64,000 nt of DNA from Bacteroidia bacterium (GTDB lineage Bacteria; Bacteroidota; Bacteroidia; AKYH767-A; OLB10). The stretch spans positions 2,522 through 66,521 of the forward strand of contig JAEUTH010000004.1 of the NCBI GenBank assembly GCA_016788165.1. Reading direction: 5' to 3'. Positions 1 to 64,000 of the stretch are shown piece by piece; the stretch's first letter is position 1, and every line of letters starts with the position of its first letter. The translations under genes were made by a program, and so were the position numbers. A model generated the notes under the pieces. That model ran no database searches. It had not been told where the DNA came from and saw only the letters and a list, made by a program, of their open reading frames with translations.

Positions 1-339
1 GATGGCATCTACCTGATTTTTCATTAAGGCAATAAGTGGCGACACAATAATGGCCGTACCTTCGCTTATTAATGCAGGCAATTGATAGCACATACTTTTC
101 CCCCCACCGGTGGGCATAATTACAAAGGTATCGTTACCTGCCATAAGGTTTCGGATAACAGGTTCCTGTGCACCTTTAAATTTATCGAAACCAAAATATT
201 TGTGTAATGCAACCAATAGTTCATTACTCTCATCAATCATTACATCGTCATCGTCAATCATCGCTTTTGCCTTGGCCTTAGGGGCCGACACCGACACTTT
301 TTTGGCAGTTGATTTTACACTTGCCGCTTTCTTTGCCAT
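1..339 (-). CDS. recQ: ATP-dependent DNA helicase RecQ, N-terminal 113 codons (gene continues beyond window start)
   Basis: Reverse translation gives MAKKAASVKS...FGFDKFKGAQEPVIRNLMAGNDTFVIMPTGGGKSMCYQLPALISEGTAIIVSPLIALMKNQVDAI. The helicase motifs I/Ia (PTGGGKS, SPLIALMKNQVD) are diagnostic of RecQ. The start ATG is the complement of 337-339. The six-frame + ORF 110..346 is antisense noise. Confidence 0.85.
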   Translation of the reverse strand, partial: MAKKAASVKSTAKKVSVSAPKAKAKAMIDDDDVMIDESNELLVALHKYFGFDKFKGAQEPVIRNLMAGNDTFVIMPTGGGKSMCYQLPALISEGTAIIVSPLIALMKNQVDAI

Positions 340-443
340 TACTTAGTTCAATTAAAATTAAAATTACTTTTGTCGCTTCATCTTTTAGGGGTCGCGAAAG
401 TAGCGGAATCCGAAAAAATTGCAAGACTAAATTTAGCAACAAA

Positions 444-1409
444 TTGGCATCACACAAAAATATATTGGCACAGGCTCAAAAAACATTTGATATTGAAGCT
501 TCGGCCATTTTAAATCTTAAAAAATCATTAAATGCATCATTTGCTGCTTGCGTAAATCTGATAGCTGATTTAAAAGGCCGCGTTATTGTTACGGGCATTG
601 GTAAAAGCGCATTAATAGGACAGAAAATTGTTGCCACCTTTAATTCGACCGGTACAGCAGCAGTATTTATGCATGCAGCCGATGCCATACATGGCGATTT
701 GGGTATTATACAAGATGGTGATGTAGTTATTTGCATTTCAAATTCGGGTAATACACCTGAAATTAAGGTACTGGCACCTTTGTTAATAGCCGGTGGTAAT
801 ACTTTGATTGCATTTACGGGAAATAAAGATTCGGCACTGGCACAGCATGCACATTATACCTTAAACACTTCGGTTGAAAAAGAAGCATGTCCGCTTAATT
901 TGGCGCCAACCAGCAGCACAACAGCGCAATTGGTAATGGGCGATGCATTAGCGGTTTGCGTGTTGGAGTTAAGGGGGTTTTCGAAAAAAGATTTTGCCCG
1001 TTATCATCCGGGTGGTGCTTTGGGCAAACGCTTGTATTTAAAAGTAGGTGATATGTGCCGCGATAATGCCAAGCCGCAAGTTTTATTTAGCGACACAATT
1101 AATGATGTTATAATTCAGATTACAGGAGGCCGTTTAGGCGCAACTGCAGTAATGAAAAACAACAAGTTGGTGGGCATAATTACCGATGGAGATTTGCGCA
1201 GGATGTTGCAAAGCGGCAAAGGAACTGCACAGTTAAATGCAGCGGCCATAATGAATAAAAAACCCAAATGTGTTGATGCATCTTTATTAGCGGCACAAGC
1301 GTTTGAAATAATGAAACAAAACAACATCAGCCAATTGGTAGTGCTTGAAAATAAAAAATATGCAGGCATGGTACACATGCACGATTTTATGCGCGAAGGC
1401 ATTGTGTAA
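444..1409 (+). CDS. kdsD: arabinose-5-phosphate isomerase (KdsD/KpsF family; SIS domain plus tandem CBS domains)
   Basis: SIS motif GRVIVTGIGKSALIGQKIVATFNSTGT...HGDLG. Tandem CBS domains at the C-terminus. The ORF is open from 309, but that would overlap recQ. The length (321 aa) matches KdsD if translation begins at the in-frame TTG at 444. The exact start is uncertain. Confidence 0.8.
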   Translation: MASHKNILAQAQKTFDIEASAILNLKKSLNASFAACVNLIADLKGRVIVTGIGKSALIGQKIVATFNSTGTAAVFMHAADAIHGDLGIIQDGDVVICISNSGNTPEIKVLAPLLIAGGNTLIAFTGNKDSALAQHAHYTLNTSVEKEACPLNLAPTSSTTAQLVMGDALAVCVLELRGFSKKDFARYHPGGALGKRLYLKVGDMCRDNAKPQVLFSDTINDVIIQITGGRLGATAVMKNNKLVGIITDGDLRRMLQSGKGTAQLNAAAIMNKKPKCVDASLLAAQAFEIMKQNNISQLVVLENKKYAGMVHMHDFMREGIV

Positions 1410-1430
1410 CCCTTTTATTTATAACCTCTT

Positions 1431-2267
1431 ATGTTTTTTAATTTGTTTAGAAAAAACCCGGTTGCCGCTTCTGATGACATGACCTTTTTACAGCATCTGG
1501 AAGCATTGCGTTGGCATTTAATGCGCGCTTCAATTGTGGTTATTCTAATTTCAATTGCCGCATTTTTTCAAAAGGAATGGTTGTTCGACACGGTTTTATT
1601 TGGCCCTAAGAAAGCCGATTTTCCTACCTATAAATTTATGTGCTGGCTTGCCGAAAAACTATCCATTGATGATTTATGTATTTCGGAGATAAGCTTTAAG
1701 TTGCAATCAACAGAAATGTCGCAACAATTTACCTTGCACATGTGGGTGGCATTTTATGCCGGCCTGGTTATGTCGTTTCCGTATGTGTTGTGGGAGTTGT
1801 GGCGTTTTATAAAACCTGCTTTAAGTGTAAAGGAAAAACAATATACCACCGGTGTGGTGTTTGTATCGAGCCTGTTGTTTTTTTTAGGTGTTTTATTTGG
1901 TTACTATGTAATAGCACCTCTGTCTATTAATTTTTTGGGTAGTTATAGTGTGAGTACCGAAGTACAAAACATTTTTACCATTGATTCATTCATCTCCATA
2001 ATTACCATGCTTACGCTTGCAACCGGTGTCGTATTTCAATTACCCATTTTGGTTTTTTTTCTGGCAAAGATTGGATTGTTAACCCCCGGTTTTATGCGGG
2101 CTTACCGCAAGCATGCCTTAGTTGTAATTTTGATAATTGCAGCCGTAATTACACCATCGCCCGATGTTACATCGCAAATATTGGTTGCCTTGCCATTATA
2201 TGCATTGTATGAAATTTCGATTGGCATAGCCGCTTTGGTGGTATCGCGCAGCAATGCAAAAAAGTAA
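1431..2267 (+). CDS. tatC: twin-arginine translocase subunit TatC
   Basis: TatC signature FLQHLEALRWHLMRA and a 6-TM profile across 278 aa. Confidence 0.85.
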   Translation: MFFNLFRKNPVAASDDMTFLQHLEALRWHLMRASIVVILISIAAFFQKEWLFDTVLFGPKKADFPTYKFMCWLAEKLSIDDLCISEISFKLQSTEMSQQFTLHMWVAFYAGLVMSFPYVLWELWRFIKPALSVKEKQYTTGVVFVSSLLFFLGVLFGYYVIAPLSINFLGSYSVSTEVQNIFTIDSFISIITMLTLATGVVFQLPILVFFLAKIGLLTPGFMRAYRKHALVVILIIAAVITPSPDVTSQILVALPLYALYEISIGIAALVVSRSNAKK

Positions 2268-2327
2268 CTGTTACTATAAATGCACCTTACTTTGTTGAAG
2301 CTTTTTTCAGCAACAGCCAACTTTTAA

Positions 2328-4448
2328 TCAGGATATTTTACCCCAATTGCCTTTTTGTGCAGCTAGGTTATTCAATGTATTTCTTACTACTTTATTTTCG
2401 GGCTGGGTAAGCGTGGCATCCGTTTCGAGCAGGTTTATTGCTGCCTGCCTTGCCTGTTCTAATATGGCTTTATCTTTAGGCAAATCGGCTAAACGCAAAC
2501 TCATGTTACCACTTTGTTGTGTGCCTTGTATATCGCCCATACCGCGCAATTTTAAGTCAACTTCGCTTATAACAAAACCATCGTTGGTATTGCACATAGT
2601 TTGCAAACGTTGACGGGCATCAACACTCAACTTATAATCGGCCATTAAAATGCAATACGATTGATACGCCCCGCGCCCTACTCTGCCCCGTAGCTGATGC
2701 AATTGCGATAAACCAAAGCGCTGCGCACTTTCAATAACCATTATGGATGCATTAGGAACATTAACACCTACTTCGATAACGGTTGTTGCAACCATAATTT
2801 GCGTTTTGCCGCTTACAAAAAGTTGCATTTCAAAATCTTTATCAGCCGGCTTCATTTTACCATGTACAATTGAAACTTTGTATTCGGGTTGCTGAAAATA
2901 TTGCACCACAGCTTCGTAGCCTTGCATAAGATTCATGTAATCCATTTTCTCGCTTTCATCAATCAATGGATATACTATATACACTTGGCGGCCCTTTTTA
3001 ATTTCTTCTTTTAAAAATCCGAAAACGCGCAAACGGTTATTCTCAAACCTTAAATGCGTAACTATTGGCTGACGCCCGGGTGGCAATTCATCAATAATAC
3101 TTACATCTAAATCGCCATACAGTGTCATGGCTAAGGTGCGTGGTATGGGTGTTGCTGTCATAACCAAAACGTGCGGCAACACCGTTTTGCTTTTGCTCCA
3201 AAGTTTATAGCGCTGTTGCACACCAAAACGATGTTGCTCATCAATTACAGCTAAACCCAAATCGGCAAAAACAACCTGATCTTCAATTAATGCATGTGTA
3301 CCAATTATTAAGTTTAAATCATTGTTTTCCAATGCTTCTAAAATGTGTTTACGCTCTTTGCTTTTGGTACTACCTGTGAGCAATGCAATAGAAACAGGCA
3401 TGTTTCTTAATAAAGCCGTAATACTTGTATAATGTTGTTGTGCTAAAATTTCGGTAGGCGCCATAATGCAAGCCTGCATGCCATTATCGATGCATAACAA
3501 CATACACATAAGTGCTACTATGGTTTTACCACTGCCTACATCGCCTTGCAAAAGCCTGTTCATTTGATGGCCTGTTAATGTATTTTGTCTGATTTCTTTT
3601 AGTACACGTTTTTGTGCCTGGGTTAAATCGAACGGCAGATGTTGTTTATAAAAAGTATTAAACAAATCGCCCACTTTCGAAAACACCCTTCCTCTGCTTT
3701 TATGTGTACGCACTAACTTTTGTTGCAGCAGTTGTATTTGCAAGTAAAACAACTCATCAAATTTTAAACGGTAACGCGCTGTTATTAACGATCTTTCATC
3801 ATCAGGAAAATGTATTTGAATTAATGCCTGCCGTAGCGAAATTAACTTTGTTTGATTTATTATTGTTGTAGGCAAACACTCGTCAAGTTCGGGTGGTAGT
3901 TGGGCAATTAAATTTTTTTGCATGCGCCAAAATGCTTTACTGTCTAATCCACGTCCTTTGCTTTTTTCTGTTGTTGGATACATGCTTTGCATGTTGCCAC
4001 TTAAGGTTTCATTAAAAGTGGCCAGCAATTCTACATCGGGATGCACCAAATTAATTTTGCCATTAAAGGCAGTTGGTTTTCCAAACACCACGTAATCAGA
4101 ACCGGCTTTTAATGTTTCGCGCAGGTATTTTATTTGTTGAAACCACACCAAATCAATGCTGCCTGTATCGTCACTTAATGTTGCAATTAATCGTGTAGCA
4201 CGTTTGTCGCCTGCAGTTGATATGGTTTTGATTTTACCTCGTAATTGTACAAAAGGAGCTTCTTCGGTAAGTTCGTTAATTTTATAGAATCTGCTCCGAT
4301 CAACCCACCGGTAAGGGAAATGCAGAATTAAATCGCCATAAGTTTTAATGCCATATTCGGACTGTAACAACTCAGCACGTTGTGGCCCGGCACCTTTAAG
4401 GTACTTTACATCCTGATTAAAAAAAACTGATGCGGGCAGGTAACTCAT
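2328..4448 (-). CDS. recG: ATP-dependent DNA helicase RecG
   Basis: 706 aa with an N-terminal wedge/OB region. Helicase motifs GDVGSGKT, DEQHRFGV and TATPIPRTL, plus the C-terminal HQLRGRVGRG motif. Confidence 0.9.
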   Translation of the reverse strand: MSYLPASVFFNQDVKYLKGAGPQRAELLQSEYGIKTYGDLILHFPYRWVDRSRFYKINELTEEAPFVQLRGKIKTISTAGDKRATRLIATLSDDTGSIDLVWFQQIKYLRETLKAGSDYVVFGKPTAFNGKINLVHPDVELLATFNETLSGNMQSMYPTTEKSKGRGLDSKAFWRMQKNLIAQLPPELDECLPTTIINQTKLISLRQALIQIHFPDDERSLITARYRLKFDELFYLQIQLLQQKLVRTHKSRGRVFSKVGDLFNTFYKQHLPFDLTQAQKRVLKEIRQNTLTGHQMNRLLQGDVGSGKTIVALMCMLLCIDNGMQACIMAPTEILAQQHYTSITALLRNMPVSIALLTGSTKSKERKHILEALENNDLNLIIGTHALIEDQVVFADLGLAVIDEQHRFGVQQRYKLWSKSKTVLPHVLVMTATPIPRTLAMTLYGDLDVSIIDELPPGRQPIVTHLRFENNRLRVFGFLKEEIKKGRQVYIVYPLIDESEKMDYMNLMQGYEAVVQYFQQPEYKVSIVHGKMKPADKDFEMQLFVSGKTQIMVATTVIEVGVNVPNASIMVIESAQRFGLSQLHQLRGRVGRGAYQSYCILMADYKLSVDARQRLQTMCNTNDGFVISEVDLKLRGMGDIQGTQQSGNMSLRLADLPKDKAILEQARQAAINLLETDATLTQPENKVVRNTLNNLAAQKGNWGKIS

Positions 4449-4491
4449 TTCGCAAATAAAATGATATCATAATTATGATTAAACATAATTG

Positions 4492-5850
4492 CTACTGCAA
4501 CTCGGCATTTTTTTTGGCTGCTTCGTAATTGGGTGGATTTAATAATTTATCATATCCCACAGGCGCACTAAAATGTAAAAACAATTGTTTGTATGCTTTT
4601 GCAGTCATGCTGTCGTAGTGTAAAACATTACGTTTATATTGATAGGTGGTATATAAATTCCAAACGGTTAATACCATTAACAGCAGGAGTAAAAATTTGC
4701 GATTAACTTGTAAAGCCTGCTGTAAAATACAAGCTAACGGCAAAGCAAGTAAGGGATAAAAATCAATGAGTGGCCGCATACCATAACTGCCGCCATACCA
4801 CCAACACCACCAACATGCAGTAATGTAAAGCGCTAAAAAAAACACAACCGTTACCGGCACAAATAAGTTATTAAGCCTCCGCGGCATTAATGTCAAACCC
4901 ATAACAGCTAAAAACATTACAGGAGTATAAATAAACCAGCCTTTGCGAAAGCTGAACAGGATTTGGTAAAGTTTAGGGCTTAGCCAAAAAAACCCTTCAT
5001 CGGTATAGGAATAATAAATCCATTTACCCGTTTGCTGATGCCAATATAAAACCTGTGGCAACACAATAAGCATACAACAAACTACTAATGTTATCCAATG
5101 CCGCTGCTGCAAAACCAGGTGTTTTATTTTTTGAGCGAAACTTTTTAAATCGGTTACGTTATATAATAGTGGAAACAAAATCCATATTAAATTAGTGGGC
5201 CTGATTAATGCAAGTATGGCAATAGTAAATCCAATAGCAACCATATACTTATACAAGGGCCTGCGGTGCCATTGTATGGTGTAATAAATTAAAGCGCATG
5301 CCAGGCAAAAATTAAGCATGTGTACACTGCCGCCTTCAACTGTAACATAACAAGTAACATTGGTTGTTAATGCAACAATTAAAAGTGTAAGTGCCGTAAC
5401 GCTTTCATCAAAAAATGATAACAAAACCATACGTAAAATACACAAGGCCATTACAGCATAAAGCAATGTAAATAAAGCGATGGCAAGATGATACGGTGTT
5501 TCAAAGCCGGTTCGGTTGGGTTGCACTACTTTCATATAGGTATCGGCAACAATGAATGCGGGCAAATACATAATGGCCCATCCCATAGTCATTTTAAATA
5601 CCGGTTTATTAGTATGCGATTTATGATGCCAATAAGCGTTGGCAGGTACTATAAAATTTGTGTCGGATAAAAATTGCAACCCCAAATCATGCTGAATAAA
5701 AAAAGCCGGCAAATAGGAATAGTAACTTACAGCATCGCTTACAATAACATTTTGCTTTTTATAATAGCCTAAATTTAAAATAATGCACAGCCAAATTATA
5801 GCTACGGCAAAAACCGATACAAACGATTTGCTTTTAAATTTACCTATCAT
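4492..5850 (-). CDS. polytopic integral membrane protein, possible GT-C-fold glycosyltransferase (ArnT/PMT-like); function unknown
   Basis: 452 aa with about 10 or more predicted TM helices and basic/aromatic loops. No soluble catalytic domain was recognised. Weakly similar in topology to the membrane protein at 47273..48733. Confidence 0.4.
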   Translation of the reverse strand: MIGKFKSKSFVSVFAVAIIWLCIILNLGYYKKQNVIVSDAVSYYSYLPAFFIQHDLGLQFLSDTNFIVPANAYWHHKSHTNKPVFKMTMGWAIMYLPAFIVADTYMKVVQPNRTGFETPYHLAIALFTLLYAVMALCILRMVLLSFFDESVTALTLLIVALTTNVTCYVTVEGGSVHMLNFCLACALIYYTIQWHRRPLYKYMVAIGFTIAILALIRPTNLIWILFPLLYNVTDLKSFAQKIKHLVLQQRHWITLVVCCMLIVLPQVLYWHQQTGKWIYYSYTDEGFFWLSPKLYQILFSFRKGWFIYTPVMFLAVMGLTLMPRRLNNLFVPVTVVFFLALYITACWWCWWYGGSYGMRPLIDFYPLLALPLACILQQALQVNRKFLLLLLMVLTVWNLYTTYQYKRNVLHYDSMTAKAYKQLFLHFSAPVGYDKLLNPPNYEAAKKNAELQ

Positions 5851-5881
5851 TTATTGAAAACTAAAACCAGGCATAATGATA

Positions 5882-8002
5882 TTAACTAAGCCATTGATAA
5901 GCAATAAAACTACTACCGTAAGCCAGCAAACCCATGTAAACAAATTGCAAAACGGGCAGCAGCCAACTGCCGGTTTCACGCTTAACAATGGCTAATGTGC
6001 TCATACACTGCATGGCAAATACATAAAACAACATGAGCGAAACACCTACAGCCATATTATAAAAAGGTTGTTGTGTATGCCGGTTTTTTTCGGCTTGCAT
6101 TTTTGCTTTTACACTCAGCATATTATCGGTACCAACGCTGTAAATAGTTGACATGGTACCAACAAAAACTTCGCGTGCGGCAAACGATGTAATTAATGCA
6201 ATACCAATTTTCCAATCGAAACCTAAAGGTGCAATAAGTGGTTCTAACTTTTTGCCCATAATGCCTGCATAAGAATGTTCGAGTTTATGCGCATGCATTG
6301 TATTGGTAACAGCGGCTGTATCGGCTTGTGGTTGTGCCAATTGCAATGCAAATTGCTTATCAATGTTTTCCATTTTTAATGAAGGCCCAAACGATGACAA
6401 AACCCAAAGTATAATTGAAATTGCTATAATTATTTTACCGGCATCAAATACAAACACTTTAACCTTATCCCATACCATATATAGCACATTCGACCATTGT
6501 GGCACACGGTAAACAGGCAACTCCATTATAAAATAACTTGGCTGTTTATCTTTAATAAAAAGCTTAATAACAAGAGCTGATATAACAACAGCAGCAAATC
6601 CGATAAGATACATAACCAAAAGCACCAAACCCTGCAGATTAAAAAAGCCAAACCATTTAACAGGTGGAATTACTAATGCAATTAACAATGCATAAACCGG
6701 CAACCTTGCCGAGCAACTTATCAGAGGCAAAACAAAAATAGTAACCATGCGCTCGCGCCAGTTTTGTATGGTGCGTGTGCCCATTATTGCCGGCACAGCA
6801 CAGGCAACACCTCCAATAAGTGGTATTACACTACGGCCATTTAATCCAATACCGCGCATCAGTTTATCCATTATAAAGCTAACGCGGGCCATATACCCAC
6901 TATCTTCGAGTAAGGCTATAAAAGCAAATAGCAAAGCTATTTGCGGAATAAAAATGAGTATGCCGCCCAGGCCTGCAAGTACACCATCAACCAATAAATT
7001 GTTTAATAAACCTGCCGGCAAATTATCGGCAACCCAAATGCTAAATGCCGAAAACCAATTGTCAAAAAAATCCATTGGATATTGGGCAAGTGTAAAAATG
7101 GTTTGAAACAATATAAACAGCACGAATAAAAAAATAGCATAGCCACCAATTTTATGCGTAAGTATTTTATCAATTTTATAGCTGTAACTCTTTTTATTTT
7201 CTAATGCTTGGTTATGTACAAATGACGGCATATAACTGCTAATAAATTTGTAGCGTTCAAGCGTTTCATTGCCTTGCAGCGATTGTTCGAAGTTATATTG
7301 AAGCAATAAGTCTTTCATAAACCCTGCTTCATTTTCTTCCTTAAAAACAGAAATGTATTTGTAATTGTTTGCTATTAAAAATGAAGCATAATCACTACTC
7401 AATTGGTAGCGTTTGGCTAATGCCTCATTAAGTTCAGGCATAAATAACTGTTGGTTGAAAATTGTTTTGCCGGCCTTGGTTGGGTAATTAGCTAATGCTT
7501 TTTTTAATGCAGGTATGCCATCATTATTTCTTGCATCCATGCAGATAACATCAATACCAAAAACATCTGAAATGGCTTTTGTATCAATTGTTGTTTGTGC
7601 GGCATTTACCAGGTCAATCATATTAATAACCAGCAATACCGGTATGCTTAAATCTACCACCTGAGAACATAAAAACAAGGCACGTTTTAAATTGGTTCCA
7701 TCGGCAACAACTACAGCCACATCGGGATAGTTGCTATGCATTTTATCGCACAGTACCTGAAAAGTTACACGCTCATCCAACGCTTTTGGATACAAGCTGT
7801 AAGTACCCGGCAAATCAGTTAACGCTATTTGCAAAACAGCACCTTCGGTATTTTTTAAAGAAAATGTTCCGGTTTTTTTTTCCACTGTAACGCCCGGAAA
7901 ATTAGCCACCTTTTGATGTAAACCGGTAAGCAAATTAAATATGGTTGATTTGCCGCTGTTCGGATTACCAATTAATGCAACCTTAAGCGTTTTGTTTGAC
8001 AT
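5882..8002 (-). CDS. feoB: ferrous iron transport protein B (FeoB)
   Basis: N-terminal G-protein domain (GNPNSGKSTIFN, DLPGTYSL) followed by a large polytopic membrane domain. 706 aa. Confidence 0.9.
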   Translation of the reverse strand: MSNKTLKVALIGNPNSGKSTIFNLLTGLHQKVANFPGVTVEKKTGTFSLKNTEGAVLQIALTDLPGTYSLYPKALDERVTFQVLCDKMHSNYPDVAVVVADGTNLKRALFLCSQVVDLSIPVLLVINMIDLVNAAQTTIDTKAISDVFGIDVICMDARNNDGIPALKKALANYPTKAGKTIFNQQLFMPELNEALAKRYQLSSDYASFLIANNYKYISVFKEENEAGFMKDLLLQYNFEQSLQGNETLERYKFISSYMPSFVHNQALENKKSYSYKIDKILTHKIGGYAIFLFVLFILFQTIFTLAQYPMDFFDNWFSAFSIWVADNLPAGLLNNLLVDGVLAGLGGILIFIPQIALLFAFIALLEDSGYMARVSFIMDKLMRGIGLNGRSVIPLIGGVACAVPAIMGTRTIQNWRERMVTIFVLPLISCSARLPVYALLIALVIPPVKWFGFFNLQGLVLLVMYLIGFAAVVISALVIKLFIKDKQPSYFIMELPVYRVPQWSNVLYMVWDKVKVFVFDAGKIIIAISIILWVLSSFGPSLKMENIDKQFALQLAQPQADTAAVTNTMHAHKLEHSYAGIMGKKLEPLIAPLGFDWKIGIALITSFAAREVFVGTMSTIYSVGTDNMLSVKAKMQAEKNRHTQQPFYNMAVGVSLMLFYVFAMQCMSTLAIVKRETGSWLLPVLQFVYMGLLAYGSSFIAYQWLS

Positions 8003-8037
8003 AGCACTTTTGAAAAATTATTGTTTAAATTATAAAA

Positions 8038-8277
8038 CTATGTTTCCATTAAAACCAATACGTTATCGGCTTCGCTAAGGCGTAAACTCAAAACATAATT
8101 GGCTACTTTTATTGCAACCGGACATCCCAATGGAGCATGTATTAAAACCTGAACCGGTTCACCGGGTAAACATCCCATTTCGTAAAGCTTTAGTTTAATA
8201 TCGGCATTCATAATTGCATGGATAATGCCTGTTTGCCCCGGCTTAAGTTCAGTTAGCTTTATAATAGCGGATTCCAC
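8038..8277 (-). CDS. feoA: ferrous iron transport protein A (FeoA)
   Basis: 79-aa FeoA SH3-like domain (LKPGQTGIIHAI...GCLPGEPVQVL). GTG start. Lies immediately upstream of feoB. Confidence 0.8.
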   Translation of the reverse strand: MESAIIKLTELKPGQTGIIHAIMNADIKLKLYEMGCLPGEPVQVLIHAPLGCPVAIKVANYVLSLRLSEADNVLVLMET

Positions 8278-8342
8278 CTCTTTAAATGTTTGATTAAACT
8301 ATAATGCTTCAAAAACCGTGGCAAGTGCATTTGTTTAGAACC

Positions 8343-8354
8343 ATTATTAATAAT
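8343..8354. promoter_or_regulatory. candidate Fur-box-like palindrome upstream of feoAB
   Basis: Perfect 12-bp palindrome ATTATTAATAAT, made of two NATWAT hexamers (CATTAT-T-AATAAT). It sits 66-77 nt upstream of the feoA start, in the feoA/ompA-like divergent intergenic region. Confidence 0.35.
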
Positions 8355-8532
8355 GCACGAACGTACATAAATTAGGGTTGGACACAAGGCCTTAGCAAAC
8401 ATTTATCAATGGCCATTACCTCGCTAATACAAACCCATTAATTGGTTTGCACAATTTATTTGTTGATAGTTTATTAATGCGCCTATTTAAAACGCAGAAA
8501 AGCCCAATACATTTATCAAAAAATAAAATACA

Positions 8533-9525
8533 ATGAAATTATTTTGGTTGATAACAGTAGCATTGTTACTAAATGCATGTGTACCTTCAAAGCAATACAA
8601 AGATTTAAAATATCAATACGATAACTGCAAAGCCGATATTGCACGCTTAAGTGCTGATAATCTGGCATACACTACGCGTAATAAAGATTTAGAATTGCAG
8701 TTAGCTGAAGCCAAACAGCAAGTAAATACAGCCGAAAAAACTGTTAGCCAAATGCAGGCCAGTTGCGATTTGCTAAAAGCCGATTATGATAAATTAAATA
8801 CCAGTTATAATAACCTGGTTGAAGATAATAAGCAGGCGCTTAACAGTAAGGATACAGAAACTAAAAAAGCATTAAATAAACTGCAAAGCACACAAGAAGA
8901 ACTGTTTAAACGGCAGGATGAATTACAGCAACTTAATGCAGCCTTAGCCGAGCAGAAAAAAGCTTTAAACAATACCGAACTCGAACTGCAAAAACGCGAA
9001 CAAAAAGTATCAGAGCTTCAGCGATTGTTAGCCGAGAAAGACAGCATAACGCTGGCACTAAAAAATAAAGTAGCACAGGCATTAGGTGGTTTTATAAATA
9101 ATGGCCTAAAGGTAGAACAACGCAACGGAAATGTTTATGTAAGTATGGATGAAAAATTATTGTTTGCAAGTGGCAGTACCGTGGTTGATAAAAATGGCGA
9201 AGTGGCATTAAAAAATTTGGCACAGGTTTTAGCCGAAAACCCTGATATAAATGTGGAAGTTGAAGGCCATACCGATAATGTTCCTATTAGTGGTGGTGCA
9301 ATAAAAGATAATTGGGATTTAAGCGTATTACGCGCTACTTCTGTTACTAAAATTTTGCTAAACAATAAGTTGATAAACCCTAAACGTATAGTGCCAAGCG
9401 GCCGTAGCGAGTATGTTGCAATTGCTAAAAACGACAATGCCGATAACAAAAAGAAAAACCGAAGAATTGAAATTATTTTAAAACCGAATTTAGATGCGCT
9501 AATGGAATTATTGGAGAAAAAGTAA
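8533..9525 (+). CDS. OmpA-family lipoprotein with a long coiled-coil region
   Basis: Lipoprotein signal (LLLNAC). Central heptad-rich coiled coil. C-terminal OmpA/MotB peptidoglycan-binding domain (NTDNVPIS...NRRIEIIL). Confidence 0.8.
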   Translation: MKLFWLITVALLLNACVPSKQYKDLKYQYDNCKADIARLSADNLAYTTRNKDLELQLAEAKQQVNTAEKTVSQMQASCDLLKADYDKLNTSYNNLVEDNKQALNSKDTETKKALNKLQSTQEELFKRQDELQQLNAALAEQKKALNNTELELQKREQKVSELQRLLAEKDSITLALKNKVAQALGGFINNGLKVEQRNGNVYVSMDEKLLFASGSTVVDKNGEVALKNLAQVLAENPDINVEVEGHTDNVPISGGAIKDNWDLSVLRATSVTKILLNNKLINPKRIVPSGRSEYVAIAKNDNADNKKKNRRIEIILKPNLDALMELLEKK

Positions 9526-9581
9526 AACGCCTCCACACCTAATCAGGCGTGCTTTCAAACTACTAAAATATTACTAAGGTA

Positions 9582-11978
9582 TTATTCGCGGCCAAACATC
9601 CGTTTAAAAAAACCAGGCTTTTCTTCATTATCAGCATAGTACCTGTACTTGCCGGCATAACCATGATAATGACCATAGTTAGCATTAAACTTTTTGCCTA
9701 AACCGGCAGCATTTAATACAATTTGCATATTCCAAACTTTGCCCTCTAAGTTTAATTCGTCTAACGATTTTATAAAAGCTCGGTTACTATAGCCTTCGCG
9801 TATTACGTACAGGTTTAAATCGGCATATTTCATTATTACATAAGCATCGCTTAATACGCCAATAGGCGGTGTATCTACAATAATGTAATCATACTTACCA
9901 CGTACATGTGCAAAAAAATCTTTCATCGAATCCTTGGCTAACAGCTCACTTGGATTTTCGGGAATTGGACCTGCCGTAATTAAGTCTAACCCTTCTACAT
10001 TGGTCTTTTGTGTAATGGTTTCGATATTGGCTTTACCATTCAAATAGGTACTTAATCCGGTATCATTATGCATACCTAACTCACGGTATAAACGTGGTTT
10101 ACGAAAATCGAATCCTAACAACAATGTTTTATTGCTTTGCATGGCAAACATAACGGCAAGGTTTAGTGCCGTAAACGACTTACCCTCGCCAGCCACCGTA
10201 CTGGTAATCATTATTACCTGCTTTTCGTTGTTTATTTCGGCAAGCTGTATGTTGGTTCGTAATGAGCGGAAACACTCTGCAACAATGCTCTTTGGGTTTT
10301 CGTAAACATAATTATTGTTGCTGCCACGCATTTTACCTATCACACCTAAAACCGGTATGGTTGTAGCATTATCAATATCATCGCGGTTCGAAACAGTTTT
10401 ACGTGCAACGTTTTGAATAAATACAATAATTGATGGAAGTATAAACGACATTAAAATGGCTATTGCCAGTATTAATGGTTTAACCGGTGCAACGGGCTTT
10501 TCGCCTACCACTGCAGGATCTTGCACACGGTTAGATGCAGATGCAGTTTGTGTTGCAATCATGGTTTCCTGCTTTTTCTGCAACAGGTACTCATAAAGCT
10601 GCTGCGTTACATCGCGCTGACGTTGGATTTCAATTAAGCCCTTTTCCTTTTCAGGCATTGCGCTTATCGAACCTTGCAAGCGGCCTATCTGATCCTGATA
10701 TCCCCGGCCGGTTACAACCAACTGTTCTTTAATAGAGCTGATGGTTTCTAAAAGCGAACTGCGTTTGGTTTCTAATTGCTGTTTATAGGCTTTCAGTTGT
10801 GGTGTTGGCGATAAAACGGCAGTTTCTAACCCTTGAATTTTTGTAACCAACTCCTGGTAGTCGCGTATGAGCGCTTCCATGCTTGGGTCGTTAATGCCCA
10901 TACCGCTGGGTGATATCTTATTTACATCGGCATTGTTTTTTACCGAATTATATAAGGCATCCAGGTTTTTAATTTTACTGTCGTTATCATATTTCTGACG
11001 GTCGATACTGCCAATGTTATCAGATATGCTTTTGCCTTGTGAGGTTAAGTCTATAATGCCGTTTTCTGATTTGTACTTACGTAGTTGCTCTTCTATTTGC
11101 TGCAACTTGGTATTGGATTCTTCTAATTGCTTATCAACAAACTTTAATGATTCAAAAGCTTCGCCACGTTTTAAATTAAGTTCGTTTTCTAAAAAAACCT
11201 GTGAAATCGTATTTAAAACATCTACACATAATTGGGTTGAATGGTCTTTATACGTCAGGCCAATGATGGTACTGGTTTTATCCGGACTGGTTGTAGTAAT
11301 ATTGCTGATAATATCACCGGTGCGTGTAACTATATCTTTACAAACCACATAAAACTCTTTTTGCGTTTCGAGTTGCAAAGGCACGGCCTGATTGCGCATT
11401 ACCCGGAAACTGAAATACTCTGTTTTTACAACATCGCCAAAGCGATAAACCTTATTATGTTCGAAGTAAGGTAATACCGATCCGTCATACTTAAAGCTAA
11501 GCTTGTAGCTGTTTTCGTCTAAAACGGTGATGTAAAACTTTTGTGAGTTGTAGTACCACTTGTTTAAATTGGCACTATCCACTTTAATGGGCGATGTTTT
11601 GTATAGCGGACGACCAACAAAACCAGAGTTATCATACACGGTATTAAGCAATTGTAATCGCTTAATAACTTCGCTTATGGTAGTGTTTGATGTAAGTATT
11701 GACTTAACGTTGGCTACATTGGTTTGTTTAACAAACATATCGCCACTTATCAAATCTAAACTTGCGCCCTGGCCACCTGCCAATGTTTCTTTTACAATAA
11801 TACTGCTTGTTGCTTCAAAGGTGGGTACTGCAACCGACAGATAAAATAAAGCTGCCGAAACAAATAATATCACTGCAATTAAAAAGTAATACCACTTAGC
11901 TGCTAAGGCTGTAAAAATTTTGCCCAGGTCTAACTCATCATTACTAACTCTTTTATTAATTACCGGATTTGTTGGCAT
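9582..11978 (-). CDS. polysaccharide biosynthesis tyrosine autokinase (Wzc/GumC-like chain-length determinant plus BY-kinase)
   Basis: 798 aa. N-terminal Wzz-type periplasmic domain with two TM helices. C-terminal P-loop BY-kinase (TSTVAGEGKSFTALNLA) and a Tyr-rich tail (NANYGHYHGYAGKYRYYADN). Confidence 0.85.
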   Translation of the reverse strand: MPTNPVINKRVSNDELDLGKIFTALAAKWYYFLIAVILFVSAALFYLSVAVPTFEATSSIIVKETLAGGQGASLDLISGDMFVKQTNVANVKSILTSNTTISEVIKRLQLLNTVYDNSGFVGRPLYKTSPIKVDSANLNKWYYNSQKFYITVLDENSYKLSFKYDGSVLPYFEHNKVYRFGDVVKTEYFSFRVMRNQAVPLQLETQKEFYVVCKDIVTRTGDIISNITTTSPDKTSTIIGLTYKDHSTQLCVDVLNTISQVFLENELNLKRGEAFESLKFVDKQLEESNTKLQQIEEQLRKYKSENGIIDLTSQGKSISDNIGSIDRQKYDNDSKIKNLDALYNSVKNNADVNKISPSGMGINDPSMEALIRDYQELVTKIQGLETAVLSPTPQLKAYKQQLETKRSSLLETISSIKEQLVVTGRGYQDQIGRLQGSISAMPEKEKGLIEIQRQRDVTQQLYEYLLQKKQETMIATQTASASNRVQDPAVVGEKPVAPVKPLILAIAILMSFILPSIIVFIQNVARKTVSNRDDIDNATTIPVLGVIGKMRGSNNNYVYENPKSIVAECFRSLRTNIQLAEINNEKQVIMITSTVAGEGKSFTALNLAVMFAMQSNKTLLLGFDFRKPRLYRELGMHNDTGLSTYLNGKANIETITQKTNVEGLDLITAGPIPENPSELLAKDSMKDFFAHVRGKYDYIIVDTPPIGVLSDAYVIMKYADLNLYVIREGYSNRAFIKSLDELNLEGKVWNMQIVLNAAGLGKKFNANYGHYHGYAGKYRYYADNEEKPGFFKRMFGRE

Positions 11979-12019
11979 TTTGTTGTATCTTAAAATATAA
12001 TATATCTAAACTTAAATGG

Positions 12020-12808
12020 TTATTTGGCACGTACTATTAAAAGGGTACCCAGTGCAATAAGTACAGTTGTAACTGAGGTAACTATACTAACTTGTGGTGC
12101 AGCATCGGCCCAACGCTTGTTTTTTAATTGGCGCACATATATTACATCATCTTGTTTCAAATAAAACAACTTCGAATAAAGTGTTTTATTATCGGTAAGG
12201 TCAATAACAAATTCTTCTTGACGGCCATCAATAACACGAATTACTTTTACATCGGTACGACTACCGTATTTGGTTAAATCACCGGCCAATGATAGCGCCT
12301 CTAACAGTGATATAGATTCGTAGTTAATAAAGTACATACCGGGTTTTGCCACTTCGCCTAAAACGGATATTTTAAAGCTTAGTTTTTTTACCACCACTAC
12401 TGGATTGGCTACATACTTTTTGTATCGTTTTGATATTTCTTGTTTTGCCTGATCAACCGTTAAACCCGCAACTGGCACCGGGCCGATGAGTGGCAGTACC
12501 AAATCGCCATTATCTTCAACTGTAAAACCGCGCTCGTAAGCAGGGCGGTTATCCATGGTTCTATCTTCTAACTTTGAACCAATGCCGGGTAAGGCGTCAG
12601 GGTTTTCGGTATAAACCAAAACGTTTACGATATCTTTTTTATAGATAATCATATCGGGCCTGATAGGCGTAGCCAAACTGGTTTTGTCTTTGCTTTTGCC
12701 TTCAGTCTTATCTTGAAAATAAACTATCTTTTTTTGAGGGATACAGCCTGCCATTATTAAAAAGACAATGCTGATGAGCGCCAACGATAGGGAGTTGAAA
12801 AACTTCAT
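12020..12808 (-). CDS. polysaccharide export protein (Wza/SLBB family)
   Basis: Lipoprotein signal (LIMAGC), a Poly_export-like N-terminus and an SLBB domain. Directly downstream of the Wzc-like gene. Confidence 0.75.
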   Translation of the reverse strand: MKFFNSLSLALISIVFLIMAGCIPQKKIVYFQDKTEGKSKDKTSLATPIRPDMIIYKKDIVNVLVYTENPDALPGIGSKLEDRTMDNRPAYERGFTVEDNGDLVLPLIGPVPVAGLTVDQAKQEISKRYKKYVANPVVVVKKLSFKISVLGEVAKPGMYFINYESISLLEALSLAGDLTKYGSRTDVKVIRVIDGRQEEFVIDLTDNKTLYSKLFYLKQDDVIYVRQLKNKRWADAAPQVSIVTSVTTVLIALGTLLIVRAK

Positions 12809-12824
12809 ATATTTTTTAATGTGG

Positions 12825-13970
12825 TTACTTGTCAGACAATAACGATCGACTGATTACAATTTTTTGCACCTCACTGGTGCCCTCATATATCTGTGTAATT
12901 TTTGCATCACGCATTAAGCGCTCAACATGAAACTCTTTTACAAATCCATAACCGCCATGTATTTGAACGGCTTCTACCGTTGCTTCCATAGCTATTTTTG
13001 AGGCATATAGTTTGGCCATACTACTGGTTAATGCATAATCAAGATGCTGATCTTTAAGCCAGGCAGCTTTTAAGCAAAGGTTGCGTGCTGCTTCAATTTG
13101 TGTGGCCATATCGGCTATTTTAAATTGTATGGCTTGGTGATTCATAATTTCTTTGCCAAATGCTTTACGCTCGCGTGCGTAGTTGGTTGCAAGTTCTAAT
13201 GCACCTGCAGCAATACCCAATGCTTGCGAGGCAATACCAATACGGCCGCCCGACAAAACTTTCATAGCAAATTTAAATCCGAAACCATCTTCGCCAATGC
13301 GGTTTTCTTTAGGCACTTTTACATCGGTAAACATGAGCGAATGTGTATCGCTACCCCTGATACCTAATTTGTTTTCTTTGGGGCCTACCTGAAATCCGTC
13401 CCATGCTTTTTCAACTATAAAAGCATTAATGCCTTTATGTCCCTTTTTTATATCGGTTTGTGCTATTACTAAAAAAACAGATGCTGTGCTTCCGTTGGTT
13501 ATCCAGTTTTTTGTTCCATTTAAAATGTAATGATCGCCTGCATCAATAGCTGTTGTGCTTTGCGATGTGGCATCGCTACCGGCTTCGGGTTCGGATAAGC
13601 AAAAGCCGCCTATTATTTGGCCGGTTGCCAGTGGCACTAAATATTTTTGTTTTTGAGCCTCGGTACCATACGTTTCTAATCCCCAACAAACCAAACTATT
13701 GTTTACCGACATTACCACCGATGCCGATGCATCAATCTTACTTATTTCAGTCATTGCCAATACATAGCTTATGGTATCCATACCACCACCACCGTATTGC
13801 GGACTTACCATCATGCCCATAAAACCCAGCTCGCCCATTTTCTTTATTTGCTCGGCCGGAAATTTCTGATGCTCGTCTCGCTCAATTACACCCGGCAGTA
13901 AATCATTAACGGCAAAATCGCGTGCGGCTTGCCGTATCATTTCATGTTCCTCGGTAAGTTGTATTTGCAT
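12825..13970 (-). CDS. acyl-CoA dehydrogenase (short/branched-chain type)
   Basis: 381 aa matching the ACAD N-, middle and C-terminal domains, including the C-terminal YEGTSEVQ motif with the catalytic Glu. Confidence 0.85.
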   Translation of the reverse strand: MQIQLTEEHEMIRQAARDFAVNDLLPGVIERDEHQKFPAEQIKKMGELGFMGMMVSPQYGGGGMDTISYVLAMTEISKIDASASVVMSVNNSLVCWGLETYGTEAQKQKYLVPLATGQIIGGFCLSEPEAGSDATSQSTTAIDAGDHYILNGTKNWITNGSTASVFLVIAQTDIKKGHKGINAFIVEKAWDGFQVGPKENKLGIRGSDTHSLMFTDVKVPKENRIGEDGFGFKFAMKVLSGGRIGIASQALGIAAGALELATNYARERKAFGKEIMNHQAIQFKIADMATQIEAARNLCLKAAWLKDQHLDYALTSSMAKLYASKIAMEATVEAVQIHGGYGFVKEFHVERLMRDAKITQIYEGTSEVQKIVISRSLLSDK

Positions 13971-14181
13971 AATTGAATAAATTTAGGCTTTTAAAAATTC
14001 GCGCAAAAGTAATGCTTTAAGGCTGACAAAAAAATTTTTGACTTAATTGCATTTAAAATGCCTCGGCTCAATGTTAATAGTACTTTTCGCCCCGGCAGAA
14101 AATAAAATATCGCCCCTTTTGATAACAATTTTATAAACAGGCATTAGCCTAAACAATTTTTAAATTTTAAGAAATCGTTAA

Positions 14182-15258
14182 TTGAAAACCTATCATGTTA
14201 TCGGACTCATGTCGGGCACATCGCTCGATGGGCTTGACATTGCACATTGCACTTTTACCTTTAACGGCACATGGCAATACCTTATTAACCAGGCTGTAAC
14301 AGTACCGTACAATCAAACATTAATAGACACGCTTAAACAGGCGCATCAGCTACCAGCAATGGCATTGCAGCAGCTTGATAGTAAGCTGGCTCATTTATTT
14401 GCCAAAGAGGTGATTACTTTTTTAAAAAAATGGCCCTTAGAAGTTGATTTTATCAGCAGTCATGGTCATACCGTTTTTCATCAACCAAAAAACGCTGGCT
14501 TTAGTACACCATTTACTACACAAATAGGTAATGGAGGCATATTAGCAGCGGTTACCGGTTATAATGTAGTTTGCGATTTTCGTACGGCCGATGTGTCTTT
14601 GGGAGGGCAAGGAGCGCCACTTGTACCGATGGGCGATTTGCATTTGTTTAACAATTATGATATGTGTCTGAACATTGGCGGCATTATCAACTTTTCGTGT
14701 ATGCATGCAAAACCCTGTTTGGCATCTGATGTTTGTTTTGCGAATATGGCTTTAAATTATCTGGCACATAAAAACAATAAAGCTTTTGATGAAAATGGCC
14801 AAATGGCTGCCGATGGTGTTTTTAACGACCAATTATTTAATCAACTACAGTCATTACCTTTTTGGCAACAACCTTTTCCAAAATCATTAGGTAAAGAATA
14901 TTTTGATCATTTTGTTTTACCCTTGATAGAAACTGAAAACATAAGTGTAAATGATAAGCTTCATACGTTTTGCCATCATATTGCCGATACGGTAAGCAGC
15001 TTGCAACCGTTATTGCCTGCCAAACATCAGGTGTTGGTAACAGGTGGTGGGGCATACAACCATTTTTTAATGCAATGTTTGCAAGCAAAAGGCTTTAACC
15101 TTATTATACCTGACAAACAAATTGTTGAATTTAAAGAAGCGTTGATTTTTGCGTTTTTAGGTGTGTTGCGATTTAGAAATGAATACAATACACTTAAAGA
15201 TGTAACCGGTGCTATGCGCAACACATCTTCGGGCGCAATGTATTTGGGCCAAATTTGA
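14182..15258 (+). CDS. anmK: anhydro-N-acetylmuramic acid kinase
   Basis: N-terminal IGLMSGTSLDGLDIA motif and an ASKHA fold. TTG start. Confidence 0.8.
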   Translation: MKTYHVIGLMSGTSLDGLDIAHCTFTFNGTWQYLINQAVTVPYNQTLIDTLKQAHQLPAMALQQLDSKLAHLFAKEVITFLKKWPLEVDFISSHGHTVFHQPKNAGFSTPFTTQIGNGGILAAVTGYNVVCDFRTADVSLGGQGAPLVPMGDLHLFNNYDMCLNIGGIINFSCMHAKPCLASDVCFANMALNYLAHKNNKAFDENGQMAADGVFNDQLFNQLQSLPFWQQPFPKSLGKEYFDHFVLPLIETENISVNDKLHTFCHHIADTVSSLQPLLPAKHQVLVTGGGAYNHFLMQCLQAKGFNLIIPDKQIVEFKEALIFAFLGVLRFRNEYNTLKDVTGAMRNTSSGAMYLGQI

Positions 15259-15360
15259 TTTTACAAAAGTTTGATTTGTGGCTGTTCAAATATTTACATA
15301 TTCGCAGCCCCCAAAATTTGCTTCACATTTTACTTTATCAGTTACACGTTAGTTGCGCTT

Positions 15361-17667
15361 ATGAAACTTAGATTTTTACTTGCCTTACTTTTTATCACTT
15401 TTTACACCACACAAATTTGGGCACAGTATGCCAATGTGCGTGGTTTCTTGTATGAAAAAGCTACAGGCGAACCGGTAATTTTTACCACTATTTTTTTAAA
15501 GGGGACCCAATTGGGTGCTGCTACCGATGTAAACGGATATTTTAGCATAACCAAAATACCGGCAGGCAATTACAAAATTGTAGTATATAGTATGGGTTAC
15601 GATTCGTTAGAAGAAAACATAACCGTGAGCGCCAATGAAATTGTGAGTAAAAAATATTATTTAAATAAAACCGCTATTAATTTAAAAACGGTAGATATAT
15701 CGGCCGAGCGTACCGAGTATAAAACCGATGTAAAAATGTCGGTAACCAAAGTAACGCCAAAAGAAATCAGTAAAATACCATCGGTAGGAGGCGAACCCGA
15801 TTTGGCGCAATACCTGCAAGTGGTACCCGGTGTAATATTTAGTGGCGACCAAGGTGGTCAGTTATACATACGTGGTGGTACGCCCATTCAAAACAAAGTG
15901 CTGTTAGATGGTATGGTAATATATAATCCATTTCACAGTATTGGTTTGTTTTCGGTTTTTGATACGGATATTATTGCTAATGCCGATGTATTTACGGGTG
16001 GTTTTCCGGCACAATATGGCGGCCGCATTTCGGCTGTAATGGATGTAACCACACGCGATGGAAATAAAAAACGGTTAGCCGGAAAGCTTTCCGTTAATCC
16101 ATTTGCCAGCAAACTTACTTTAGAAGGGCCGCTTATTAAACAAAAAGAAACAGGTGGTTCGTCAACATCATTTGTGGTGAGTTATAAAAACTCTTACTTA
16201 AACAAAACATCTGATGTGCTGTATAAATATGTAAATGACGAGGCAGGCTTACCTTACAGTTTTAACGATATTTATGCTAAGGTTAGCATTAATGGCACCA
16301 ATGGGAGCAAGCTAAATGTTTTTGGTTTTAACTTTAATGATAAAGTTGACTTTACGCCCATCAGCGAATTTAACTGGAAGAGCACCGGTTTTGGAACAAA
16401 GTTTATTGTTGTGCCAAATGGTTCGAGTACATTGATGGATGGCGTGTTTGCATATTCAAAATATAAAATGCAATTAAAAGAAGCTGATGATAAACCACGC
16501 ACCAGCGAAATTGGTGGCTTTAATATGGGGTTAAATTTTACCTACTTTTTTGGGCAGGATGAATTGAAGTACGGTTTAGAGGTATTGGGATTTAAAACCG
16601 ATTTCGAATTTTATAATGCAGCCGGCAATCGTTTAGGGCAAGAAGAAAACACTACAGAGTTTGGCACTTATTTAAACTACCGGAAAGTTGCAGGCAAGTT
16701 TGTAATTCAGCCAGGTTTGCGTTTACACTATTACTCTTCATTAACCGAGTTGGCTATAGAGCCACGCTTTAGTGCTAAATATAACGCTACTGATTTTTTA
16801 CGCTTTAAATTGGCTGCCGGTATTTACAAGCAAAACTTTTTAAGTGCCACAAGCGATAGAGATGTAGTAAATTTCTTTTATGGATTTTTATCGGCTCCCG
16901 AAAACTTACCCGCTAATTTTAACGGCAGTAAGGTTGACTCGCGTTTGCAACAAGCAAACCATTTTATTTTAGGTACTGAGATTGATTTACCACATCATTT
17001 TTCGGTTAATATTGAAGGATATATTAAAGATTTTGCTCAGGTAATAAATGTAAACCGCAATAAAATTTATGATGATGTTGGCGCTAATAGCGATAAACCG
17101 GATGAGCTAAAAAAGGATTTTATTGTTGAAAATGGAATTGCCAAAGGCATTGACTTTAATTTAAAATATGAATACAAAAAAGTATATCTGTGGTTTGTTT
17201 ACTCTATCGGTTTTGTTGATAGGTTTGATGGTAACGATGAGTATATGCCCAGTTTTGACAGACGCCACAATGTAAATATTGTTGCCAGTTACACCTTTGG
17301 TAAAGATTTACTTTGGGAGCTTAACTCGCGCCTTAATTACGGTTCGGGGTTTCCTTTTACACCTACGCAAGGTTTTTATCCTTACCAAAATTTTTCGCAA
17401 GGTGTTAATACAAATTACAACAGCAGTAATGGCCAGTTAGGTATTATTTATGGTGAGTTAAATGCCAACCGTTTACCCGATTATGCACGCTTAGACCTAA
17501 CACTTAAACGCACCTTTGTATTAAGCAGTAGAAGCAATTTAGAGGCTACTGCCAGTGTAATTAACTTATTAAACCGGCAAAATATTTTTTACTTCAACCG
17601 TGTTACCTTTCAACGCGTTGATCAGCTCCCTATATTACCGGCATTGGGAGTTAGCATGACTTTTTAA
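15361..17667 (+). CDS. TonB-dependent outer-membrane receptor with N-terminal carboxypeptidase-regulatory-like (CarbopepD) domain
   Basis: Signal peptide MKLRFLLALLFITFYTTQIWAQ. CarbopepD_reg fold (VRGFLYEKATGEPV...). Plug domain and a large beta-barrel ending in an aromatic C-terminus (GVSMTF). The ORF is open from 15271, but the ATG at 15361 gives the proper signal peptide. Confidence 0.8.
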   Translation: MKLRFLLALLFITFYTTQIWAQYANVRGFLYEKATGEPVIFTTIFLKGTQLGAATDVNGYFSITKIPAGNYKIVVYSMGYDSLEENITVSANEIVSKKYYLNKTAINLKTVDISAERTEYKTDVKMSVTKVTPKEISKIPSVGGEPDLAQYLQVVPGVIFSGDQGGQLYIRGGTPIQNKVLLDGMVIYNPFHSIGLFSVFDTDIIANADVFTGGFPAQYGGRISAVMDVTTRDGNKKRLAGKLSVNPFASKLTLEGPLIKQKETGGSSTSFVVSYKNSYLNKTSDVLYKYVNDEAGLPYSFNDIYAKVSINGTNGSKLNVFGFNFNDKVDFTPISEFNWKSTGFGTKFIVVPNGSSTLMDGVFAYSKYKMQLKEADDKPRTSEIGGFNMGLNFTYFFGQDELKYGLEVLGFKTDFEFYNAAGNRLGQEENTTEFGTYLNYRKVAGKFVIQPGLRLHYYSSLTELAIEPRFSAKYNATDFLRFKLAAGIYKQNFLSATSDRDVVNFFYGFLSAPENLPANFNGSKVDSRLQQANHFILGTEIDLPHHFSVNIEGYIKDFAQVINVNRNKIYDDVGANSDKPDELKKDFIVENGIAKGIDFNLKYEYKKVYLWFVYSIGFVDRFDGNDEYMPSFDRRHNVNIVASYTFGKDLLWELNSRLNYGSGFPFTPTQGFYPYQNFSQGVNTNYNSSNGQLGIIYGELNANRLPDYARLDLTLKRTFVLSSRSNLEATASVINLLNRQNIFYFNRVTFQRVDQLPILPALGVSMTF

Positions 17668-17700
17668 AATTTATACTCATTAATTTTACAATGCAAAAAC

Positions 17701-17734
17701 AAAGGCTGATGTAAAACATCGGCCTTTGTTTTTT
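17701..17734. terminator. bidirectional intrinsic terminator between convergent genes
   Basis: Stem AAAGGCTGATG / CATCGGCCTTT with loop TAAAA. Followed by GTTTTTT on the + strand and preceded by an A-run, which gives a T-run on the - strand. Confidence 0.7.
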
Positions 17735-17759
17735 GGATATAGTTTTAATAGTTACGGTT

Positions 17760-20700
17760 TTATTTTTCACTCATGTGTTCCACACCATCCCAATCGTTAC
17801 CAACACCTTCAACCATAAAACGCGCTGCATTTTGCAAGTACCTTTTTGCCGATTTATCGTCAGGATTTATATCTAACAACTGACGTAATGAAAGCGCTGC
17901 TTCGGCAAAACGTTTATTAAAGTAATCGGTAATGCCACGATTAAAAACATCTAATGTTTGCTGTTTAAGTTGTAACACCTGATCATCATCGGCACTAAAC
18001 ATTTCGAAAACCGACATTACCTCCTGCTTACCTTTTACTTTAATACGACCTAAATAACGGAACTGAAACAATTCTAAATTCCCCAAAGCCTGGTATAGGT
18101 TTTCGCTTAATACCACATTGGCTCCAAATATTTTTGTTAGCCCTTCTAACCTCGAAGCAATGTTTACAGCATCGCTTAATACATTGGCATCGTGCCTTTG
18201 ATTATCACCAATAATACCCATCATTATTGGGCCTTTGTGCAAACCAATGCCCACAGCAATAGGCTGTTGCTGGTTGCTAACACGCTCCTTATTGTACGAT
18301 TCAATTTCCTTTAAAATAGCAACTGCGGCTTGTAATGCGCTTTCGGGTTCGCCCTGAAAGAGTGCAATAAAACCATCTCCAAAATAATGATTTATAAAAC
18401 CGTTGTGGCTTTGTATTACCGGCCCAACACGTTGCAGGTAGGCATTGATAAATGCAAAATTTTCTTCAGTAGTCATGCCTTCGCTCATTGCCGAGTATGC
18501 ACGTATATCGCAAAACATCACAATCATATCGCGTTTAATATGATCGCCCAGTTTTACCTCTAAAATGCTTTGGCGGCCAATAGCATTTATAAAATCGTGG
18601 GGAACAAAACGTTGGTAAGCCTGATTTAATTCAAATTGCTTTTTATATAGTGTTGCATTTTCGATTGAGACGGACATTTGGCTGGTAAGCAATTCTAAAA
18701 TACCCAATCGCTCGCTTGAAAACGCATCGGCATTTGAACGATGTTCAACATAAATAATTCCGTTAGTGGCGCCTTTGTGCGATAAGGGCAGGCACATATA
18801 ACTTGCCGGATTATAAGATTTAAAATATTCGTCACGTTCGAATATTTTAATCGAACTGTTTACAAATGAAAGCACTTGCGTACGTGTTCGAATTACATAA
18901 TTTATTACCGATACGGGTATATTGGTAGCCATATCAATGTCAGCCGATTCCATGGTGTGTATGTCTGCATCTTCAACGTTAAAATCGGCTTCGATGCGCC
19001 ATTTATTATTGTAATTTAAAACCAATACAGCCCTTTGTCCACCGGCATTTTCAATTACGATACGCAAAATTTTTGAAAGCAGTTTCTCATACACAATTTC
19101 TTCGCTTAATGCATGCGAAGCTTTCATAACACTTTTCATATCAAAGCCTGCCAGGTCGGCTGTGTTGATACTGCTGTAAAGCGTACTGAATATATCGGTA
19201 CGTTTTGTTGATACCGTGTTTTTATTTACGAACGGATATTTATTATCAATAGCTTTCGCTAAACGCTGATAGCCTAATTTATCATAAATATATCGGGCAC
19301 GTTCTAAATGGGGTTGTGCATAAATTTTATTACTCATGCTAATCCAAAACGCTCCGGCCTTTTGATGCGCTAATGCTACCTCCCTGTCGAAATCATATAA
19401 CTCGGCCGATTCAATTGCCTTACCATAAAATTCAATTGCTTTTAAAATATCGCCTTTTACGCGCATGTATTCTGCTTCAACTAAAAAGTATTTGTGCTCA
19501 AAATTAGAAGCATTATGTGTACTCCAGTTTTGTAGCTGTTCTTTAAAAGTATTAATGTTGTTCCAGTAGGTTTCAGTTTCACTTTCGGCAGCGCTTTCAA
19601 TCATACCTAAAAGAGTAAGCGCGTAAAGCATATTAAATGTAGCATGCGAAGGTACATTGCCAGCTATTACACCGGGCAACCCTGCAACAACCTGCAAGCA
19701 GTATGAAGCTTCGGCTAAGTTGCCGTATAAATAATACGCTTGCGCTTTGTATAAATGAAATATGGTAGAGCCGTAAGCATCTTTGGCATCTTTGCAATAT
19801 TGCAACAAGGCAGCTCCTGATTTATTGGGTAAATCGAAACTGGTTTCGGCATTGGTTGCACCTGCTAGATTTGACATTACTAATTGCAATGCTTGCAACG
19901 AGTCGTGTGCTAAATCGTGCTTTATTTTTTTAGTAAACTCCAACGCATCGGGTATGCGCAAGAGCAACGTTTGCAGCGATTCGTTACCTTGAAAATAGGA
20001 GTTAAAAAATGGATGAAAACTGGTATAGCCTGCAAAAATAAGTTCGCCACAGTCAATACTAACCTGATAATACTCGGGGTTTAGTTTTGCAGTTTCTGAA
20101 ATGTGTTTAACCCAAGGCGTATTATAATTTGTAAATAAATGGCCTGAACGGCTGAGGTTACGTGGCGATTCCTTTTTAAATTTTTCGGCCAAACGTTTAC
20201 TAAGTGTGGCAGCCGGGTAAGCATATTTGTAATTGCCCATTATAAAAAACAACAGGCCCAATTCAGAAAATGCATAGCCACCTTGCGGTGATAACCCATG
20301 CGTAATGGTTAAGTTTATTTTTAATAACACTTGCAAAATCCACATATTGGTTTCGCCTGTTACATAGGTTGGTGGCGATAGATTATCCAAAATGTTTATG
20401 GTACTTAAAATACCTTGATCTTGTATGGTTTGCTTATCGAAAACCGACTCAACACCATGGGCTTCGAAATAGGAAATTATTTTGCCCATTTCGTCAGGTA
20501 TTAATGCAGGGCAATCGTCTTTTTGCGGAAATGTAAAGTTAAGCAACTGCAACCCTTGCCGTGCCGATTCGATAGCTTCATAGTATTGCGTGCTGTTGTT
20601 TTGATTTTGCATCAGCATAAAATATATGCTGCTTTTTTCGGCTGCTGTTTGTGCACGCTCTATGCAATTTAATAAACTGTTTTGCGATTGCTCTAAATTA

Positions 20701-23081
20701 CCATTCAGGTAATCAATTTCGGCATGGTTGGTAAACAGTTTTAATGCAAAGTCATAATCGCTTTGCCAAATAGCATCGCCTGCTAATTTTTGTGCTGCAT
20801 CAATATATACCGATGCTGATTTGTAGGCACTGCTGTTTTTTGCTTGTATGGCTGCTTGCAAATTAAGCTGCGCCAACTTGTCTTTTTCGGTTTGGATATT
20901 AATTAATGTTATGCCTTCGTTACAATGGTTTACGATATCGAATATAACATCGTCCGTATCGGGATGATTGCTTAAAAGCAACCGTCCTATTTGCAGATGT
21001 ACGGCCGCTTGCCTGGTAGCTGGCATTAATGTAAAACTTGCTTGTTGTATTCTGTCATGTGCAAATTCGAATTTGGCTTGTTGGCTTACCTCAATATGTT
21101 CAATCAGTTTATAATTTTCGTTTAACGGCAATACCAAACCCTCTAACACTGCCGGCCATAAGTCATTAAGTGTATCGGCAGCAGGCTTATCATATAATGT
21201 TGACAACAGATTTATATCAAACAACCCACCAATGCAGCTGGCTAATTGTAATACATGTTGGGTTGGCAAGGGTAGTTCGCTAATTTTTGCAATTAAAAAA
21301 TCAATTACGTTATCGGTAATTTTTCGCTTTTTAATTTCATCAATGTTTACATCCCATAAATTTTTTTCTTGGTTAAACACGATTAAATCGAAATGATAGA
21401 GCGATTTTAAAAACTCTATTGTAAAAAATGCATTACCCTGTGTTTTCGAAAATATTAATTCTGTTAAGCTTAATGTAATTTTATCTTCAGTGTGCAGTAC
21501 ATCTTTTACAAGTTGAAAAATGTGTTCGGCTAATAATGGTTTTAATTGAATTGACTTTACAATTGCTTTATCCTTAATAGCAGCATCAATTGTATGTAAC
21601 AACGGGTGGCCCGGTGTAACTTCGTTATCGCGGTATGCGCCAATTACCATCAGGTGCGGCAAACTTAAATCACATACCATGGTTTTAATAAGATTTAGCG
21701 AACCCACATCGGCCCATTGCAAATCATCAATAAAAAAAACAAATGGATGCTCGGGTTGCGCTATTGCGCGAATAAAATTTACAAATGTTATATTGAAACG
21801 ATTGAGTGCCTCCATAGCATCTAACTTGGGTGCTTCCTCTTGCTCGCCAATAATATCAGCCAAGGCAGGTGCTAATTCAATTAAAATGCTGCCGTTTTCG
21901 CCTACACCTTGTTGAATCAGGTTTTGCCAGTACTGTAGTTTAGCCTTGCTTTCTGTTAGCAACAATCTGCAAAATTCATTTATAGCAAGTGTAAATGCAT
22001 AGTATGGGATATTGCGTTGATACTGGTCAAATTTGCCTTCGGCAAAATGGCCCCTTCGCTCAGTTATGGGCTTATACAACTCGCCAATGAGAACTGATTT
22101 ACCTATGCCTGAGTAACCTGAAACTAAAAACCACTCTGTACTACCTTGACTAACTGCATCAAACGATTTTAGTAAGACATCTATTTCTTTATCGCGGCCA
22201 TAAAGTTTTTGTGGAATTTGAAATTTTCCGGAAACATCGTGCTGGCCAATTTTAAAATCTATATGCGTTTCACCGTTTTCTATTTGACGGATGCAATAGG
22301 CTAAATCGTGCTTCAGACCTACTGCACTTTGATAGCGGTCTTCGGCATTTTTTGCCATCAACTTGATAATAATATTTGAAACAGCAACGGGTATTTTTGC
22401 ATTGACCAGGTGTGCCTGCGGTATTGACTTGGCAAGTTGATAATGTACCAGTTCTAACGAGTCGCTGGCTATAAATGGCAATTGACCGGTTAGCGATTTG
22501 TACATGGTAACACCCAATGAATATAAATCGCTGCGGCTGTCTATTTTACGGTTTACCCTGCCTGTTTGTTCGGGCGACATGTGCGATAGTGTGCCCTTAA
22601 CCCTATCGGGATTTCCTAAATTTGTATTTATTAAATCAATATGTGTGCTAATACCAAAATCAATTAGTACGGGTTGTTGTGTTTGCGAATCCCATAATAT
22701 ATTTCGTCCATTAATATCTTTATGTATAATGCCCTGATTGTGAATTTGCGTTAATATATCGGCTATTGTTACATAAATTTTTAATTGCTCAAGCACTGAA
22801 ATTTGCTGACTTAAAATTTTATTTTCAAGTGTATCGCCTTCAATAAATTCGAACCCAATGGCCAGTTTGTTTTCAAACTTAGTTGTAAACAAGGCTTTTC
22901 GTACGCCTGATATTTTTAAGTCTTTAGTAAAATCGTATTCATTATTAAAACTTAAAATCTGATCGGGGTTTGGTGTAAGCGTACGTAAAACCTTTAATAC
23001 GTGACGGTTACCTTTGCTATCAGTAACATCATAAATGGATGATTCTTCGCTTTCGTATATTATCGTTTGTTTTTCGCTCAT
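17760..23081 (-). CDS. giant multidomain signalling protein: Ser/Thr protein kinase, STAND/AAA-type P-loop NTPase, TPR-like helical region, GAF, class III adenylate/guanylate cyclase
   Basis: 1773 aa. Kinase motifs HKDINGRNILWD, DFGIS and SPEQ. Walker A GYSGIGKS and Walker B FFIDDLQWAD. A long alpha-helical repeat region. A GAF-like segment at about aa 1180-1330. C-terminal cyclase homology domain (MIVMFCDIRAYSAM...GDGFIALF...GIGLHKGPIMMGIIG). Confidence 0.85.
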   Translation of the reverse strand: MSEKQTIIYESEESSIYDVTDSKGNRHVLKVLRTLTPNPDQILSFNNEYDFTKDLKISGVRKALFTTKFENKLAIGFEFIEGDTLENKILSQQISVLEQLKIYVTIADILTQIHNQGIIHKDINGRNILWDSQTQQPVLIDFGISTHIDLINTNLGNPDRVKGTLSHMSPEQTGRVNRKIDSRSDLYSLGVTMYKSLTGQLPFIASDSLELVHYQLAKSIPQAHLVNAKIPVAVSNIIIKLMAKNAEDRYQSAVGLKHDLAYCIRQIENGETHIDFKIGQHDVSGKFQIPQKLYGRDKEIDVLLKSFDAVSQGSTEWFLVSGYSGIGKSVLIGELYKPITERRGHFAEGKFDQYQRNIPYYAFTLAINEFCRLLLTESKAKLQYWQNLIQQGVGENGSILIELAPALADIIGEQEEAPKLDAMEALNRFNITFVNFIRAIAQPEHPFVFFIDDLQWADVGSLNLIKTMVCDLSLPHLMVIGAYRDNEVTPGHPLLHTIDAAIKDKAIVKSIQLKPLLAEHIFQLVKDVLHTEDKITLSLTELIFSKTQGNAFFTIEFLKSLYHFDLIVFNQEKNLWDVNIDEIKKRKITDNVIDFLIAKISELPLPTQHVLQLASCIGGLFDINLLSTLYDKPAADTLNDLWPAVLEGLVLPLNENYKLIEHIEVSQQAKFEFAHDRIQQASFTLMPATRQAAVHLQIGRLLLSNHPDTDDVIFDIVNHCNEGITLINIQTEKDKLAQLNLQAAIQAKNSSAYKSASVYIDAAQKLAGDAIWQSDYDFALKLFTNHAEIDYLNGNLEQSQNSLLNCIERAQTAAEKSSIYFMLMQNQNNSTQYYEAIESARQGLQLLNFTFPQKDDCPALIPDEMGKIISYFEAHGVESVFDKQTIQDQGILSTINILDNLSPPTYVTGETNMWILQVLLKINLTITHGLSPQGGYAFSELGLLFFIMGNYKYAYPAATLSKRLAEKFKKESPRNLSRSGHLFTNYNTPWVKHISETAKLNPEYYQVSIDCGELIFAGYTSFHPFFNSYFQGNESLQTLLLRIPDALEFTKKIKHDLAHDSLQALQLVMSNLAGATNAETSFDLPNKSGAALLQYCKDAKDAYGSTIFHLYKAQAYYLYGNLAEASYCLQVVAGLPGVIAGNVPSHATFNMLYALTLLGMIESAAESETETYWNNINTFKEQLQNWSTHNASNFEHKYFLVEAEYMRVKGDILKAIEFYGKAIESAELYDFDREVALAHQKAGAFWISMSNKIYAQPHLERARYIYDKLGYQRLAKAIDNKYPFVNKNTVSTKRTDIFSTLYSSINTADLAGFDMKSVMKASHALSEEIVYEKLLSKILRIVIENAGGQRAVLVLNYNNKWRIEADFNVEDADIHTMESADIDMATNIPVSVINYVIRTRTQVLSFVNSSIKIFERDEYFKSYNPASYMCLPLSHKGATNGIIYVEHRSNADAFSSERLGILELLTSQMSVSIENATLYKKQFELNQAYQRFVPHDFINAIGRQSILEVKLGDHIKRDMIVMFCDIRAYSAMSEGMTTEENFAFINAYLQRVGPVIQSHNGFINHYFGDGFIALFQGEPESALQAAVAILKEIESYNKERVSNQQQPIAVGIGLHKGPIMMGIIGDNQRHDANVLSDAVNIASRLEGLTKIFGANVVLSENLYQALGNLELFQFRYLGRIKVKGKQEVMSVFEMFSADDDQVLQLKQQTLDVFNRGITDYFNKRFAEAALSLRQLLDINPDDKSAKRYLQNAARFMVEGVGNDWDGVEHMSEK

Positions 23082-23088
23082 GGATTAA

Positions 23089-24498
23089 TTATTTACCACG
23101 TAAAAAAGTGTCGATTACAATTTTAAAAATAGAAGGCCGGCCTTTGGCGCGTAGCGCTTCTAAATCTTTTTTGGCTTCGGCATCACCAAAACCATCGGCA
23201 ATGGTAAAATGCTCAGTACCCCATGTTGCTTGCGAGCTTACTACCTTTACCATAAGCGCATGCATACGTGCAGCAAGTTCGGGGCAATTGGCACGTGATT
23301 TTTGATAACGTATATAGGACCAGGTTGCAAAAACAAAATCAATTAAATTATCAGCAATTACCATCAATATTAAAAAGAACTTGCTCTTTTCCTGCATGGG
23401 TACTTTGTGTACGTTTTCGAAAAAAGTTTCATCAATGTCGCTGTTATATCTGCGTATGATGGCATATACATAACTTATTTTGGGCAAGCCCGAAAACTCT
23501 TTTATAAAACTAACCAACGGTGCCGATAATGCCGGTGCAATTGGGTTTATAAATGGTGTACCATCGGCATTTTTTGGGTAAAACTGTACTTGATATATTT
23601 TTTCCTGCAAAGCTTTGCCTTCGGCATAAGTTGTTGGATTAATTTCATCATGCAAACCTAAGGCGCGTCCGTATAAATGCCAGGTATAATAATAATCGTT
23701 TAATACTTCATCATCCGGCTTTTCGCCCGAACTGATAATGCCGTCTATAACTTCCTGACTAAACGTATTTATGGCAAACAACATATCTTGTTGATTAATT
23801 GGTGCGCCCCATTTTTCCTTTTGCCAAACATTGCTGTTCCAAAAATCTGTGCTTATTTCTACGTCCTCTTTTATACTGATTTTTTTTTCTTCTACAGCCG
23901 ATTTTAAATTTATACGTGCTCTTATCATAGCATGCACCAATCGTAATTTCTGAATACTTTTTATGGCGCTGCCATTGGGCTCAAATGCATTTGGATCCAT
24001 TACATCTAAAACAAAATCCATAGTAGCTAATATGCGCCTGTGTGGGTATTGAGGCAACATACGTGTGCTACCTAAAACCTGTGTACTGTTGTATGCTGCA
24101 TATTGTTTTAGCAATGAGCGTACAGCCAAAATCATGGTACCCTCTATGGCATAATTATTAAAAAAAAAACATGCATTTTTTATCCGTTGTTTTTGCGCAT
24201 CCGTAAAATTAAAATGACTGGTATCGGCAAAATAATTATTCAAAATGGTTACAATGTTTGCATGCTCACCGCTATCCGTGCTTTTTTGCATTCTTTGTGT
24301 TAAATCTGCAAACTTTCTTTCATCAATTGTATCGCTGTTTTTGCTTATAGAAGCTAAAATTTGGTAGGCTTGATGTCCATAAGGAGATGCAACCAAAGCC
24401 AATGCTACTTTATCGGCCTCAGGGTCTTGCATTTGCCTGAATGTTGCAAACCATTTATCGAAATCAGGGTGTGATAATATGGGGGTTGGATTAGTCAT
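23089..24498 (-). CDS. hypothetical protein, possibly an MpaB/DUF2236-like all-helical oxygenase-family protein (tentative)
   Basis: 469 aa. Ends 8 nt upstream of the kinase-cyclase gene on the same strand, so likely co-transcribed. No confident motif beyond H/R-containing helices (KLRLVHAMIRARIN). Confidence 0.4.
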   Translation of the reverse strand: MTNPTPILSHPDFDKWFATFRQMQDPEADKVALALVASPYGHQAYQILASISKNSDTIDERKFADLTQRMQKSTDSGEHANIVTILNNYFADTSHFNFTDAQKQRIKNACFFFNNYAIEGTMILAVRSLLKQYAAYNSTQVLGSTRMLPQYPHRRILATMDFVLDVMDPNAFEPNGSAIKSIQKLRLVHAMIRARINLKSAVEEKKISIKEDVEISTDFWNSNVWQKEKWGAPINQQDMLFAINTFSQEVIDGIISSGEKPDDEVLNDYYYTWHLYGRALGLHDEINPTTYAEGKALQEKIYQVQFYPKNADGTPFINPIAPALSAPLVSFIKEFSGLPKISYVYAIIRRYNSDIDETFFENVHKVPMQEKSKFFLILMVIADNLIDFVFATWSYIRYQKSRANCPELAARMHALMVKVVSSQATWGTEHFTIADGFGDAEAKKDLEALRAKGRPSIFKIVIDTFLRGK

Positions 24499-24616
24499 AG
24501 ATGCTTACAATTATTGGTTTTTAAACAATAGGGGTATTATTGTAATGGTAGGCAGTACGTGTTTCAAAAAGCGTTGGTTTATTTTAACGGTTGTGTTAAT
24601 GCAGGCTAAAGATTAA

Positions 24617-25480
24617 TTAATTGTTTTTAGGTTTAGTGCCGGTATAAAACATATACCGCCATAAGTTTTGTTTATAGGCTTTATACTGATAATAGGTTGA
24701 CCAGGTGTTTGCTGTTTGGGTTCGGTTTCTAAATCCCAGCCATTGGCTTATATAGGTTATGGGTAAGCCCGGAAAAAATGAATAATACAGGCGTTTTATA
24801 CTTTTTATAACCTGTGCTGTTACATCTTTTTGTGTACAATTTACAAATCCACAATTGCTTAGTTTCTTATAAAACTCATCAACATCGGCATATTGTTTTA
24901 TAGCCCAGGTGCTTGTCCATTTTTGCATTAATAGATGTTGCCGGGTGTTGGGCTGTACCTTATAATTAAAAAAATCGGCTACCACCAACTTACCACCGGG
25001 TTTTAAAATACGATAGGCCTCTTTTATAAAATCGGCTTTGTCAAAAGCATAACAAACGCTTTCGATAGCCCACACTACATCAAAAGTATTATCGGCAAAA
25101 TGTGTGTTTAAATAGTTTTGTTTTTCGAAATGTGATAGGTGTGCTACACCGCATTTTATTGCATTACTAAAACAGGTTTGTACTTGCTTATCGCTAAGCG
25201 TAATGCCTGTAGTTTTGCAACCGAAATTTTTTGCTAAAAAAACAGAAGAGCCTCCCACACCGCAACCAGCATCCAACACATGCATATCGGGCATCGGGTT
25301 TACAAGTTTGGCTACTTGTACATTCATGTTATTTAATGCTGCCCTCAGATTTTTGGTGTTGCTATCCCAATAACCATAATGCATACACATGTGTGTATTT
25401 AGGTGCCATACTATTTCATAATCAATTTGACAGTTGTCGTAATAGTTTACAATTTCAACTTCGTTGATTTGTGGCTGCAT
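24617..25480 (-). CDS. class I SAM-dependent methyltransferase
   Basis: Motif I VLDAGCGVGGSSVFLA, motif II/III (ILKPGGKLVV) and a Rossmann fold. 287 aa. Confidence 0.8.
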   Translation of the reverse strand: MQPQINEVEIVNYYDNCQIDYEIVWHLNTHMCMHYGYWDSNTKNLRAALNNMNVQVAKLVNPMPDMHVLDAGCGVGGSSVFLAKNFGCKTTGITLSDKQVQTCFSNAIKCGVAHLSHFEKQNYLNTHFADNTFDVVWAIESVCYAFDKADFIKEAYRILKPGGKLVVADFFNYKVQPNTRQHLLMQKWTSTWAIKQYADVDEFYKKLSNCGFVNCTQKDVTAQVIKSIKRLYYSFFPGLPITYISQWLGFRNRTQTANTWSTYYQYKAYKQNLWRYMFYTGTKPKNN

Positions 25481-25674
25481 GCTGGTAGGTGGTGAAAAGG
25501 GTAGTGGTGCGTGGTGCTAAAGTAAATAATATAAATTGAGAATATGGTTGTTTATTTTAATACGATACAATATTTTTCGCATCGTTGTTAATTATAAGTT
25601 TTATTTATTTCATTTGTTAACCACCTAAAGCGATTATTTTACCCATCAAAAAAACAACCCCATAATGCAAACCA

Positions 25675-26307
25675 ATGTTTGTAATTCCCCAACATTGGTT
25701 CAGCGTATCAAAAAAGACTATGGCCCAATTCGCAGAAGCAGAATCGTTTATCAGTAACAAGTTAAAAAACGAACTCTCACCTAAACTTACCTACCACAGT
25801 TATTATCATTCAATTGATGTATTAGAAGCAGCCCTACGTATAGCCGAAAACGAAAATGTTACTGGTGAGCCACTGGCTCTGTTACGTGTAGCTATAATGT
25901 TTCACGACTCAGGCTTTTTACATACTTATAAAGACCATGAAGAATTAGGTTGTGCTTTAGTTCGCAAGCATTTGCCTGACTTTGAATTTACACCGGAGCA
26001 AATTGAGTTGATATGTGGTATGATTATGTCAACAAAAATACCACAACAAGCAAGCAATGTTTTACAGCAAATTATTTGTGATGCTGATTTAGATTATTTA
26101 GGGCGTAATGATTTTTACCCAATTGGTTTAACACTTTTTGAAGAGTGGAAACAGTTTTTAAACATTCAGTCGGAAGAGGAGTGGAATAATATTCAACTAA
26201 GTTTTTTAAGACAACATTTTTACCATACGAACTATTCGCGCGCAAAACGGCAACAATTAAAGCAAACACATTTGGAACAAATTGAAAAGATTGTTGCTGC
26301 TTATTAA
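25675..26307 (+). CDS. HD-domain metal-dependent phosphohydrolase
   Basis: H...HD...D pattern (YHSIDV...IMFHDSGFLH...CDADLDYLGRNDF). No GYP motif. An alternative start lies at 25720. Confidence 0.7.
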   Translation: MFVIPQHWFSVSKKTMAQFAEAESFISNKLKNELSPKLTYHSYYHSIDVLEAALRIAENENVTGEPLALLRVAIMFHDSGFLHTYKDHEELGCALVRKHLPDFEFTPEQIELICGMIMSTKIPQQASNVLQQIICDADLDYLGRNDFYPIGLTLFEEWKQFLNIQSEEEWNNIQLSFLRQHFYHTNYSRAKRQQLKQTHLEQIEKIVAAY

Positions 26308-26308
26308 G

Positions 26309-26752
26309 CTATTTGCTTAACATTTTCTCATTCAGGTTACGCAAGCGTTTACTCAAAATCCGTATAACGCCACGTGCAATTTCGGGTTGTGTATCTAATA
26401 GTTCAAAAAAAGGATCCTGGTCGATACGTAATAAAAAACAGGGTTTAGATGTAGTTGCAGAAGCTGAGCGTGTTTCGGTATCGAGCAGCGATAGCTCGCC
26501 AAAAAATTCTTTATCGTTAAGTACAGCCAGTGTTTGATTGCCTTTATTAATTTGAACTGTACCATGATAAATTATGTACATGCAATTACCGATATCACCT
26601 TCATTAAATATCAATACATTTTCATCCAATTCAATTTCGTGTAGTAAATGCGCAACCTGGGCCAGTATATTTTCAGGTGTATCTGAAAATATACTAATAG
26701 ATTTTAGTAGCAGTACTTTTTCAATCAATAATAAATTTCCGTTTTCCATCAT
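26309..26752 (-). CDS. stand-alone cyclic-nucleotide-binding (cNMP) domain protein
   Basis: 147 aa with a phosphate-binding cassette (FFGELSLLDTETRSASATT) and the beta-roll of CAP-family cNMP-binding domains. No HTH domain. Starts 6 nt after the stop of the upstream TLC-HEAT gene. Confidence 0.85.
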   Translation of the reverse strand: MMENGNLLLIEKVLLLKSISIFSDTPENILAQVAHLLHEIELDENVLIFNEGDIGNCMYIIYHGTVQINKGNQTLAVLNDKEFFGELSLLDTETRSASATTSKPCFLLRIDQDPFFELLDTQPEIARGVIRILSKRLRNLNEKMLSK

Positions 26753-26758
26753 ACGAAT

Positions 26759-29497
26759 TTAATGGGCTATAGCCTGCAACTTATGTACAATTGTTTGTTG
26801 CAGCAATCTATCGGCATGAGTCATTATTTGCTTCAAGCGTAAATTATAGTGTGTTGTTTGATCTTTACTAAGTGTATAAACTGCAACTGCTTTTGTCCAG
26901 CTATTGAATGTATCTTCCGGGGCGTTCAGTATTTGTTTGATTACCGTTTGTGGTTGTAATTGAACGTGAAAATATTTTTGCATTTCGTTAAGTTTAGTTT
27001 CTATGCTAACATTATCAAACAATGCAATAAACTTTTGTGCATGACTTTTATTTAATGTTACATCAATTACCTCCATTGCATTGGCTATTACGTTAGGCTT
27101 ATCAATTACATAAGCATGCTTTACTCGTAATATATTTTCAGTGTTGTAAAAAAATGTAAACATATAAAGCAACTGCGATCGTACATCGTTAAGCTCAATG
27201 GTTAGTGCATTATGTAATAGTTTGTTTTGCTGCATTGCTACCTGCTGTATCTGAGAAATCAACATTGATGCAAATAAAAATTTGTTATCAATTATTTGCA
27301 AAAACTGCTTATCGGTTTGGGCTGATTTGTAACCTAATACGTATAATGAAAAAACGATGTCGTGCAATAATGGTGTTCGTTCATTTGCCAATGTTGTAAG
27401 TACCGGTACACTATAAGTATGGTTAGCTTTTGCAATAACGGCAATTAATTTTTTTTGCGTTGGTAGCGATAGTGTTTTGCTTGAAATAGCCTCGGCAATA
27501 AGTTTTACGGCAGCACCACCTTGCATACTTAAGCTTTTCATAACGGAGGCCGTGTACTTAGTTTGTTCGGATAAGCTAATAAGTTTGTGTACAATTTCGG
27601 CCCGGTGACAAACTCCCGCTGCATTTATAGCTAAAGCTAAAATTTCTTCATCGGTGCTTTGCAAGGCTTCCATAACTTCATTACTAAAATGTGTGTTGCC
27701 CGATTGTTGTACAATAGTTAATGCAGCTATTAAAGATTGCTTACCTTGAGTAAATAAAACATGCAACTGTTTATGTGCCTCATGTTGTAAAAGTTCATTA
27801 CCAAGCATGCCTTTTAAACTTGCAATTTGCCACTGCTGTTCTTTATGCCAGCTGAGTTGGGTTATGTTGTTCCTCGACAAAGCATAAATGGCTGTTATAC
27901 ATCGTTGCTTAAGGGCAATACTTTGGGTTGTTGCTGCAACTTGGCTTATATCAGCCAACAATTCGTGGGCATGCAAACGCTGGCTTAATTTAACCGCTTC
28001 AAACTGAACAGGCATCGCAGTATGATTTAATGCCTGTTTTAAAATTTTATACGTTGATGGCTGTAACTCCTTAATTAAACTTAAAATAACCAATGCATCA
28101 TTTTCGCTGCTTTGCGGCATGCGCTGCGTTAAAAACGATAGGGTTGTTGCATCATTGATGTTGGCGTCCTTATTATTTAAATACCTGTTGTGTACAGCAA
28201 TAATTAAAGCCTTTATGTATGCCTTATCTATTATTAAAATCCAACAAATAGAAAGAAACAACAAAGCTGTTAACAGGTAACATAGCAATTGCAAGTCAAC
28301 AAAATGTTCCAAATCTATCATCAGATATAAAAACACTCCGCAGAAAAAAAATGCAAACGGATCCATAATGCCTTTCAGTATGTTATGCGCCCTAAGGCGT
28401 ACATTTGCTTGCAATGGTTGCATTATTGCTAAAAAAACGGGAGTTTGTATTGCCGACCTTAATACATCGTTTAATATTGACAGAAGCCCAAAAACCAATA
28501 GTACTTTTAAAGTACCTACACCTGACAATTGCATTAAAAATACGGGTATAAACAACAGCGACAATAAAACAGGAGTTATTAGTAATGCCTTTGTAATACC
28601 TAAGTAATTAATAATCCGATTTGTAAAAAACAATTTAACCACAATAGCAACACCCCGGCTAAATGCCAGAAACCAACCAATATATGTAGCCAACATTGCA
28701 TTATTGGTGAGCCTGTTTTTTACTTCGGCATAAAACGTAAAATTAATTACAGTAAAAGTGCTCATTATTAAAAACGATAAAATAGCCATGTGAAAAACAA
28801 GGTTATTTTGGAAAAAGTTTTTTACTATTTGTTTTAAGCTCTCGCCAGGTACCGCTTTGTTGTTCCGGTGTGCATGCGCTACCACTACATTCAGATGGCC
28901 GTACTTGTTAAGCCGGTACCAGTATCGTAGTGATATCAATACTAATATGGCGCCTACTACCAATAAGTTTTGTGCACCTAAAAAAGGAACAATTATAACT
29001 GCCGATGAATAGCCGATAAATTTTGCTGGTATATCGCCTGCACTTATTAAACCAAACAGGCGTTTGCTTTGCCTAACATCAAAAAGCAAGGATGCAAGGC
29101 CCCAAAAATCTAAACTGTTTAAAAGGTATAGTACATTATACCAAACCAACATGGCAAAGTAAAACCAAACACTTCCGGTAAAAGGCAACATGGCCCTGAA
29201 TGCTAAAATGCTTAATGCAATAAATAAATTGATGTAGAGTATTAAATATTTAATTCGAAAGGCATGCTCCAACTTGCTATAAATAAAGCCGGTAATCCAT
29301 AACACAAAAGCCGAAGCTATAAGCACCTTAGGTAATTCGACAATTGAAAACTTTTGCAAAAACCAGCTAAACGCTGCCGTAAAAAACAAAGCAATGCCTG
29401 CGCCCGAAAAAAATTGCTGAAAAAACAATTGTCTTACTAACCACCATTCTGTTTGGCGTACTTGTAAAAGGTTAAGCAGTTTGGTTTTCGAAATCAC
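26759..29497 (-). CDS. TLC-family (Npt1/Npt2 ATP:ADP-antiporter-like) 12-TM transporter domain fused to a C-terminal HEAT/ARM-repeat domain
   Basis: 912 aa. The N-terminal half of about 430 aa is polytopic, with TLC-like motifs (DFWGLASLLF; RQSKRLFGLISAGDIPAKFIGY). Compare Rickettsia Tlc1 ELWG..LLFWQF and [27 protein letters not shown]. The C-terminal half of about 480 aa is all-helical HEAT-like repeats. Confidence 0.7.
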   Translation of the reverse strand: MISKTKLLNLLQVRQTEWWLVRQLFFQQFFSGAGIALFFTAAFSWFLQKFSIVELPKVLIASAFVLWITGFIYSKLEHAFRIKYLILYINLFIALSILAFRAMLPFTGSVWFYFAMLVWYNVLYLLNSLDFWGLASLLFDVRQSKRLFGLISAGDIPAKFIGYSSAVIIVPFLGAQNLLVVGAILVLISLRYWYRLNKYGHLNVVVAHAHRNNKAVPGESLKQIVKNFFQNNLVFHMAILSFLIMSTFTVINFTFYAEVKNRLTNNAMLATYIGWFLAFSRGVAIVVKLFFTNRIINYLGITKALLITPVLLSLLFIPVFLMQLSGVGTLKVLLVFGLLSILNDVLRSAIQTPVFLAIMQPLQANVRLRAHNILKGIMDPFAFFFCGVFLYLMIDLEHFVDLQLLCYLLTALLFLSICWILIIDKAYIKALIIAVHNRYLNNKDANINDATTLSFLTQRMPQSSENDALVILSLIKELQPSTYKILKQALNHTAMPVQFEAVKLSQRLHAHELLADISQVAATTQSIALKQRCITAIYALSRNNITQLSWHKEQQWQIASLKGMLGNELLQHEAHKQLHVLFTQGKQSLIAALTIVQQSGNTHFSNEVMEALQSTDEEILALAINAAGVCHRAEIVHKLISLSEQTKYTASVMKSLSMQGGAAVKLIAEAISSKTLSLPTQKKLIAVIAKANHTYSVPVLTTLANERTPLLHDIVFSLYVLGYKSAQTDKQFLQIIDNKFLFASMLISQIQQVAMQQNKLLHNALTIELNDVRSQLLYMFTFFYNTENILRVKHAYVIDKPNVIANAMEVIDVTLNKSHAQKFIALFDNVSIETKLNEMQKYFHVQLQPQTVIKQILNAPEDTFNSWTKAVAVYTLSKDQTTHYNLRLKQIMTHADRLLQQTIVHKLQAIAH

Positions 29498-29586
29498 AAG
29501 TTTTTATACAAAAAATTTTATTGTAACGGGGGCTAATGTAGCACATTTGAAATGGTAGCACGGCCTTAATCCAATATAGGTGTTTA

Positions 29587-29623
29587 TAAAAAAAAATGCT
29601 GTTGCTTTTGGCAACAGCATTTT
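29587..29623 (-). terminator. intrinsic terminator downstream of the T9SS protease gene
   Basis: 10-bp stem ATGCTGTTGC / GCAACAGCAT. Preceded on the + strand by A9, which gives a U-tract on the - strand transcript. Confidence 0.7.
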
Positions 29624-29642
29624 ACAAGCAGGTTTAAGGGTT

Positions 29643-31409
29643 TTAAATTTTGGTGATTTTTTTGGTGGCCAATTTTTCACCGGTTTTTATTTGCATATAA
29701 TAAACTCCGGTACGTAAATCGCTTAAATCAGCGTCAACACGTAACTTACCAGGTTGCATAAAATTATTACGCAACACCACTTTTTCTAATTGTCCAACAG
29801 CATTGTAAATGTATATTTCTACATCGCTTGCGGCTTCAATACTAAACTCAACTATACATGAGTTTAATACCGGATTAGGCGACACTTTAATATCATCTGT
29901 CATACTATTATGGTCAACTGTATTGCGAACAGCAAGTTCAGCTGTACTGCCACCATTTGCAACAGGAGGAGCCGATGGCCCGATAACAGCCATACCTGAT
30001 GTTGCACGTAGCGTTAATGCCTTGCTGGTGATAACAGTTTCAGTATAACTACCTTCGGCAATATCAACTACGTTACCGGCAGTAACGCCTGTAATACCTG
30101 CATTAACAGTTTTGTAAGGCCTGAAAACCGTGCCGGTTGCTGCAAAGCCGGATGGGTGGTTTTCATCAACAAAAGTTACACCGGTTGTTTTATTTACGAT
30201 ACCGGTTTCTGTATCATCGGCTTCGAAACTGCAACCCTGATTAGCTCCGGGCGATGCTGATGTATTACAACCTGCATTGGTATGTATGCCGCATGAATTG
30301 CGTGTGCCGTTTAATGCAACCGGACTGCCTGAGTTACCGCCTTCGGTATCAACCGTATATTGTAACGATACTCTTACTGCTGATGTATTTACTTCTGTAA
30401 CAAATGGGCCTGTATGTGTTTGTTCCGTTTGGTTTTGTGCATTACGGCCACCCGATGAACCCAGCGGAACCTGATCAACTCCATAACCTGTTATACGCGT
30501 AGTTGCAGGTAAATTATCGTGTGTAACCCTAAAAAACTTATTATCAGTAAAACTATTTTTAGTGTCATACGAATCGAATGCGGTTTTGCCGGTATTAGAA
30601 TTAACACCTACATTAAATACACACCAATCGTCACCAATAGTTACGTTTTGAAATACAATACTTGCATCGTTTACCGGATATTGATCAACAACTGCAGCAG
30701 CTACAGTAGTACCGTTTGATAATGATGCAGGTACATTAAATTCTAAAATATTTAAACTTGCTGGTGCATCACAACAGTGGCCGGCCGATACATAAGTTCC
30801 ATTTGTAATCAACCAACCTGTACAACCTAATGGCATCATACGTCCAATTGCCTGATCACTTAATGCGGTTCGATCATCATTGGGTCCGCATTGCGATTCG
30901 GGCACGGCTTGCACACCATTACTTAAATCATCGGCAACAATAAGTTTGTAAATATGAAAACCAATTTCTTTTTCATTAGGTGCAACGTGCAGTTGTATGG
31001 TTACCATGCCACCATTAAACATGGCGGAATGATTACCCCATTCGGCTAACGATTTTGCCGTAAACATTTGTACATCGCCATCGGCACCGGAAGTTATAGT
31101 GAAATAACTGTTAGTACCCATATTTACTTCATCAAAACGTAATTGAAACCAGGCAGCCGGAGCACCTGTATAAATTGCTTTTGATGTTACTACAAACTGG
31201 CTTTCATCAAATGTTTGAACAAAGCCCGGATCGGGATTAGCTATTTTTAAATCGGGCACATAGTTGCCACTTAGTGGTCCAAGTGTTTCATCAATCATTT
31301 CGATATGATGTGGCACAACATCTTGTGCTTTTACCTGGAGCGTAATTGCCAAACTAAATGCTAACAGCCATGACCCTAATTTTTTAGTGTTGTTCATGGT
31401 TGCTTTCAT
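29643..31409 (-). CDS. T9SS C-terminal-domain-containing trypsin-like (S1) serine peptidase
   Basis: Signal peptide. S1 His motif (TNGTYVSAGHCC) and Ser motif (GGNSGSPV). C-terminal type-A T9SS sorting domain of about 80 aa (KVSPNPVLNSCIVEF...GVYYMQIKT...KITKI). A nested ATG at 31397 is an alternative start. Confidence 0.75.
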   Translation of the reverse strand: MKATMNNTKKLGSWLLAFSLAITLQVKAQDVVPHHIEMIDETLGPLSGNYVPDLKIANPDPGFVQTFDESQFVVTSKAIYTGAPAAWFQLRFDEVNMGTNSYFTITSGADGDVQMFTAKSLAEWGNHSAMFNGGMVTIQLHVAPNEKEIGFHIYKLIVADDLSNGVQAVPESQCGPNDDRTALSDQAIGRMMPLGCTGWLITNGTYVSAGHCCDAPASLNILEFNVPASLSNGTTVAAAVVDQYPVNDASIVFQNVTIGDDWCVFNVGVNSNTGKTAFDSYDTKNSFTDNKFFRVTHDNLPATTRITGYGVDQVPLGSSGGRNAQNQTEQTHTGPFVTEVNTSAVRVSLQYTVDTEGGNSGSPVALNGTRNSCGIHTNAGCNTSASPGANQGCSFEADDTETGIVNKTTGVTFVDENHPSGFAATGTVFRPYKTVNAGITGVTAGNVVDIAEGSYTETVITSKALTLRATSGMAVIGPSAPPVANGGSTAELAVRNTVDHNSMTDDIKVSPNPVLNSCIVEFSIEAASDVEIYIYNAVGQLEKVVLRNNFMQPGKLRVDADLSDLRTGVYYMQIKTGEKLATKKITKI

Positions 31410-32857
31410 TATTTTTTAAGATTATTAATTTGTTGTTGCAATTTTTCGTTTGATGCTTTTAAAGCTTTCAATTCTTCGTTTTGTTTAATTGCATAAAGTG
31501 TTAGCTCTTCAATTTTTTCCATCATGGCTTTACTCATGGCAGCAACATGTAAACCCTCGTTTTCTACTACAGTGGCTTTTTCAATGCCGGGTAAATGTTT
31601 GTTAATCTTTATGAAATCAGATACTTCTTCTAATGATTTTAAACGATAATCATCAGCAAAAACATAATCGCACCAGCCTGTTTCTAAGCGCAACTCAGTG
31701 GCTCTAACGGTACCGCATACCGATAGCTTATAAGTGCCACTTGCGGCAACTCCCATACCTATGTTACCACTGCTTAAACTCATACTCATAAAAAGGTTAT
31801 TAACTGTGGCAAATTCATCGGTACTGCCCCTATACTCAAGTATGCCAAAATTATTTACCAGATTAAAGTCAAACGATCCGGTTCCTACTCGGTTTAACTT
31901 TAACCCAACACTGCCGCCACCAACACCAGATATAGTCATGTTATTACCGCTACCGCTATTTATAAACTGGGTTCCTCCTGCATTATCCAATGTAAAGTTA
32001 GATGCTGTAACTGCTAAATTGCTGGCTACGCCATTATTTAATGCACGTATCGAAACACTATCAGTTGCAATATTACGGCTGCTTGCAGTACCAATAGTAG
32101 CTTGGTCGCGCAACATTAAATTACGCCATCTTGCCCCACTATTTCCTAGATTATTTAATCCATCAGTTACCGACACAAAATCCGAATTACAACCCATAGT
32201 AAATCCACCTTCATCCGTTAAAGTTTCAATTGTGCCTATCCTTATTGCACCTGATACATTTAAATTACCATTTACATTTAACACAGTATCAACTGTGGTT
32301 ACACCACCACTTGCATTAACGTTGCCCAAAACATGTAAGCGCGCTGTGGGTGCATTGGTACCAATACCCACAAAGTTATCAGCAGCATTTATCGAAATAC
32401 TTGCAGCTCCTAATGCAATGTTTCTGATTGCAAAATTATTGGTACCTAAGGTACCCGTTTGCCATGTGGGGCTACCACCGGTACGGTAACTAACCGAAGA
32501 TGTAGCTGCTGCATTACCACGGTCAATGATTAAATTGGCCGTACCGCCTGTTGACTTAAATGAAGCCGAGGCATTGCCTGCCGATTGCACATCTAATAAA
32601 AAGGTGGGCGCTGTTGTTCCAATACCAAGTAAACCGCCATTTGTAAGTGTCATGCGGCTTAAGTTGTTTGTAATAAAGTTAACACCAACGTTGGTGGTAG
32701 TTCCAAAGTTACCGTTGGCTCCTAAGGCATTACCGCCTACCAACCATTGTGCTTGTGCTGTACCGGCAGTACAAAGCAATGCACCTACTGCTAAATGAGT
32801 GATTGTTTTTTTCATTGTTTTTTGGTTTTGTTGTTTATGATAAATTTCAATTTGCAC
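31409..32857 (-). CDS. secreted Gly/Asn/Thr-rich beta-helix-like protein with C-terminal tail-fiber (peptidase S74 intramolecular-chaperone-like) domain and coiled coil
   Basis: Signal peptide (AGTAQAQ). Repetitive G/N/T/S-rich body typical of beta-helical fibre proteins. C-terminal DDYRLKSLEEVSDFIKINKHLPGI... plus a heptad coiled coil. The antisense Pro-rich + ORFs are spurious. Confidence 0.6.
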   Translation of the reverse strand: MQIEIYHKQQNQKTMKKTITHLAVGALLCTAGTAQAQWLVGGNALGANGNFGTTTNVGVNFITNNLSRMTLTNGGLLGIGTTAPTFLLDVQSAGNASASFKSTGGTANLIIDRGNAAATSSVSYRTGGSPTWQTGTLGTNNFAIRNIALGAASISINAADNFVGIGTNAPTARLHVLGNVNASGGVTTVDTVLNVNGNLNVSGAIRIGTIETLTDEGGFTMGCNSDFVSVTDGLNNLGNSGARWRNLMLRDQATIGTASSRNIATDSVSIRALNNGVASNLAVTASNFTLDNAGGTQFINSGSGNNMTISGVGGGSVGLKLNRVGTGSFDFNLVNNFGILEYRGSTDEFATVNNLFMSMSLSSGNIGMGVAASGTYKLSVCGTVRATELRLETGWCDYVFADDYRLKSLEEVSDFIKINKHLPGIEKATVVENEGLHVAAMSKAMMEKIEELTLYAIKQNEELKALKASNEKLQQQINNLKK

Positions 32858-33130
32858 AAAACTAAAAGATGGATTTAAATTGTTCTTACTAAGCCGTTAT
32901 AACCTTTGTTACATTTAAACAAGTAACCATTGGGTTAATAAAATTACCTGACGTATATTAAAACATACTTTTACATTATGCTAAATCACTTAGTCAACTA
33001 CAATACTTTCAATATTAAGTATTGACCAGCTTATTGTAAAGATTACATTTGTTGCCACCGTAATAAGTGTACAAACTACACTTACACCATGCGCATTGAA
33101 TAACCCATTTTGATTGAACCTAATTCTTAT

Positions 33131-34126
33131 ATGTCGAAAACAAAATTTACAAAAGAAACCTACCTGATGTGGTATGAACAAATGCTGCTTATGCGCAGAT
33201 TTGAAGAGCGTGCCGGGCAACTTTATGGTATGCAAAAAATAAAAGGTTTTTGCCATTTGTATATCGGCCAGGAAGCATTAATGGCTGGCGCAATGAGCGT
33301 ATTAAGGCCCGAAGACCCAATGATTACTGCCTATCGCGATCATGCACATGCATTGGCAAAAGGTGTTAGCGCCCGTGCCGTTATGGCCGAACTTTTTGCT
33401 AAAGCAACCGGTTGCAGTAAAGGCAAAGGTGGTAGCATGCATTTATTTAGTAAGGAACATCATTTTTATGGTGGCCATGGTATAGTGGGCGGTCAAATAC
33501 CATTAGGTGCAGGTATTGCTTTTGCCGAAAAATATAAGGGTACTGATAATGTTTGTGTTTGTTATATGGGCGATGGTGCCACACGACAAGGCGCTTTACA
33601 CGAAGCATTTAATATGGCCATGACTTGGAAACTACCCGTTGTTTTTATAATTGAAAACAACAATTACGCAATGGGTACATCGGTTGAACGTACAAGTAAT
33701 GTTACAGAACTTTGGAAATTGGGTTTGGCTTACGATATGCCCAGCCAACCAGTTGATGGCATGACTTGCGAAGATGTACACGAAGCCATGGATAAAGCTG
33801 TAAAACATGCACGTGCAGGAAATGGCCCATCTTTGTTAGAAATAAATACCTATCGCTATAAAGGACATAGCATGAGCGACCCGGCAAAGTACCGCACCAA
33901 AGAAGAAGTTGAACGTTATAAAGCCGAAGACCCAATTGAAAAAGTTTTGAAAACACTATTGGATAAAAAATATGCTACCCAAGCCGACATTGATGTAATT
34001 ATTAAACGCGTAAACGATGTGGTTGAGGATAGTGTAACTTTTGCCGAAGAGTCGCCATACCCCGATCCTTCAGAACTTTACAAAGATGTTTATGTACAGG
34101 ATGACTATCCTTACATTATGGACTAA
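33131..34126 (+). CDS. pdhA: pyruvate dehydrogenase (acetyl-transferring) E1 component subunit alpha
   Basis: TPP-binding motif YMGDGATRQGALHEAFNMA and the phosphorylation-loop region YRYKGHSMSDP. The ORF is open from 33110. Confidence 0.85.
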   Translation: MSKTKFTKETYLMWYEQMLLMRRFEERAGQLYGMQKIKGFCHLYIGQEALMAGAMSVLRPEDPMITAYRDHAHALAKGVSARAVMAELFAKATGCSKGKGGSMHLFSKEHHFYGGHGIVGGQIPLGAGIAFAEKYKGTDNVCVCYMGDGATRQGALHEAFNMAMTWKLPVVFIIENNNYAMGTSVERTSNVTELWKLGLAYDMPSQPVDGMTCEDVHEAMDKAVKHARAGNGPSLLEINTYRYKGHSMSDPAKYRTKEEVERYKAEDPIEKVLKTLLDKKYATQADIDVIIKRVNDVVEDSVTFAEESPYPDPSELYKDVYVQDDYPYIMD

Positions 34127-34160
34127 TTATTAAATAAAAATTTTTATCAACTTTTAAAAT

Positions 34161-35447
34161 ATGGCCGAAATTGTACGAATGCCTAAAATGAGCGATACCA
34201 TGACAGAAGGTGTGGTAGCTAAATGGCATAAAAAAGTGGGAGATGTTATAAAGTCGGGCGACCTGGTTGCCGAAATAGAAACCGATAAAGCAACCATGGA
34301 GTTTGAATCATATCAAACAGGTGTGCTTTTATATAGAGGTGTTGAAGAAGGTAAAGCCGCATCCGTAAATGGCATATTAGCAATATTAGGTAATGCAGGC
34401 GAATCGTTTGACGAATTGTTAGCTGCAGAAAAAACCAATGCAATATCTGAAACACAAATTATAACAAAAGAACCCGAACCTGCTAAAGCACCACCAACCA
34501 GCGAAGCTGCACCTATTGCACCTAAGCCTATTGCTACACCAGCAATTAAGACTACAATAAATCTTACAGGCAGTTCGGATGACGGAAGAATTAAGGCATC
34601 ACCTTTGGCAAAAAAATTAGCAGCCGATAAAGGTTTAGACGTACGCCTACTAAAAGGTAGTGGCGACAATGGCCGCGTAATCAAACGGGATATTGAATGG
34701 TACAAACCGGGCAATATGGTTGAAACCAATTATTACACACAAGCTGTTACAAGCGAAAGTGCCGAAGATGTGCCGGTATCACAAATGCGCAAAACAATAG
34801 CCAAACGTTTAAGCGAAAGCAAATTTACTGCCCCACACTTTTACCTAACCATGGATGTTGATATGGAAGCAGCCATGCAAGCACGTGAAAGCATAAATAG
34901 TATAACCGGCAAAAAAATATCGTTTAACGACCTGGTTATTAAAGCTACTGCAGCATCATTGCGCCAACATCCCAAAGTAAATGCATCATGGTATAATGAT
35001 TTTATCAGGTACAATAATCACATACACATTGGAGTAGCTGTTGCTGTTGACGAAGGCCTTTTAGTACCTGTGGTTCGTTTTGCCGACAGTAAAAAATTAA
35101 GTCAAATAAATTCAGAAGTAAAGGATTTTGCACAACGTGCTAAGGATAAAAAATTACAACCTGCCGATTGGGAAGGCAATACCTTTACCATTAGTAATTT
35201 GGGCATGTTTGATATTGAAGAATTTACAGCCATAATTAATCCACCCGATGCCTGTATACTGGCAGTTGGCGCCATAAAAAATATACCTGTTGTAAAAAAC
35301 GGATCTGTTGTTGCAGGCCATGTAATGCGTTTAACGCTTAGCTGCGATCACCGTGTGGTTGATGGTGTTGTTGGCTCCAGGTTTTTACAAACACTTAAAG
35401 GGTTACTTGAAAACCCGGTTATACTTTTGGGACAAAGTTCCATCTGA
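34161..35447 (+). CDS. pyruvate dehydrogenase complex dihydrolipoamide acetyltransferase (E2)
   Basis: Lipoyl domain (ETDKATME), Ala/Pro linkers, an E3/E1-binding domain and a catalytic domain with DHRVVDG. Confidence 0.85.
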   Translation: MAEIVRMPKMSDTMTEGVVAKWHKKVGDVIKSGDLVAEIETDKATMEFESYQTGVLLYRGVEEGKAASVNGILAILGNAGESFDELLAAEKTNAISETQIITKEPEPAKAPPTSEAAPIAPKPIATPAIKTTINLTGSSDDGRIKASPLAKKLAADKGLDVRLLKGSGDNGRVIKRDIEWYKPGNMVETNYYTQAVTSESAEDVPVSQMRKTIAKRLSESKFTAPHFYLTMDVDMEAAMQARESINSITGKKISFNDLVIKATAASLRQHPKVNASWYNDFIRYNNHIHIGVAVAVDEGLLVPVVRFADSKKLSQINSEVKDFAQRAKDKKLQPADWEGNTFTISNLGMFDIEEFTAIINPPDACILAVGAIKNIPVVKNGSVVAGHVMRLTLSCDHRVVDGVVGSRFLQTLKGLLENPVILLGQSSI

Positions 35448-35509
35448 TGAAATAAAATCTTTTCTCCAAATAACACTTTTCAAAAATTATTTAATCCTCT
35501 CAAAAAATC

Positions 35510-36328
35510 ATGAAAGAACTAAATCAACTCACAACTTATGGCGACCGTTTTATGGTTTGGCTTAACAATTTTGGACCTAAACTTTTAGGCGCTTTAATAG
35601 TTTTTGTAATCGGTATTTATGTTACCAATTTTATTACACGTATGTTTTCGCGCACCTTGTCAAACAAGGGCATTGAGGTTTCGCTGCAATCGTTTTTGGC
35701 AAGTTTGGTAAGTGGTGGTTTAAAAGTGCTTTTGCTAATTACGGTTGCCGGCATGTTGGGTTTACAAACCACATCATTTGTTGCTGTTATAGGTGCATTG
35801 GGCTTGGCCGTAGGTTTAGCGTTGCAAGGTTCGCTATCGAATTTTGCCGGTGGCGTTCTAATTTTAGTTTTTAAACCCTTTAAAGTAGGCGACTTAATTG
35901 AAAGCAACGGACAAACCGGCCATGTGCAGGAAATTCAGATTTTTAATACCATACTGCTTACACCTGAAAACAAAACCGTTATACTGGCTAATGGTGCCGT
36001 ATCAAACGGTACCATAGTTAATTACAGTAAACACGGTAATATGCGCGTTGATTTAACTTTAGCCGTTACTACTGATGCTAACCTAACCCATGTACGCAAA
36101 GTTGCATTAGATACCATGGCTGCAAATGACAAAGTTTTAAAAACACCTGAAGCCAGTGTAAATGTTTTAAAAATTGGTGACGGCATGATTACTTTGGCTA
36201 TCCGACCTTTTTGTACGCCTGAAAATTATTGGGACGTTTTTTTTAGTGTGCAGGAAGATCTTAAAACCGCATTTGAAAACAATAATATTGCAGGCCCTAC
36301 ACCTACCCGCATTATTATAAACAAATAG
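35510..36328 (+). CDS. mechanosensitive ion channel, MscS family
   Basis: 3 TM helices plus the MscS beta-domain (KPFKVGDLIESNGQTGHVQEIQIFNTILLTPENKTVILANG). Confidence 0.8.
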   Translation: MKELNQLTTYGDRFMVWLNNFGPKLLGALIVFVIGIYVTNFITRMFSRTLSNKGIEVSLQSFLASLVSGGLKVLLLITVAGMLGLQTTSFVAVIGALGLAVGLALQGSLSNFAGGVLILVFKPFKVGDLIESNGQTGHVQEIQIFNTILLTPENKTVILANGAVSNGTIVNYSKHGNMRVDLTLAVTTDANLTHVRKVALDTMAANDKVLKTPEASVNVLKIGDGMITLAIRPFCTPENYWDVFFSVQEDLKTAFENNNIAGPTPTRIIINK

Positions 36329-36330
36329 AA

Positions 36331-36358
36331 AAGAGCTGCAAAATGCAGCTCTTTTAAT
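36331..36358. terminator. bidirectional intrinsic terminator (mscS / ade convergent pair)
   Basis: Stem AAGAGCTGCA / TGCAGCTCTT with a short loop, followed by TTTAATTT. Confidence 0.65.
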
Positions 36359-36375
36359 TTCAATCCATTTTAATT

Positions 36376-38034
36376 TTAGTCGTTAATTATTAATGGAGTG
36401 TATGTAAACGACTTGCCCGAAAACAAACCTTTGTCACTTAATTTTAAATCGGGAATTACTAAAAGCGCCATAAATGATAACGTCATAAAAGGTGCATGTA
36501 GCGTACACCCCATTGTTTTTATAATGCTATTAAGTTTTGAATAAATATATGCAGTATCTGTAGCATTAGCATCACTCATTAAACCGCCAATAGGTAATGG
36601 CAAACTGCTAACATGCTTGCCATCATAAACCGATAAAGCGCCTTTATGATTAATTACTGCATTAATAGCTTGCTGTATGGCATCATCGGTAACACCTACA
36701 CAAATTATATTATGCGAATCGTGCGCAACCGTTGATGCAATTGCACCTACAGTTAGGTTAAAGTTTTTAATAAATGCATGTGCCACCGATGCAGTTTGGT
36801 ATCGGTTAACAACTACCATTTTTAATACATCCTGCTTAACATCGCTTTGTAACAAACCATTTTGTGGCATTAAGTAAGCTTCGGTTTCATTAGTTATAAG
36901 TTGGCCTTCTAATGCTTCAATAACACGTACATTAACTTGTTGTGTTGCCTCTGTTTTTAGTTGCAAACTTTGTAAGTCAATTGCAGGGATATTAAACCTG
37001 TTAATATGCAGGTGCTTTCTATCCGGTAAATTACATACGCAATTCGAAACTACCTTTGTGCCATTAATAAAAGTTGCATGTACTTTAAAATTAATTAAGT
37101 CATCAACGATAATAAAATCGGCTGGATGCCCGGTTTGCAGCACACCTGATTTGGTTTTATAATGCAGGTGTGGATTTATACATGCGCATTGTAAAACATC
37201 AAATAAATTATAGCCCAATGCAATAGCACGTGCTACTATCAGGTTTATATGTCCTTTTATTAAATCATCAGGATGTGCATCGTCCATACAAAACATAACC
37301 TTACCTGTATGCGAAGCTATAAGTGAATGCAATTCATTAAAATTTTTGGCTGCACTTCCCTCGCGAATTAAAATATGCATACCATGCTGCAACTTATCAA
37401 GTGCTTCTTCTAAAGTAAAACATTCGTGGTCGGTACTGATGGTGGGCTTGCCTTGTCCGGCTTCTATATATTGTTTAGCTGCATTGCCTCTTAAGCCGGG
37501 AGCATGCCCGTCAATTGGTTTTTGAAATTTTAAGGCGCTTTCAATTTTTTTCATAACTACGGCATCGTTATACAACACGCCCGGGTAATTCATCATTTCG
37601 CTTAAATAAAAAATAGCATCATTTTTCAAAAGTGCTTCTATATCATTTTCATCAATGGTTGCACCTGCTGTTTCGAAATTAGTTGCAGGCACACAACTGG
37701 GCGCGCCAAAATGAAATTTCAACAGGGCATCTTTTGCATTTTCAAGCATGTAATTAATACCATCCATACCACAAACATTGGCAATTTCATGTGGGTCGCT
37801 AATGGTAGCTACGGTGCCATGCGTTAATGCTATGCGTGCAAACTCATAAGGTGTTAGCATACTACTTTCGATATGCACATGGGCATCAATAAAGCCCGGC
37901 ATAACATAACCGGTTACGTCTTGGTTTATTGGTGTGATGCTTGCAATTTTATTTTCGGCTATCTCAATAGCTGCCGGATAAATTTTTCGTTCCGTTATCG
38001 AAACAAAATTTGCCTTGATAATTTGCTGGCTCAT
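36376..38034 (-). CDS. ade: adenine deaminase
   Basis: 552-aa amidohydrolase with GFIDAHVHIESSML metal-binding motif. The length and C-terminal domain are typical of Ade. Confidence 0.75.
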   Translation of the reverse strand: MSQQIIKANFVSITERKIYPAAIEIAENKIASITPINQDVTGYVMPGFIDAHVHIESSMLTPYEFARIALTHGTVATISDPHEIANVCGMDGINYMLENAKDALLKFHFGAPSCVPATNFETAGATIDENDIEALLKNDAIFYLSEMMNYPGVLYNDAVVMKKIESALKFQKPIDGHAPGLRGNAAKQYIEAGQGKPTISTDHECFTLEEALDKLQHGMHILIREGSAAKNFNELHSLIASHTGKVMFCMDDAHPDDLIKGHINLIVARAIALGYNLFDVLQCACINPHLHYKTKSGVLQTGHPADFIIVDDLINFKVHATFINGTKVVSNCVCNLPDRKHLHINRFNIPAIDLQSLQLKTEATQQVNVRVIEALEGQLITNETEAYLMPQNGLLQSDVKQDVLKMVVVNRYQTASVAHAFIKNFNLTVGAIASTVAHDSHNIICVGVTDDAIQQAINAVINHKGALSVYDGKHVSSLPLPIGGLMSDANATDTAYIYSKLNSIIKTMGCTLHAPFMTLSFMALLVIPDLKLSDKGLFSGKSFTYTPLIIND

Positions 38035-38044
38035 GTATAAAATT

Positions 38045-38533
38045 TTATTGGTTAAGCTTATATATTAATGCAACTGCGTATGCATTAGCACCTTGGTGCC
38101 TGCCAACATATCCCATTGTTTCATTGGTTGTAGCTTTAATCGAAACAGCATCAGCTTCAATGTTCATGGCTTGCGATAATACTTGTTGCATAGCCGGTAT
38201 GTATGGGTTAATTTTAGGTGCCTCTAAAGCTAATGTTGCATCAATATTTCCAATTGCATACTGATGTTTTGCTAACAACTGCACAACTTCTTGGAGTAGC
38301 GTTACACTGCTTGCATCTTTATATGTCTGAGCATTGTTTGGAAAATGGAAACCAATATCGCGTAGGTTAGCCGCGCCTAATAAAGCATCGCAAATGGCAT
38401 GTATCAGCACATCGGCATCTGAGTGACCCAGTAAACCAACATGATGCGGAATATCAACACCGCCAATAATTAATTTACGATTTTCGGTTAGTTGGTGTAC
38501 ATCATACCCAAAGCCTATTCTAAATTTTTGCAT
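38045..38533 (-). CDS. ispF: 2-C-methyl-D-erythritol 2,4-cyclodiphosphate synthase
   Basis: GFGYDVHQL...GHSDADVLIHAICDALLGAA; 162 aa. Confidence 0.9.
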   Translation of the reverse strand: MQKFRIGFGYDVHQLTENRKLIIGGVDIPHHVGLLGHSDADVLIHAICDALLGAANLRDIGFHFPNNAQTYKDASSVTLLQEVVQLLAKHQYAIGNIDATLALEAPKINPYIPAMQQVLSQAMNIEADAVSIKATTNETMGYVGRHQGANAYAVALIYKLNQ

Positions 38534-38600
38534 GTATTAAAATTTTATACATGCATAGTTACACATGACTGATAAAAAAACAAGTGTAACTTGATAAAGC

Positions 38601-39278
38601 TTAAAAACTGTAGTTATACTCAACTCCAATAATATAAGAAGTAAGCGGATTAGCTACCTGTACTTCCTTATCAATTAAAAAATAACCTGTAATGGTTTTA
38701 CGCTTACTGATGTTGTAATCCGTACCAGCAGCCAATCTAACACCATCAACATGGTTACCACTGGGTTTATTCATCGGATAGTAAACTTCAAATGACAGAT
38801 AGGGTGTATATTTTTTTACATCGTACTTTGCTGTTAACTTATTGCGCCAATAAATACGATTCACATCCAACTCATCGCCAAAACTTAAATAGCGTGCTTG
38901 ATTTTGTACGCGGCTTCGCAAGCTTACAGTTAATTTATTGTGTTTCTGACGATAGGTAAAATCACCATAAAAGCGGTGGCGGGGCATATACTCCAAATTG
39001 AGTGTTTGTTTAAATGCCAGCCGGTAATTACCCGAAACCGCAAATGATTTATTGAGTTTATATGTTAACGACACATCGGTTAGTATGGTGCCTATCATGG
39101 TGTAGTTTTCGCGCAGTCTGATTTCCTGCGTAAGACCTAATTTAAATTTCTTATTAAGTTTTTTTTCGGCTGATAAGGTTAGCCACATACCTGCATCGTT
39201 AACTTGTGCTTGTGCAAATGGCAGCATACACAAATAAAAAAACAAGAATTTAAAAAAGGGTTTTTTTAGCTGCATCAT
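38601..39278 (-). CDS. outer-membrane beta-barrel protein (DUF2490-like)
   Basis: Signal peptide, alternating amphipathic beta strands and an aromatic C-terminus (YNYSF). Confidence 0.5.
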   Translation of the reverse strand: MMQLKKPFFKFLFFYLCMLPFAQAQVNDAGMWLTLSAEKKLNKKFKLGLTQEIRLRENYTMIGTILTDVSLTYKLNKSFAVSGNYRLAFKQTLNLEYMPRHRFYGDFTYRQKHNKLTVSLRSRVQNQARYLSFGDELDVNRIYWRNKLTAKYDVKKYTPYLSFEVYYPMNKPSGNHVDGVRLAAGTDYNISKRKTITGYFLIDKEVQVANPLTSYIIGVEYNYSF

Positions 39279-39868
39279 TTTTCTATTTGGTCGTAATAAT
39301 AAACTTTAAGCTCGGCTGTGTCCTTTAAAAAATCTATATATTGAATACTTACTTTATGTATATCAAGTCCGGTACGTTGCCTTAAATCCTCCATTAAAAT
39401 TTCGCTGTTTTGCGATTTTATGTTTTCTATGTTTTCATAATAAACGGTTTGTACCATTTCGTTTTTAACCAACAGATTACCATCCAGAAAAAATGCGAAA
39501 GCAATAATTACGGCATTTATAAATGCGCTTTCGAAATAACTGCCTTTAATAGAAGCGGTAATCAAACCTAAAGCAATTACAATAAACAGATAGGTCATGT
39601 CTTTTTCCGAAATGTTTTCGGTTCGATATCGCAGCAATGAGAAAACGGCAAACAAACCAAAAGCAGCACCCATACTCATTTCTACTTTATTAAGCAGATA
39701 GGTAATAATAAAAATAATGATGTTAAACATAAAGAAGGTAAAGAAGAAATCCTTCTTTCTATAAATTTTATAATACACCAAACGAACCAGTACCGTTACT
39801 GAGATTATATCAATTAAAAGGCGCATAAAAAATTTATCGCCCAGCTTGTCAAATATTTCTAACTCCAT
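39275..39868 (-). CDS. integral membrane protein (DUF4956-like)
   Basis: 197 aa with 4-5 TM helices. Overlaps both neighbours by 4-10 nt, so this is an operon. Confidence 0.5.
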   Translation of the reverse strand: MELEIFDKLGDKFFMRLLIDIISVTVLVRLVYYKIYRKKDFFFTFFMFNIIIFIITYLLNKVEMSMGAAFGLFAVFSLLRYRTENISEKDMTYLFIVIALGLITASIKGSYFESAFINAVIIAFAFFLDGNLLVKNEMVQTVYYENIENIKSQNSEILMEDLRQRTGLDIHKVSIQYIDFLKDTAELKVYYYDQIEK

Positions 39869-40638
39869 GTTTTATTCTTTAAAATTTTTGAAAGGTTGTG
39901 TGCTTGCGGTTTAAAGTTGTTCTTTTTTACATTGTCGTACAGTTGATAAACACCCATGCAATATTTACTAAGCGAGGCTTCGGTTATATGCATGTTTTTT
40001 AATTGGCGGATTACAGGCGAACTGTGATCAATTTTATTCTGCTTTACTTCTACGATTACCAACTCATCAAACGATTTGGTATGGCCATTGTTTTTAAATG
40101 CTATGTGCAAATCAAAAGTTGCGCGCTCGGTTAAATCATTACTTACCAGTGTTAATCTGGTATAGTCAACGCGTACGGTTGGGTGTAATACATCGGCATT
40201 TAAGTGTGTTATCTTTTCGAAAAATGCTTTCTCTTCTCCTGTAACTGCACAACCAATTTCTTGCGTAGGTATGCGTTTTTTTATGGTGCGATTGGTATTA
40301 ATTTTCTTTTTGATTTCGAAAAAACTGATAGCTGAGTCAACATATTTTCGGTAGCGTACTTTAAATCTTTTGCCAAATTTATTATGATGCATGTGATAAA
40401 AAGTACAGTTGTCGTCATCAAAATAATGCGACTCATATTTATTTTGCCTGATACCTTTTACTTCAAGCATGCGATACAATGGTTGCAAGCCTTGCAACAA
40501 AAGCGGTAACTTGGAAATATGAAAAAGGTATTTGGTATCCGTACGATCCAGTAATGCTACGGCATCCATTTCCTTTAAGTCAATGGGTATAAAGGCATCA
40601 ATGGCACTTTGTAACGTTTCCATAATATTGAGTAACAA
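39859..40638 (-). CDS. VTC/CYTH-like polyphosphate-polymerase-domain protein
   Basis: 259 aa. Basic tunnel-like motifs (KYESHYFDDDN...FGKRFKVRYRKY) resemble the VTC (Vtc4 catalytic) / CYTH fold. Its co-occurrence with DUF4956 and DUF2490 genes is a recurring Bacteroidota triad. Confidence 0.5.
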   Translation of the reverse strand: MLLNIMETLQSAIDAFIPIDLKEMDAVALLDRTDTKYLFHISKLPLLLQGLQPLYRMLEVKGIRQNKYESHYFDDDNCTFYHMHHNKFGKRFKVRYRKYVDSAISFFEIKKKINTNRTIKKRIPTQEIGCAVTGEEKAFFEKITHLNADVLHPTVRVDYTRLTLVSNDLTERATFDLHIAFKNNGHTKSFDELVIVEVKQNKIDHSSPVIRQLKNMHITEASLSKYCMGVYQLYDNVKKNNFKPQAHNLSKILKNKTWS

Positions 40639-40645
40639 TTATGAA

Positions 40646-41104
40646 TTACAATTCAACTCTGGTTATAGTTGGAGCTGTTACTGTTGACTTGTTTTTTGTT
40701 ATTTCAACGGTTTGCTTTATAACAACTTTACCACTGGGTACCGGTGCAACCAGGTTGGTATCTTCGCTATACACAAAAATGGTGTAAACGCCTTTGCGTA
40801 AATATTTAAATTCGAAAGTACCGTCAAAACTGGTACGCACTCTATCGCCTATTGCATTACCTTCTGATCCATAAATTATGTACACGTCTTCTTCGGGGGC
40901 GCCATAATCGCTATAATCCTGAACCGGAAATGAGCCGTTAAAATCGCGGGTAATAATGGTGCCTTTTATGGAAGATGTGCCGCCCTCGCCTTCTTCCTTT
41001 TCGCACGATTGCCATAAAATAGCAGTTAAAACAAGGGCTGCTGTTATAATATTTTTCATTGGGAGTATGTAAATGATTTTATTTTTAGAGGATTGTTTAT
41101 TCAA
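40646..41104 (-). CDS. small lipoprotein with carboxypeptidase-regulatory-like (transthyretin-like) domain
   Basis: Lipobox (ILWQSC). CarbopepD_reg-like beta sandwich (GTIITRDFNGSFPV...GVYTIFVYSED). Confidence 0.55.
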   Translation of the reverse strand: MNKQSSKNKIIYILPMKNIITAALVLTAILWQSCEKEEGEGGTSSIKGTIITRDFNGSFPVQDYSDYGAPEEDVYIIYGSEGNAIGDRVRTSFDGTFEFKYLRKGVYTIFVYSEDTNLVAPVPSGKVVIKQTVEITKNKSTVTAPTITRVEL

Positions 41105-41128
41105 TGTTTGATGCTGATTAAAGTTTTT

Positions 41129-41590
41129 CTAATTGCGATAACTTTCGAATTGTATGATGGGTGTTTGATTTTGAAACAATGTTAGTTCAGCACTTTTAAT
41201 TTCATAACGGTTTACTTGTTGTAATGCTTGAAGTACCTTTTGTTCTGTGGCACTGTGCTCACATGACCTGCGTGTGTGGGCAATGTGGCCAAACTTAATT
41301 GAGTCGCCAGTAATGGTTAACGGACCGCGCATACTATTACAACCTGTTTCGCCTGTAAACGATTTTAAATCGTTGGCAATGCTGATAGTGGCTAATTTGG
41401 TTTGTGGGTAACTTACATTACCGTTTTCATAAAATGCCGCTATTACCCAAAAACTGTTCAACTTAATTGTTTGATTGGTGTTTGAAGTAGTTGTATAAGT
41501 CGATTTCATTTCTTTTTTCGACTTGCATGCATTCGAAAAAAAAGCAGCGGTAATTAATACTACCGCTACTTGTATTTTTAAAAATTTCAA
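41129..41590 (-). CDS. META-domain (HslJ-like) lipoprotein
   Basis: Signal/lipobox (FFSNAC). META domain (NSFWVIAAFYENGNV...TGETGCNSMRGPLTITGDSIKFGHIAHTRRSCE). Confidence 0.6.
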   Translation of the reverse strand: MKFLKIQVAVVLITAAFFSNACKSKKEMKSTYTTTSNTNQTIKLNSFWVIAAFYENGNVSYPQTKLATISIANDLKSFTGETGCNSMRGPLTITGDSIKFGHIAHTRRSCEHSATEQKVLQALQQVNRYEIKSAELTLFQNQTPIIQFESYRN

Positions 41591-41618
41591 AACGGTGTGT
41601 TATAAAAATCAGAAATAA

Positions 41619-44159
41619 TTATTGAGGCGAATAAATAAGCTTGGTAGTTTTTTTAACACCATTTGCAATTAACTCGGCAATGTAAACACCGGCCGATAGT
41701 TTGGCTTTTTCGAAATTTACATTAACAGCATATTTGCCTTTCATGGTTTTATCATGGTCATTAATTAAACTAATTGCTTCGCTGCCATTAATATTAAATA
41801 TGCGTAAAGATACCTGCATATTATCAGGCAGTTCGAAAACCAGTTTTGTTTGTGCATTAAATGTACTTGGCATGGGATACAAGCCAATGCCAATATTAGT
41901 GGGCATAGCTATACCGGTTGGCGAGTATGTAAAATGTGCAATAATACTGTCGTTACCAGTAAGCGAAAAAGTAGCATTGCTTGCTGTTGGTGCCGGGCTA
42001 AATGTTTGATTGGTCGAGCTCCAGTTATTAAATACATAATTGGTGTCGGCAATGGCTTCTACCTTAGTGGCCACTCCGTTATAATATTTACCCTGCCATG
42101 GAAATTGTGTAAGTTCCAATGTATTAAACTTTATAGTGCCTGCATTTACAGGGTCGGCAGTAACTATAACGTCATAAGGGCCTGTAACGCCAAAACAATT
42201 TGCAAAACCATTGGTACCTAAATGATTGCAACGGTTACTGATAAAATTGCGCATGGTATTGGTATTAGCTAACCAGCCGGCTTTGGTACCACCCCATTTT
42301 GTGGCTTGCATAGTCATTTCGGGGTCTATTACATTGCGTGTACTGTCAAACTGCGACAGCATATTATCGCAACTAAAAACGGTGTTCCATACATCAATTT
42401 CACGGGTAATAAATAGTTGATCAAAATCAGGATTGGTGCGCAATTTATTAAGCATGGTGATATGTCCCTTCGGGTCTGAGTTTCCGGTTAAGCCTAATGG
42501 ATCGCAAGGGCTGGCTGTATAAAGCGTTGATGGCAAACCGGTGTAGTTGATATAAAAGTCGAATGTAGCATCGTTATCCCATAAAATATAACTCCATTTT
42601 AATTTGGTACCGGTACTATCCATACCACGCCACCATCCGGTATTGTAATTAAGCCAATCGGTACAAACGGTAAACGTATTAACGATTACATAATCAATCA
42701 GACTCAACACCTCTAAACGATCGGTAACAAATTTGTAATTAGCCGAATCGGCCATATTATTATTCATAATAAAGTTTCTGAAGTTAGTCCAATCGGTTAA
42801 AGCCTGACCGCCACCATATTGAGCCCAGGTGCTACCCCATGTTTTAATATATTGTAAATGAAATTTATCCTGCCCATAATGTAGCTTGGTATAATCATGG
42901 TCATCCGGATTTTCGCGTAAATCGTAAACACCCCAGTATGCACCATTTAAATAAACCACACACTTCGCGCCTTCGCGTACATCTAAATTCATCTTTCCTT
43001 TTTTGGCTAAGTTTTGAATGTAGGCATCGCGCATGTGCGCACTACCGGCATTTTGCGGACTAAAGTCGGCAGGGTAATTATCATCGCCTGCAGCACGTAA
43101 AATAATGCGCTGAAATTCATCGCGGTTCGACATGCTGAACAATTGCTCTTTGATTGCCGAGTTATAACCCATTTCATCGCGCGATACAAAATCTAAACTG
43201 CGGTGGCTGTTAGCCCATGAGTCTTGTCCATGTTGGTTAAACTCACCATAAGTGCGTGCTTTACTTAGCTTTAATGTGTCAAAAAATTCGAACGATCCGA
43301 AAGGCTCCAGGTTGCCATTACCATTTGCAAGTTGCGTAAGGTTTGTACCTGTAATGGAAACAACGGGTACGGTATGCGATACATTAATAAAATAGGTGCC
43401 ATATTGTATAAAGCTTGGCAAAACGCCCGGTGTTGTGGTAAACACAATTGCTTTTAAAACTTTAGTTGATGCGATGGTAACGGGCCCTGTATAAATTGTT
43501 GATGTTGCTGTTGGTAATGTTCCGTCTGTAGTGTAACGTATTGTTGCAACCGGTTCGGTGGTAGTTATGCTTACGGTTTGTGTGCTGTTATAAAAGCCGG
43601 GCGCAATATCAAAGTCGGGGCGCATGGCGTAGCGACTATAGGAAGTGGCTGTGTTATTAGAACTTGCTAATGTGGGTGTAACAAATACACTCCATGTGGC
43701 TGCCCCATTGGTTGTGCGACCATATGAGTGACCCAATTGGGTTTTTTCGGTAAGTTTTACCTGACTGATGATTATACCCGATGGATCTGATAGTGTAACT
43801 TCTTCTTTATTGCTTTTGGTTTGTGTAAGTTTAAAATTGGTGTGTACGCTGTTGCCAACTATTTCGTTGCGGCCCGAAGCCCAAATGCGCATAAATCCGT
43901 TGGCTGCAATGTTTATGGATGACGGAAATTGCCATTTCAAATTGTTTAGCGAGTCGTCACTTAAATAATATCCTTGTAAGTTTACTGCTGAAGCACCTGC
44001 ATTGTATATTTCAAACCAATCGCCATAATCGCTGTGGTTATCGGCAAATTGCGAAAGGTTAGAACAGGATACTTCGTTTATGAAAAGCTGGCTTTTTACT
44101 TGATTGGCATAACCAATCAAAATGAAAATAAATAAAATTAAGTAGTGGTTTTTTTTCAT
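41619..44159 (-). CDS. T9SS cargo: lamin-tail-domain plus CotH kinase-family protein with C-terminal T9SS sorting domain
   Basis: 846 aa. Signal peptide. N-terminal LTD (LFINEVSCSN...DWFEIYNAGASAVNLQGYYLSDD). Central CotH region. C-terminal type-A T9SS CTD (GIGLYPMPSTFNAQTKLVFELP...GVYIAELIANGVKKTTKLIYSPQ). Confidence 0.7.
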   Translation of the reverse strand: MKKNHYLILFIFILIGYANQVKSQLFINEVSCSNLSQFADNHSDYGDWFEIYNAGASAVNLQGYYLSDDSLNNLKWQFPSSINIAANGFMRIWASGRNEIVGNSVHTNFKLTQTKSNKEEVTLSDPSGIIISQVKLTEKTQLGHSYGRTTNGAATWSVFVTPTLASSNNTATSYSRYAMRPDFDIAPGFYNSTQTVSITTTEPVATIRYTTDGTLPTATSTIYTGPVTIASTKVLKAIVFTTTPGVLPSFIQYGTYFINVSHTVPVVSITGTNLTQLANGNGNLEPFGSFEFFDTLKLSKARTYGEFNQHGQDSWANSHRSLDFVSRDEMGYNSAIKEQLFSMSNRDEFQRIILRAAGDDNYPADFSPQNAGSAHMRDAYIQNLAKKGKMNLDVREGAKCVVYLNGAYWGVYDLRENPDDHDYTKLHYGQDKFHLQYIKTWGSTWAQYGGGQALTDWTNFRNFIMNNNMADSANYKFVTDRLEVLSLIDYVIVNTFTVCTDWLNYNTGWWRGMDSTGTKLKWSYILWDNDATFDFYINYTGLPSTLYTASPCDPLGLTGNSDPKGHITMLNKLRTNPDFDQLFITREIDVWNTVFSCDNMLSQFDSTRNVIDPEMTMQATKWGGTKAGWLANTNTMRNFISNRCNHLGTNGFANCFGVTGPYDVIVTADPVNAGTIKFNTLELTQFPWQGKYYNGVATKVEAIADTNYVFNNWSSTNQTFSPAPTASNATFSLTGNDSIIAHFTYSPTGIAMPTNIGIGLYPMPSTFNAQTKLVFELPDNMQVSLRIFNINGSEAISLINDHDKTMKGKYAVNVNFEKAKLSAGVYIAELIANGVKKTTKLIYSPQ

Positions 44160-44287
44160 TATTATTTTGAGTTTTTTGGGGAAATTATTTGTACGAAAAA
44201 CTTTTTGAATTGAAAAAAAAGGCTATCGTACATTAGCGCAATGTTAATAAATTAATACATTATCGTTTCCTCATAATACATTTTTAC

Positions 44288-44779
44288 ATGGATGTGATTA
44301 AAACTGAAATAATTTATAAAAGCTATCACGGCATTGACAGTTTACCTGCATTAGAAAAAAACTTGATGTTGGCTGCCATGCAAGCTGCCCAATCGGCTTA
44401 TGCACCATACAGTAGTTTTTTTGTGGGTGCGGCAGCGCAATTAGAAAACGGAACAATTGTTTTGGGTAGTAACCAGGAAAACGCTGCCTATCCAAGCAGC
44501 TTATGTGCTGAGCGTGTAGCTCTGTTTTCTGTTGGTGCGCAGCATCCTGATATCCCTGTTGTAGCTATTGCTGTTACGGCATTTATGGGTAATTTAGATA
44601 ACCAGCATCCCGTAAGCCCATGTGGTGCCTGCCGGCAAGTAATGAGCGAATTTGAACACAGGTATGGCAAGCCCGTAAAAATGATAATGATGGCAAGCCC
44701 AAATCAAATTATCGTATTGGAGAGTGTAAAACAATTACTGCCCTTTACTTTTAATAGCGACAGTATGAAAAGTACATAA
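44288..44779 (+). CDS. cdd: cytidine deaminase
   Basis: Zinc motifs CAERVALFSV and SPCGACRQVMSEF. Confidence 0.85.
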   Translation: MDVIKTEIIYKSYHGIDSLPALEKNLMLAAMQAAQSAYAPYSSFFVGAAAQLENGTIVLGSNQENAAYPSSLCAERVALFSVGAQHPDIPVVAIAVTAFMGNLDNQHPVSPCGACRQVMSEFEHRYGKPVKMIMMASPNQIIVLESVKQLLPFTFNSDSMKST

Positions 44780-44780
44780 C

Positions 44781-45536
44781 TTACTTGCTGTCGTTTCTTA
44801 AGGCTTGCATTATTTGTGTAGCAAAAACAAAGTCAATAACAGTTTTATCTTTCACGCTGAGCAATTCAGTGTTGGTGCCTTGCCATTGTAATTTACCTTT
44901 ATGTAAAAACACAATACGTTCGCCCATTTCGATAACAGAGTTCATATCATGTGTATTGATTATGGTAGTCATATTATACTCTTGCGTAATTTCAACTATA
45001 AGCTTATCAATTACGATAGAGGTTACCGGGTCGAGCCCTGAGTTGGGCTCATCACAAAACAAATATTTGGGATTGTTTGCTATTGCACGTGCAATGGCTA
45101 CGCGTTTTTTCATGCCACCACTAATTTCGCTTGGATAAAGCTTGTTTGCATTTTCGAGCTTAACTCTTTTAATACATTCGTTGGCACGATGCAGGCGTTG
45201 CGCTGCTGTCATATCGGTAAACATCTTTAATGGGAAAGCCACATTTTGTTCGACCGTAAGCGAGTCGAATAATGCACTGCCTTGAAACAACATGCCAATA
45301 TCCTGACGCACTTCCTTTTTTTCTTCTTTATTCATGGCAATAAAATCGCGCCCATCATACATAACCGATCCGCTATCAGGTTTAAATAAACCTACAATAC
45401 ATTTTTGGAAAACAGTTTTACCACTGCCACTACCACCAATAATTAAGTTTACTTTTCCCTTTTCGAAAACGCAACTTACACCTTGTAGTACCGTTTTATG
45501 CTCAAAACTTTTTATCAGATTTTTTACTTCTATCAT
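44781..45536 (-). CDS. ABC transporter ATP-binding protein (MlaF/Ttg2A-like)
   Basis: Walker A GGSGSGKT, signature SGGMKKRVAIARA and Walker B LFCDEP. Confidence 0.8.
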   Translation of the reverse strand: MIEVKNLIKSFEHKTVLQGVSCVFEKGKVNLIIGGSGSGKTVFQKCIVGLFKPDSGSVMYDGRDFIAMNKEEKKEVRQDIGMLFQGSALFDSLTVEQNVAFPLKMFTDMTAAQRLHRANECIKRVKLENANKLYPSEISGGMKKRVAIARAIANNPKYLFCDEPNSGLDPVTSIVIDKLIVEITQEYNMTTIINTHDMNSVIEMGERIVFLHKGKLQWQGTNTELLSVKDKTVIDFVFATQIMQALRNDSK

Positions 45537-45546
45537 ATTGCTTGTT

Positions 45547-46287
45547 TTAAGCCAGAAATAGCATGGTAAGTATATAGTCGAACAATAAAATTAAAATATT
45601 GCTGTACACAACTGCTTTAGTGCTTGCTTTGCCCACCTCTAAAGAACCACCATCAGTAAAATAACCATGATAGGCCGACACTGAAGTTATGATATAAGCA
45701 AAAGTTACTGTTTTTACCAAAGCAAAAAATACGTTGAAAGGTAAAAACGAATCCTGTATTCCTTTTAAATAATCGGCCGAAGGAACAACGCCTGTTAAAT
45801 CGCCTGCTATCCAACCACCAAACACACCCATAAACATACTGAGTATTACAACAAATGGTAATATAAAAATAGCGGCAAAAATTTTTGGAAACACTAAAAA
45901 ACTTGCCGAATTAATACCCATAATCTCTAATGCATCAATTTGCTCGGTTACACGCATGGTACCAATCTCGCCCGAAATGCTTGAGCCAATTTTACCTGCA
46001 AGTACCATCATAATAATAGTAGGGCTAAATTCAATAATAATTGAATCGCGGGCTACAATGCCAATAGCGCTTAATGGTACAGCGGGGCTAACCAAATTAT
46101 AAGCACTTTGTATGGTAATAACAGCACCCATAAAAATGGAGTTTATGGCCACTATTACCAATGAACCGAAACCCATTGATTCCATTTCGACCAACACCTG
46201 TTGCCAAAACACAGGCCACTTTTCGGGCCGTGTAAATAAGTCTTTTACAAAAAGCCAATACCGGCCTATTTCAAATATGTGTTTCAC
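45547..46287 (-). CDS. ABC transporter permease (MlaE family)
   Basis: 246-aa polytopic protein with MlaE-like topology. Immediately upstream of the MlaF-like ATPase. Confidence 0.7.
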   Translation of the reverse strand: MKHIFEIGRYWLFVKDLFTRPEKWPVFWQQVLVEMESMGFGSLVIVAINSIFMGAVITIQSAYNLVSPAVPLSAIGIVARDSIIIEFSPTIIMMVLAGKIGSSISGEIGTMRVTEQIDALEIMGINSASFLVFPKIFAAIFILPFVVILSMFMGVFGGWIAGDLTGVVPSADYLKGIQDSFLPFNVFFALVKTVTFAYIITSVSAYHGYFTDGGSLEVGKASTKAVVYSNILILLFDYILTMLFLA

Positions 46288-46575
46288 AATTTATACTTGC
46301 TGTTTAAGTTTATATGCTTACCAGGTAAGCGGGCTAAAGTACATTTACAATTTTGTAATTTATATTTTTGAAAAAAAATTGGCATGTCAATTAAATATAA
46401 AATAGTTAGAGTAATTATTTTTGGCACTTTACTAAGCTGCACAAAGTGTGCTGTTTTTAAGAAAAAATGTGATTGTCCGAAATTTGGAAGCACGCAAACC
46501 TTACATAATAAACACATTTAAATTGTATAAAGTAGTTCTATTTATGGTATAACCTATTTAATAAATACCAATCGT

Positions 46576-47289
46576 ATGGAAAGTTTAAGCAAAAACTGGA
46601 TTACCGAAAAGTATGTGGATTTTGAATTAAAAAAATACATGCTGTTAGGTTATTTACAACACGTTAGCAAACATTTTGATGCCATAAAATTATACCCGCA
46701 TTTAAGCGAGTTGATAATGCATTACAAAAATGTGGTCGAGCTAAAAGACAATAAAAATGCCCTGTATGAAAGTTTTTCAGAACGGCTGCTGGGTGCCGAT
46801 ATTAAAGAGTTTAAATTGTTGTATGAAAAAATTTTACACGATGAGCCTTTAATGAAAGAGCTTGAAAGCATAATTGATTTTTCGATACCTCAATTTGAAA
46901 AACATATGCAAGCCGGCAAAAAAGTTTACGACTTTATTGAAGCGCAAATTAAATTTTTACCCGTAGGTATTATTCCGTTGCACATGAGCGAAGGTTATAT
47001 TTTTTTACGCAATGGCCGCGAAACCGAAATGCGTGTTTACAATTATCAAATAACCATTTTCGAATCGGCTGACGAAAAATACAGAAGCATTCATACTACA
47101 TTTGTTAGCAGCTACCACAAGCATTTTGCAAACACCTACGAAAGCATAAAGCGTGATATAATAAAACAGCATACTGAAATGCCCAATCCGGCTACGTACG
47201 TATTTGAATCTGATTTAAACATACCCTTAGAACCCACTTACCTGCCCATTGTAAAGCGTATGCTGGTAAAGCATGTTTGCAGTAATTAA
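46576..47289 (+). CDS. hypothetical protein
   Basis: 237 aa and soluble. Its 3' end overlaps the start of the downstream membrane-protein gene by 17 nt, so it is an operon partner. No motif recognised. Confidence 0.4.
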   Translation: MESLSKNWITEKYVDFELKKYMLLGYLQHVSKHFDAIKLYPHLSELIMHYKNVVELKDNKNALYESFSERLLGADIKEFKLLYEKILHDEPLMKELESIIDFSIPQFEKHMQAGKKVYDFIEAQIKFLPVGIIPLHMSEGYIFLRNGRETEMRVYNYQITIFESADEKYRSIHTTFVSSYHKHFANTYESIKRDIIKQHTEMPNPATYVFESDLNIPLEPTYLPIVKRMLVKHVCSN

Positions 47290-48733
47290 AAGCATGTCTA
47301 TTACCAAGGTTTACAAACAACCACTTTTTAGTTGGTTAATTTTATTAGCGCTGCCGGTTTATATTTTAACGGTGCTAAACAACATCGGATATTTTTATGC
47401 TGATGAGCATTACCAAATTATTGAGTTCGCATTGCACATATTGGGCAAAGTCCCCGACCAATTGTTAGCATGGGAGTATAAGTATGGCTTACGTAACGGG
47501 GTTCTGCCTTTAATAGCATCGGGCCTGATATATTTGTGTGAGGTGGCCGGTATTGACAACCCATTTAGCCAAGCTTTGTTGCTTAGAGCCATAGGCGCAA
47601 TTGTATTTGTAACTACTACTATATATGTGGCTGTTAAAAATTACAGCCCTGCCAACAAAACACAAACCATTGGTATTATGGGGCTAACGTGGTTGCTTTG
47701 GTTTATGCCCATGCTTGCCCGTTTTAGTTCCGAAAATTTTGCCGCATGTCTATTGGTTATTTTAGTCACTTTGCTTGAGAATAAAAAAACAAGATGGTAT
47801 ATATTAACTGTAACAGCAGTATTAATCTGCATTCGTTATCAAACAATAATTGTTGTGCTAACAATATGGTTACACAGTTGGCTTATCGTAAGAAAAAACG
47901 TTTGGCCACTCATAGCCGGTGTGTTTGCCGCTTTGATTGTGGATGTAATTGCAGGCTATTTTTTATATCACAAAGCTATTTGCCCCTTTTTTAATTATGC
48001 ATTAATGACTATTGGCGGAACCGGACCAAATTTTGGCGAACAACCTTTTTACTTTTATATAACAAACGTTTGTAAACTGGCCGGATATCCTTTAGGTATA
48101 ACCATTTGGATTGCATGCGCATATTATATAATTACCAAACCTAAAGATTTAATCAGTTGGATTACGGTTGTTTTTTTATTGGTACATACTGTTATGCCTC
48201 ATAAGGAAATTCGATTTTTATTTCCATTAATTTTACTATTACCGTATATGTTGTGGCATCTCTTTTATAAAGCTTATTTCTATTTAACAAAAAAAGTATT
48301 TGCCTTTTTAATTTTCACCATCGCTATATTTAATCTGGCACTTTTAATCTGCAATTGTTTTTTACCTGCATGCAGCCCGGTAGCATTAATAAATATGATT
48401 AACAAGCAAACCATGCCGCAACATTTGCTATATCTGCCCTACTGCAATCCATACAATCCGTTTGAAAGTTTGCCTATGCAATTTTATGCAAACAGTGGAG
48501 TGCAAAAAATTAAAATCAATCAAATGGCTGACATGGCGCTGCAAACCAAAAGCAATTGCTTATTAAGCATTACACAAACACAATATGAAAACAATGCCGG
48601 TTTTTTAAAAGCAATGGGTTTTAAACGCTATGATAGTGCTTATCCGGTAATGCTGGTAAAATACAATTGTGGTATTTGGTTGCATGGCGATAATAATTTA
48701 ATGCTACTTAAAAAGTCGGATTATAATAAATAA
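47273..48733 (+). CDS. polytopic integral membrane protein, possible GT-C-fold glycosyl/mannosyltransferase; function unknown
   Basis: 486 aa with about 11 TM helices and aromatic-rich loops. Confidence 0.4.
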   Translation: MFAVIKSMSITKVYKQPLFSWLILLALPVYILTVLNNIGYFYADEHYQIIEFALHILGKVPDQLLAWEYKYGLRNGVLPLIASGLIYLCEVAGIDNPFSQALLLRAIGAIVFVTTTIYVAVKNYSPANKTQTIGIMGLTWLLWFMPMLARFSSENFAACLLVILVTLLENKKTRWYILTVTAVLICIRYQTIIVVLTIWLHSWLIVRKNVWPLIAGVFAALIVDVIAGYFLYHKAICPFFNYALMTIGGTGPNFGEQPFYFYITNVCKLAGYPLGITIWIACAYYIITKPKDLISWITVVFLLVHTVMPHKEIRFLFPLILLLPYMLWHLFYKAYFYLTKKVFAFLIFTIAIFNLALLICNCFLPACSPVALINMINKQTMPQHLLYLPYCNPYNPFESLPMQFYANSGVQKIKINQMADMALQTKSNCLLSITQTQYENNAGFLKAMGFKRYDSAYPVMLVKYNCGIWLHGDNNLMLLKKSDYNK

Positions 48734-48737
48734 ACCT

Positions 48738-49139
48738 ATGGACAGGCATGCAATATTAAAAGAGGTTTATTACGAAATTTCGCATAGCAGCAGGGCCGGT
48801 GGCCAAAACGTAAACAAGGTAGCTACCAAGGTTACACTTTGTTTTAATGTGGCGCAAACAGTTTTGTTTACAACAGAATAAAAAGAGGCAATAAGAATAA
48901 AAGCCAAGTCGAAGATAAATGCAACTGGCATTTTACGAATCACATCACAAACAGAACGCAGCCAACTTGGAAACAAAACAAAAGCTATCGAAAAATTTTT
49001 AAACTTTCTACAAAAGGCTATCACACCAAAAAACAAACGTATTGCCACAAAACCAACCAGGGCATCGGCAGCAAAACGAAGTGATGATAAAAAGCTATTA
49101 AGCCACAAAAAAAAGTTGCGGAAGTCTGTTGCAGATTAA
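48738..49139 (+). pseudogene. arfB: alternative ribosome-rescue factor ArfB (peptidyl-tRNA hydrolase, RF-1 domain) interrupted by an in-frame TAA
   Basis: N-terminus MDRHAILKEVYYEISHSSRAGGQNVNKVATKVTLCFNVAQTVLFTTE, carrying the GGQ motif. An in-frame TAA follows at 48879-48881. The same frame then continues: KEAIRIKAKSKINATGILRITSQTERSQLGNKTKAIEKF...KPTRASAAKR...KKKLRKSVAD. This aligns with E. coli ArfB ...LPEYYKERLL...EYRSQELNREAA...RPTRASKERRL. The stop falls at the position of a conserved Tyr, so TAY->TAA. Confidence 0.6.
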
Positions 49140-49150
49140 GCGCTAAAAAA

Positions 49151-50143
49151 TTACTTGAAGCCTATTATCTTACGCACTTCGGTAATAGTTTTATTGGCAC
49201 TTGCCGCAGCCTTCTCCTTACCCATTGCTATTACTTTTGTTACATAATCATCATTCTGTTTTAGGTCGCTAATTTTTTGTGCAAGCGGATTAATAAACAG
49301 CACCATATCTTCAGCCAGTTGCTTTTTCAAATCGCCATAACGTATGGTCATATTGTTATACTGTTCATCAAAGTAGTTTACCGTATCCTTAGCCGACACC
49401 AGGTTCATTAAAGCAAAAATATTTTTTATGGCATCCGGTTTAGGTTGATTCAATTGCGTAGGCCCGCTATCCGTTACAGCCCGCATAATTTTTTTGCGAA
49501 TGGTTTTATCATCATCACATAAAAACAATGCATTGCCCTCACCTTCTGATTTGCCCATTTTACCGCTACCATCTAAACCGGGTACTTTAACCAACTCCGT
49601 ACCGAAATTAAAAGCCTGGGGCTCCGGAAAATAATCAACATTATACAATCGGTTAAAACGATTTCCAAAAGTGCGCATCATTTCTAAATGCTGCTCCTGA
49701 TCTTTGCCCACGGGCACTTTAGCACCTTTATGAATTAAAACATCGGCTGCCATTAATGTAGGATAGGTAAGTAAGCCGGCATTTATATTATCAGGGTGTT
49801 TGCGCGCTTTGTCTTTAAAAGTTGTTACACGCTCTAACTCGCCTAAATAAGCAAGCATGTTTAAGAACAAATATAATTCAGCCGTTTGTGGTATATCACT
49901 TTGCAAATAAAGTGTACATATTTCGGGGTCTAAACCACATGCAAGATATTCGATTATAACCTGCCTTTCATTAGCCAATAAATCAACAGGGTTTGGATGT
50001 GTAGTAAGCGAATGATAATCGGCAACAAAGAAAAAGCATGGATGCTGGTGTTGCATTTTTATAAAATTTGCAACAGCACCAAAGTAATTACCAAGATGTA
50101 AATTGCCCGTACTTCTTATACCACTAACTACTATATCTTTCAT
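49151..50143 (-). CDS. trpS: tryptophan--tRNA ligase
   Basis: Class I HIGH-type motif (TGNLHLGNYFGA) and KMSKS-type motif (KMGKS). 330 aa. Confidence 0.9.
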   Translation of the reverse strand: MKDIVVSGIRSTGNLHLGNYFGAVANFIKMQHQHPCFFFVADYHSLTTHPNPVDLLANERQVIIEYLACGLDPEICTLYLQSDIPQTAELYLFLNMLAYLGELERVTTFKDKARKHPDNINAGLLTYPTLMAADVLIHKGAKVPVGKDQEQHLEMMRTFGNRFNRLYNVDYFPEPQAFNFGTELVKVPGLDGSGKMGKSEGEGNALFLCDDDKTIRKKIMRAVTDSGPTQLNQPKPDAIKNIFALMNLVSAKDTVNYFDEQYNNMTIRYGDLKKQLAEDMVLFINPLAQKISDLKQNDDYVTKVIAMGKEKAAASANKTITEVRKIIGFK

Positions 50144-50283
50144 GCTATTACAATATTTTATTTAAAATCTGCGAGGCGAAAATATAATTATGCATCAATA
50201 ATAAACCAATGTGCTTTGGATATTTTATAATTACCTAAGGCAATTATTTGTTCATTTGAAACTACTTAACAGCAACAACTTTT

Positions 50284-51030
50284 ATGCAAACAATTAAAAT
50301 CATAGCCGGTAATATTTGGCGTTGTTGGTTTTTTTTTAATGCCGTGCTGATTTTTTTTCTGCTATATCCATTCGTAGTTTTTTATATCAGAAAACCGACA
50401 GGTTACCCGATGGTTTTTAAACTTAAAAAAATTTGGGCCGGTTATACTTTGTTTGTTTCAGGTATTAATTGTATAGTGGTGCAACCGGTTAAATTGGATA
50501 AAAACCTCGCATATATTTTTTGTCCCAATCATGCAAGCGTGCTTGATATTTTTATTTCATATAAAGCAATACCACAATATTTTCATTTTATGGGAAAGGC
50601 CGAATTAAAACGGATACCATTTTTTCGTATTTTTTTTAAGGACATGAATATTGCCGTTGATCGCGATAGTATAAAGGCATCCTATGGGGCGTATGCAAGG
50701 GCAGAGTCCGATTTAAAAAAAGGTATTAGTCTGGGTATTTTTGCTGAAGGTACCATACCTGCATGTACACCACGTTTAGGCGGTTTTAAAAATGGAGCAT
50801 TTAAACTTGCCATCGAAAATGAGGTGGCCATTGTACCCGTTACATTTGTAAACACCTGGAAAATATTGCCCGATGTTAACCGTAAATTCGGTGGCAGGCC
50901 CGGTACGGTAACCGTACATATTCATAAACCAATAAGCACACAAACAATTGCATTAAACCGGTTACCCGAATTGCGCGATGCCGTTCGTAATAAGATACAA
51001 GAACCATTACGCCCCTATTACATTATGTAA
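50284..51030 (+). CDS. plsC: 1-acyl-sn-glycerol-3-phosphate (lysophospholipid) acyltransferase
   Basis: N-terminal TM helix. HX4D acyltransferase motif (FCPNHASVLDIF) and FAEGT motif. Confidence 0.75.
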   Translation: MQTIKIIAGNIWRCWFFFNAVLIFFLLYPFVVFYIRKPTGYPMVFKLKKIWAGYTLFVSGINCIVVQPVKLDKNLAYIFCPNHASVLDIFISYKAIPQYFHFMGKAELKRIPFFRIFFKDMNIAVDRDSIKASYGAYARAESDLKKGISLGIFAEGTIPACTPRLGGFKNGAFKLAIENEVAIVPVTFVNTWKILPDVNRKFGGRPGTVTVHIHKPISTQTIALNRLPELRDAVRNKIQEPLRPYYIM

Positions 51031-51098
51031 AAGATATGTTTTGCTTTTACAACCCTTAGTGTACTTTTGACACTTAATTAATACCATACATTTAATTA

Positions 51099-51530
51099 AT
51101 GCCCCGCAAAATTTTAAAAATCAATTACGATGATGAATTAAATTTTTCATTAATGGGTATGGCTACCGGGCTTAAAGACTATCGGCTTGCTTTTGAAATG
51201 AATAAAGCCTTGGAAATTGATTTACAACGTGCAGCCGACCATATTTTAATTGTAGGTAAAAACAATTCGCAAATTCGATACAATCGGTTTCAGTATTTTG
51301 ATTCAATAGGTTTAACTTACACTTTAATCAGCAATAAAAATCAAAGCAGCTTGATGTTACCTGAATTGCAGATGATAGACTACTTATTGCTATTAGAACC
51401 ACCTGACGAAAACACAGCCAAAGAAATAATCATATCACTAAAAAAAATAAAGACCATACAAGCCGTATTTAAATTTGAAATTAAGGATTTAAAATCACGT
51501 CAAAATTTATTGAGCGAAACCGCTGACTAA
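51099..51530 (+). CDS. IPExxxVDY-family hypothetical protein
   Basis: 143 aa containing LPELQMIDY, which matches the IPExxxVDY signature of a conserved Bacteroidota family. Confidence 0.45.
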   Translation: MPRKILKINYDDELNFSLMGMATGLKDYRLAFEMNKALEIDLQRAADHILIVGKNNSQIRYNRFQYFDSIGLTYTLISNKNQSSLMLPELQMIDYLLLLEPPDENTAKEIIISLKKIKTIQAVFKFEIKDLKSRQNLLSETAD

Positions 51531-51577
51531 AAAACAAGAGCTGATAAATACTATCAGAAATCAATCAATTAAAAAAC

Positions 51578-53002
51578 ATGAAATTTAATAGAACCAAAAT
51601 AGTGGCCACCATCGGCCCTGCATCGCAAAGTGCCGAAGTACTTGAAAACATGATTGATGCCGGTATGAATGTTTGCCGCATAAATGCTTCGCACGGCAGT
51701 CATGAACAGCAACAATTAATAATAGACACGCTGCGGAATTTAAACGCAAAAAAAAATGTACATACTGCATTGCTTTATGATTTGCAAGGCCCCAAATTAC
51801 GTATTGGCGATATGCGCGATGGTGGTGTAATTATAAAAGAAGGTGATGAGATAATATTAACAACCAACGATTGTATTGGTGATGAAAAACGTGTTTTTAT
51901 TAAGTATGCATCCTTTGTTAAAGATGTAAAAAAACATGATACCATTTTAGTAGATGATGGTAAAATAGAATTAGAAGCTATACAAAGCAATGGCATTGAT
52001 GAAGTTGTAACCAAAGTAAAATTTGGTGGTATGTTATCATCACGCAAGGGCGTTAACCTACCCAATACACGTATTACACTTCCATCGCTTACCGAAAAAG
52101 ATAAAGCTGATTTAGAGTTTGCATTGGCTAACAATATTGATTGGATTGGACTGTCTTTTGTTAGGTCGGCAAAAGATATAGAAGCACTAAAAAGTATTAT
52201 CAAATATAAAAACAGTCCCATGCGCGTGGTTGCGAAAATTGAAAAACCCGAAGCGTTAAAAGACCTGGATAATATAATTTCATCGGCAGATGGTGTAATG
52301 GTTGCACGAGGCGATTTAGGTGTTGAAATTCCGATGGAGCAAGTACCGCTGATTCAAAAAACCATTTTGAATAAATGTATTGCCAAATCAAAACCGGTAA
52401 TTATTGCAACGCAAATGATGGAAAGTATGATTACCAGCCAACGACCTACGCGTGCCGAAGTAAATGATGTTGCTAACTCGGTAATGGATGGCGCTGATGC
52501 AGTAATGCTTAGTGCCGAAACCAGTGTCGGAAAAGACCCTGCCAATGTGGTGCAAAGTATGTGGAAAATTGTGCATGCCGTACAAAACAGTGCAAGCATT
52601 TATAACCGCATGCAATTACCCGATAAGCACTCTTCGGCATTTGTAACCGAATCAACTATTTATAATGCATGTCAGATGGTTAAACAAACCGATGCCAAAG
52701 CAATTATTACCATGACACATTCGGGCTACAGTGCTTTAAAAATTGCAAGCCAGCGCCCCGAAGCCGACATTATTGTATTTACCGATAATAAAACTCTTTT
52801 AACCCAGCTTAATTTAGTATGGGGTGTGCGTGGCTTTTTTTACGATAAGTATGAAAATACCGATGTAAATATTAATGATGTAAAAGACATAATAAAAAAA
52901 GAAGGTATCGTAAAACCGGGCGACTGTATTATACATGTATTTAGTACCCCCTTACATGAAAGAGGCCGTTCGAACACAGTAAAACTAAATGTGATTGACT
53001 AA
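51578..53002 (+). CDS. pyk: pyruvate kinase
   Basis: TKIVATIGPAS, MVARGDLGVEIP and the C-terminal allosteric domain. 474 aa. Confidence 0.9.
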   Translation: MKFNRTKIVATIGPASQSAEVLENMIDAGMNVCRINASHGSHEQQQLIIDTLRNLNAKKNVHTALLYDLQGPKLRIGDMRDGGVIIKEGDEIILTTNDCIGDEKRVFIKYASFVKDVKKHDTILVDDGKIELEAIQSNGIDEVVTKVKFGGMLSSRKGVNLPNTRITLPSLTEKDKADLEFALANNIDWIGLSFVRSAKDIEALKSIIKYKNSPMRVVAKIEKPEALKDLDNIISSADGVMVARGDLGVEIPMEQVPLIQKTILNKCIAKSKPVIIATQMMESMITSQRPTRAEVNDVANSVMDGADAVMLSAETSVGKDPANVVQSMWKIVHAVQNSASIYNRMQLPDKHSSAFVTESTIYNACQMVKQTDAKAIITMTHSGYSALKIASQRPEADIIVFTDNKTLLTQLNLVWGVRGFFYDKYENTDVNINDVKDIIKKEGIVKPGDCIIHVFSTPLHERGRSNTVKLNVID

Positions 53003-53004
53003 AA

Positions 53005-53048
53005 GGAAAAGAGGCTGTAAAAAAATTACAGCCTCTTTTCCTTTTTAC
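53005..53048. terminator. bidirectional intrinsic terminator (pyk / sulfotransferase convergent pair)
   Basis: Perfect 16-bp stem GGAAAAGAGGCTGTAA / TTACAGCCTCTTTTCC with loop AAAAA, followed by TTTTTAC. Confidence 0.8.
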
Positions 53049-53935
53049 TTATCCCATGATGATAAATCGCGGTTTATCATTCGAGCAAAAGCTTCATTAT
53101 GCTTTTTATAATATGTTACCAAACTTGCCCTGGTAACAGCTTCCATTTTAGGTGGTGTAAAATTTTGTGTATTTAAATTACGCAATTTAATACGGGCAGA
53201 TGATAGCATTGATAAGGGTAATATGGTTCGTAAGGTTCGTTTAATAAAATTATCGCCCGATAAATAGTTGGACAACATAGGTATTTTCGACTTGGCCGAT
53301 TCGCGGTAACGCTTTCCTAAATTTGGCACAAAGCTGTTATCCAAGCCTGAAAACTCAAACAGTTCCTTTATAACCGCGGCCATATTGTTTTGCAAATCTT
53401 CTTGCAATAAAACTTTTACCTGGCTTTTATCAAAGTACCTATACAGTAACTGTAACTGCTCGGCATAATGCCCGCGTCCTTTATAATCAATTATACCTCG
53501 GGTTAAATAATTATCGGCACGGTTAATATCGCTATCAATGGCATCTTCGAAAGTAGTCATTGTTTCATGTCCTTGCAATTTTGCAAACCAGTAAGCTGAA
53601 TAGGCTCTATCAATAGGGTTCCGAAAAACCAAAATCATTTTTACGGCCGGATTGTGTTCCTTTAGCCGTTTCATACTTTCTTCAAAATAGATTATACCGG
53701 CACTTTTAGCTAATACTTTTTTGGCCACATCGTAATTGTTGCCAAAATGTAATTCATATTGGTGGTTATAACCACTTTGCCATTCATCATCTAATATAAA
53801 ATAAGTAAACTCCTTTACCGGATTCGAAATCACGTCAGGGTGTTCGCTCATATAACGCAAAAGTGATGAGGTAGCTGCCTTTTGAACACCGCCTATCATT
53901 ATTGATACAGGTTGGGGGGTGGGAGTGGGTATCAT
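53045..53935 (-). CDS. PAPS-dependent sulfotransferase family protein
   Basis: 5'-PSB-like motif IGGVQKAATSSL and 3'-PB-like motif RNPIDRAYSAYW. 296 aa. Overlaps the flippase gene by 4 nt. Confidence 0.75.
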   Translation of the reverse strand: MIPTPTPQPVSIMIGGVQKAATSSLLRYMSEHPDVISNPVKEFTYFILDDEWQSGYNHQYELHFGNNYDVAKKVLAKSAGIIYFEESMKRLKEHNPAVKMILVFRNPIDRAYSAYWFAKLQGHETMTTFEDAIDSDINRADNYLTRGIIDYKGRGHYAEQLQLLYRYFDKSQVKVLLQEDLQNNMAAVIKELFEFSGLDNSFVPNLGKRYRESAKSKIPMLSNYLSGDNFIKRTLRTILPLSMLSSARIKLRNLNTQNFTPPKMEAVTRASLVTYYKKHNEAFARMINRDLSSWDK

Positions 53936-55284
53936 TTAAAGGGCCAATAGTAGGTTTTGATGTTAAACTTCTTTTGAATGTAGATAAGTGAAATAATATT
54001 CCATGATGACATAAATATCATAGAACAAATTGCTGAGCCCATTAACCCAAACATGGGAATAAACACAAAGCATGCAACAACGTTTAGAAGTGTAGAAACC
54101 AATAAAATATTTTGAAACGACTTGTGATGGCCCGTCATATTTAAGAAACTGCCACAGGAGCCACTAAAAATATTAAAAAACTGTCCAATCATATTAAACA
54201 ATAAAATGTCGGCAGCCTGTTCAAATTCCTCGCCAAAAAGCCCTAAAATAAATTTACGAAAAACAATAATTACAAAAAATAGTGGTAACGAAGCCAGGAA
54301 ATTAATTTTTGAAGTTTGCCGCGCGGCTTTGCCTAATTCTTTCAAATTACCCTGTGCCCATAATTCGGCAAACTTGGGTGCAGCAACACCATTAACCGAT
54401 AACAGTATAAACCCGCAAACCGTTGTAATTTGAACTACCACTTTATAAATTCCTACATCCACTTCGGAACCATACCTTCCTAAAAACAAAGTATTTATCC
54501 AGCCCGACATCAGTATCAGCGAACTGCTTAACATCATGGGCAATGAATGCATTACAATATCGCGCTTGCTGTAGTCGGTAGCTTCGGTATCGGTATTACG
54601 CTTTATATACTTAAATATTAAATAGGTACTGCTTACGGCTAAAATGGCCAAACTCAATCCAAAAGCTATATTAGGCAAATAATCGCTGATAGGCTGTAAT
54701 AGCGCTGTATCTTTAAATAAGGTAAGGATTGACAGTATTACACATGCATATAAAAAGTAAGAAACATTTCTGCTATAGTTGTAAAGTTTTAATTGTTTAA
54801 AACCGCGGTAACTTTCGGAGTTAATAAAACGAATGCTCATAGGCACAATGGCAAACGAAATAATTCTGAACTCGGTAGCTAAATGCGGTTTTTTAAAAAC
54901 GTTTAATGCAAACCAGTCGGCACCAAAAAACAATATGGCTGTTGTTACAATACCAATTGGTATAGAAACGCTTAAAACCTTTCGATATACATTTAAAACT
55001 GTTGGCCATTTATTTAATGCAATGTTTGATGCAAATAGTTTAACAATGGATGTATCCATGCCCAAACGGCTGAAAATGGTAAACATATTGAGCACCACTT
55101 GCGATAATGCAAATTTACCTAACACCACTGCACCATACATGTGTGAAATAATAAATGTGTAAGCATAGCTAACAAACATGCCCAACACACGCATAAAAAA
55201 AGAAGCAGCACTACCAGTAGCCAGCTCTCGAAAACTCTTATCTTTAAACTGACGCTGAAACTTTTTTTGAATTAAATCTAACAT
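53932..55284 (-). CDS. oligosaccharide/polysaccharide flippase (Wzx-like, MOP superfamily)
   Basis: 450 aa with about 12-14 TM helices, which is a typical Wzx profile. Confidence 0.7.
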   Translation of the reverse strand: MLDLIQKKFQRQFKDKSFRELATGSAASFFMRVLGMFVSYAYTFIISHMYGAVVLGKFALSQVVLNMFTIFSRLGMDTSIVKLFASNIALNKWPTVLNVYRKVLSVSIPIGIVTTAILFFGADWFALNVFKKPHLATEFRIISFAIVPMSIRFINSESYRGFKQLKLYNYSRNVSYFLYACVILSILTLFKDTALLQPISDYLPNIAFGLSLAILAVSSTYLIFKYIKRNTDTEATDYSKRDIVMHSLPMMLSSSLILMSGWINTLFLGRYGSEVDVGIYKVVVQITTVCGFILLSVNGVAAPKFAELWAQGNLKELGKAARQTSKINFLASLPLFFVIIVFRKFILGLFGEEFEQAADILLFNMIGQFFNIFSGSCGSFLNMTGHHKSFQNILLVSTLLNVVACFVFIPMFGLMGSAICSMIFMSSWNIISLIYIQKKFNIKTYYWPFK

Positions 55285-55330
55285 GCTAACTTGAATACAG
55301 CTATGGAAAAGTTATACGGATTTTTAGGTT

Positions 55331-56149
55331 TTAATTACTCGAAACCACAAACCAGGGATTTAACAGATTTTCCTTATTGTAAACCATTGGTTTTTTAGTG
55401 TGATAATCAATAACCGTACATCCGGCTACCTCTGCAATAGCCTGGCCTGCTGCTGTATCCCACTCCATTGTGGGTGCTAAACGTGGATAAATATTTGCTG
55501 CACCTTCAGCCACCAAACATAATTTCAATGAGCTTCCTTTTGATATTAAATCTACGGTGCCATGTTGTTTGCGCAAAGCATCAATCAGTTCATCAGTTTC
55601 AGGTGTGTTATGCGAGCGGCTGGCTACAGCCGTAAAGGTTGTTGGCTTATTTGCAGCACTTAACATGCGTGATGCTGCTTGCAGCGATTCTAAAAAATCA
55701 GATCCAGCATTCAGATTATCCATAAGATTTACATCTTCACATTTATATGACCCTATACCTTGTGCAGCAAAATATAATTGATTTAAAACAGGTACATAAA
55801 TCACTCCCAATATTGCCACCTGATCTTTTATCAATGCAATGTTAACCGTAAACTCTCCATTACGTTTTATAAACTCTTTGGTACCATCAAGCGGATCTAC
55901 CAACCAATATTGTTTCCAGGCGGCTCGTTCACTATAATCCATGTGTTTGCCTTCTTCGCTCAACACTTGAACACCCGTATTTTTTAGGTACTCCATAATT
56001 TTCAGGTGCGAGCGTTTGTCTGCCAGTGTTAAGGGCGATTTATCGTCTTTAACTTCAACTGTAATGGGCTGTGCATATACGTCTAATATTTCTTTTCCGG
56101 CAGCAATTGATGCTGTAATTGCTGTTTGAAGCAAACTCTTTAATTCCAT
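55331..56149 (-). CDS. cysQ: 3'(2'),5'-bisphosphate nucleotidase (CysQ, inositol-monophosphatase family)
   Basis: Metal-binding motifs (SEEG; WLVDPLDGTKEF). Adjacent to the sulfotransferase gene, consistent with recycling of 3'-phosphoadenosine 5'-phosphate (PAP), the by-product of sulfotransfer. Confidence 0.7.
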   Translation of the reverse strand: MELKSLLQTAITASIAAGKEILDVYAQPITVEVKDDKSPLTLADKRSHLKIMEYLKNTGVQVLSEEGKHMDYSERAAWKQYWLVDPLDGTKEFIKRNGEFTVNIALIKDQVAILGVIYVPVLNQLYFAAQGIGSYKCEDVNLMDNLNAGSDFLESLQAASRMLSAANKPTTFTAVASRSHNTPETDELIDALRKQHGTVDLISKGSSLKLCLVAEGAANIYPRLAPTMEWDTAAGQAIAEVAGCTVIDYHTKKPMVYNKENLLNPWFVVSSN

Positions 56150-56456
56150 GCTAATAGTACCTTTTTATGGGTGTATTTATTTTTTGAGGCGGCAAATATG
56201 AAAAAATTAAAACGAAAATTTAGTGTCAGCCTATGTATTTAAGCAATATTGTCAATGGCTTGTATTTCGTTGGTTCATCAGTAAAAAAATCAGCTATAAA
56301 TTATTACTATGCATATTATCAAATATTAAAAGCATCAACAATCCACCTATCTCTTATAAATGTTATTGCCTCATTCTATTCATTGTGCTGCCACTCGATT
56401 GTACCGTGGTAAAACCTTTATATATTGTGCATCCTAATTATACTATTACCCTTAAG

Positions 56457-58511
56457 ATGAAAAAACTGATTTTTACAGCTTACTTATTGCTTCTGTTTTT
56501 CAATAGTTATTCGCAATGTAATACCAACACCAGCCCGGGCAACTCTTCGGCTACAGGTTGTGTTTGTAAGGATGGCTCGCAACAATGCGATTTGTTGCCG
56601 GACTTAAAAATAGGGCCGCCACCATTTTATGATAGCGGCACATTTGGTATCATAGAATACGCGCAAAGTGGAAATATTGATCCGGCAGACAATGGAAAAC
56701 TTAAAGTTACCGTAAGTACACCTAATATCGGACATGGCGCTTTGGAGATACATGCAACACAGATTTTTGTTTGTGATACGGATACTTTTTTTGGTACACC
56801 ACCTGCTCAATGTGCTAATGGAACTTTTCCACGCATCCTAATTAATCAACGCATTTATCATAAAAACAACAATACGATGTCGTTTTATGATGTACCGGCT
56901 GGCACCATGACGTACCACCCTACGCATGGCCACATGCATGTTGACGATTGGGGCACCTATACTTTACGAACTGCTACAAGCAACCCCGACCCTATGACTT
57001 GGCCCATTGTTGGCGCTGGTGCCAAGCTGGCTTTTTGTGTAATGGATTACGGCACTTGTGATGATTATCCCAATCATTGCCAAAACGACCAAGGCATAAC
57101 CTTAAACAATATTGACTTTCCAAACTTTGGATTAGGTGGTGGTATTTTTGCCTGCGACCCGCAAGTACAAGGCATTTCATCGGGTTTTACAGATATTTAT
57201 TGGACTTCGTTAGAAGGTATGCATGTTAACATTCCGCCTTGCTTACCAAATGGCACTTATTGGTTGGTATGTAAACTCGATCCGAATAACAATTTTATTG
57301 AAGAAAATGAAAACAATAATGTTTTTGCCATTCAATACACACTTACCAAACAAGACGGTGTAGCCAGTATTAATAACCTGGGTAATACACCTTATTTGTG
57401 CCCGGGCAATAGTGTAGTGCTTAGTGCTAGCGATAACGGCAGCAGTTACATGTGGTCAAGTGGTCAAACCACACAAAATATTTCAGTTAACTTACCGGGG
57501 GTATATACCGTAAGTTATACAAGCGCTTGTGGCAATACCAGTACAGCTTCTTATAATTTACAAGCATTATCATTAGCAACACCTGCTGTCAATAATGTTA
57601 ATTTGCCAGTGCCGGGCACAGCTACACTTACGGCTAATGGCCAACACGTTATAAAGTGGTATGATGATGCAATGGCGACCAATTTAGTGCATGTTGGCAA
57701 CACGTTTACTACGCCATTTCTAAACAATAATACAGCCTATTATGCGGCCGATGTATTTTTAGCACCAGGCCAATCGGGCTTTGTTGGGCCTGCAAATAAT
57801 ACTGTTGGTGCATCGGCATTAAACAATAGTAACCAACGCTATCTGGTTTTTTCGGCATATAAACCATGTAAGATAAATTTTGTTACCGCATACGCAGGCA
57901 ACCCGGGCAACAGAACCATTGAGTTACGCGATGCAAATGGCAATGTACTTCAATCAAAAACCTTTAGCCTTACTACTGGTGCCAACCTTTTAAACCTTGA
58001 TTTTACGGTTAACCCCGGAGTTAATTATCAATTGGGTTTATCGGCTACTTCTATTGCCGATTTGCATCGAAACAGCAGTGGTATAACATATCCCTACCAA
58101 TTAAACAATTTACTGGATATCACAGGCTCATCAGCCGGCAGTGCGTATTATTACTTCTTCTATAACTGGCAAGTATCAGAACCCGACTTTGAATGCAGCA
58201 GTCCGCTTGCAGTTGGCCAAGTTACTATTGGCCCAGTAGGAATTAATGACTTCGATTTTGAACGAACCATTCAGGTATTTCCCAACCCTACAAACAATAT
58301 GGTACAAGTTGCATTTGCAGTAAATGAATTTACCGAAGCTAAAATTATAGTATCAGATATTACCGGTAAACAGGTGTATAGTTATAGTAACAATCAAAAG
58401 GCCGGTGTTTTTAATCACCATTTAAATTTAAGCAAACTGCTTGCCGGTGTATATCAACTTTCTATTTACGTAAATAACAAACCATACCATCAAAAACTAA
58501 TTAAGTACTAA
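56457..58511 (+). CDS. T9SS cargo protein with N-terminal lysyl-oxidase (LOX, copper/LTQ amine oxidase) catalytic domain
   Basis: Signal peptide MKKLIFTAYLLLLFFNSYSQ. LOX motifs: copper His triad YHPTHGHMH (LOX has WHSCHQHYH). AKLAFCVMDYGTC (LOX has HKASFCLEDTSC, including the LTQ Lys). GFTDIYWTSLEGMHVNIPPCLPNGTYWLVCKLDP (LOX has [32 protein letters not shown], including the LTQ Tyr). C-terminal type-A T9SS CTD (VFPNPTNNMVQVAF...GVYQLSIYVNNK). The ORF is open from 56223, but 56457 gives the signal peptide. Confidence 0.75.
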   Translation: MKKLIFTAYLLLLFFNSYSQCNTNTSPGNSSATGCVCKDGSQQCDLLPDLKIGPPPFYDSGTFGIIEYAQSGNIDPADNGKLKVTVSTPNIGHGALEIHATQIFVCDTDTFFGTPPAQCANGTFPRILINQRIYHKNNNTMSFYDVPAGTMTYHPTHGHMHVDDWGTYTLRTATSNPDPMTWPIVGAGAKLAFCVMDYGTCDDYPNHCQNDQGITLNNIDFPNFGLGGGIFACDPQVQGISSGFTDIYWTSLEGMHVNIPPCLPNGTYWLVCKLDPNNNFIEENENNNVFAIQYTLTKQDGVASINNLGNTPYLCPGNSVVLSASDNGSSYMWSSGQTTQNISVNLPGVYTVSYTSACGNTSTASYNLQALSLATPAVNNVNLPVPGTATLTANGQHVIKWYDDAMATNLVHVGNTFTTPFLNNNTAYYAADVFLAPGQSGFVGPANNTVGASALNNSNQRYLVFSAYKPCKINFVTAYAGNPGNRTIELRDANGNVLQSKTFSLTTGANLLNLDFTVNPGVNYQLGLSATSIADLHRNSSGITYPYQLNNLLDITGSSAGSAYYYFFYNWQVSEPDFECSSPLAVGQVTIGPVGINDFDFERTIQVFPNPTNNMVQVAFAVNEFTEAKIIVSDITGKQVYSYSNNQKAGVFNHHLNLSKLLAGVYQLSIYVNNKPYHQKLIKY

Positions 58512-58519
58512 TACCCCAC

Positions 58520-58867
58520 ATGGATATTGAGTGGATCCGCATTTATTGTTTGCAAAAACAAGCGGTAACAGAGTGCTTGCCTTTTGACGAAAACACCCTG
58601 GTTTTTAAAGTAATGGATAAAATGTTTTTGCTGCTCGACTTAAATGGTAACACTTTTAATACAAAATGTAATCCTGAATATGCAATAGAGCTGAGAGATA
58701 CGTATGAAGCCATAACCCCCGGTTACCATATGAATAAAAAATATTGGAACACCATTGTGTATAGCGAATTGCCCAACAACATTGTCCTCGCCTTGATTGA
58801 TCATTCCTACAATGAAGTAGTTGCAGGCTTTACTAAGAAACAAAAACTGGCCCTGAACCACCATTAA
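58520..58867 (+). CDS. MmcQ/YjbR-family DNA-binding protein
   Basis: 115 aa. The fold motif YCLQKQAVTECLPFDENTLVFKVMDKMF is typical of MmcQ/YjbR. Confidence 0.65.
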   Translation: MDIEWIRIYCLQKQAVTECLPFDENTLVFKVMDKMFLLLDLNGNTFNTKCNPEYAIELRDTYEAITPGYHMNKKYWNTIVYSELPNNIVLALIDHSYNEVVAGFTKKQKLALNHH

Positions 58868-59064
58868 AATGAAATTTTAATGATAAACAGTTATTTGTTA
58901 GTGAATAAATGTGAAGCACTTACAATGAAATAAAAATGTTACCGTTATTTGCATCAGAAAGTAAGGATTAGGGGTAATAATTATTTTCATGAAAACCGGA
59001 TAAGGCCTTTGCCACCGGTTTTTTTTATGCCTTTACAGTTTTATTTTTAATAAAACAACGCAAT

Positions 59065-59100
59065 AAAAAAGCCCCACTTGGATAACCAAGTGGGGCTTTT
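59065..59100 (-). terminator. intrinsic terminator of the rplU-rpmA operon
   Basis: Stem GCCCCACTTGG / CCAAGTGGGGC with loop ATAA. Flanked by A6 upstream and T4 downstream on the + strand, which gives U6 on the - strand transcript. Lies 20 nt past the rpmA stop. Confidence 0.8.
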
Positions 59101-59119
59101 ATTATAAATCTTTTATTGA

Positions 59120-59377
59120 TTACGCCTGTGCTTCTATTGAAACGTAAGAGCGATCGTCTGCCTTTTTGCGGAACACAACTTTACCATCTGCCAAAGCAAA
59201 TAAAGTATGGTCTTTTCCGATACCAACATTTTGACCTGGGTAATGTTTTGTACCACGCTGACGAACAATGATATTACCGGCTATTGCCAATTGACCACCA
59301 TATATTTTAACGCCTAAACGTTTACTATGCGATTCGCGACCGTTTTTCGAACTACCGACACCTTTCTTATGAGCCAT
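59120..59377 (-). CDS. rpmA: 50S ribosomal protein L27
   Basis: [24 protein letters not shown]... Confidence 0.95.
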
Positions 59378-59412
59378 TTTCTGAGTTTTTAAAAATTAGA
59401 GATTGATTAAAA

Positions 59413-59724
59413 TTAAATTGAAATGCTTTCAATTTGAATTTTTGTGAATTGCTGACGGTGACCATTTAATTTTTGGTAACCTTTTCTGCGTTTCTTTTTA
59501 AATACCAATACCTTATCGCCTTTGGCGTGATTAAGCACTTTGGCAATAACTTTTGCACCACTTACAGTAGGCGCGCCAACTTTAACAGAACCATCGTTAT
59601 CAACAAGTAAAACCTCGTTAAATTCAACATTGGCTCCTGCTGCTGCATCCAGGCGGTGAACAAACAAACTTTGATTGTTCTGCACTTTAAATTGTTGGCC
59701 TGCAATGTTTACAATTGCGTACAT
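59413..59724 (-). CDS. rplU: 50S ribosomal protein L21
   Basis: [14 protein letters not shown]...; 103 aa. Confidence 0.95.
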
Positions 59725-59764
59725 GAGTTTTGTGTTTTAATTAAAGAACCATTTTTTGGGTCGG

Positions 59765-59772
59765 CAAAAGTA
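59765..59772 (-). promoter_or_regulatory. candidate Bacteroidota sigma-A -7 box (TAnnTTTG) for the rplU-rpmA operon
   Basis: The - strand reads TACTTTTG about 40 nt upstream of the rplU ATG. A TTG lies about 22 nt further upstream, a possible -33 element. Confidence 0.3.
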
Positions 59773-59942
59773 TTAAAATGATTAACTAAAACAACAGTTA
59801 TATGTTTTAAAGTTCGTAAATGTTAATGAAGCACCACTAACAAATAACCCGTAAATAATAAAATAGTTGCAACCAAAGCATCAGCCTACCCACTAAATTT
59901 TACTTTTGCAGCCCTTTAAAAAGAAAGTAAACAAGGCCAATA

Positions 59943-61493
59943 ATGATTAATAAAAAACTTGCCATGCTGCTAACCAGCATGCTTACCTATACAGGTTCAA
60001 TGGCGCAATCTGTATTTCAAAAAACTTACACGCAAGGTATTAACACCGAATTCACACAGATTATCAATACATCTGATGGAGGCTTTGCAAATATTGGTTC
60101 ATTTAATAACTCCAATGATGATATTTGCTTAGTTAAAACTGACGCTATTGGCAATGTACAGTTTACTACCACTTTAACAAGCCCAACCTTAGAAAACGCA
60201 AAAGGCGTTATTCAAACAAACAGCGGAGATTATATAATTTGTGGTAACATTACCATTAACAATACGAATGCTATTTACCTGGCAGCCATTAATGCTTCCG
60301 GTAGTTTATTATGGCAAAAATATTATGATGCCGGCAAAACAGATGTTGCAAACAGTATAAAATTGGCAGCAAATGGCGATTTTATAATTGCAGGTTATAC
60401 TACCTCAGTTGGTATTGCTTATCCTAAAGGTTTATTAATGCGTACCGATGCTGCCGGAAACCTTTTATGGTCGAAAGCTTACACACAAATACACACTCAA
60501 ACATTTAATAAAGTTATCGAAGCAAGTGACGGAAGTCTTATTGCTGTGGGTAGCCAAGTTGCTTTCGGAAATACCGACTACGATTGGGTTGTTTTGCATA
60601 CCGATAGTGCAGGCACATTAATTTGGAACTATACCTATGGTGATTTAAGCGATGAAGAAGCTTATGATATAATACAGGTTGGTGGATATTATTATGTTAC
60701 CGGTTATACTGCATCGGCAGGTGCCGGTAGTCGCGATATGTTTGTGATGCAATTAGGTTTGGCAGGTAATATTTTAGGCGGTACGGTAATTGGTACTGAA
60801 AAAAGCGAAACTGCTTTTAATATCCACTATTACGATAATACATCGTTGGCTATAACCGGAGTTTCGGAAATTACCAGTGCAGCCGGTAATAAAGAAGTTG
60901 GAACCATACTTCGTACTGACTTCTTATTAAATCCCTATCAGGCTACCTATTTGGGTGATTCAAATGCGGTTTTTAATCCCATATCTTCTGTTGTTAACGC
61001 AACAGGTAAAATAGCATTAAGTGGAAAATACAAAGCACCCGGCAATACCAACTTCGAAGGGTTACTGATGCAAAACAATTTGGCTTACAGTGCAGCATGT
61101 AACGAACTATATCCTACAATTTTAACTTCAAACTATATTCCAAACCATAATGCACAAACCACTGAATTATTGGTAACTTTTGCCACACAGGCTGCAAATT
61201 TAGTTGCCAACAATCCAACCATCACACTCAATACGTTGTGTTTCAGTACAGGATTAGAAAATAAAAACAAGCATTTGGTTGGCTATCCAAATCCGGCAAC
61301 TGATTTTATAAATTTAGATGCAATTTGGCATGGATCTTCAATTCAAATCAGTAATTTGCAAGGAAAGCTTAGTATAGAAGCAACTTTATCAAACGATTAT
61401 AAAATTGATGTAAAATCGCTACAGCCCGGTCTTTATATAGCAACAATAAATAAATACCAAGAGCAATTTCGATTCAAATTTGTAAAACAATAA
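59943..61493 (+). CDS. T9SS cargo protein, beta-propeller-like repeat protein with C-terminal T9SS sorting domain
   Basis: Signal peptide (MLTYTGSMAQS). Repeated S/T-D-G-x-hydrophobic-x-x-G modules (SDGGFANIG, NSGDYIICG, ANGDFIIAG, SDGSLIAVG, VGGYYYVTG). Type-A CTD (GYPNPATDFINLD...GLYIATINKYQEQFRFKFVKQ). Confidence 0.7.
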   Translation: MINKKLAMLLTSMLTYTGSMAQSVFQKTYTQGINTEFTQIINTSDGGFANIGSFNNSNDDICLVKTDAIGNVQFTTTLTSPTLENAKGVIQTNSGDYIICGNITINNTNAIYLAAINASGSLLWQKYYDAGKTDVANSIKLAANGDFIIAGYTTSVGIAYPKGLLMRTDAAGNLLWSKAYTQIHTQTFNKVIEASDGSLIAVGSQVAFGNTDYDWVVLHTDSAGTLIWNYTYGDLSDEEAYDIIQVGGYYYVTGYTASAGAGSRDMFVMQLGLAGNILGGTVIGTEKSETAFNIHYYDNTSLAITGVSEITSAAGNKEVGTILRTDFLLNPYQATYLGDSNAVFNPISSVVNATGKIALSGKYKAPGNTNFEGLLMQNNLAYSAACNELYPTILTSNYIPNHNAQTTELLVTFATQAANLVANNPTITLNTLCFSTGLENKNKHLVGYPNPATDFINLDAIWHGSSIQISNLQGKLSIEATLSNDYKIDVKSLQPGLYIATINKYQEQFRFKFVKQ

Positions 61494-61506
61494 AAATGCA
61501 ACCCGC

Positions 61507-63552
61507 ATGAAAAAACAATTCTTTGTAATAATGTTGCCTTTCCTAATAGGAAGTGCATGTGCGCAAACTTTAACCCCTGAAATTTTAATGTCGCTTAAAC
61601 GGGTTAACGAACCACGTTTATCGCCCGATGGCAGCAAAATTTTATACCAGGTTCGTACTATGGATGTAGGTGCAAATACGGGCAATACCGATATTTATAT
61701 TATGGATGCCGATGGAAAAAATGTAAAACCATTGGCAAACACCGCTACAAATGAAACCTCGGCAAAATGGATTGAACAAGGCAATAAAATTGCTTACCTA
61801 ACCGAAACCGGAGGCGAAACACAACTTTTCGAGATGTTACCCGATGGTGGCAATAAAACACAGGTTACGGCCCATAAAGGCGGCATAACCAATTACGGAT
61901 ACTCGAAACAAGGCAATTATTTTTGGTTTAGTGCCGATGTTAAATTGGAACAAAACCCTGCCGAAATTTATCCTGACTTACCTAAAGTTAACGGTGCGCG
62001 CATTATTGATGGATTAAACTACCGTCATTGGAATGTTTGGAGTGATTATACCTACTCGCACATTTTTGTAGGACGTAAAGTGGGTGGGAAACTGATAAGC
62101 ACCAACGACATTATGAGCAATGAGCGTTTTGATGCACCCAATAAGCCCAACGATGGTGATGAGCAAATGGCATTTAGTGCAGACGAAAAATACCTGGCTT
62201 ATGCCTGTAAAAAATTACGCGGAACCGATTACGCAGTTAGCACCAACACCGATATTTATTTATTCGATTTAACTGCCAATACCACAACCAATATTAGCAG
62301 CAATATGCCGGGATATGACAACATGCCTGTTTTTGCTCCCGATAACAAATCCATACTTTGGTTAAGCATGGCAGAGGCTGGTTACGAAGCCGACCGTACT
62401 CGTTTAATGCAATGCGATTTAGCTACAAAAAACACCAAAGAGTTGCTTTCCAACTTTGATTACAGTATTGGCAAGTTCGATTTTAATGCTTTGGGCAACA
62501 AAATATATTTCATAGCAGGCGTAGAAGCAACCGACCAGCTTTTTAGTTTAGATGTTGCATCAAAAAGCAAAAACACCTTACGCAAAATTACCAATGTAGA
62601 AGCCGATATTACCGACTTGAGCATTGCCACCAAAAATAAAGAAGATAAAATAATTGTTGCCCTTATGCGCCACGATTTACCTACTGAAATTTTTAATGTT
62701 GATTTAAAAACCGGAAACACATTACAAATCTCTGCTGTAAACAAAGCACTGTTAAGCAACATAAAAATGGGCAAGTCGCAAAAACGTATGGTTAAAACCA
62801 GCGATGGCAAAGCCATGCTAACGTGGGTAATATACCCACCCGATTTCGACCCGGCAAAAAAATACCCTGCATTACTTTATTGCCAGGGCGGGCCGCAAAG
62901 TACCGTTTCGCAATTTTTTAGTTACCGATGGAATTTTGAACTTATGGCCGCTAATGGTTATATTGTAGTGGCACCTAACCGCAGGGGATTGCCATCTTTT
63001 GGCGAAACCTGGAATGATGCCATTAGAAACGACTGGGGCGGACAAGCCATGACCGATTTGCTTTCGGCTATTGATGATGTGGCCAATGAACCATACGTTG
63101 ATAAAAACAAGTTGGCTTGTGTGGGTGCAAGCTTTGGTGGTTATTCTGCATTTTGGTTAGCTGGTCATCACAACAAAAGGTTTAAAGCTTTTATTGCCCA
63201 TTGCGGTGTATTTAATTTAGAATCAATGTATGGCACCACTGAAGAAATTTGGTTTACAAACACCGACATGGGTGGCCCGTATTGGAACAACCCCAAACCA
63301 AAAAGCTATACACAATTCTCGCCCCATAATTTTGTGCAAAACTGGGATACCCCCATGCTGGTTATCCATAATGAAAAAGATTTCCGTGTGCCCTTATCGC
63401 AAGGCATGGAAGCTTTTACAGCGGCCCAATTGCGTGGCATACCCAGTAGGTTTTTATACTTCCCTGACGAAGGGCATTGGGTTCAAAAACCGCAAAACTC
63501 CATTTTATGGCAACGTGTGTTTTTTGATTGGCTGAACAAATATGTAAAATAA
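61507..63552 (+). CDS. S9-family serine peptidase (prolyl oligopeptidase / acylaminoacyl-peptidase-like) with N-terminal beta-propeller
   Basis: Signal peptide. TolB-like propeller repeats. Catalytic Ser motif GASFGGYSA, with Asp and His in the C-terminal alpha/beta-hydrolase domain (DFRVP...EGHW). Confidence 0.85.
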   Translation: MKKQFFVIMLPFLIGSACAQTLTPEILMSLKRVNEPRLSPDGSKILYQVRTMDVGANTGNTDIYIMDADGKNVKPLANTATNETSAKWIEQGNKIAYLTETGGETQLFEMLPDGGNKTQVTAHKGGITNYGYSKQGNYFWFSADVKLEQNPAEIYPDLPKVNGARIIDGLNYRHWNVWSDYTYSHIFVGRKVGGKLISTNDIMSNERFDAPNKPNDGDEQMAFSADEKYLAYACKKLRGTDYAVSTNTDIYLFDLTANTTTNISSNMPGYDNMPVFAPDNKSILWLSMAEAGYEADRTRLMQCDLATKNTKELLSNFDYSIGKFDFNALGNKIYFIAGVEATDQLFSLDVASKSKNTLRKITNVEADITDLSIATKNKEDKIIVALMRHDLPTEIFNVDLKTGNTLQISAVNKALLSNIKMGKSQKRMVKTSDGKAMLTWVIYPPDFDPAKKYPALLYCQGGPQSTVSQFFSYRWNFELMAANGYIVVAPNRRGLPSFGETWNDAIRNDWGGQAMTDLLSAIDDVANEPYVDKNKLACVGASFGGYSAFWLAGHHNKRFKAFIAHCGVFNLESMYGTTEEIWFTNTDMGGPYWNNPKPKSYTQFSPHNFVQNWDTPMLVIHNEKDFRVPLSQGMEAFTAAQLRGIPSRFLYFPDEGHWVQKPQNSILWQRVFFDWLNKYVK

Positions 63553-63588
63553 CAGCAACGGCTGCCCAAGGGCAGCCGTTGCTGTTTC
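63553..63588 (+). terminator. intrinsic terminator after the S9 peptidase gene
   Basis: Perfect 15-bp stem CAGCAACGGCTGCCC / GGGCAGCCGTTGCTG with loop AAG. It begins one nt after the stop codon. The downstream T-tract is short (TTT). Confidence 0.65.
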
Positions 63589-63711
63589 ACCCTCCCTTTT
63601 AACTCCCCCCTTTCAACTCTCAACTCCTTTGCTATCTTTACCACTTTCAAAACCAAGTTTCCCTTAACCCTTTAATTTTATCTGTTATGTAAAACGTAGT
63701 AATGAAAAAAT

Positions 63712-63739
63712 CACACACACACACACACACACACACACA
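63712..63739 (+). repeat. (CA)14 dinucleotide microsatellite within the 5' coding end of a T9SS-cargo paralogue
   Basis: A 28-bp perfect CA tract starts 10 nt after an ATG AAA AAA TCA start at 63702. In that frame it encodes (His-Thr)n. Confidence 0.9.
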
Positions 63740-63781
63740 ACAAAAATCAGCAGTTGTGCAAGTAAAATCTTATTTATTTTA

Positions 63782-64000
63782 ATGCTAATGGCAATGCAAC
63801 TGCAAGGCCAAAGTCCTTTATGGACACAGCAATACAGCACACCTGCTTACGATGCAGGCTTTTCGGTTTCAAAAACTTTTGACAGTGGTTTTATTGTTGG
63901 CGGCATTACCACCAACGACAACAACACCAAAGACATTTTACTGATTAAACTCAATGCCGCAGGCGATACCCTGTGGACACATACCTACGGCAGCAGCTAC
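63782..64000 (+). CDS. paralogue of the 59943..61493 beta-propeller-like T9SS cargo protein, 3'-truncated by window end; signal peptide currently out of frame (see repeat 63712..63739)
   Basis: From the ATG at 63782 the frame reads MLMAMQLQGQSPLWTQQYSTPAYDAGFSVSKTFDSGFIVGGITTNDNNTKDILLIKLNAAGDTLWTHTYGSSY. This is homologous to the N-terminus of the 59943 product (SDGGF..G..NN..D..L.K.DA.GN). The upstream ATG at 63702 (MKKS(HT)n...) is in a different frame and terminates at 63780-63782. Confidence 0.55.
   Translation, partial: MLMAMQLQGQSPLWTQQYSTPAYDAGFSVSKTFDSGFIVGGITTNDNNTKDILLIKLNAAGDTLWTHTYGSSY

Follow-up and report, generated by a model that had tools for sequence, protein, structure and literature searches.

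Organization of the locus

The locus described here raises the question of whether a membrane carrier, a cyclic-nucleotide-binding protein, an HD hydrolase and a very large class III cyclase, all encoded close together, constitute one signalling pathway, and which of the genes around them belong to it. In order to answer this we analysed the 64-kb window (the whole stretch of DNA presented) and compared its genes with those of related genomes. All of the ORFs and domains listed in the initial annotation proved to be real, and the ORFs were placed exactly (Table 1). For the HD gene, translation probably starts at Met16 (25720), as a 100 %-identical database protein has 195 aa. The carrier and cyclic-nucleotide-binding (cNMP) genes are operonic; as they are separated by a 6-nt gap, without overlap, their description as translationally coupled was overstated. 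The HD and cNMP genes are convergent, with stop codons 1 nt apart, and a terminator-like hairpin stands between an upstream T9SS protease gene and the transcription unit of the carrier and receptor. A sigma-70 promoter scan, which returned 54 sites versus 62 expected, was uninformative, and Bacteroidota promoters differ.

Table 1. Features of the locus, in window coordinates
Feature	Position	Strand	Family match or remark
Predicted NTT-like MFS membrane domain, residues 1-440 of 912-aa protein	28178..29497	-	12-13 helices
HEAT-repeat alpha-solenoid (predicted), residues ~450-725 of 912-aa protein	27323..28150	-	
C-terminal helical domain (predicted), residues 726-912 of 912-aa protein	26759..27322	-	Includes stop codon
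Stand-alone 147-aa cyclic-nucleotide-binding protein	26309..26752	-	PF00027
HD-superfamily hydrolase, 195 aa from Met16	25720..26307	+	ORF opens at 25675
SAM-dependent methyltransferase	24617..25480	-	Methyltransf_11, E=5e-19; outside conserved module
MpaB/Lcp-like (DUF2236) protein	23089..24498	-	PF09995, E=1e-12; outside conserved module
1773-aa Ser/Thr kinase-STAND NTPase-TPR-GAF-class III cyclase, cytoplasmic	17760..23081	-	Lineage-specific neighbour
Domains of the 1773-aa protein (approximate)	kinase 22305-23042; AAA_16 21642-22208; GAF 18663-19088; cyclase 18012-18527	-	
Intrinsic-terminator-like hairpin	29593..29623	-	13-bp stem and T-run

The carrier is predicted to be a distant NTT relative

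The 912-aa protein had been described as a TLC/Npt-type 12-TM carrier fused to HEAT repeats, a view that the family profile and a structure model upheld and Pfam did not. Searched alone, the protein gave no significant Pfam or NCBIfam match, neither to TLC nor to HEAT: TLC was absent from the Pfam search even at E ≤ 10, and HEAT_2 reached only E=0.66. Pfam searches of 26 family members detected HEAT_2 in 25 and MFS_1 in 10, with TLC in none at E ≤ 0.1. When compared with the PDB, the family profile matched alphaRep/HEAT (E=1e-27) and, at full length, Chlamydia pneumoniae NTT1 (E=3.4e-7) and Arabidopsis NTT1 (E=0.004). The sole PDB match of the membrane-domain profile was again C. pneumoniae NTT1 (E=1.2e-8, profile positions 113-423), where FWG..RQSKRLFG of the carrier was aligned with FWGFANE..AKRFYALFG of the NTT. 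Sequence homology to experimentally characterised NTTs is thus found by profile, whilst the carrier falls below the Pfam TLC gathering score; two relatives of a two-cNBD architecture, P0255 and P0261, pass it (22.8 and 32.2 bits versus a cutoff of 21). An AF2 model (mean pLDDT 88) showed paired helices in the HEAT region and a helical C-terminal domain. In Foldseek, ranks 1-4 were the NTT1 structures 9j3n, 9j3l, 9j3j and 9j3o (E=5e-6 to 4e-5, TMt 0.58-0.66), with other MFS transporters close behind, and the modelled 12-TM MFS-type fold is closest to the NTT structures.

Taken from profiles and modelling, the 912-aa protein is a distant NTT/TLC relative with a HEAT solenoid and a helical domain. 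It has in common with canonical NTT/TLC carriers (Chlamydia/Rickettsia Npt1 and plastid NTT1; PF03219; 9j3n, 9j3j) the MFS-type 12-TM fold and the FWG...(A/S)KR(F/L) motif region, and they are its best PDB profile and structure matches. It differs from them in showing only ~14 % identity and no Pfam match, in its ~470 extra cytoplasmic residues (HEAT plus helical domain) and separate cNBD partner, and in that its hosts are free-living heterotrophs. Conservation within the carrier is highest in the membrane domain, where 25 % of columns are at least 90 % conserved and Lys/Arg/His residues inside TM helices are invariant; in the C-terminal helical domain 9 % of columns reach this level, and E768, E809, F823 and W867 are invariant. 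Because generic MFS transporters come close to NTT in structural score, the substrate is not fixed by the fold; we infer one that is anionic and probably of nucleotide type.

A cyclic-nucleotide receptor allied to carriers

In agreement with the earlier view of a stand-alone cNMP protein with an intact phosphate-binding cassette and no DNA-binding domain, the 147-aa protein matched cNMP_binding alone (PF00027, E=1.6e-18), contains no HTH, and retains the cassette (G-E ... R-[ST]-A) as FGELSLLDTETRSASA. Across 75 orthologs the cassette FGELSLLD.ETRSASA is >90 % conserved. A match to the NCBIfam CRP model (E=9e-11, 41.6 bits versus a cutoff of 266) covers the effector domain only. The protein shares the cNMP-binding beta-barrel with CRP/FNR receptors, and has Gly-Glu and Arg-Ser-Ala in the cassette as in Escherichia coli CRP; cAMP is its likely ligand. 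However, CRP/FNR receptors possess a C-terminal HTH, whereas the 147-aa protein does not, and its nearest relatives are the C-termini of membrane carriers rather than transcription factors.

Indeed, some of its closest relatives are the C-terminal domains of natural NTT-HEAT-cNBD fusions of 1050-1115 aa (P0281, P0297 and P0306). P0281, a full-length NTT-HEAT homolog (33 % identity, E=9e-151), aligns with the carrier through residue 902 and then runs into a cNBD that is 57 % identical to the cNMP protein of the window. In the fused relatives it is the C-terminal helical domain that directly precedes the cNBD. An HD neighbour is kept beside fused forms, and in P0096 an HD domain is itself fused to NTT-HEAT, at the carrier N-terminus. 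For the more distant two-cNBD form, found on short contigs, neither an HD nor a cyclase neighbour was seen.

A family of this kind has been described in free-living bacteria, Bacteroidetes included, by Major, Embley & Williams 2017 (Genome Biol Evol 9:480; PMC5381601), who reported an N-terminal NTT-like 12-TM domain followed by C-terminal HEAT repeats, with a cNBD gene within a few nucleotides after NTT-HEAT or fused to its C-terminus. Both features are found in the window: an NTT-like domain with HEAT, and a cNBD gene 6 nt downstream. The same authors already proposed that cAMP tunes transport; the initial annotation was right about the pairing of carrier and receptor, and cNMP-tuned transport, which it drew from this, was already a published idea. 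Their sequences were gathered through the Pfam NTT domain, whereas the Chitinophagales-type family (0 of 26 by Pfam) is tied to TLC by profile, structure and the two-cNBD relatives. The operon and fusions are the same here, but their paper mentions neither an HD hydrolase nor a physically linked cyclase, both of which are frequent in our loci, and the linkage of HD and cyclase genes to NTT-HEAT/cNBD appears to be unreported. A literature search found no experimental study of any module member.

Carrier, receptor and HD genes form a conserved unit

We next compared the neighbourhood across 80 loci/genomes, each from a different GTDB species. The NTT-HEAT, cNMP and HD genes stay linked as a trio in dozens of Bacteroidota from soil and freshwater, and this co-location is far beyond chance, although part of the synteny reflects shared ancestry, as the 80 loci are mostly from Chitinophagales. 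The cNBD gene lies directly downstream of NTT-HEAT on the same strand in 74 of 77 assessable loci, the median gap between the two being ~9 nt. An HD gene adjoins the pair in 54 of 69 loci, in two different layouts (7 loci have both layouts), and in many cases heads an HD>NTT-HEAT>cNBD operon. As such, the synteny is not confined to one genome, and the receptor, NTT-like HEAT carrier and HD hydrolase stand as a conserved unit.

Class III cyclases recur next to this unit, adjoining it in 34 of the 80 loci (23 of 42 among those with full flanks). These 34 loci contain 40 true cyclase genes, all contiguous with the module and in at least five different positions; a catalytic-domain HMM found no cyclase among ~750 other flank ORFs. 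The HMM replaced single-linkage clustering of neighbours, which had over-counted by drawing in a GAFx8 histidine kinase (L061) and hybrid regulators (L051/L079), and lowered the count from 39 to 34 loci. The canonical adenylyl signature D-K-D-D-G-N-R is present in 33 of the 40 linked cyclases; two have D-K-D-T-G-N-R, three D-Q-D-A-S-N-R, and two fall outside the alignment. Their input domains are TPR-TM, 6TM, receiver or GAF, such that variable sensor inputs (the linked cyclases) are combined with one constant output (the module). Thirteen loci consist of NTT-HEAT>cNBD> only, and HD and cyclase genes, which are missing from some loci even among close relatives, are therefore accessory.

The giant cyclase and its neighbours

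The 1773-aa protein was confirmed to be cytoplasmic, with no TM segment found in it, and to end in a class III cyclase domain. Pfam assigned Pkinase (residues 14-259), AAA_16 (292-480), TPR-like (1163-1280), GAF (1332-1473) and Guanylate_cyc (1519-1690; PF00211, 57.2 bits versus a gathering score of 21.9), and its motifs include K30, HKDINGRN, DFG, SPE, and Walker A and B. The cyclase domain matched the photoactivated adenylyl cyclase OaPAC (E=4e-21), with FCD, FGD and VNIASR aligned to D156, D200, Asn and Arg of the latter and conserved across the subfamily; in the residue string D-H-D-N-S-N-R, both the metal-binding Asp pair and the transition-state Asn/Arg are kept. The specificity pair is His + Asn, neither Lys + Asp/Thr (ATP) nor Glu + Cys/Ser (GTP), and owing to this non-canonical pair the product of the enzyme is uncertain. 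The same pair is common to the 10 closest homologs, and other subfamily relatives have K/T, Q/T, N/T or K/D. Rv0386 of Mycobacterium tuberculosis, a cyclase-ATPase-TPR-HTH protein, reportedly has a Gln/Asn pair. Such multidomain class III cyclases resemble the giant protein in the core, the replaced Lys/Asp, and the STAND/AAA_16 NTPase and TPR regions, but differ in domain order, which here is kinase-STAND-TPR-GAF-cyclase. The kinase/AAA_16/cyclase fusions of TIGR03903 gave a partial match only (E=2e-37, far below cutoff).

Whether this protein feeds the module is close to an even question. The chance that it forms an independent signalling unit with MpaB and the methyltransferase, lying near the module in one lineage and not supplying it, falls just short of one half. 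None of the 80 wider loci contains MpaB, the methyltransferase, the kinase, STAND or GAF; the giant gene, MpaB (sometimes duplicated) and methyltransferase are syntenic in the three closest relatives only (NTT-HEAT 49-69 % identical). MpaB and the methyltransferase, which had been included in the signalling stretch, are thus lineage-specific neighbours and not parts of the module. The MpaB gene lies 7 nt upstream of the giant gene, and the two make up a unit of their own. The giant cyclase is three genes away from the module, and its His/Asn pair sets it apart from typical module-linked cyclases, which have Lys/Asp. We also rejected the notion that the GAF-cyclase subfamily is generally linked to the module, as in three of three sampled contexts its members lie downstream of a multi-GAF histidine-kinase/receiver cassette, away from NTT-HEAT. 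Against independence, all eight genes keep their order down to an NTT-HEAT identity of 49 %; related GAF-cyclases stand directly upstream of HD>NTT-HEAT>cNBD in L047, L056 and L061, that of L061 being 37 % identical to the C-terminal 334 aa of the giant protein; and the giant cyclase is the sole cyclase in the window. No second cyclase or cNMP domain was found within these 64 kb, so its designation as the only obvious cNMP source holds for the window, not necessarily for the genome. Its place in the signalling chain therefore stands as to a real cyclase with its catalytic residues; since it is confined to the closest clade and its subfamily is usually attached elsewhere, we put its role as the cognate cAMP source no higher than plausible.

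The HD enzyme

The HD protein, which had been put forward as a possible phosphodiesterase, does have an HD domain (PF01966, E=7e-7) and is a conserved neighbour; the phosphodiesterase role draws on fold and context. Pfam found PF01966 alone, with no match to PDEase_I (PF00233), and the family profile reached PDE5/PDEB1 marginally (E~0.2). Its best PDB sequence match was 3DTO (BH2835, YpgQ-like), from the family that provides the template for plant YpgQ-like enzymes, for which cAMP/cGMP hydrolysis has been reported (PMC8431786). The motif YH..H..DV was dropped as a class I PDE marker, as YpgQ-like BH2835 has the same H-x3-H. The protein stands equally near to PDEs and to YpgQ, which is an NTP pyrophosphohydrolase, and modelling suggests that this small hydrolase of the HD superfamily has a class I phosphodiesterase/YpgQ-like fold. 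It differs from class I PDEs (PDE1-11, LmjPDEB1), with cores of ~320 aa, in its 195 aa and absent PDEase_I match, and its sequence similarity is marginal both to these and to YpgQ-like small HD hydrolases (Bacillus subtilis YpgQ, BH2835/3DTO, plant CN-PDE1/BdPDE1).

The module might accordingly be imagined to serve nucleotide salvage, with the carrier importing external nucleotides, HD acting on the imported substrate as a YpgQ-type pyrophosphohydrolase or nucleotidase, and cAMP only adjusting uptake via the cNBD. The YpgQ-like PDB matches favour this, and the position of HD as first gene in the operon, or fused to the carrier N-terminus, suits an enzyme working on a transported substrate. Secreted T9SS proteases are also frequent neighbours of the module, consistent with a scavenging lifestyle. 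Conversely, the alignment of the HD protein with class I PDE cores extends further than that with YpgQ-like proteins (176-184 versus 157-165 residues), at similar Z; adenylyl cyclases stand directly beside HD in many loci, as expected of a synthesis/degradation pair; and the plant YpgQ-like enzymes are themselves credited with cNMP hydrolysis. We consider salvage unlikely, at something over one chance in five, and from fold and context we favour phosphodiesterase activity.

A putative cAMP output module

The best explanation, to which we give an even chance, is a conserved three-gene cAMP output module consisting of an NTT-like HEAT carrier, a dissociable cNBD subunit and a small HD hydrolase. 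Sensor class III adenylyl cyclases, module-adjacent in other species, would make cAMP, the local candidate source being the giant kinase-STAND-GAF-cyclase. The HEAT solenoid and helical domain would extend the carrier on the cytoplasmic side; the cNBD subunit would bind cAMP and alter the movement of the anionic, probably nucleotide-type, substrate through this HEAT/C-terminal region; and cAMP hydrolysis by the HD enzyme would reset the system. The domains, remote NTT homology and fold, cNMP cassette, cyclase catalytic residues, linkage and fusions are observed, whilst contact between cNBD and HEAT, as well as the direction and substrate of transport, are what the model would predict.

Two further readings are each given about one chance in ten. 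In one, the carrier itself exports or imports cAMP, with the cNBD sensing cytoplasmic cAMP to open it and HD providing parallel degradation. The clustering of cyclases, a sensor cNBD, a possible degrader and a nucleotide-type carrier agrees with this, and conserved basic TM residues fit an anionic nucleotide substrate. However, the substrates of characterised NTTs are ATP/ADP, other NTPs, NAD or SAM, and no NTT is known to carry cAMP. In the other, the NTT-like domain no longer transports, and anchors or senses instead, with HEAT repeats recruiting proteins in a cAMP-dependent manner. HEAT repeats are protein-interaction modules, the family fails Pfam TLC, and the NTT sequence PLDQEQKVKGK is changed to MQPL..H.RLRAHTIVKG; yet no other part approaches the membrane domain in conservation, with its many invariant charged TM residues, which would be unusual for a mere anchor. 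A Pycsar-like anti-phage system, in which infection would prompt a cyclase to produce a cyclic nucleotide and the cNMP effector with its membrane partner would kill or arrest the cell, was rejected as highly improbable. PADLOC did return matches in its favour, but at domain level only (cNMP protein to cNMP domains of Pycsar effectors, E=8e-15; PycC to the linked cyclases, E=1e-16 to 1e-17; kinase domain to PD-T4-6), and NTT-HEAT and HD have none. The linked cyclases fit the general Pfam model much more strongly (E=1e-53) and have the Lys/Asp pair that specifies adenine, and the module sits in stable contexts across the whole order and in many phyla, with housekeeping genes rather than defence islands as neighbours.

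What the three-gene module adds to the known carrier/cNBD pair is that in Chitinophagales the pair travels with a PDE-like HD enzyme, and with adenylyl cyclases bearing many different sensor domains. Together, these linkages form a make-sense-act-degrade cassette, and thus yield a testable hypothesis of cAMP-controlled transport. The cassette is present in cultured strains in which genetics could be attempted, namely Flavihumibacter sp. ZG627, F. fluminis RY-1, F. cheonanensis WS16, Terrimonas pollutisoli H1YJ31, Terrimonas sp. R1 and Ferruginibacter paludis CECT 8366. More speculatively, and with less than a one-in-three chance of being right, this may be the first second-messenger-gated MFS/NTT carrier, in which a detachable cAMP subunit docks on the HEAT/C-terminal domain and switches nucleotide or cAMP transport, with a mini-PDE and interchangeable cyclases completing a self-contained pathway. 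NTT carriers are textbook markers of energy parasitism, and the finding bears also on HEAT-fused NTT relatives in free-living bacteria, Chlamydia trachomatis and oomycetes. If the model is true, the output of this cAMP pathway would be transport, not transcription, and Chitinophagales would use it as their main cAMP effector route, as would cyanobacteria, Chlamydiae and oomycetes in its fused form.

Conservation of the gene neighbourhood

We retrieved 80 loci, all from different GTDB species, and searched each with every protein of the window. The gene for the 147-aa cyclic nucleotide-binding (cNMP) protein was found by tblastn in 76 of these, two of the four loci without a match (L054 and L080) being cut by a contig end, and in 74 of the 77 loci with enough sequence it lay directly downstream of the gene for the 912-aa NTT-HEAT carrier, on the same strand and with a median gap of ∼9 nt. 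A gene for the small HD-superfamily hydrolase (HD) adjoined the module in 54 of 69 loci, lying either upstream in the same orientation or convergently behind the cNMP gene, with both layouts present in seven loci. The window has the convergent layout, the stop codons of cNMP and HD genes being 1 nt apart, and 6 nt separate its carrier and cNMP genes. The association of receptor, carrier and hydrolase proposed in the initial annotation is thereby borne out, and chance co-location of the trio is excluded. The MpaB-like protein and SAM methyltransferase, noted there as co-oriented, had to be set aside, as the searches recovered the kinase, STAND, GAF, MpaB and methyltransferase of the window in none of the 80 loci.

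Class III cyclases, counted with an HMM of the catalytic domain, amounted to 40 true genes in 34 of the 80 loci (23 of 42 among loci with full 9-kb flanks). All 40 were contiguous with the module, and none occurred among the ∼750 other flank ORFs. They occupy at least five positions (S8>CYC>HD>MH>cN; HD>MH>cN>S8>CYC; MH>cN>HD<CYC<; HD>MH>cN>CYC<; CYC>HD>MH>cN; S8, T9SS subtilase; CYC, cyclase; MH, carrier; cN, cNMP gene), so that linkage to the module outlasts rearrangement. Their input regions are very different (signal-anchor/TPR/TM, 6TM, receiver or GAF), and the canonical signature of adenylyl cyclases (D-K-D-D-G-N-R) is present in 33 of the 40; among the other seven, two show D-K-D-T-G-N-R, three show D-Q-D-A-S-N-R and two fall outside the alignment. 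Variable sensors joined to a constant trio are the arrangement typical of a signalling pathway whose output is fixed.

The flanks of the module differed between lineages. In one clade (L005–L025; e.g. L009:8284-9980) DUF4442 (thioesterase-like) and divergent M29 aminopeptidase genes, not HD, lie upstream of the carrier gene, whilst HD and one or two cyclases are convergent downstream in some species and missing from close relatives, which shows that both are gained and lost. In Chitinophagaceae, within the range L021–L079, a giant T9SS subtilase (S8, ∼1900 aa) and a TPR-TM adenylyl cyclase adjoin the module in 31 loci. As the protease of the window clade is trypsin-like and unrelated to S8, two secreted protease classes adjoin the same module; T9SS cargo genes being very common, this may reflect chance or shared ancestry. 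The T9SS protease and the 482-aa ORF of the window (see table) are kept in its three closest relatives.

Coordinates of features in the window (nucleotides) and in the carrier model (residues)
Feature	Position	Strand	Remarks
Cyclase domain of giant protein	18012-18527		
MpaB/Lcp-like gene (heme oxygenase family)	23089-24498		Ends 7 nt before giant kinase-cyclase gene (junction 23081-23089)
Methyltransferase gene	24617-25480		Precedes MpaB gene
First 15 codons of HD ORF	25675-25719		ORF opens at 25675; probably untranslated
Met16 of HD ORF	25720		Start of identical database protein (195 aa)
Inverted repeat	26664-26695		Inside cNMP gene near 5' end; 14-bp stem, AGTATATTTTCAGG TGTA TCTGAAAATATACT, one G-T pair; picked up by terminator scan on opposite strand
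Strong terminator-like hairpin	29623-29593	minus	Between T9SS protease and carrier genes
T9SS-sorted trypsin-like protease	29643-31409	minus	Directly upstream of carrier gene
482-aa ORF (orf482)	31409-32857	minus	1-nt overlap with T9SS protease gene
ORFs of 338 and 428 aa	33110-35447	plus	Flank island, strand opposite module genes
Membrane domain, 12-13 helices	residues 1-440		AlphaFold model of carrier
HEAT solenoid	residues about 450-725		AlphaFold model of carrier
Further helical domain	residues 726-912		AlphaFold model of carrier

The carrier as a distant NTT relative

The ORFs lay exactly where they had been placed, and Pfam confirmed the domain calls for the 1773-aa, MpaB/DUF2236, SAM methyltransferase, HD and cNMP-binding proteins. 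The 912-aa protein alone had no significant match in Pfam or NCBIfam, which made 'TLC-HEAT' the least secure of the original labels. A homologue search returned 564 relatives of ∼915 aa each, mostly from Chitinophagales; among 26 sampled, Pfam detected HEAT_2 in 25, MFS_1 in 10 and TLC in none. The full family profile matched designed HEAT/alphaRep proteins (E = 1e-27) and the ATP/ADP translocator NTT1 of C. pneumoniae (E = 3e-7), and for a profile of the membrane domain only, NTT1 was the sole match in the whole PDB (E = 1.2e-8, TM3 to TM12), the invariant FWG..RQSKRLFG of the family aligning with FWGFANE..AKRFYALFG of the NTT. The AlphaFold model was confident (pLDDT 88), and with it Foldseek ranked four NTT1 structures top, with other MFS transporters close behind. 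By these profile and model matches the carrier is a distant NTT relative and not a Pfam-level TLC member; as such, the HEAT half of the label and a remote NTT likeness stand, but TLC membership by Pfam does not.

Within the carrier, conservation is highest in the membrane domain, which has 25 % of its columns ≥ 90 % conserved vs 3 % in the HEAT region, and whose TM helices hold invariant Lys, Arg and His. Together these features suggest that the protein probably still transports an anionic substrate. That substrate may be cAMP itself, or the carrier may instead be a non-transporting transceptor.

Receptor, fusions and HD enzyme

By Pfam the 147-aa protein consists of a cNMP-binding domain (cNBD) only, and its phosphate-binding cassette (FGELSLLDTETRSASA) is intact and > 90 % conserved among 75 orthologues. 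We take its Arg-Ser-Ala to be closer to CRP/cAMP-type cassettes than to the Arg-Thr of cGMP-selective domains. Given this cassette type and the Lys/Asp cyclases alongside, the ligand is likely to be cAMP.

With the 147-aa protein as query, relatives of two classes were retrieved from 1.84 billion representative proteins. Many of the closest (45–57 % identity) form the last ∼140 residues of 1050–1115-aa proteins, and those of the second class (1190–1280 aa) have two cNBDs at the C terminus. The fusion protein P0281 aligns over the whole length of the window carrier (33 % identity, E = 9e-151), beyond which it runs into a cNBD; two of the two-cNBD forms exceed the Pfam TLC curated cutoff, which ties the NTT-HEAT/cNBD architecture to true NTTs. 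Another protein, P0096, is an HD-NTT-HEAT fusion, and fused carriers retain a neighbouring HD gene in loci L085 (43 % identity, E = 1e-50) and L088.

Residues H26/H30, H62-D63 and D121/D123 of HD (numbered from Met16) are invariant, and its structure model was near-perfect (pLDDT 98). Foldseek ranked YpgQ and uncharacterised small HD hydrolases highest, with numerous class I PDEs after them, and the best PDB sequence match was 3DTO, the template for YpgQ-like enzymes of plants that reportedly hydrolyse cAMP and cGMP (PMC8431786). These fold matches, together with the 3DTO link, make HD a plausible cAMP phosphodiesterase, in keeping with its gene context. Alternatively, it may process imported nucleotides, or be a nucleotide pyrophosphohydrolase.

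The giant kinase-cyclase

Pfam divided the 1773-aa protein into Pkinase, AAA_16 (STAND), a TPR-like stretch, GAF and class III cyclase. The kinase motifs (K30, non-RD HKDINGRN, DFG and SPE) and Walker A and B are kept, and no TM segment was found. In the cyclase domain the two metal-binding Asp residues are present, as are Asn and Arg of the transition state. Its purine-specifying pair is His/Asn, not Lys/Asp-Thr or Glu/Cys; this pair is common to the 10 closest homologues, and is therefore a conserved feature rather than decay, relatives within the subfamily having K/T, Q/T, N/T or K/D.

The proposal that this protein supplies the cNMP is plausible but uncertain. The three closest relatives (NTT-HEAT 69, 51 and 49 % identical; L081, L082 and L084) retain the whole gene order: orf482, T9SS protease, NTT-HEAT, cNBD, HD, methyltransferase, MpaB (one or two copies) and giant kinase-cyclase. 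A 47 % relative keeps the trio alone. Over its C-terminal 334 residues, the giant protein shares 37 % identity (E = 1e-81) with a GAF-cyclase immediately ahead of HD>NTT-HEAT>cNBD in L061, and similar genes hold the same position in L047 and L056. On this lineage-specific synteny it may be the local cNMP source. Three further members of the GAF-cyclase group sampled on long contigs, however, follow genes for a multi-GAF histidine kinase and a receiver, with no module nearby; the giant protein is quite possibly an independent unit, although we stop short of calling that probable. Methyltransferase, MpaB and kinase-cyclase look like a separate unit.

MpaB is duplicated in two relatives. A giant multi-GAF hybrid histidine kinase (≤ 8 GAF domains), a single-domain receiver and a ∼559-aa GAF-cyclase form a recurrent cassette (L061:851-9317, L090, L091 and L092), which in L061 abuts the HD/NTT-HEAT/cNBD module. 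In L081, L082 and L084, 2-oxoacid dehydrogenase E1 and E2 genes hold the position of the 338- and 428-aa ORFs, making these candidates by position only; if they are E1/E2 genes, synteny reaches past the island.

Relation to known systems

A Pycsar defence reading was rejected, as PADLOC matches were domain-level only with none for carrier or HD, linked cyclases have residues of the adenine type, and synteny remains stable throughout an order. The signalling-island interpretation is supported in part, for the core module, but with the TLC label remote only, MpaB and methyltransferase outside the module and the giant cyclase uncertain. NTT-HEAT fusions with a downstream cNBD gene 'at a distance of several nucleotides', as well as NTT-HEAT-cNBD fusions in cyanobacteria, deltaproteobacteria, Chlamydiae and oomycetes, were described by Major, Embley & Williams (2017; PMC5381601), who suggested that cAMP could adjust transport and reported no function for NTT-HEAT. 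Their paper does not mention the HD hydrolase or neighbouring cyclase, both linked to the module here, and our literature search found no later functional study. The core is thus of a known but uncharacterised kind, and its linkage to HD and cyclase genes seems to add new information on that kind. Whilst the main idea was already published, the extended cassette makes a long-standing question directly testable, cultured strains included.

Follow-up and report, generated by a model that had tools for sequence, protein, structure and literature searches.

A predicted STAND signalling protein joining a kinase-like domain to a class III cyclase, encoded beside a methyltransferase and a haem oxygenase homologue in Bacteroidota

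The cyanobacterial cbSTKIII dual protein kinases (HstK/Alr2258 and Pkn40/Pkn41) share a chassis of ~1480 residues, at 35–47% identity per domain, with the 1773-aa protein encoded in the window, the whole 64,000-nucleotide stretch of DNA analysed here. The shared parts comprise a KD-type kinase, an AAA_16 NTPase, a solenoid and a GAF domain; most cbSTKIII proteins end in HisKA/HATPase_c, whereas the 1773-aa protein ends in a cyclase and is therefore not a member of the group. A kinase-GAF-cyclase variant is already known, having been catalogued in 2007 as Tery_2857, which combines kinase, GAF and CYCc domains and clusters with the kinase clade of the dual protein kinases (PMC2176072); for HstK and Pkn40/41 only expression data are known. 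A literature search on kinase-STAND-GAF chassis proteins returned no study of their input, mechanism or output. Cyanobacterial versions that carry a cyclase retain a canonical Lys/Thr or Lys/Asp pair, and in none of 80 loci do they neighbour an MpaB or methyltransferase gene. What is new in the present locus is the His/Asn cyclase pair, the atypical kinase residues and the operon with a methyltransferase and a haem oxygenase homologue in Bacteroidota and Ignavibacteria.

In Mycobacterium tuberculosis PknK (Rv3080c), a kinase with a canonical Gly-rich loop precedes AAA_16 and a TPR/MalT-like region; GAF and cyclase, both present in the 1773-aa protein, are absent from PknK. Fragments of the present protein are labelled by NCBI as 'serine/threonine-protein kinase PknK, partial'. 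PH0952 (6MFV) and MalT display the same layout of NOD, arm and TPR sensor at a sequence identity of only 12%, and their output is DNA binding rather than a kinase-like domain and a cyclase. Rv0386-type proteins (cyclase-AAA_16-TPR-HTH) and the TOMM kinase/cyclase fusion TIGR03903 likewise contain both an AAA_16 STAND module and a class III cyclase but, unlike the 1773-aa protein, place the cyclase N-terminal to the NTPase and lack a GAF domain. The TIGR03903 model scored 128.7 bits against a cutoff of 705.75, over the NTPase region only (residues 293–711), and the protein is thus not a member.

Among solved structures, the class IIIb enzymes OaPAC/bPAC match the sequence of the catalytic domain best (E 4e-21); the metal Asp, Asn and Arg residues align, whereas Lys196 and Thr266 of OaPAC are replaced by His and Asn. 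In OaPAC/bPAC, as in the GAF-regulated CyaB1/CyaB2 and the present protein, a sensor lies directly upstream of the cyclase and is connected through a helical linker. Compared with CyaB1/CyaB2, the sensor here is a single GAF domain in whose family consensus the cNMP-binding NKFDE signature, judged by eye, is not conserved.

Architecture of the 1773-aa protein

The open reading frame exceeds the length expected by chance in DNA of 37% G+C, and its product (NCBI MBL7925358.1) is encoded identically on 16 contigs from at least four independent assemblies (ENA, Logan). These contigs, and over 100 full-length homologues that share its domains, mark the ORF as genuine and rule out the misassembly or fusion artefact that the initial annotation had named as a possible objection. 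The domain order which that annotation had proposed (kinase, NTPase, helical repeats, GAF and cyclase) is upheld by Pfam matches to Pkinase, AAA_16, GAF and Guanylate_cyc, each exceeding its gathering score, so that failure of the HMM searches for kinase or cyclase, its second possible objection, did not occur. All quoted motifs were recovered, namely HKDINGRNILWD at residues 120–131, DFG at 141–143, SPEQ at 169–172, GIGKS at 325–329 and FVFFIDD at 447–453.

At the level of sequence, the product is thereby confirmed as a single polypeptide that unites a kinase-like domain, a predicted ATP-driven switch, a sensor and a predicted cyclic-nucleotide synthase (Table 1). In our reading it is probably a STAND signalling hub of the cytoplasm with a predicted cyclic-nucleotide output. 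Its kinase-like domain, STAND NTPase and TPR-like solenoid make up a PknK-like front half that is fused to a back half of GAF and class III cyclase, and its gene comes last in an operon of three genes that is conserved.

Table 1. Features of the 1773-aa protein and neighbouring genes, with positions in the window.
Feature	Residues	Positions	Strand	Evidence
Whole ORF, 1773 aa, ATG start, cytoplasmic		17760..23081	-	0 predicted TM helices
Hanks-type kinase-like domain	14-259	22305..23042	-	Pfam Pkinase E 1e-25
STAND NTPase core, AAA_16	292-480	21642..22208	-	Pfam E 3e-37
Helical and winged-helix 'arm' of NOD, with conserved K546-T-x-G-N-A-F-F	481-712	20946..21641	-	AF2 secondary structure, invariant columns
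TPR-like alpha-solenoid, ~30 helices	713-1281	19239..20945	-	AF2, Foldseek TPR-protein matches
GAF domain	1332-1473	18663..19088	-	Pfam E 3.5e-9
Conserved helical linker GAF-cyclase, consensus LNxAYQRFVPxxFLxxLG	1474-1518	18528..18662	-	Family consensus
Class III nucleotidyl cyclase	1519-1690	18012..18527	-	Pfam Guanylate_cyc E 2e-15
Base-specifying pair	H1565, N1633	18387-18389 (H1565 codon), 18183-18185 (N1633 codon)	-	Alignment to OaPAC 5x4t, column counts
C-terminal helical tail	1700-1773	17763..17984	-	Faint single TPR_2 match
MpaB/Lcp-family haem oxygenase homologue, 469 aa, one hydrophobic helix 374-392		23089..24498	-	PF09995 48.9 bits vs cutoff 23
Class I SAM methyltransferase, 287 aa, CMAS/Methyltransf_11-like		24617..25480	-	
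Divergent HD-domain hydrolase, 210 aa		25675..26307	+	
Stand-alone cyclic-nucleotide-binding protein, 147 aa, phosphate-binding cassette FGELSLLDTETRSASA		26309..26752	-	Pfam cNMP_binding 1.6e-18
912-aa protein, 10 predicted TM helices, helical C-terminal half		26759..29497	-	

Of the elements of a Hanks-type kinase, the kinase-like domain retains K30 (beta3 Lys), E48 (alphaC Glu), H120-K-D122 with the catalytic Asp, N127 (Asn) and D141-F-G, and S-P-E171 occupies the APE position. Among solved structures the domain matches PknB best (E 6e-22), and the alignment places its HKDINGRN opposite HRDVKPAN of PknB. As judged from the alignments, the domain is nonetheless atypical in two respects. No Gly occurs at the position of the GxGxxG Gly-rich loop; the protein reads I-Y-E-S-E-E-S at this site and the family consensus is I-Y-E-S-x-N-S. 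In addition, the catalytic-loop Lys of HRDxKxxN is replaced by N124, in a column that across 121 sequences is made up of Asn (86), Thr (26), Lys (5) and His (4).

The glycine-free loop, together with a catalytic-loop Lys kept in only five of the 121 sequences, would be compatible with a non-catalytic, pseudokinase-like nucleotide-binding regulator, which would leave the cyclase as the one enzymatic output. This interpretation is possible but rather doubtful, since K30, E48, D122, N127, D141 and SPE are invariant or nearly so by column count across the 121 sequences, the activation-loop Thr/Ser (T164) is conserved, and the usual Lys/Asp/Asp rule predicts an active domain. Divergence in subdomain I, moreover, is frequent among cyanobacterial kinases, and the whole cbSTKIII group is of the 'KD' type (PMC2176072). 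Within the signalling hub that we favour, the kinase-like domain may serve as a second output or in autoregulation.

The STAND assignment made in the initial annotation holds at the level of both sequence and fold. Beyond the Pfam match to AAA_16, all 121 sequences share K328 of Walker A, D452-D453 of Walker B and R484, as well as the surrounding motifs G322-x-x-G325-x-G327-K328-S and F450-x-D452-D453 that characterize a STAND P-loop. The AlphaFold2 model of residues 280–1320 has a pLDDT of 87.5, mostly above 85 in the solenoid part, and its best solved Foldseek match is the STAND-TPR protein PH0952 (6MFV; E 1.3e-9, 863 columns), followed by CED-4 and Cdc6/Orc1. Model and fold search together recover a STAND-like fold in which a NOD precedes helical and winged-helix parts and a sensor made of repeats. 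The designation 'TPR' fared less evenly: Pfam yields only a sub-threshold TPR_CHK1 match at residues 1163–1280 (21.6 bits against a cutoff of 27), whereas AlphaFold2 supports it with a solenoid, which is presumed to act as the sensor and autoinhibitory domain.

The linker between GAF and cyclase may correspond to a cyclase transducer-like element, and the C-terminal end bears a family-wide conserved W-x-G-V-E-x-M-[ST]-E-K. A PDB sequence search for a GAF ligand gave only weak matches to sensor-kinase GAF domains, too weak for use.

The cyclase and its base-specifying pair

The cyclase carries the metal ligands D1525 and D1569, the phosphate-binding R1629 and the transition-state residues N1640 and R1644. 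Four of these (D1525, D1569, N1640 and R1644) align with OaPAC D156, D200, N273 and R277 (numbering checked against PMC11533990), and the set expected of a homodimer-competent chain is complete. Adenylyl cyclases combine Lys with Asp (Thr in class IIIb), and guanylyl cyclases combine Glu with Cys, Ser, Thr, His, Ala or Gly (PMC4215837). The H1565/N1633 pair conforms to neither rule, lacking the Lys with Asp or Thr of the former and presenting His rather than Glu at the first position of the latter. The initial annotation had framed substrate choice as Lys/Asp for ATP versus Glu/Cys for GTP; its cyclase assignment stands, with catalytic residues intact, whereas neither of the two pairs was found.

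Across the family, at least eight pairs were observed (K/T, K/D, H/N, H/S, Q/G, S/G, M/G and S/S) on a background of fixed catalytic residues, and His at the first position is kept in 28 sequences with pairwise identities down to 34%. Within the operon-linked clade the pocket passes through Lys/Asp, His/Asn, His/Ser and Gln/Gly, and a partner-less sister clade has Ser/Ser; this series constitutes a natural experiment on nucleotide choice in class III cyclases.

A conserved His in place of the canonical residues, and such variation around unchanged catalytic residues, would fit an enzyme whose product is not cAMP but cGMP, a cyclic pyrimidine nucleotide or a mixture, and an operon acting as a specialised second-messenger circuit. 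In the cytidylate cyclase EaPycC, specificity is set by Arg142 at the Lys-equivalent position, four residues before the metal Asp (PMC11224242), and on the present cyclase domain the PADLOC PycC models score on par with the general Pfam cyclase model (67 versus 57 bits). The PycC matches, however, reflect shared class III ancestry, and the pyrimidine-cyclase determinants described in PMC11224242 map onto no diagnostic difference in this cyclase. Homologue P0023, with a canonical Lys/Asp pair, sits in the same methyltransferase–MpaB operon, and the cassette of the neighbouring cNMP-binding protein is of the RSA type, with CRP as the best NCBIfam match of that protein. The mycobacterial STAND-linked cyclase Rv0386, moreover, works mainly as an adenylyl cyclase despite having Gln/Asn at the pair positions. 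A non-cAMP product is thus unlikely.

Because P0023 combines Lys/Asp with the operon, the unusual pocket is not required by the operon, and a strict link between the two was ruled out; the Ser/Ser clade, in turn, lacks the operon. The product of the proposed hub would most likely be cAMP, and if the protein is ordinary in this respect, it represents one further cAMP-producing sensor.

Operon partners and proposed mechanism

The operon runs from the SAM methyltransferase through the MpaB/Lcp-type haem oxygenase homologue to the 1773-aa signalling gene, and the three occur together in all 12 distinct Bacteroidota and Ignavibacteria loci, at 33–83% identity and among otherwise unrelated flanks; Spirosoma aureum (CP050063.1, ~8.0185–8.0238 Mb) is a carrier available in culture. 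The initial annotation had described the partner immediately upstream as overlapping and uncharacterised. A 7-nt spacer was found instead in the window (a 4-nt overlap occurs in locus L007), and the partner can be classified as an MpaB/Lcp-family homologue. The spacing suggests that the operon genes are co-transcribed; a promoter and terminator scan of 17500..26400, with models that exclude Bacteroidota promoters, gave counts at chance level.

Apart from its above-threshold PF09995 match, the MpaB-like partner has an Lcp-like fold (AlphaFold2 pLDDT 88), for which Foldseek returned only Lcp (5O1L; E 1.4e-7, TM 0.65) and t-anethole oxygenase. In the alignment to 5o1l, its R155, T159 and H189 fall on R164, T168 and H198 of the Lcp haem pocket; these three residues are invariant in 40 homologues and outline a predicted site for haem. 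Lcp, the fungal MpaB' and t-anethole oxygenase share the Pfam family, the fold and the pocket Arg/Thr/His with the partner at ~16% identity, whereas the distal Lys167 of Lcp is replaced by Ala158. The characterised members of the MpaB/Lcp family are all haem-b enzymes that cleave C=C bonds (PMC6311187, PMC5522427, PDB 8S1J). No secretion signal was seen in the partner, which may be a sensor rather than an enzyme. For the methyltransferase, the nearest solved relatives are MitM, a RebM-like enzyme, a glucose O-methyltransferase and phosphoethanolamine N-methyltransferases, an assortment of small-molecule methyltransferases that points to no particular substrate.

Genes for cNMP-binding proteins occur nearby in the window and in loci L005, L007/L094, L092 and L095, and cNMP-binding and HD neighbours are found in only ~5 of the 12 loci. 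The stand-alone 147-aa protein is likely a local receptor, and the adjoining 912-aa protein is split where its counterpart in L007 is fused, as an MFS-HEAT-cNMP_binding protein. The HD-domain gene is kept near the operon in three lineages; its product may be a phosphodiesterase, a putative role for which domain searches gave only a generic HD match.

STAND proteins of the PH0952/MalT type are documented to be locked with ADP and to multimerise with ATP (PMC6468293), and MalT is inhibited by enzyme partners, with MalY, Aes and MalK binding to it (PMC10427625). In the 1773-aa protein, the parts of the nucleotide switch (Walker A, Walker B and Arg) and of the cyclase chemistry (two metal Asp, Asn and Arg) are intact and conserved. 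By analogy with PH0952 and MalT, the NTPase core at rest would hold ADP and be locked by the solenoid, and an input would free the lock, permitting exchange of ADP for ATP and multimerisation. Class III active sites form only across a dimer interface, and therefore multimerisation, together with the GAF domain and the linker, would switch on cyclic-nucleotide synthesis. The nearby cNMP-binding proteins (the 147-aa protein with its 10-TM partner) would read the resulting product, and the HD protein might break it down.

The obligate-looking partnership makes the haem oxygenase homologue and the methyltransferase candidate input sources: the input may be a product of these enzymes, or the enzymes themselves may bind the solenoid directly. 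Linkage in every locus gives no direction, and the MpaB subfamily, with just 78 homologues, follows the big protein in its occurrence; both enzymes could also be placed downstream, as targets that the big protein phosphorylates or that its cyclic nucleotide regulates. We regard this arrangement as improbable, given that enzyme–sensor operons would more often place the protein that makes or binds the signal upstream. A more elaborate version of the input reading, in which the oxygenase and methyltransferase either produce or remove a signal derived from an alkene (isoprenoid- or lipid-like), or use haem to sense O2 or redox state, while the solenoid or GAF domain reads it and the His/Asn (or Gln/Gly) pocket emits a non-canonical cyclic nucleotide for the linked cNMP-binding membrane protein, would amount to a self-contained small-molecule circuit and is at present highly speculative. 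One locus (L096) contains an MpaB homologue with neither methyltransferase nor big gene.

The defence question and distribution of the chassis

The initial annotation had left room for a defence role, as an Avs-like STAND sensor or, by extension, a Pycsar-like cyclase with a cNMP-binding membrane effector. STAND NTPases are indeed used in defence, the cyclase domain matches PycC models (up to 3.2e-19), the window and some relatives, though not all, have a cNMP-binding gene and its 10-TM partner at a distance of 3 kb, and a caspase-nSTAND1 gene (Spirosoma) or toxin-antitoxin-like genes (L090) occur nearby. Such a role is nevertheless very improbable and without positive support, since PADLOC searches of the whole protein, its sub-regions and five neighbours gave generic kinase (PD-T4-6, mad6), methyltransferase (mad2, for the operon methyltransferase, the only neighbour with a match) and cyclase matches only, none of its families matched the NTPase-solenoid (residues 280–1320), the PycC scores are attributed to generic class III homology, no Avs structure ranked among the top 50 fold matches, Pfam revealed no nuclease, protease, TIR or pore effector, and the partners are metabolic enzymes. 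Pycsar PycC enzymes consist of one or two nucleotide cyclase domains (PMC11224242), whereas the cyclase described here forms one part of a 1773-aa protein. The flanking genes are mostly housekeeping (AnmK, a TonB receptor, polysaccharide export and an acyl-CoA dehydrogenase), and the antiviral reading can probably be set aside, whether or not the protein is an ordinary cAMP-producing sensor.

The family resembles a large expansion of signal-transduction paralogues, and kinase-STAND-GAF chassis proteins are among the most abundant large signalling proteins of cyanobacteria and Bacteroidota. The chassis was represented by 9,562 cluster representatives at E<=1e-30, the best 150 of which span the whole 1,000-residue core from near residue 285, and a metagenome scan with a single-protein query returned only two loci. 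Paralogues also occur in which this chassis ends in HisKA and HATPase_c rather than in a cyclase, as in the true cbSTKIII-type members of L035 and L017.

Domain architecture and integrity of the 1773-aa protein

The fusion of kinase, NTPase, helical repeat, GAF and cyclase modules described in the initial annotation was confirmed, and its first interpretation is supported with corrections. The ORF has the claimed location and size and starts with ATG, all quoted motifs were recovered, and the order kinase, NTPase, GAF and cyclase is borne out by four Pfam matches, each exceeding its gathering score. No TM helix was predicted in the protein, pointing to a cytoplasmic location. Misassembly or fusion is ruled out by the identical 1773-aa sequence on 16 contigs (ENA and Logan assemblies, different samples) and by more than 100 full-length homologues (1760–1810 aa) with the same Pfam set, from Bacteroidota (Spirosoma, Algoriphagus, Saprospiraceae), Ignavibacteria, Cyanobacteria and Chloroflexota. 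The NCBI deposit (MBL7925358.1) is named 'AAA family ATPase [Bacteroidia bacterium]'. In the host, a Bacteroidia MAG, T9SS sorting domains and CarboxypepD_reg–TonB receptors are encoded close to the gene. The protein both starts and terminates with MSEK, and the C-terminal tail W-x-G-V-E-x-M-[ST]-E-K is kept family-wide.

Genes, motifs, domains and loci (nucleotide positions refer to the window unless a locus is named)
Feature	Nucleotides (strand)	Residues	Remark
1773-aa protein	17760..23081 (-)		
N-terminal MSEK	23070..23081		
C-terminal MSEK	17763..17774		
Pkinase		14-259	Pfam E 1e-25
HKDINGRNILWD		120-131	
DFG		141-143	
SPEQ		169-172	
AAA_16		292-480	Pfam E 3e-37
Walker A GIGKS		325-329	
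Walker B FVFFIDD		447-453	
TPR_CHK1		1163-1280	Pfam, sub-threshold
GAF		1332-1473	Pfam E 3.5e-9
Guanylate_cyc		1519-1690	Pfam E 2e-15
Base-specifying His	18387-18389	H1565	
Base-specifying Asn	18183-18185	N1633	
TPR_2		1713-1742	Pfam, faint
MpaB-like protein	23089..24498 (-)		469 aa
Methyltransferase	24617..25480 (-)		287 aa
HD hydrolase	25675..26307 (+)		210 aa
912-aa/147-aa gene pair	26309..29497 (-)		6 nt apart
Antisense ORF	23039..23305 (+)		88 aa
Polysaccharide export pair	9582..12808 (-)		
Fused MFS-HEAT-cNMP_binding	L007 11399-14722 (-)		1107 aa
Spirosoma aureum locus	L008 1817-7891		CP050063.1
Fragmented relative	L095 9350-14599		long JGI contig
Solitary MpaB homologue	L096 8001-9341		38% identical

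The kinase-like domain finds its best solved match in PknB (E 6e-22), with HKDINGRN opposite PknB HRDVKPAN. In the family alignment, K30, E48, H120, D122, N127, D141-F-G and P170-E171 show little or no variation, and the activation-loop T164 position is Thr or Ser. The same alignment lacks a Gly-rich loop, showing I-Y-E-S-x-N-S instead, and the catalytic-loop Lys position is occupied by Asn (86), Thr (26), Lys (5) or His (4). A 2007 survey of cyanobacterial kinases assigned the whole clade to the 'KD' kinases and described subdomain I as frequently divergent (PMC2176072). The domain could be catalytically competent by the Lys/Asp/Asp criterion.

The STAND and 'TPR-like' labels are supported by both sequence and fold. 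The switch residues G322, G325, G327 and K328 (Walker A), D452 and D453 (Walker B) and R484 do not vary among 121 aligned sequences. An AF2 model of residues 280–1320 (40-sequence alignment; pLDDT 87.5, pTM 0.77) consists of an NTPase of alpha/beta fold, modules of helical and winged-helix type and a solenoid of ~30 helices (residues 713–1281), the last overlapping the TPR_CHK1 match. In a Foldseek search of the PDB the top hit was the STAND-TPR protein PH0952 (6MFV; E 1.3e-9 over 863 aligned columns), followed by CED-4, Cdc6/Orc1 and then numerous TPR proteins; the top 50 contained no Avs structures.

Cyclase pocket and family chassis

For the cyclase domain, the best alignments are to OaPAC and bPAC, which are photoactivated cyclases of class IIIb (E 4e-21), the OaPAC residues being numbered D156, D200, D270, N273 and E279 (PMC11533990). 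Alignment identifies D1525 and D1569 as metal ligands, R1629 as the phosphate Arg and N1640 and R1644 as transition-state residues; D1525, D1569 and R1644 are present in all sequences spanning the domain, while R1629 is replaced by Lys in one and N1640 by Thr in 14. The base-specifying positions, which we take to lie four residues before the second metal Asp and seven before the Asn (from mammalian K938/D1018/N1025), hold H1565 and N1633. Adenylyl cyclases carry Lys with Asp (Thr in IIIb), and guanylyl cyclases Glu with Cys, Ser, Thr, His, Ala or Gly (PMC4215837). The His/Asn pair matches neither pattern, including the Lys/Asp (ATP) versus Glu/Cys (GTP) distinction proposed earlier as a check. 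At least eight forms occur in this one family with the metal Asp residues fixed: Lys/Thr and Lys/Asp in cyanobacterial, Chloroflexota, Leptospirales and Myxococcales members, His/Asn and His/Ser in the protein's own clade (n=28, lowest pairwise identity 34%), Gln/Gly, Ser/Gly and Met/Gly in a Saprospiraceae-type clade and Ser/Ser in a further Bacteroidota clade. Since the pair varies by clade and H1565/N1633 lies outside both rules, the product is not readable from sequence.

The architecture itself is already known from genome surveys. A genome scan with the family-specific peptides PEQTGR[MV]NR and FxHDR[IV]QQA returned at least 598 loci; among the best 80, 66 match residues ~8–1480 only and 14 extend into the cyclase. 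Both of the two non-cyclase loci inspected end in HisKA/HATPase_c and correspond to the 'dual protein kinases' (cbSTKIII; HstK, Pkn40/41), whereas the present protein ends in a cyclase; Tery_2857, of the same kinase clade, is catalogued as kinase + GAF + CYCc (PMC2176072). With the 1041-residue NTPase–solenoid core as query, a full HMMER scan at E<=1e-30 retrieved 9,562 cluster representatives. The top-scoring 150, proteins of 1,100–2,900 aa, align over the whole core from near residue 285. Collectively, these matches indicate that output domains are swapped on a chassis that is very common and already catalogued but biochemically unstudied. Two features set the Bacteroidota/Ignavibacteria subfamily apart from its relatives: its operon with enzyme partners is conserved, and most of its cyclase pockets are non-canonical.

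Enzyme-partner operon

The window order is 912-aa 10-TM protein, 147-aa cNMP-binding protein, HD hydrolase, SAM methyltransferase, MpaB-like protein and 1773-aa protein, all on the minus strand except the divergent HD gene. The MpaB-like gene, described in the initial annotation as overlapping, stops 7 nt short of the downstream ATG. A probable chance ORF of 88 aa, unsupported, runs antisense over this junction.

We compared 12 distinct loci: relatives at 83, 63, 55, 53, 49, 46, 47 (a Lys/Asp cyclase member), 40 and 38% identity, two from metagenomes and one reached via its MpaB protein. The MpaB gene lies upstream on the same strand in all 12, directly adjoining the large gene in 11, and the methyltransferase adjoins MpaB in 11, the twelfth ending at a contig edge; the other flanks are unrelated to one another. 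The exception to direct adjacency is Spirosoma aureum (MpaB, methyltransferase, large gene), where the MpaB domain is also fused to DUF5995 and a Peptidase_C14 + nSTAND1 gene lies directly upstream of the operon. Neither partner accompanies any of the best 80 of the at least 598 genome-scan loci (tblastn, 1e-5). The MpaB subfamily is small (78 homologues), and 12 further members lie on contigs equal in size to ones bearing homologues of the large protein. One MpaB homologue is solitary, without methyltransferase or large gene, and is followed by 1.3 kb without a called gene. At locus L095 the large gene is split among more than ten small ORFs beside intact partner genes, reflecting either assembly indels or decay.

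The 469-aa partner, initially left uncharacterised, is classifiable as an MpaB/Lcp-family homologue (PF09995, 48.9 bits; cutoff 23). Its R155, T159 and H189, invariant in 40 homologues, align with R164, T168 and H198 of the rubber oxygenase LcpK30, H198 being the proximal haem ligand in Lcp; Ala158 stands where Lcp has the distal K167. Its AF2 model (pLDDT 88.3, pTM 0.90) matched Lcp (E 1.4e-7, TM 0.65) and, more weakly, t-anethole oxygenase in Foldseek, and nothing else. Characterised relatives are haem-b enzymes cleaving C=C bonds (PMC6311187, PMC5522427). The methyltransferase is predicted to be a generic small-molecule class I enzyme.

Proposed signalling role and putative local cyclic-nucleotide readers

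A defence role, raised because STAND NTPases are the chassis of many antiviral (Avs-like) systems, is very improbable: PADLOC returned generic kinase-domain matches for the whole protein (PD-T4-6, mad6), none for the NTPase–solenoid region and, for the cyclase region, PycC models expected of any class III cyclase. No defence-type effector domain was found, most neighbouring genes have housekeeping functions, and the operon partners are metabolic enzymes.

We favour a signalling role; the domain content, fold, conserved residues and conserved operon are established, and the mechanism is a proposal. STAND-TPR proteins cycle from an ADP-locked monomer through inducer release and ATP binding to multimerisation (PMC6468293), and MalT is controlled by bound enzymes such as MalY (PMC10427625). 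By analogy, the resting protein would be an ADP-locked monomer, freed by an inducer to bind ATP and multimerise; this would meet the dimerisation requirement of class III cyclases and, with the GAF domain and conserved linker, turn on the synthesis of cyclic nucleotide, with a second output or feedback coming from the kinase-like domain. The tightly linked oxygenase and methyltransferase would be the best candidates for making or conveying the input, a direction we infer with MalT/MalY as precedent.

Potential readers lie nearby. The 147-aa protein consists solely of a cNMP-binding domain, whose cassette is of the FGE...RSA form (best family match, CRP). In L007 and L094, loci of relatives, a homologous domain is fused to an MFS-HEAT protein 24% identical to the 912-aa protein, identifying the window pair as a split form. 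In this way cyclic-nucleotide sensing is tied to a membrane protein resembling a transporter. An HD hydrolase accompanies cNMP-binding/membrane proteins in three lineages, and a Crp-type regulator (L092) or cNMP-binding gene (L095) lies near the operon elsewhere. Such candidate receptors, present in only ~5 of the 12 loci, would be consistent with an active cyclase that is read locally. A few genes downstream of the large gene lie two polysaccharide export genes, one for a chain-length regulator of the Wzz/GNVR tyrosine-kinase type and one for a Poly_export/SLBB protein; the pair is syntenic in all copies of the contig.

What the first reader, a model, noticed from the sequence alone, without database searches (positions are those of the whole stretch)
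26309..29497. TLC (ATP/ADP-translocase family) carrier fused to HEAT repeats, with the cNMP-binding module encoded as a separate, translationally coupled ORF
The membrane half carries TLC hallmarks (DFWGLASLLF; KRLFGLISAGDIPAKFIGY) rather than generic MFS motifs. The C-terminal 480 aa are HEAT/ARM-like solenoid. The stop of this ORF (26759-26761) is only 6 nt from the ATG ATG of the 147-aa cNMP-binding ORF. That spacing fits either a naturally split two-component arrangement or a domain that is fused in relatives. Either way, a cyclic-nucleotide sensor is physically tied to a nucleotide-carrier-like protein, and that arrangement is not functionally characterised anywhere.
Basis: partly seen in the sequence, partly recalled or inferred. 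Interest (0 to 1): 0.7.

Follow-up and report, generated by a model that had tools for sequence, protein, structure and literature searches.

The report
Nucleotide-carrier–HEAT gene with separate cNMP sensor
A membrane carrier related to ATP/ADP translocators, fused to a HEAT-repeat arm, sits in an operon with a small cyclic-nucleotide sensor; the arrangement is real and conserved but was described in 2017, and what is new here is that a phosphodiesterase-like HD enzyme and cyclases are its regular neighbours.

Summary
A 912-aa ORF (26759-29497, minus strand) encodes a 12-helix membrane domain plus a ~460-aa HEAT solenoid. Six nucleotides after its TAA begins a 147-aa ORF (26309-26752) that is a bare cyclic-nucleotide-binding domain (cNBD) with an intact phosphate-binding cassette.

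The membrane domain misses Pfam's TLC model. However, a family profile hits only solved NTT ATP/ADP translocators in the PDB (E=6e-8), and all five NTT structures head the fold search.

The split is natural: 76 of 79 related Chitinophagales/Bacteroidia loci have it, and 20 independent assemblies carry the identical gene pair. Fused NTT-HEAT-cNBD proteins exist elsewhere and join in the same linker.

This architecture, split and fused, was already published (Major et al. 2017, PMC5381601) with function unknown, so the finding is a new member of a known, uncharacterised kind.

New here:
- An HD hydrolase (25720-26307) is adjacent in 62/79 loci. Apart from three small bacterial HD hydrolases (one ranks first), its best fold matches are class I cAMP/cGMP phosphodiesterases.
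- Class III cyclase genes abut the module in 22/79 loci and are absent from ~670 kb of farther flank.

Best reading: a local cyclic-nucleotide circuit controlling an NTT-type carrier. The architecture is shown; the mechanism is inferred.

The parts
26759..29497 (-). Gene for the 912-aa NTT-like carrier fused to a HEAT solenoid (GTG start, TAA stop at 26759-26761).
   Evidence: ORF. 564 homologues of about 915 aa at 96-100% coverage. AlphaFold model with pLDDT 82.7. The exact protein is on 20 contigs.
28178..29497 (-). Membrane domain, aa 1-440: a 6+6 transmembrane-helix MFS fold whose nearest relatives are NTT/TLC ATP/ADP translocators.
   Evidence: Family profile against the PDB: the only hit at E<=10 is 9j3n (CpNTT1), 6.2e-8. 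Foldseek top five are 9j3n/9j3l/9j3j/9j3m/9j3o, E 9e-7 to 4e-5. Pfam TLC gives no hit.
29009..29113 (-). NTT-type signature, aa 129-163: LDFWGLASLLFDVRQSKRLFGLISAGDIPAKFIGY.
   Evidence: Near-invariant in the family. Aligned to [27 protein letters not shown] of CpNTT1.
26762..28150 (-). HEAT-repeat alpha-solenoid, aa 450-912, about 28 helices. It is predicted to be cytoplasmic because both termini of an MFS fold face the cytoplasm.
   Evidence: The model is all-helical from 450 to 911. HEAT_2 matches 38/38 family members at E<=1, best 2.7e-23, though the window's own score is below threshold. The profile hits alphaRep/HEAT designs at E down to 1e-28.
26753..26758 (-). Six-nucleotide intergenic spacer (attcgt) between the TAA and the ATG ATG.
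   Evidence: In 76 related loci the gap is -4 in 12 cases, 0 to 9 in about 30, with a median of about 9.
26309..26752 (-). Gene for the stand-alone 147-aa cyclic-nucleotide-binding protein. It has no output domain.
   Evidence: PF00027 at 1.6e-18 and no HTH domain. The 120 best relatives are all 141-159 aa and 58-81% identical. The same domain is C-terminally fused in P0281 and others.
26453..26503 (-). Phosphate-binding cassette of the cNBD, aa 84-100: FGELSLLDTETRSASAT.
   Evidence: G85, R95, S96 and A97 are invariant in 32/32. E86 is E in 28 and D in 4.
25720..26307 (+). Convergent gene for a 195-aa HD-domain hydrolase (the ORF could start at 25675). Its stop codon is 1 nt from the stop of the cNBD gene. 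It is a conserved third partner of the module.
17760..23081 (-). Gene for a 1,773-aa protein with kinase, AAA_16 (STAND), TPR, GAF and class III nucleotidyl cyclase domains (cyclase domain about 18012-18527). It is a possible local source of the cyclic nucleotide. It lies 2.6 kb from the HD gene, with two unrelated genes between.
   Evidence: Pfam. Cyclase-domain genes abut the module in 22/79 related loci and are absent from farther flanks. In this window the linkage is only by proximity.
29593..29623 (-). Terminator-like hairpin (13-bp stem plus a T run) between the preceding gene and the start of the large ORF. It probably marks the 5' boundary of the two-gene transcription unit.
   Evidence: Consensus scan. 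This is a pattern match, not proof of function.

Best explanation
What it is (shown):
- The two ORFs form a two-gene operon of the NTT-HEAT/cNBD family.
- The first product is a divergent member of the NTT (TLC) branch of the MFS superfamily. Its cytoplasmic C-terminus is extended by a HEAT solenoid of about 460 aa.
- The second product is the detached version of the cNBD that relatives carry fused to the end of that solenoid.

How it probably works (inferred):
- The small cNBD protein docks on the HEAT solenoid. Binding of cAMP or cGMP, through its intact phosphate-binding cassette, changes that contact and so switches the carrier's transport activity.
- The module is part of a local cyclic-nucleotide circuit. 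A class III cyclase encoded next to the module in many relatives (2.6 kb away here) makes the signal.
- The conserved neighbouring HD protein, which has a class-I-phosphodiesterase-like fold and complete metal-binding residues, removes the signal.
- The cargo is unknown. By family it is most likely a nucleotide or dinucleotide.
For: Architecture and kinship:
- ORFs and spacer.
- The membrane-domain profile hits only NTT1 in the PDB, E=6.2e-8, with signature-motif alignment.
- The top five Foldseek hits are the five NTT structures.
- HEAT.
- cNBD: PF00027 at 66.9 bits, with the phosphate-binding cassette G85, R95, S96, A97 invariant.

Functional coupling of carrier and cNBD:
- The cNBD gene is directly downstream in 76/79 loci.
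- Collinear single-chain fusions join at the same linker.
- The cNBD has no output domain of its own.
- It is more conserved (58-81% identity) than the carrier (34-50%).
- The stop codon is reproduced in 20 assemblies.

Circuit:
- An HD homologue is adjacent in 62/79 loci in two different layouts. It is also adjacent to fused forms in L082, L083 and Dyadobacter L086, and fused N-terminally in P0096.
- HD metal ligands are invariant.
- 28 cyclase-domain ORFs occur in 22/79 loci. All lie within 1.4 kb of the module and 23 within 500 nt, in at least three layouts. None occurs in about 670 kb of farther flank.
- An HD gene directly follows a cyclase gene even where no carrier is present (L088).

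Prior suggestion: Major et al. 2017 proposed cAMP control of NTT transport through the cNBD.
Against: - No experiment exists for any member of the family.
- Pfam's TLC model does not match, and 13/38 relatives match generic MFS_1 instead. Nucleotide cargo is therefore only a family-level guess.
- Substrate-binding residues of NTTs could not be mapped.
- The HEAT-cNBD contact is inferred from gene fusion only; no complex model was made.
- Sequence-level similarity of the HD protein to PDEs is not significant (E=0.27). The class I PDE signature HD[LIVMFY]xH is not present (the protein reads HDSGF).
- 17/79 loci lack an adjacent HD gene and 57/79 lack an adjacent cyclase.
- In this window the cyclase is not adjacent.
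- The loci are related by descent, so the counts are not independent events.
Confidence: 0.55

Rival explanations
1. The membrane domain is not a regulated nucleotide carrier. Either it carries an unrelated small molecule as a generic MFS transporter, or it no longer transports and serves as a membrane anchor or sensor. On this reading the HEAT arm scaffolds a cyclic-nucleotide signalling complex (cNBD, HD enzyme, cyclase) at the membrane.
For: - Pfam TLC is not matched, while MFS_1 is matched by 13/38 relatives.
- Identity to solved NTTs is only about 14%, and Foldseek E-values for other MFS transporters are within about two orders of magnitude.
- These are free-living soil and water Bacteroidota with no host ATP pool to exploit.
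- HEAT solenoids are typical scaffolds.
- The most conserved component is the cNBD, not the carrier.
Against: - The family profile finds NTT1 and no other MFS transporter in the PDB.
- The NTT signature motif, with K145 and R146 invariant, is retained.
- Many charged and polar residues in the membrane domain are invariant across the family (E17, E77, R142, Q143, K145, R146, D155, K159, R367, H371, K375). This argues for a conserved binding or transport function.
Confidence: 0.3
2. The HD partner is not a cyclic-nucleotide phosphodiesterase. It is a YpgQ/YedJ-type nucleotide (pyro)phosphohydrolase that processes the carrier's cargo, for example imported NTPs. The cNBD alone provides regulation.
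For: - The closest sequence relatives in the PDB are small uncharacterised HD hydrolases: 2pq7, 3b57, 3dto, 2qgs.
- The class I PDE signature and Pfam PDEase_I are not matched (and direct reading).
- The HD gene is in the same operon as the carrier in 50 of 79 loci, and once fused to it.
Against: - The HD gene also pairs directly with cyclase genes, including a locus with no carrier (L088), and in the [RR-cyclase][HD] operon of Dyadobacter.
- PDE catalytic domains align over nearly the whole protein (176-185 of 195 residues).
Confidence: 0.3
3. The split is an artefact. A frameshift, sequencing error or recent nonsense mutation has broken an originally fused NTT-HEAT-cNBD gene.
For: Fused relatives exist, and one (P0281) keeps a Met exactly at the junction.
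Against: - The split arrangement occurs in 76/79 related loci from many genera, with varied spacers. These include ATGA overlaps, which need separate start and stop codons.
- None of the 80 nearest loci is fused.
- The 120 best cNBD relatives are all stand-alone proteins of about 150 aa.
- The identical stop and spacer are seen in 20 independent assemblies.
Confidence: 0.02
4. The small ORF is an ordinary CRP/FNR-type transcription factor that merely lies next to the carrier gene, as several database names suggest.
For: Source names such as 'Crp/Fnr family transcriptional regulator'. A weak NCBIfam match to the CRP N-terminal region.
Against: - The protein is 147 aa and has only the cNBD. No helix-turn-helix domain is detected.
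- The CRP match covers only the cNBD part and is far below the cut-off (41.6 against 266 bits).
- Adjacency to NTT-HEAT is conserved, and the domain is fused to NTT-HEAT in relatives.
Confidence: 0.03

Closest known systems
NTT-HEAT and NTT-HEAT-cNBD proteins described by Major, Embley and Williams 2017 (Genome Biol Evol 9:480, PMC5381601)
   Same: The same three modules in the same order. The paper explicitly reports the cNBD gene 'at a distance of several nucleotides' downstream of NTT-HEAT, fused three-domain forms, repeated fusion and fission at the HEAT/cNBD boundary, and presence in Bacteroidetes. The window's genes fit this description in every respect tested.
   Different: Nothing about the pair itself differs. 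The paper gives no function and does not mention an HD/phosphohydrolase partner or neighbouring cyclase genes. Those associations are added here.
Canonical NTT/TLC ATP/ADP translocators (C. pneumoniae NTT1 and Arabidopsis NTT1, PDB 9j3n/9j3o/9j3j/9j3l/9j3m; Pfam PF03219; TCDB 2.A.12)
   Same: A 12-helix MFS-type fold. They are the best and only PDB sequence-profile match, and the top five structural matches. The FWG...KR(F/L) signature is shared.
   Different: About 14% identity. The window's protein fails the Pfam TLC model. It carries a 460-aa HEAT extension and a cNBD partner that canonical NTTs lack. It occurs in free-living Bacteroidota rather than obligate intracellular bacteria or plastids. 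Its substrate is unknown.
Cyclic-nucleotide-gated membrane transport proteins with a cytoplasmic cNBD (for example CNG/HCN-type channels and their bacterial relatives); comparison from general knowledge
   Same: A membrane transport protein is paired with a canonical cNBD that has an intact phosphate-binding cassette, which suggests ligand-controlled transport.
   Different: Here the transport domain is an MFS/NTT carrier, not a channel. The cNBD is a separate polypeptide, presumably recruited through a HEAT solenoid rather than a C-linker. No gating has been shown.
Class I 3',5'-cyclic-nucleotide phosphodiesterases (PDE1-11 catalytic domains) and small bacterial HD hydrolases (2pq7, YpgQ, YedJ), for the HD partner
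   Different: It is only 195 aa, against about 320 aa for a PDE catalytic domain. Pfam PDEase_I is not matched. The HD[LIVMFY]xH signature is absent (it reads HDSGF). Sequence similarity to PDEs is not significant (E=0.27). Activity is untested.

Membership tests
TLC / NTT nucleotide transporters (Pfam PF03219, TCDB 2.A.12) | Match to the Pfam TLC model at its gathering score. | tested here: not met
   No PF03219 hit for the whole protein or for the membrane domain alone, even at E<=10. None in 38 relatives at E<=1, while MFS_1 hits 13/38.
TLC / NTT nucleotide transporters (Pfam PF03219, TCDB 2.A.12) | Specific sequence kinship to experimentally defined NTTs rather than to MFS transporters in general. 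| tested here: met
   The membrane-domain family profile against all PDB sequences at E<=10 returns only 9j3n (CpNTT1), E=6.2e-8, over profile positions 118-427. The full-length profile also hits AtNTT1 (9j3j) at 0.014 and no other transporter.
TLC / NTT nucleotide transporters (Pfam PF03219, TCDB 2.A.12) | A 12-transmembrane-helix MFS-type fold most similar to solved NTT structures. | tested here: met
   The model has 6+6 helices between aa 15 and 440. Foldseek ranks 1-5 are the five NTT entries (E 9.4e-7 to 3.8e-5, target TM-score 0.56-0.68). The next hit, MelB, is at 1.1e-4. The margin over other MFS folds is modest.
TLC / NTT nucleotide transporters (Pfam PF03219, TCDB 2.A.12) | Nucleotide (ATP/ADP, NTP, NAD) transport or exchange, and conservation of the substrate-binding residues. 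| not testable with these tools
   No transport data exist. The NTT structure paper was not in the searchable library, so binding residues could not be mapped. Only the KR of the signature motif is seen to be shared.
NTT-HEAT / NTT-HEAT-cNBD clade (Major et al. 2017) | An NTT-like domain fused C-terminally to HEAT repeats (PF13646/PF02985). | tested here: met
   HEAT_2 matches 38/38 family members and HEAT matches 25/38. The window protein's own score is sub-threshold (E 0.04-0.66). The profile hits HEAT/alphaRep structures down to 1e-28. The model shows a solenoid from 450 to 911.
NTT-HEAT / NTT-HEAT-cNBD clade (Major et al. 2017) | A cNBD (PF00027) encoded a few nucleotides downstream, or fused to the C-terminus. 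| tested here: met
   The gap in the window is 6 nt. The cNBD gene is downstream in 76/79 loci. Collinear fused homologues exist.
NTT-HEAT / NTT-HEAT-cNBD clade (Major et al. 2017) | Placement inside the monophyletic NTT-HEAT clade in an NTT-domain phylogeny. | not tested
   No tree was built. This is inferred from full-length collinear homology to fused forms and from JGI names such as 'ATP:ADP antiporter, AAA family' for close homologues.
Cyclic-nucleotide-binding domain (PF00027) | Pfam match above the gathering score, and an intact phosphate-binding cassette (G-E...R-[ST]-A). | tested here: met
   66.9 bits against 27.5. The cassette reads FGELSLLDTETRSASAT, with G85, R95, S96 and A97 in 32/32 and E86 as E in 28 and D in 4. 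Actual ligand binding and cAMP/cGMP preference were not tested.
CRP/FNR transcription factors | A C-terminal helix-turn-helix DNA-binding domain after the cNBD. | tested here: not met
   The protein is 147 aa and PF00027 covers aa 41-121. No HTH family is detected. The NCBIfam CRP match is 41.6 bits against a cut-off of 266 and covers only the cNBD part.
Class I cyclic-nucleotide phosphodiesterases (for the HD partner) | A Pfam PDEase_I match and the signature H-D-[LIVMFY]-x-H (PROSITE PS00126, recalled from memory). | tested here: not met
   Only the PF01966 HD model is matched. The sequence reads F-H-D-S-G-F. The profile against PDE5 gives E=0.27.
Class I cyclic-nucleotide phosphodiesterases (for the HD partner) | The catalytic-core fold with His/Asp metal ligands. 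| tested here: met

The most novel reading that the evidence does not exclude
The NTT-HEAT/cNBD pair is the effector arm of a compact, self-contained cyclic-nucleotide circuit in Bacteroidota. An adjacent class III cyclase makes the signal. A stand-alone cNBD reads it and gates an NTT-type nucleotide carrier through the HEAT arm. The 195-aa HD protein is a previously unrecognised minimal bacterial relative of eukaryotic class I cAMP/cGMP phosphodiesterases and resets the signal. A bolder variant is that the carrier's cargo is itself the cyclic nucleotide, or its precursor or product.
Probability: 0.3. Interest if true: 0.7.

Novelty: new member of a known kind. Interest (0 to 1): 0.45.

Why it matters
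NTT carriers are best known as the 'energy parasitism' transporters of Chlamydia, Rickettsia, microsporidia and plastids. The large NTT-HEAT branch in free-living bacteria has had no function since it was described in 2017.

The window adds one more member and does not change that. The comparative work done here does give the family a concrete, testable context:
- a cNBD that is always present, whether split or fused;
- an HD enzyme with a phosphodiesterase-like fold in most loci;
- cyclase genes packed against the module.

If this reading is right, these carriers are second-messenger-controlled nucleotide transporters, and the HD protein would be a minimal bacterial counterpart of eukaryotic class I PDEs. 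Cultured hosts are available for experiments: Dyadobacter sp. CY345, Flavihumibacter, Terrimonas pollutisoli and Ferruginibacter paludis.

Tried and rejected
- Pfam and NCBIfam on the large protein and on its membrane half alone gave no family, even at E<=10. A single-sequence PDB search gave only E=5.8 to NTT1. A family profile was needed.
- The paper on the solved NTT structures could not be found in the library, so ATP-binding residues could not be mapped onto this protein.
It was redone with database homologues.
- The sigma-70 promoter scan of the region gave no more sites than shuffles (20 against 18+/-4). This is uninformative, since Bacteroidota promoters differ.
- The methyltransferase (24617-25480) and MpaB/Lcp-like (23089-24498) genes between the HD gene and the cyclase were included as queries against the 80 loci. 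They do not appear near the module in any locus listed (output limited to the six nearest hits per locus), so they are treated as unrelated neighbours.
- The perfect 14-bp inverted repeat inside the cNBD gene (26664-26695) was considered as a regulatory hairpin. It was rejected as a codon-level by-product because it is not conserved.
- Both the frameshift/artefact reading and the CRP-type regulator reading were rejected (see rival explanations).
- The first look-up of the source contig through the cNBD protein returned only a 1,967-bp contig. Look-ups through the large protein and the HD protein succeeded.


Full report
**Observation**

The minus strand carries a 912-aa ORF (26759-29497, GTG start). 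Six nucleotides after its TAA comes a 147-aa ORF that begins ATG ATG (26309-26752). NCBI annotates the small protein from the second ATG (146 aa, P0121), which makes the spacer 9 nt.

The small ORF is a clear cyclic-nucleotide-binding domain (PF00027, 66.9 bits against a cut-off of 27.5) with no other domain.

A terminator-like hairpin (29593-29623) separates the pair from the preceding gene. The two genes therefore probably form their own transcription unit. This rests on a pattern match only.

**What the large protein is**

Library models are nearly blind to it. The whole protein, its membrane half alone at E<=10, and 38 relatives all fail to hit Pfam TLC (PF03219). Thirteen of the 38 relatives hit the generic MFS_1 model, and all 38 hit HEAT_2 at E<=1. 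NCBIfam gives nothing.

Family profiles settle the question:
- A profile of 42 membrane domains, searched against every PDB sequence at E<=10, returns one chain only. It is the Chlamydia pneumoniae ATP/ADP translocator NTT1 (9j3n, E=6.2e-8), aligned over profile positions 118-427.
- The full-length profile also reaches Arabidopsis NTT1 (E=0.014). Its only other significant hits (E<=0.01) are HEAT/alphaRep structures, down to 1e-28; the weaker remainder (E>=0.08) is non-transporter chains, mostly ribosomal protein L22.

An AlphaFold model built from 38 sequences is confident (mean pLDDT 82.7). It shows 6+6 membrane helices (aa 15-440), a short low-confidence linker, and an all-helical solenoid from 450 to 911. 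Foldseek against the PDB puts the five solved NTT structures in ranks 1-5 (E 9.4e-7 to 3.8e-5), ahead of MelB, VMAT2, PiPT and other MFS transporters (E>=1.1e-4).

So the protein is a divergent NTT relative with an MFS fold. It is not a canonical TLC, and it is not 'just an MFS'. The margin over other MFS folds is modest, and identity to the NTTs is only about 14%.

**Is the split real, and are there fusions?**

A scan of species-representative genomes found 193 relatives. The best 80 are all Chitinophagales or other Bacteroidia, including Ferruginibacter, Flavisolibacter, Flavihumibacter, Terrimonas and Lacibacter.

Of the 79 loci with a full-length large ORF:
- 76 have a homologue of the cNBD gene directly downstream on the same strand. 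One of the three exceptions ends at the contig edge.
- The gaps are -4 nt (ATGA-type overlap) in 12 loci and 0-9 nt in about 30. The median is about 9 nt.
- None is fused.

The 120 best relatives of the small protein are all stand-alone proteins of 141-159 aa. They are 58-81% identical, clearly more conserved than the carrier at 34-50%.

The exact 912-aa protein occurs on 20 contigs from independent assemblies, each with the 147-aa gene 6 nt downstream. A contig from a second MAG is identical across the junction. A sequencing artefact or recent pseudogenisation is therefore excluded.

Fused forms do exist further away. Searching 1.84 billion representative proteins with the small ORF brought up many proteins of 1,045-1,120 aa with one C-terminal cNBD (45-57% identical), and proteins of 1,190-1,280 aa with two. 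Ten of these were checked. Nine align collinearly with most of the large ORF (typically about aa 10-902) and then with the small ORF; for P0250 BLASTP covers only the membrane half of the large ORF (aa 4-549). The window's gene break falls in the variable linker before the cNBD's N-terminal helix (LLxIEKVxxLK). In P0281 the former start Met is still at the joint. A cultured Dyadobacter carries a fused 1,074-aa version.

**Prior knowledge**

Major, Embley and Williams (2017, PMC5381601) described exactly this:
- a monophyletic, widely distributed NTT-HEAT clade;
- cNBD genes 'at a distance of several nucleotides' downstream;
- three-domain fusions;
- repeated fusion and fission at the HEAT/cNBD boundary.

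They speculated about cAMP control of ATP uptake and stated that the function was unknown. Only three papers in the library use the term NTT-HEAT, and none reports function. The finding is thus a correct rediscovery of a known but uncharacterised architecture.

**What the surroundings add**

The 195-aa HD-domain gene that converges on the cNBD gene (25720-26307; the two stop codons are 1 nt apart) is not a chance neighbour.
- A homologue is adjacent in 62 of 79 loci. It lies immediately upstream in the same operon in 42 (one at a contig end lacking the cNBD gene), convergent downstream as in the window in 11, and in both positions in 9.
- It is also adjacent to fused forms: L082 (43% identity, E=1e-50), L083 and Dyadobacter L086.
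- One protein, P0096, has it fused to the N-terminus of NTT-HEAT.
- The 2017 paper does not mention it.

Its metal ligands are invariant. By sequence it resembles only uncharacterised small HD hydrolases (2pq7, 3b57, 3dto); PDE5 appears at a non-significant E=0.27.

The protein lacks the class I signature HD[LIVMFY]xH (it reads HDSGF) and the Pfam PDEase_I match. It is PDE-like in fold but is not a demonstrated member of that family.

Class III cyclase genes also cluster at the module. An HMM built from the cyclase domains found 28 cyclase ORFs in 22 of 79 loci.
- 23 lie within 500 nt of the module edge.
- 5 are a second cyclase in tandem behind the first (1.27-1.40 kb).
- None lies in about 670 kb of flank beyond 1.5 kb.

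At least three layouts occur: cyclase-HD-carrier-cNBD on one strand; carrier-cNBD convergent with HD-cyclase; and carrier-cNBD convergent with a cyclase. In Dyadobacter the order is HisK, RR, RR-cyclase, HD, convergent with the fused carrier. In one metagenomic locus the HD gene follows a cyclase with no carrier present. In the window itself the nearest cyclase is the C-terminal domain of a 1,773-aa kinase/STAND/TPR/GAF protein (17760-23081). It is 2.6 kb from the HD gene, with two unrelated genes between.

These counts come from related genomes and are not independent events. The variety of layouts argues against simple inherited synteny.

**How it most likely works**

Shown:
- the domain architecture;
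- the NTT kinship;
- the intact phosphate-binding cassette of the cNBD (G85, R95, S96, A97 invariant);
- the conserved operon, and fusion at a fixed joint;
- the HD and cyclase associations.

Inferred:
- The HEAT arm is cytoplasmic, because both termini of an MFS fold face the cytoplasm.
- The output-less cNBD docks on the HEAT arm, a Rosetta-stone argument from the fusions.
- Binding of cAMP or cGMP changes that contact and hence carrier activity.
- The neighbouring cyclase writes the signal and the HD enzyme erases it.

The cargo is unknown; a nucleotide is the family-level guess. I give the whole package a confidence of about 0.55: very high for the architecture, about even for the regulatory mechanism.

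The main rivals are:
- the membrane domain carries something else, or acts as an anchor or sensor for a signalling scaffold (0.3);
- the HD enzyme is a YpgQ-like nucleotide pyrophosphohydrolase acting on cargo rather than a PDE (0.3 for that sub-claim).

The artefact reading and the CRP-regulator reading are rejected.

**Verdict**

However, the architecture has been in the literature since 2017, so this is a new member of a known, functionally uncharacterised kind. The added value is the conserved HD (PDE-like) and cyclase context, which turns an orphan architecture into a testable cyclic-nucleotide circuit. Interest is 0.45.

Noticed in passing
window 17760-23081 (-): A 1,773-aa multidomain protein with a Ser/Thr kinase, AAA_16 (STAND NTPase), TPR, GAF and a class III adenylate/guanylate cyclase domain. 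It is the nearest cyclase to the module, 2.6 kb from the HD gene. Close relatives of its GAF-cyclase C-terminus (E about 1e-67 to 1e-74) sit directly upstream of HD-carrier-cNBD in L049, L058 and L063.
   Followed up: partly
L088:3008-6588 (JGI metagenome 3300056788); L086:4927-6579 (Dyadobacter sp. CY345): The HD family pairs directly with cyclase genes. In L088 it follows a Reg_prop/Y_Y_Y-cyclase gene with no NTT-HEAT nearby. In Dyadobacter it follows a response-regulator-cyclase, downstream of a histidine kinase and a response regulator. This suggests the HD protein belongs to cyclic-nucleotide metabolism in its own right.
   Followed up: partly
P0096 (1,132 aa, Logan assembly): A single polypeptide with the HD domain fused to the N-terminus of NTT-HEAT (aa 1-189 are 45% identical to the window's HD protein, E=5e-53). 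There is only one instance, so an assembly or annotation artefact is not excluded.
   Followed up: partly
window 26664-26695: A perfect 14-bp inverted repeat inside the 5' part of the cNBD gene (MFE -16.5 to -18.8 kcal/mol against -6.8+/-2.4 for shuffles). It is not conserved in 68 relatives (mean -9.5). It arises from AT-rich codons for the conserved peptide IFS..PENI, whose coding sequence is self-complementary.
   Followed up: yes
P0248, P0250, P0261 and about 40 other proteins of 1,190-1,280 aa: Fused NTT-HEAT proteins with two tandem cNBDs are common among distant relatives. Major et al. 2017 noted the duplication for Bacilli and oomycetes. Their taxonomy was not determined here.
   Followed up: no
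L084:1035-6443: A distant fused NTT-HEAT-cNBD (P0337) has no HD neighbour. It converges on a 738-aa protein with cNMP-binding, NTE P-loop and patatin domains, which is another cyclic-nucleotide-linked partner.
   Followed up: no
window 26309-26752 compared with 26759-29497: The small cNBD protein is much more conserved across the family (58-81% identity; mean column identity 68%) than the carrier-HEAT protein (34-50%; 43%). The window's own HEAT region is too diverged to pass the Pfam HEAT models, although all relatives match at E<=1.
   Followed up: partly
window 29643-31409 (-) and 31409-32857 (-): The upstream neighbours are secreted proteins. The 588-aa one carries a Por_Secre_tail (type IX secretion) sorting domain according to the precomputed Pfam hits. 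They are not conserved with the module.
   Followed up: no
one search compared: The word-indexed homologue search did not list the identical 912-aa protein (best hit 69% identity), although the exact sequence is in the collection on 20 contigs. This is a limit of the tool, not biology. Both neighbours had 100% hits, named 'MAG: Bacteroidia bacterium' by NCBI (P0121, P0391).
   Followed up: yes
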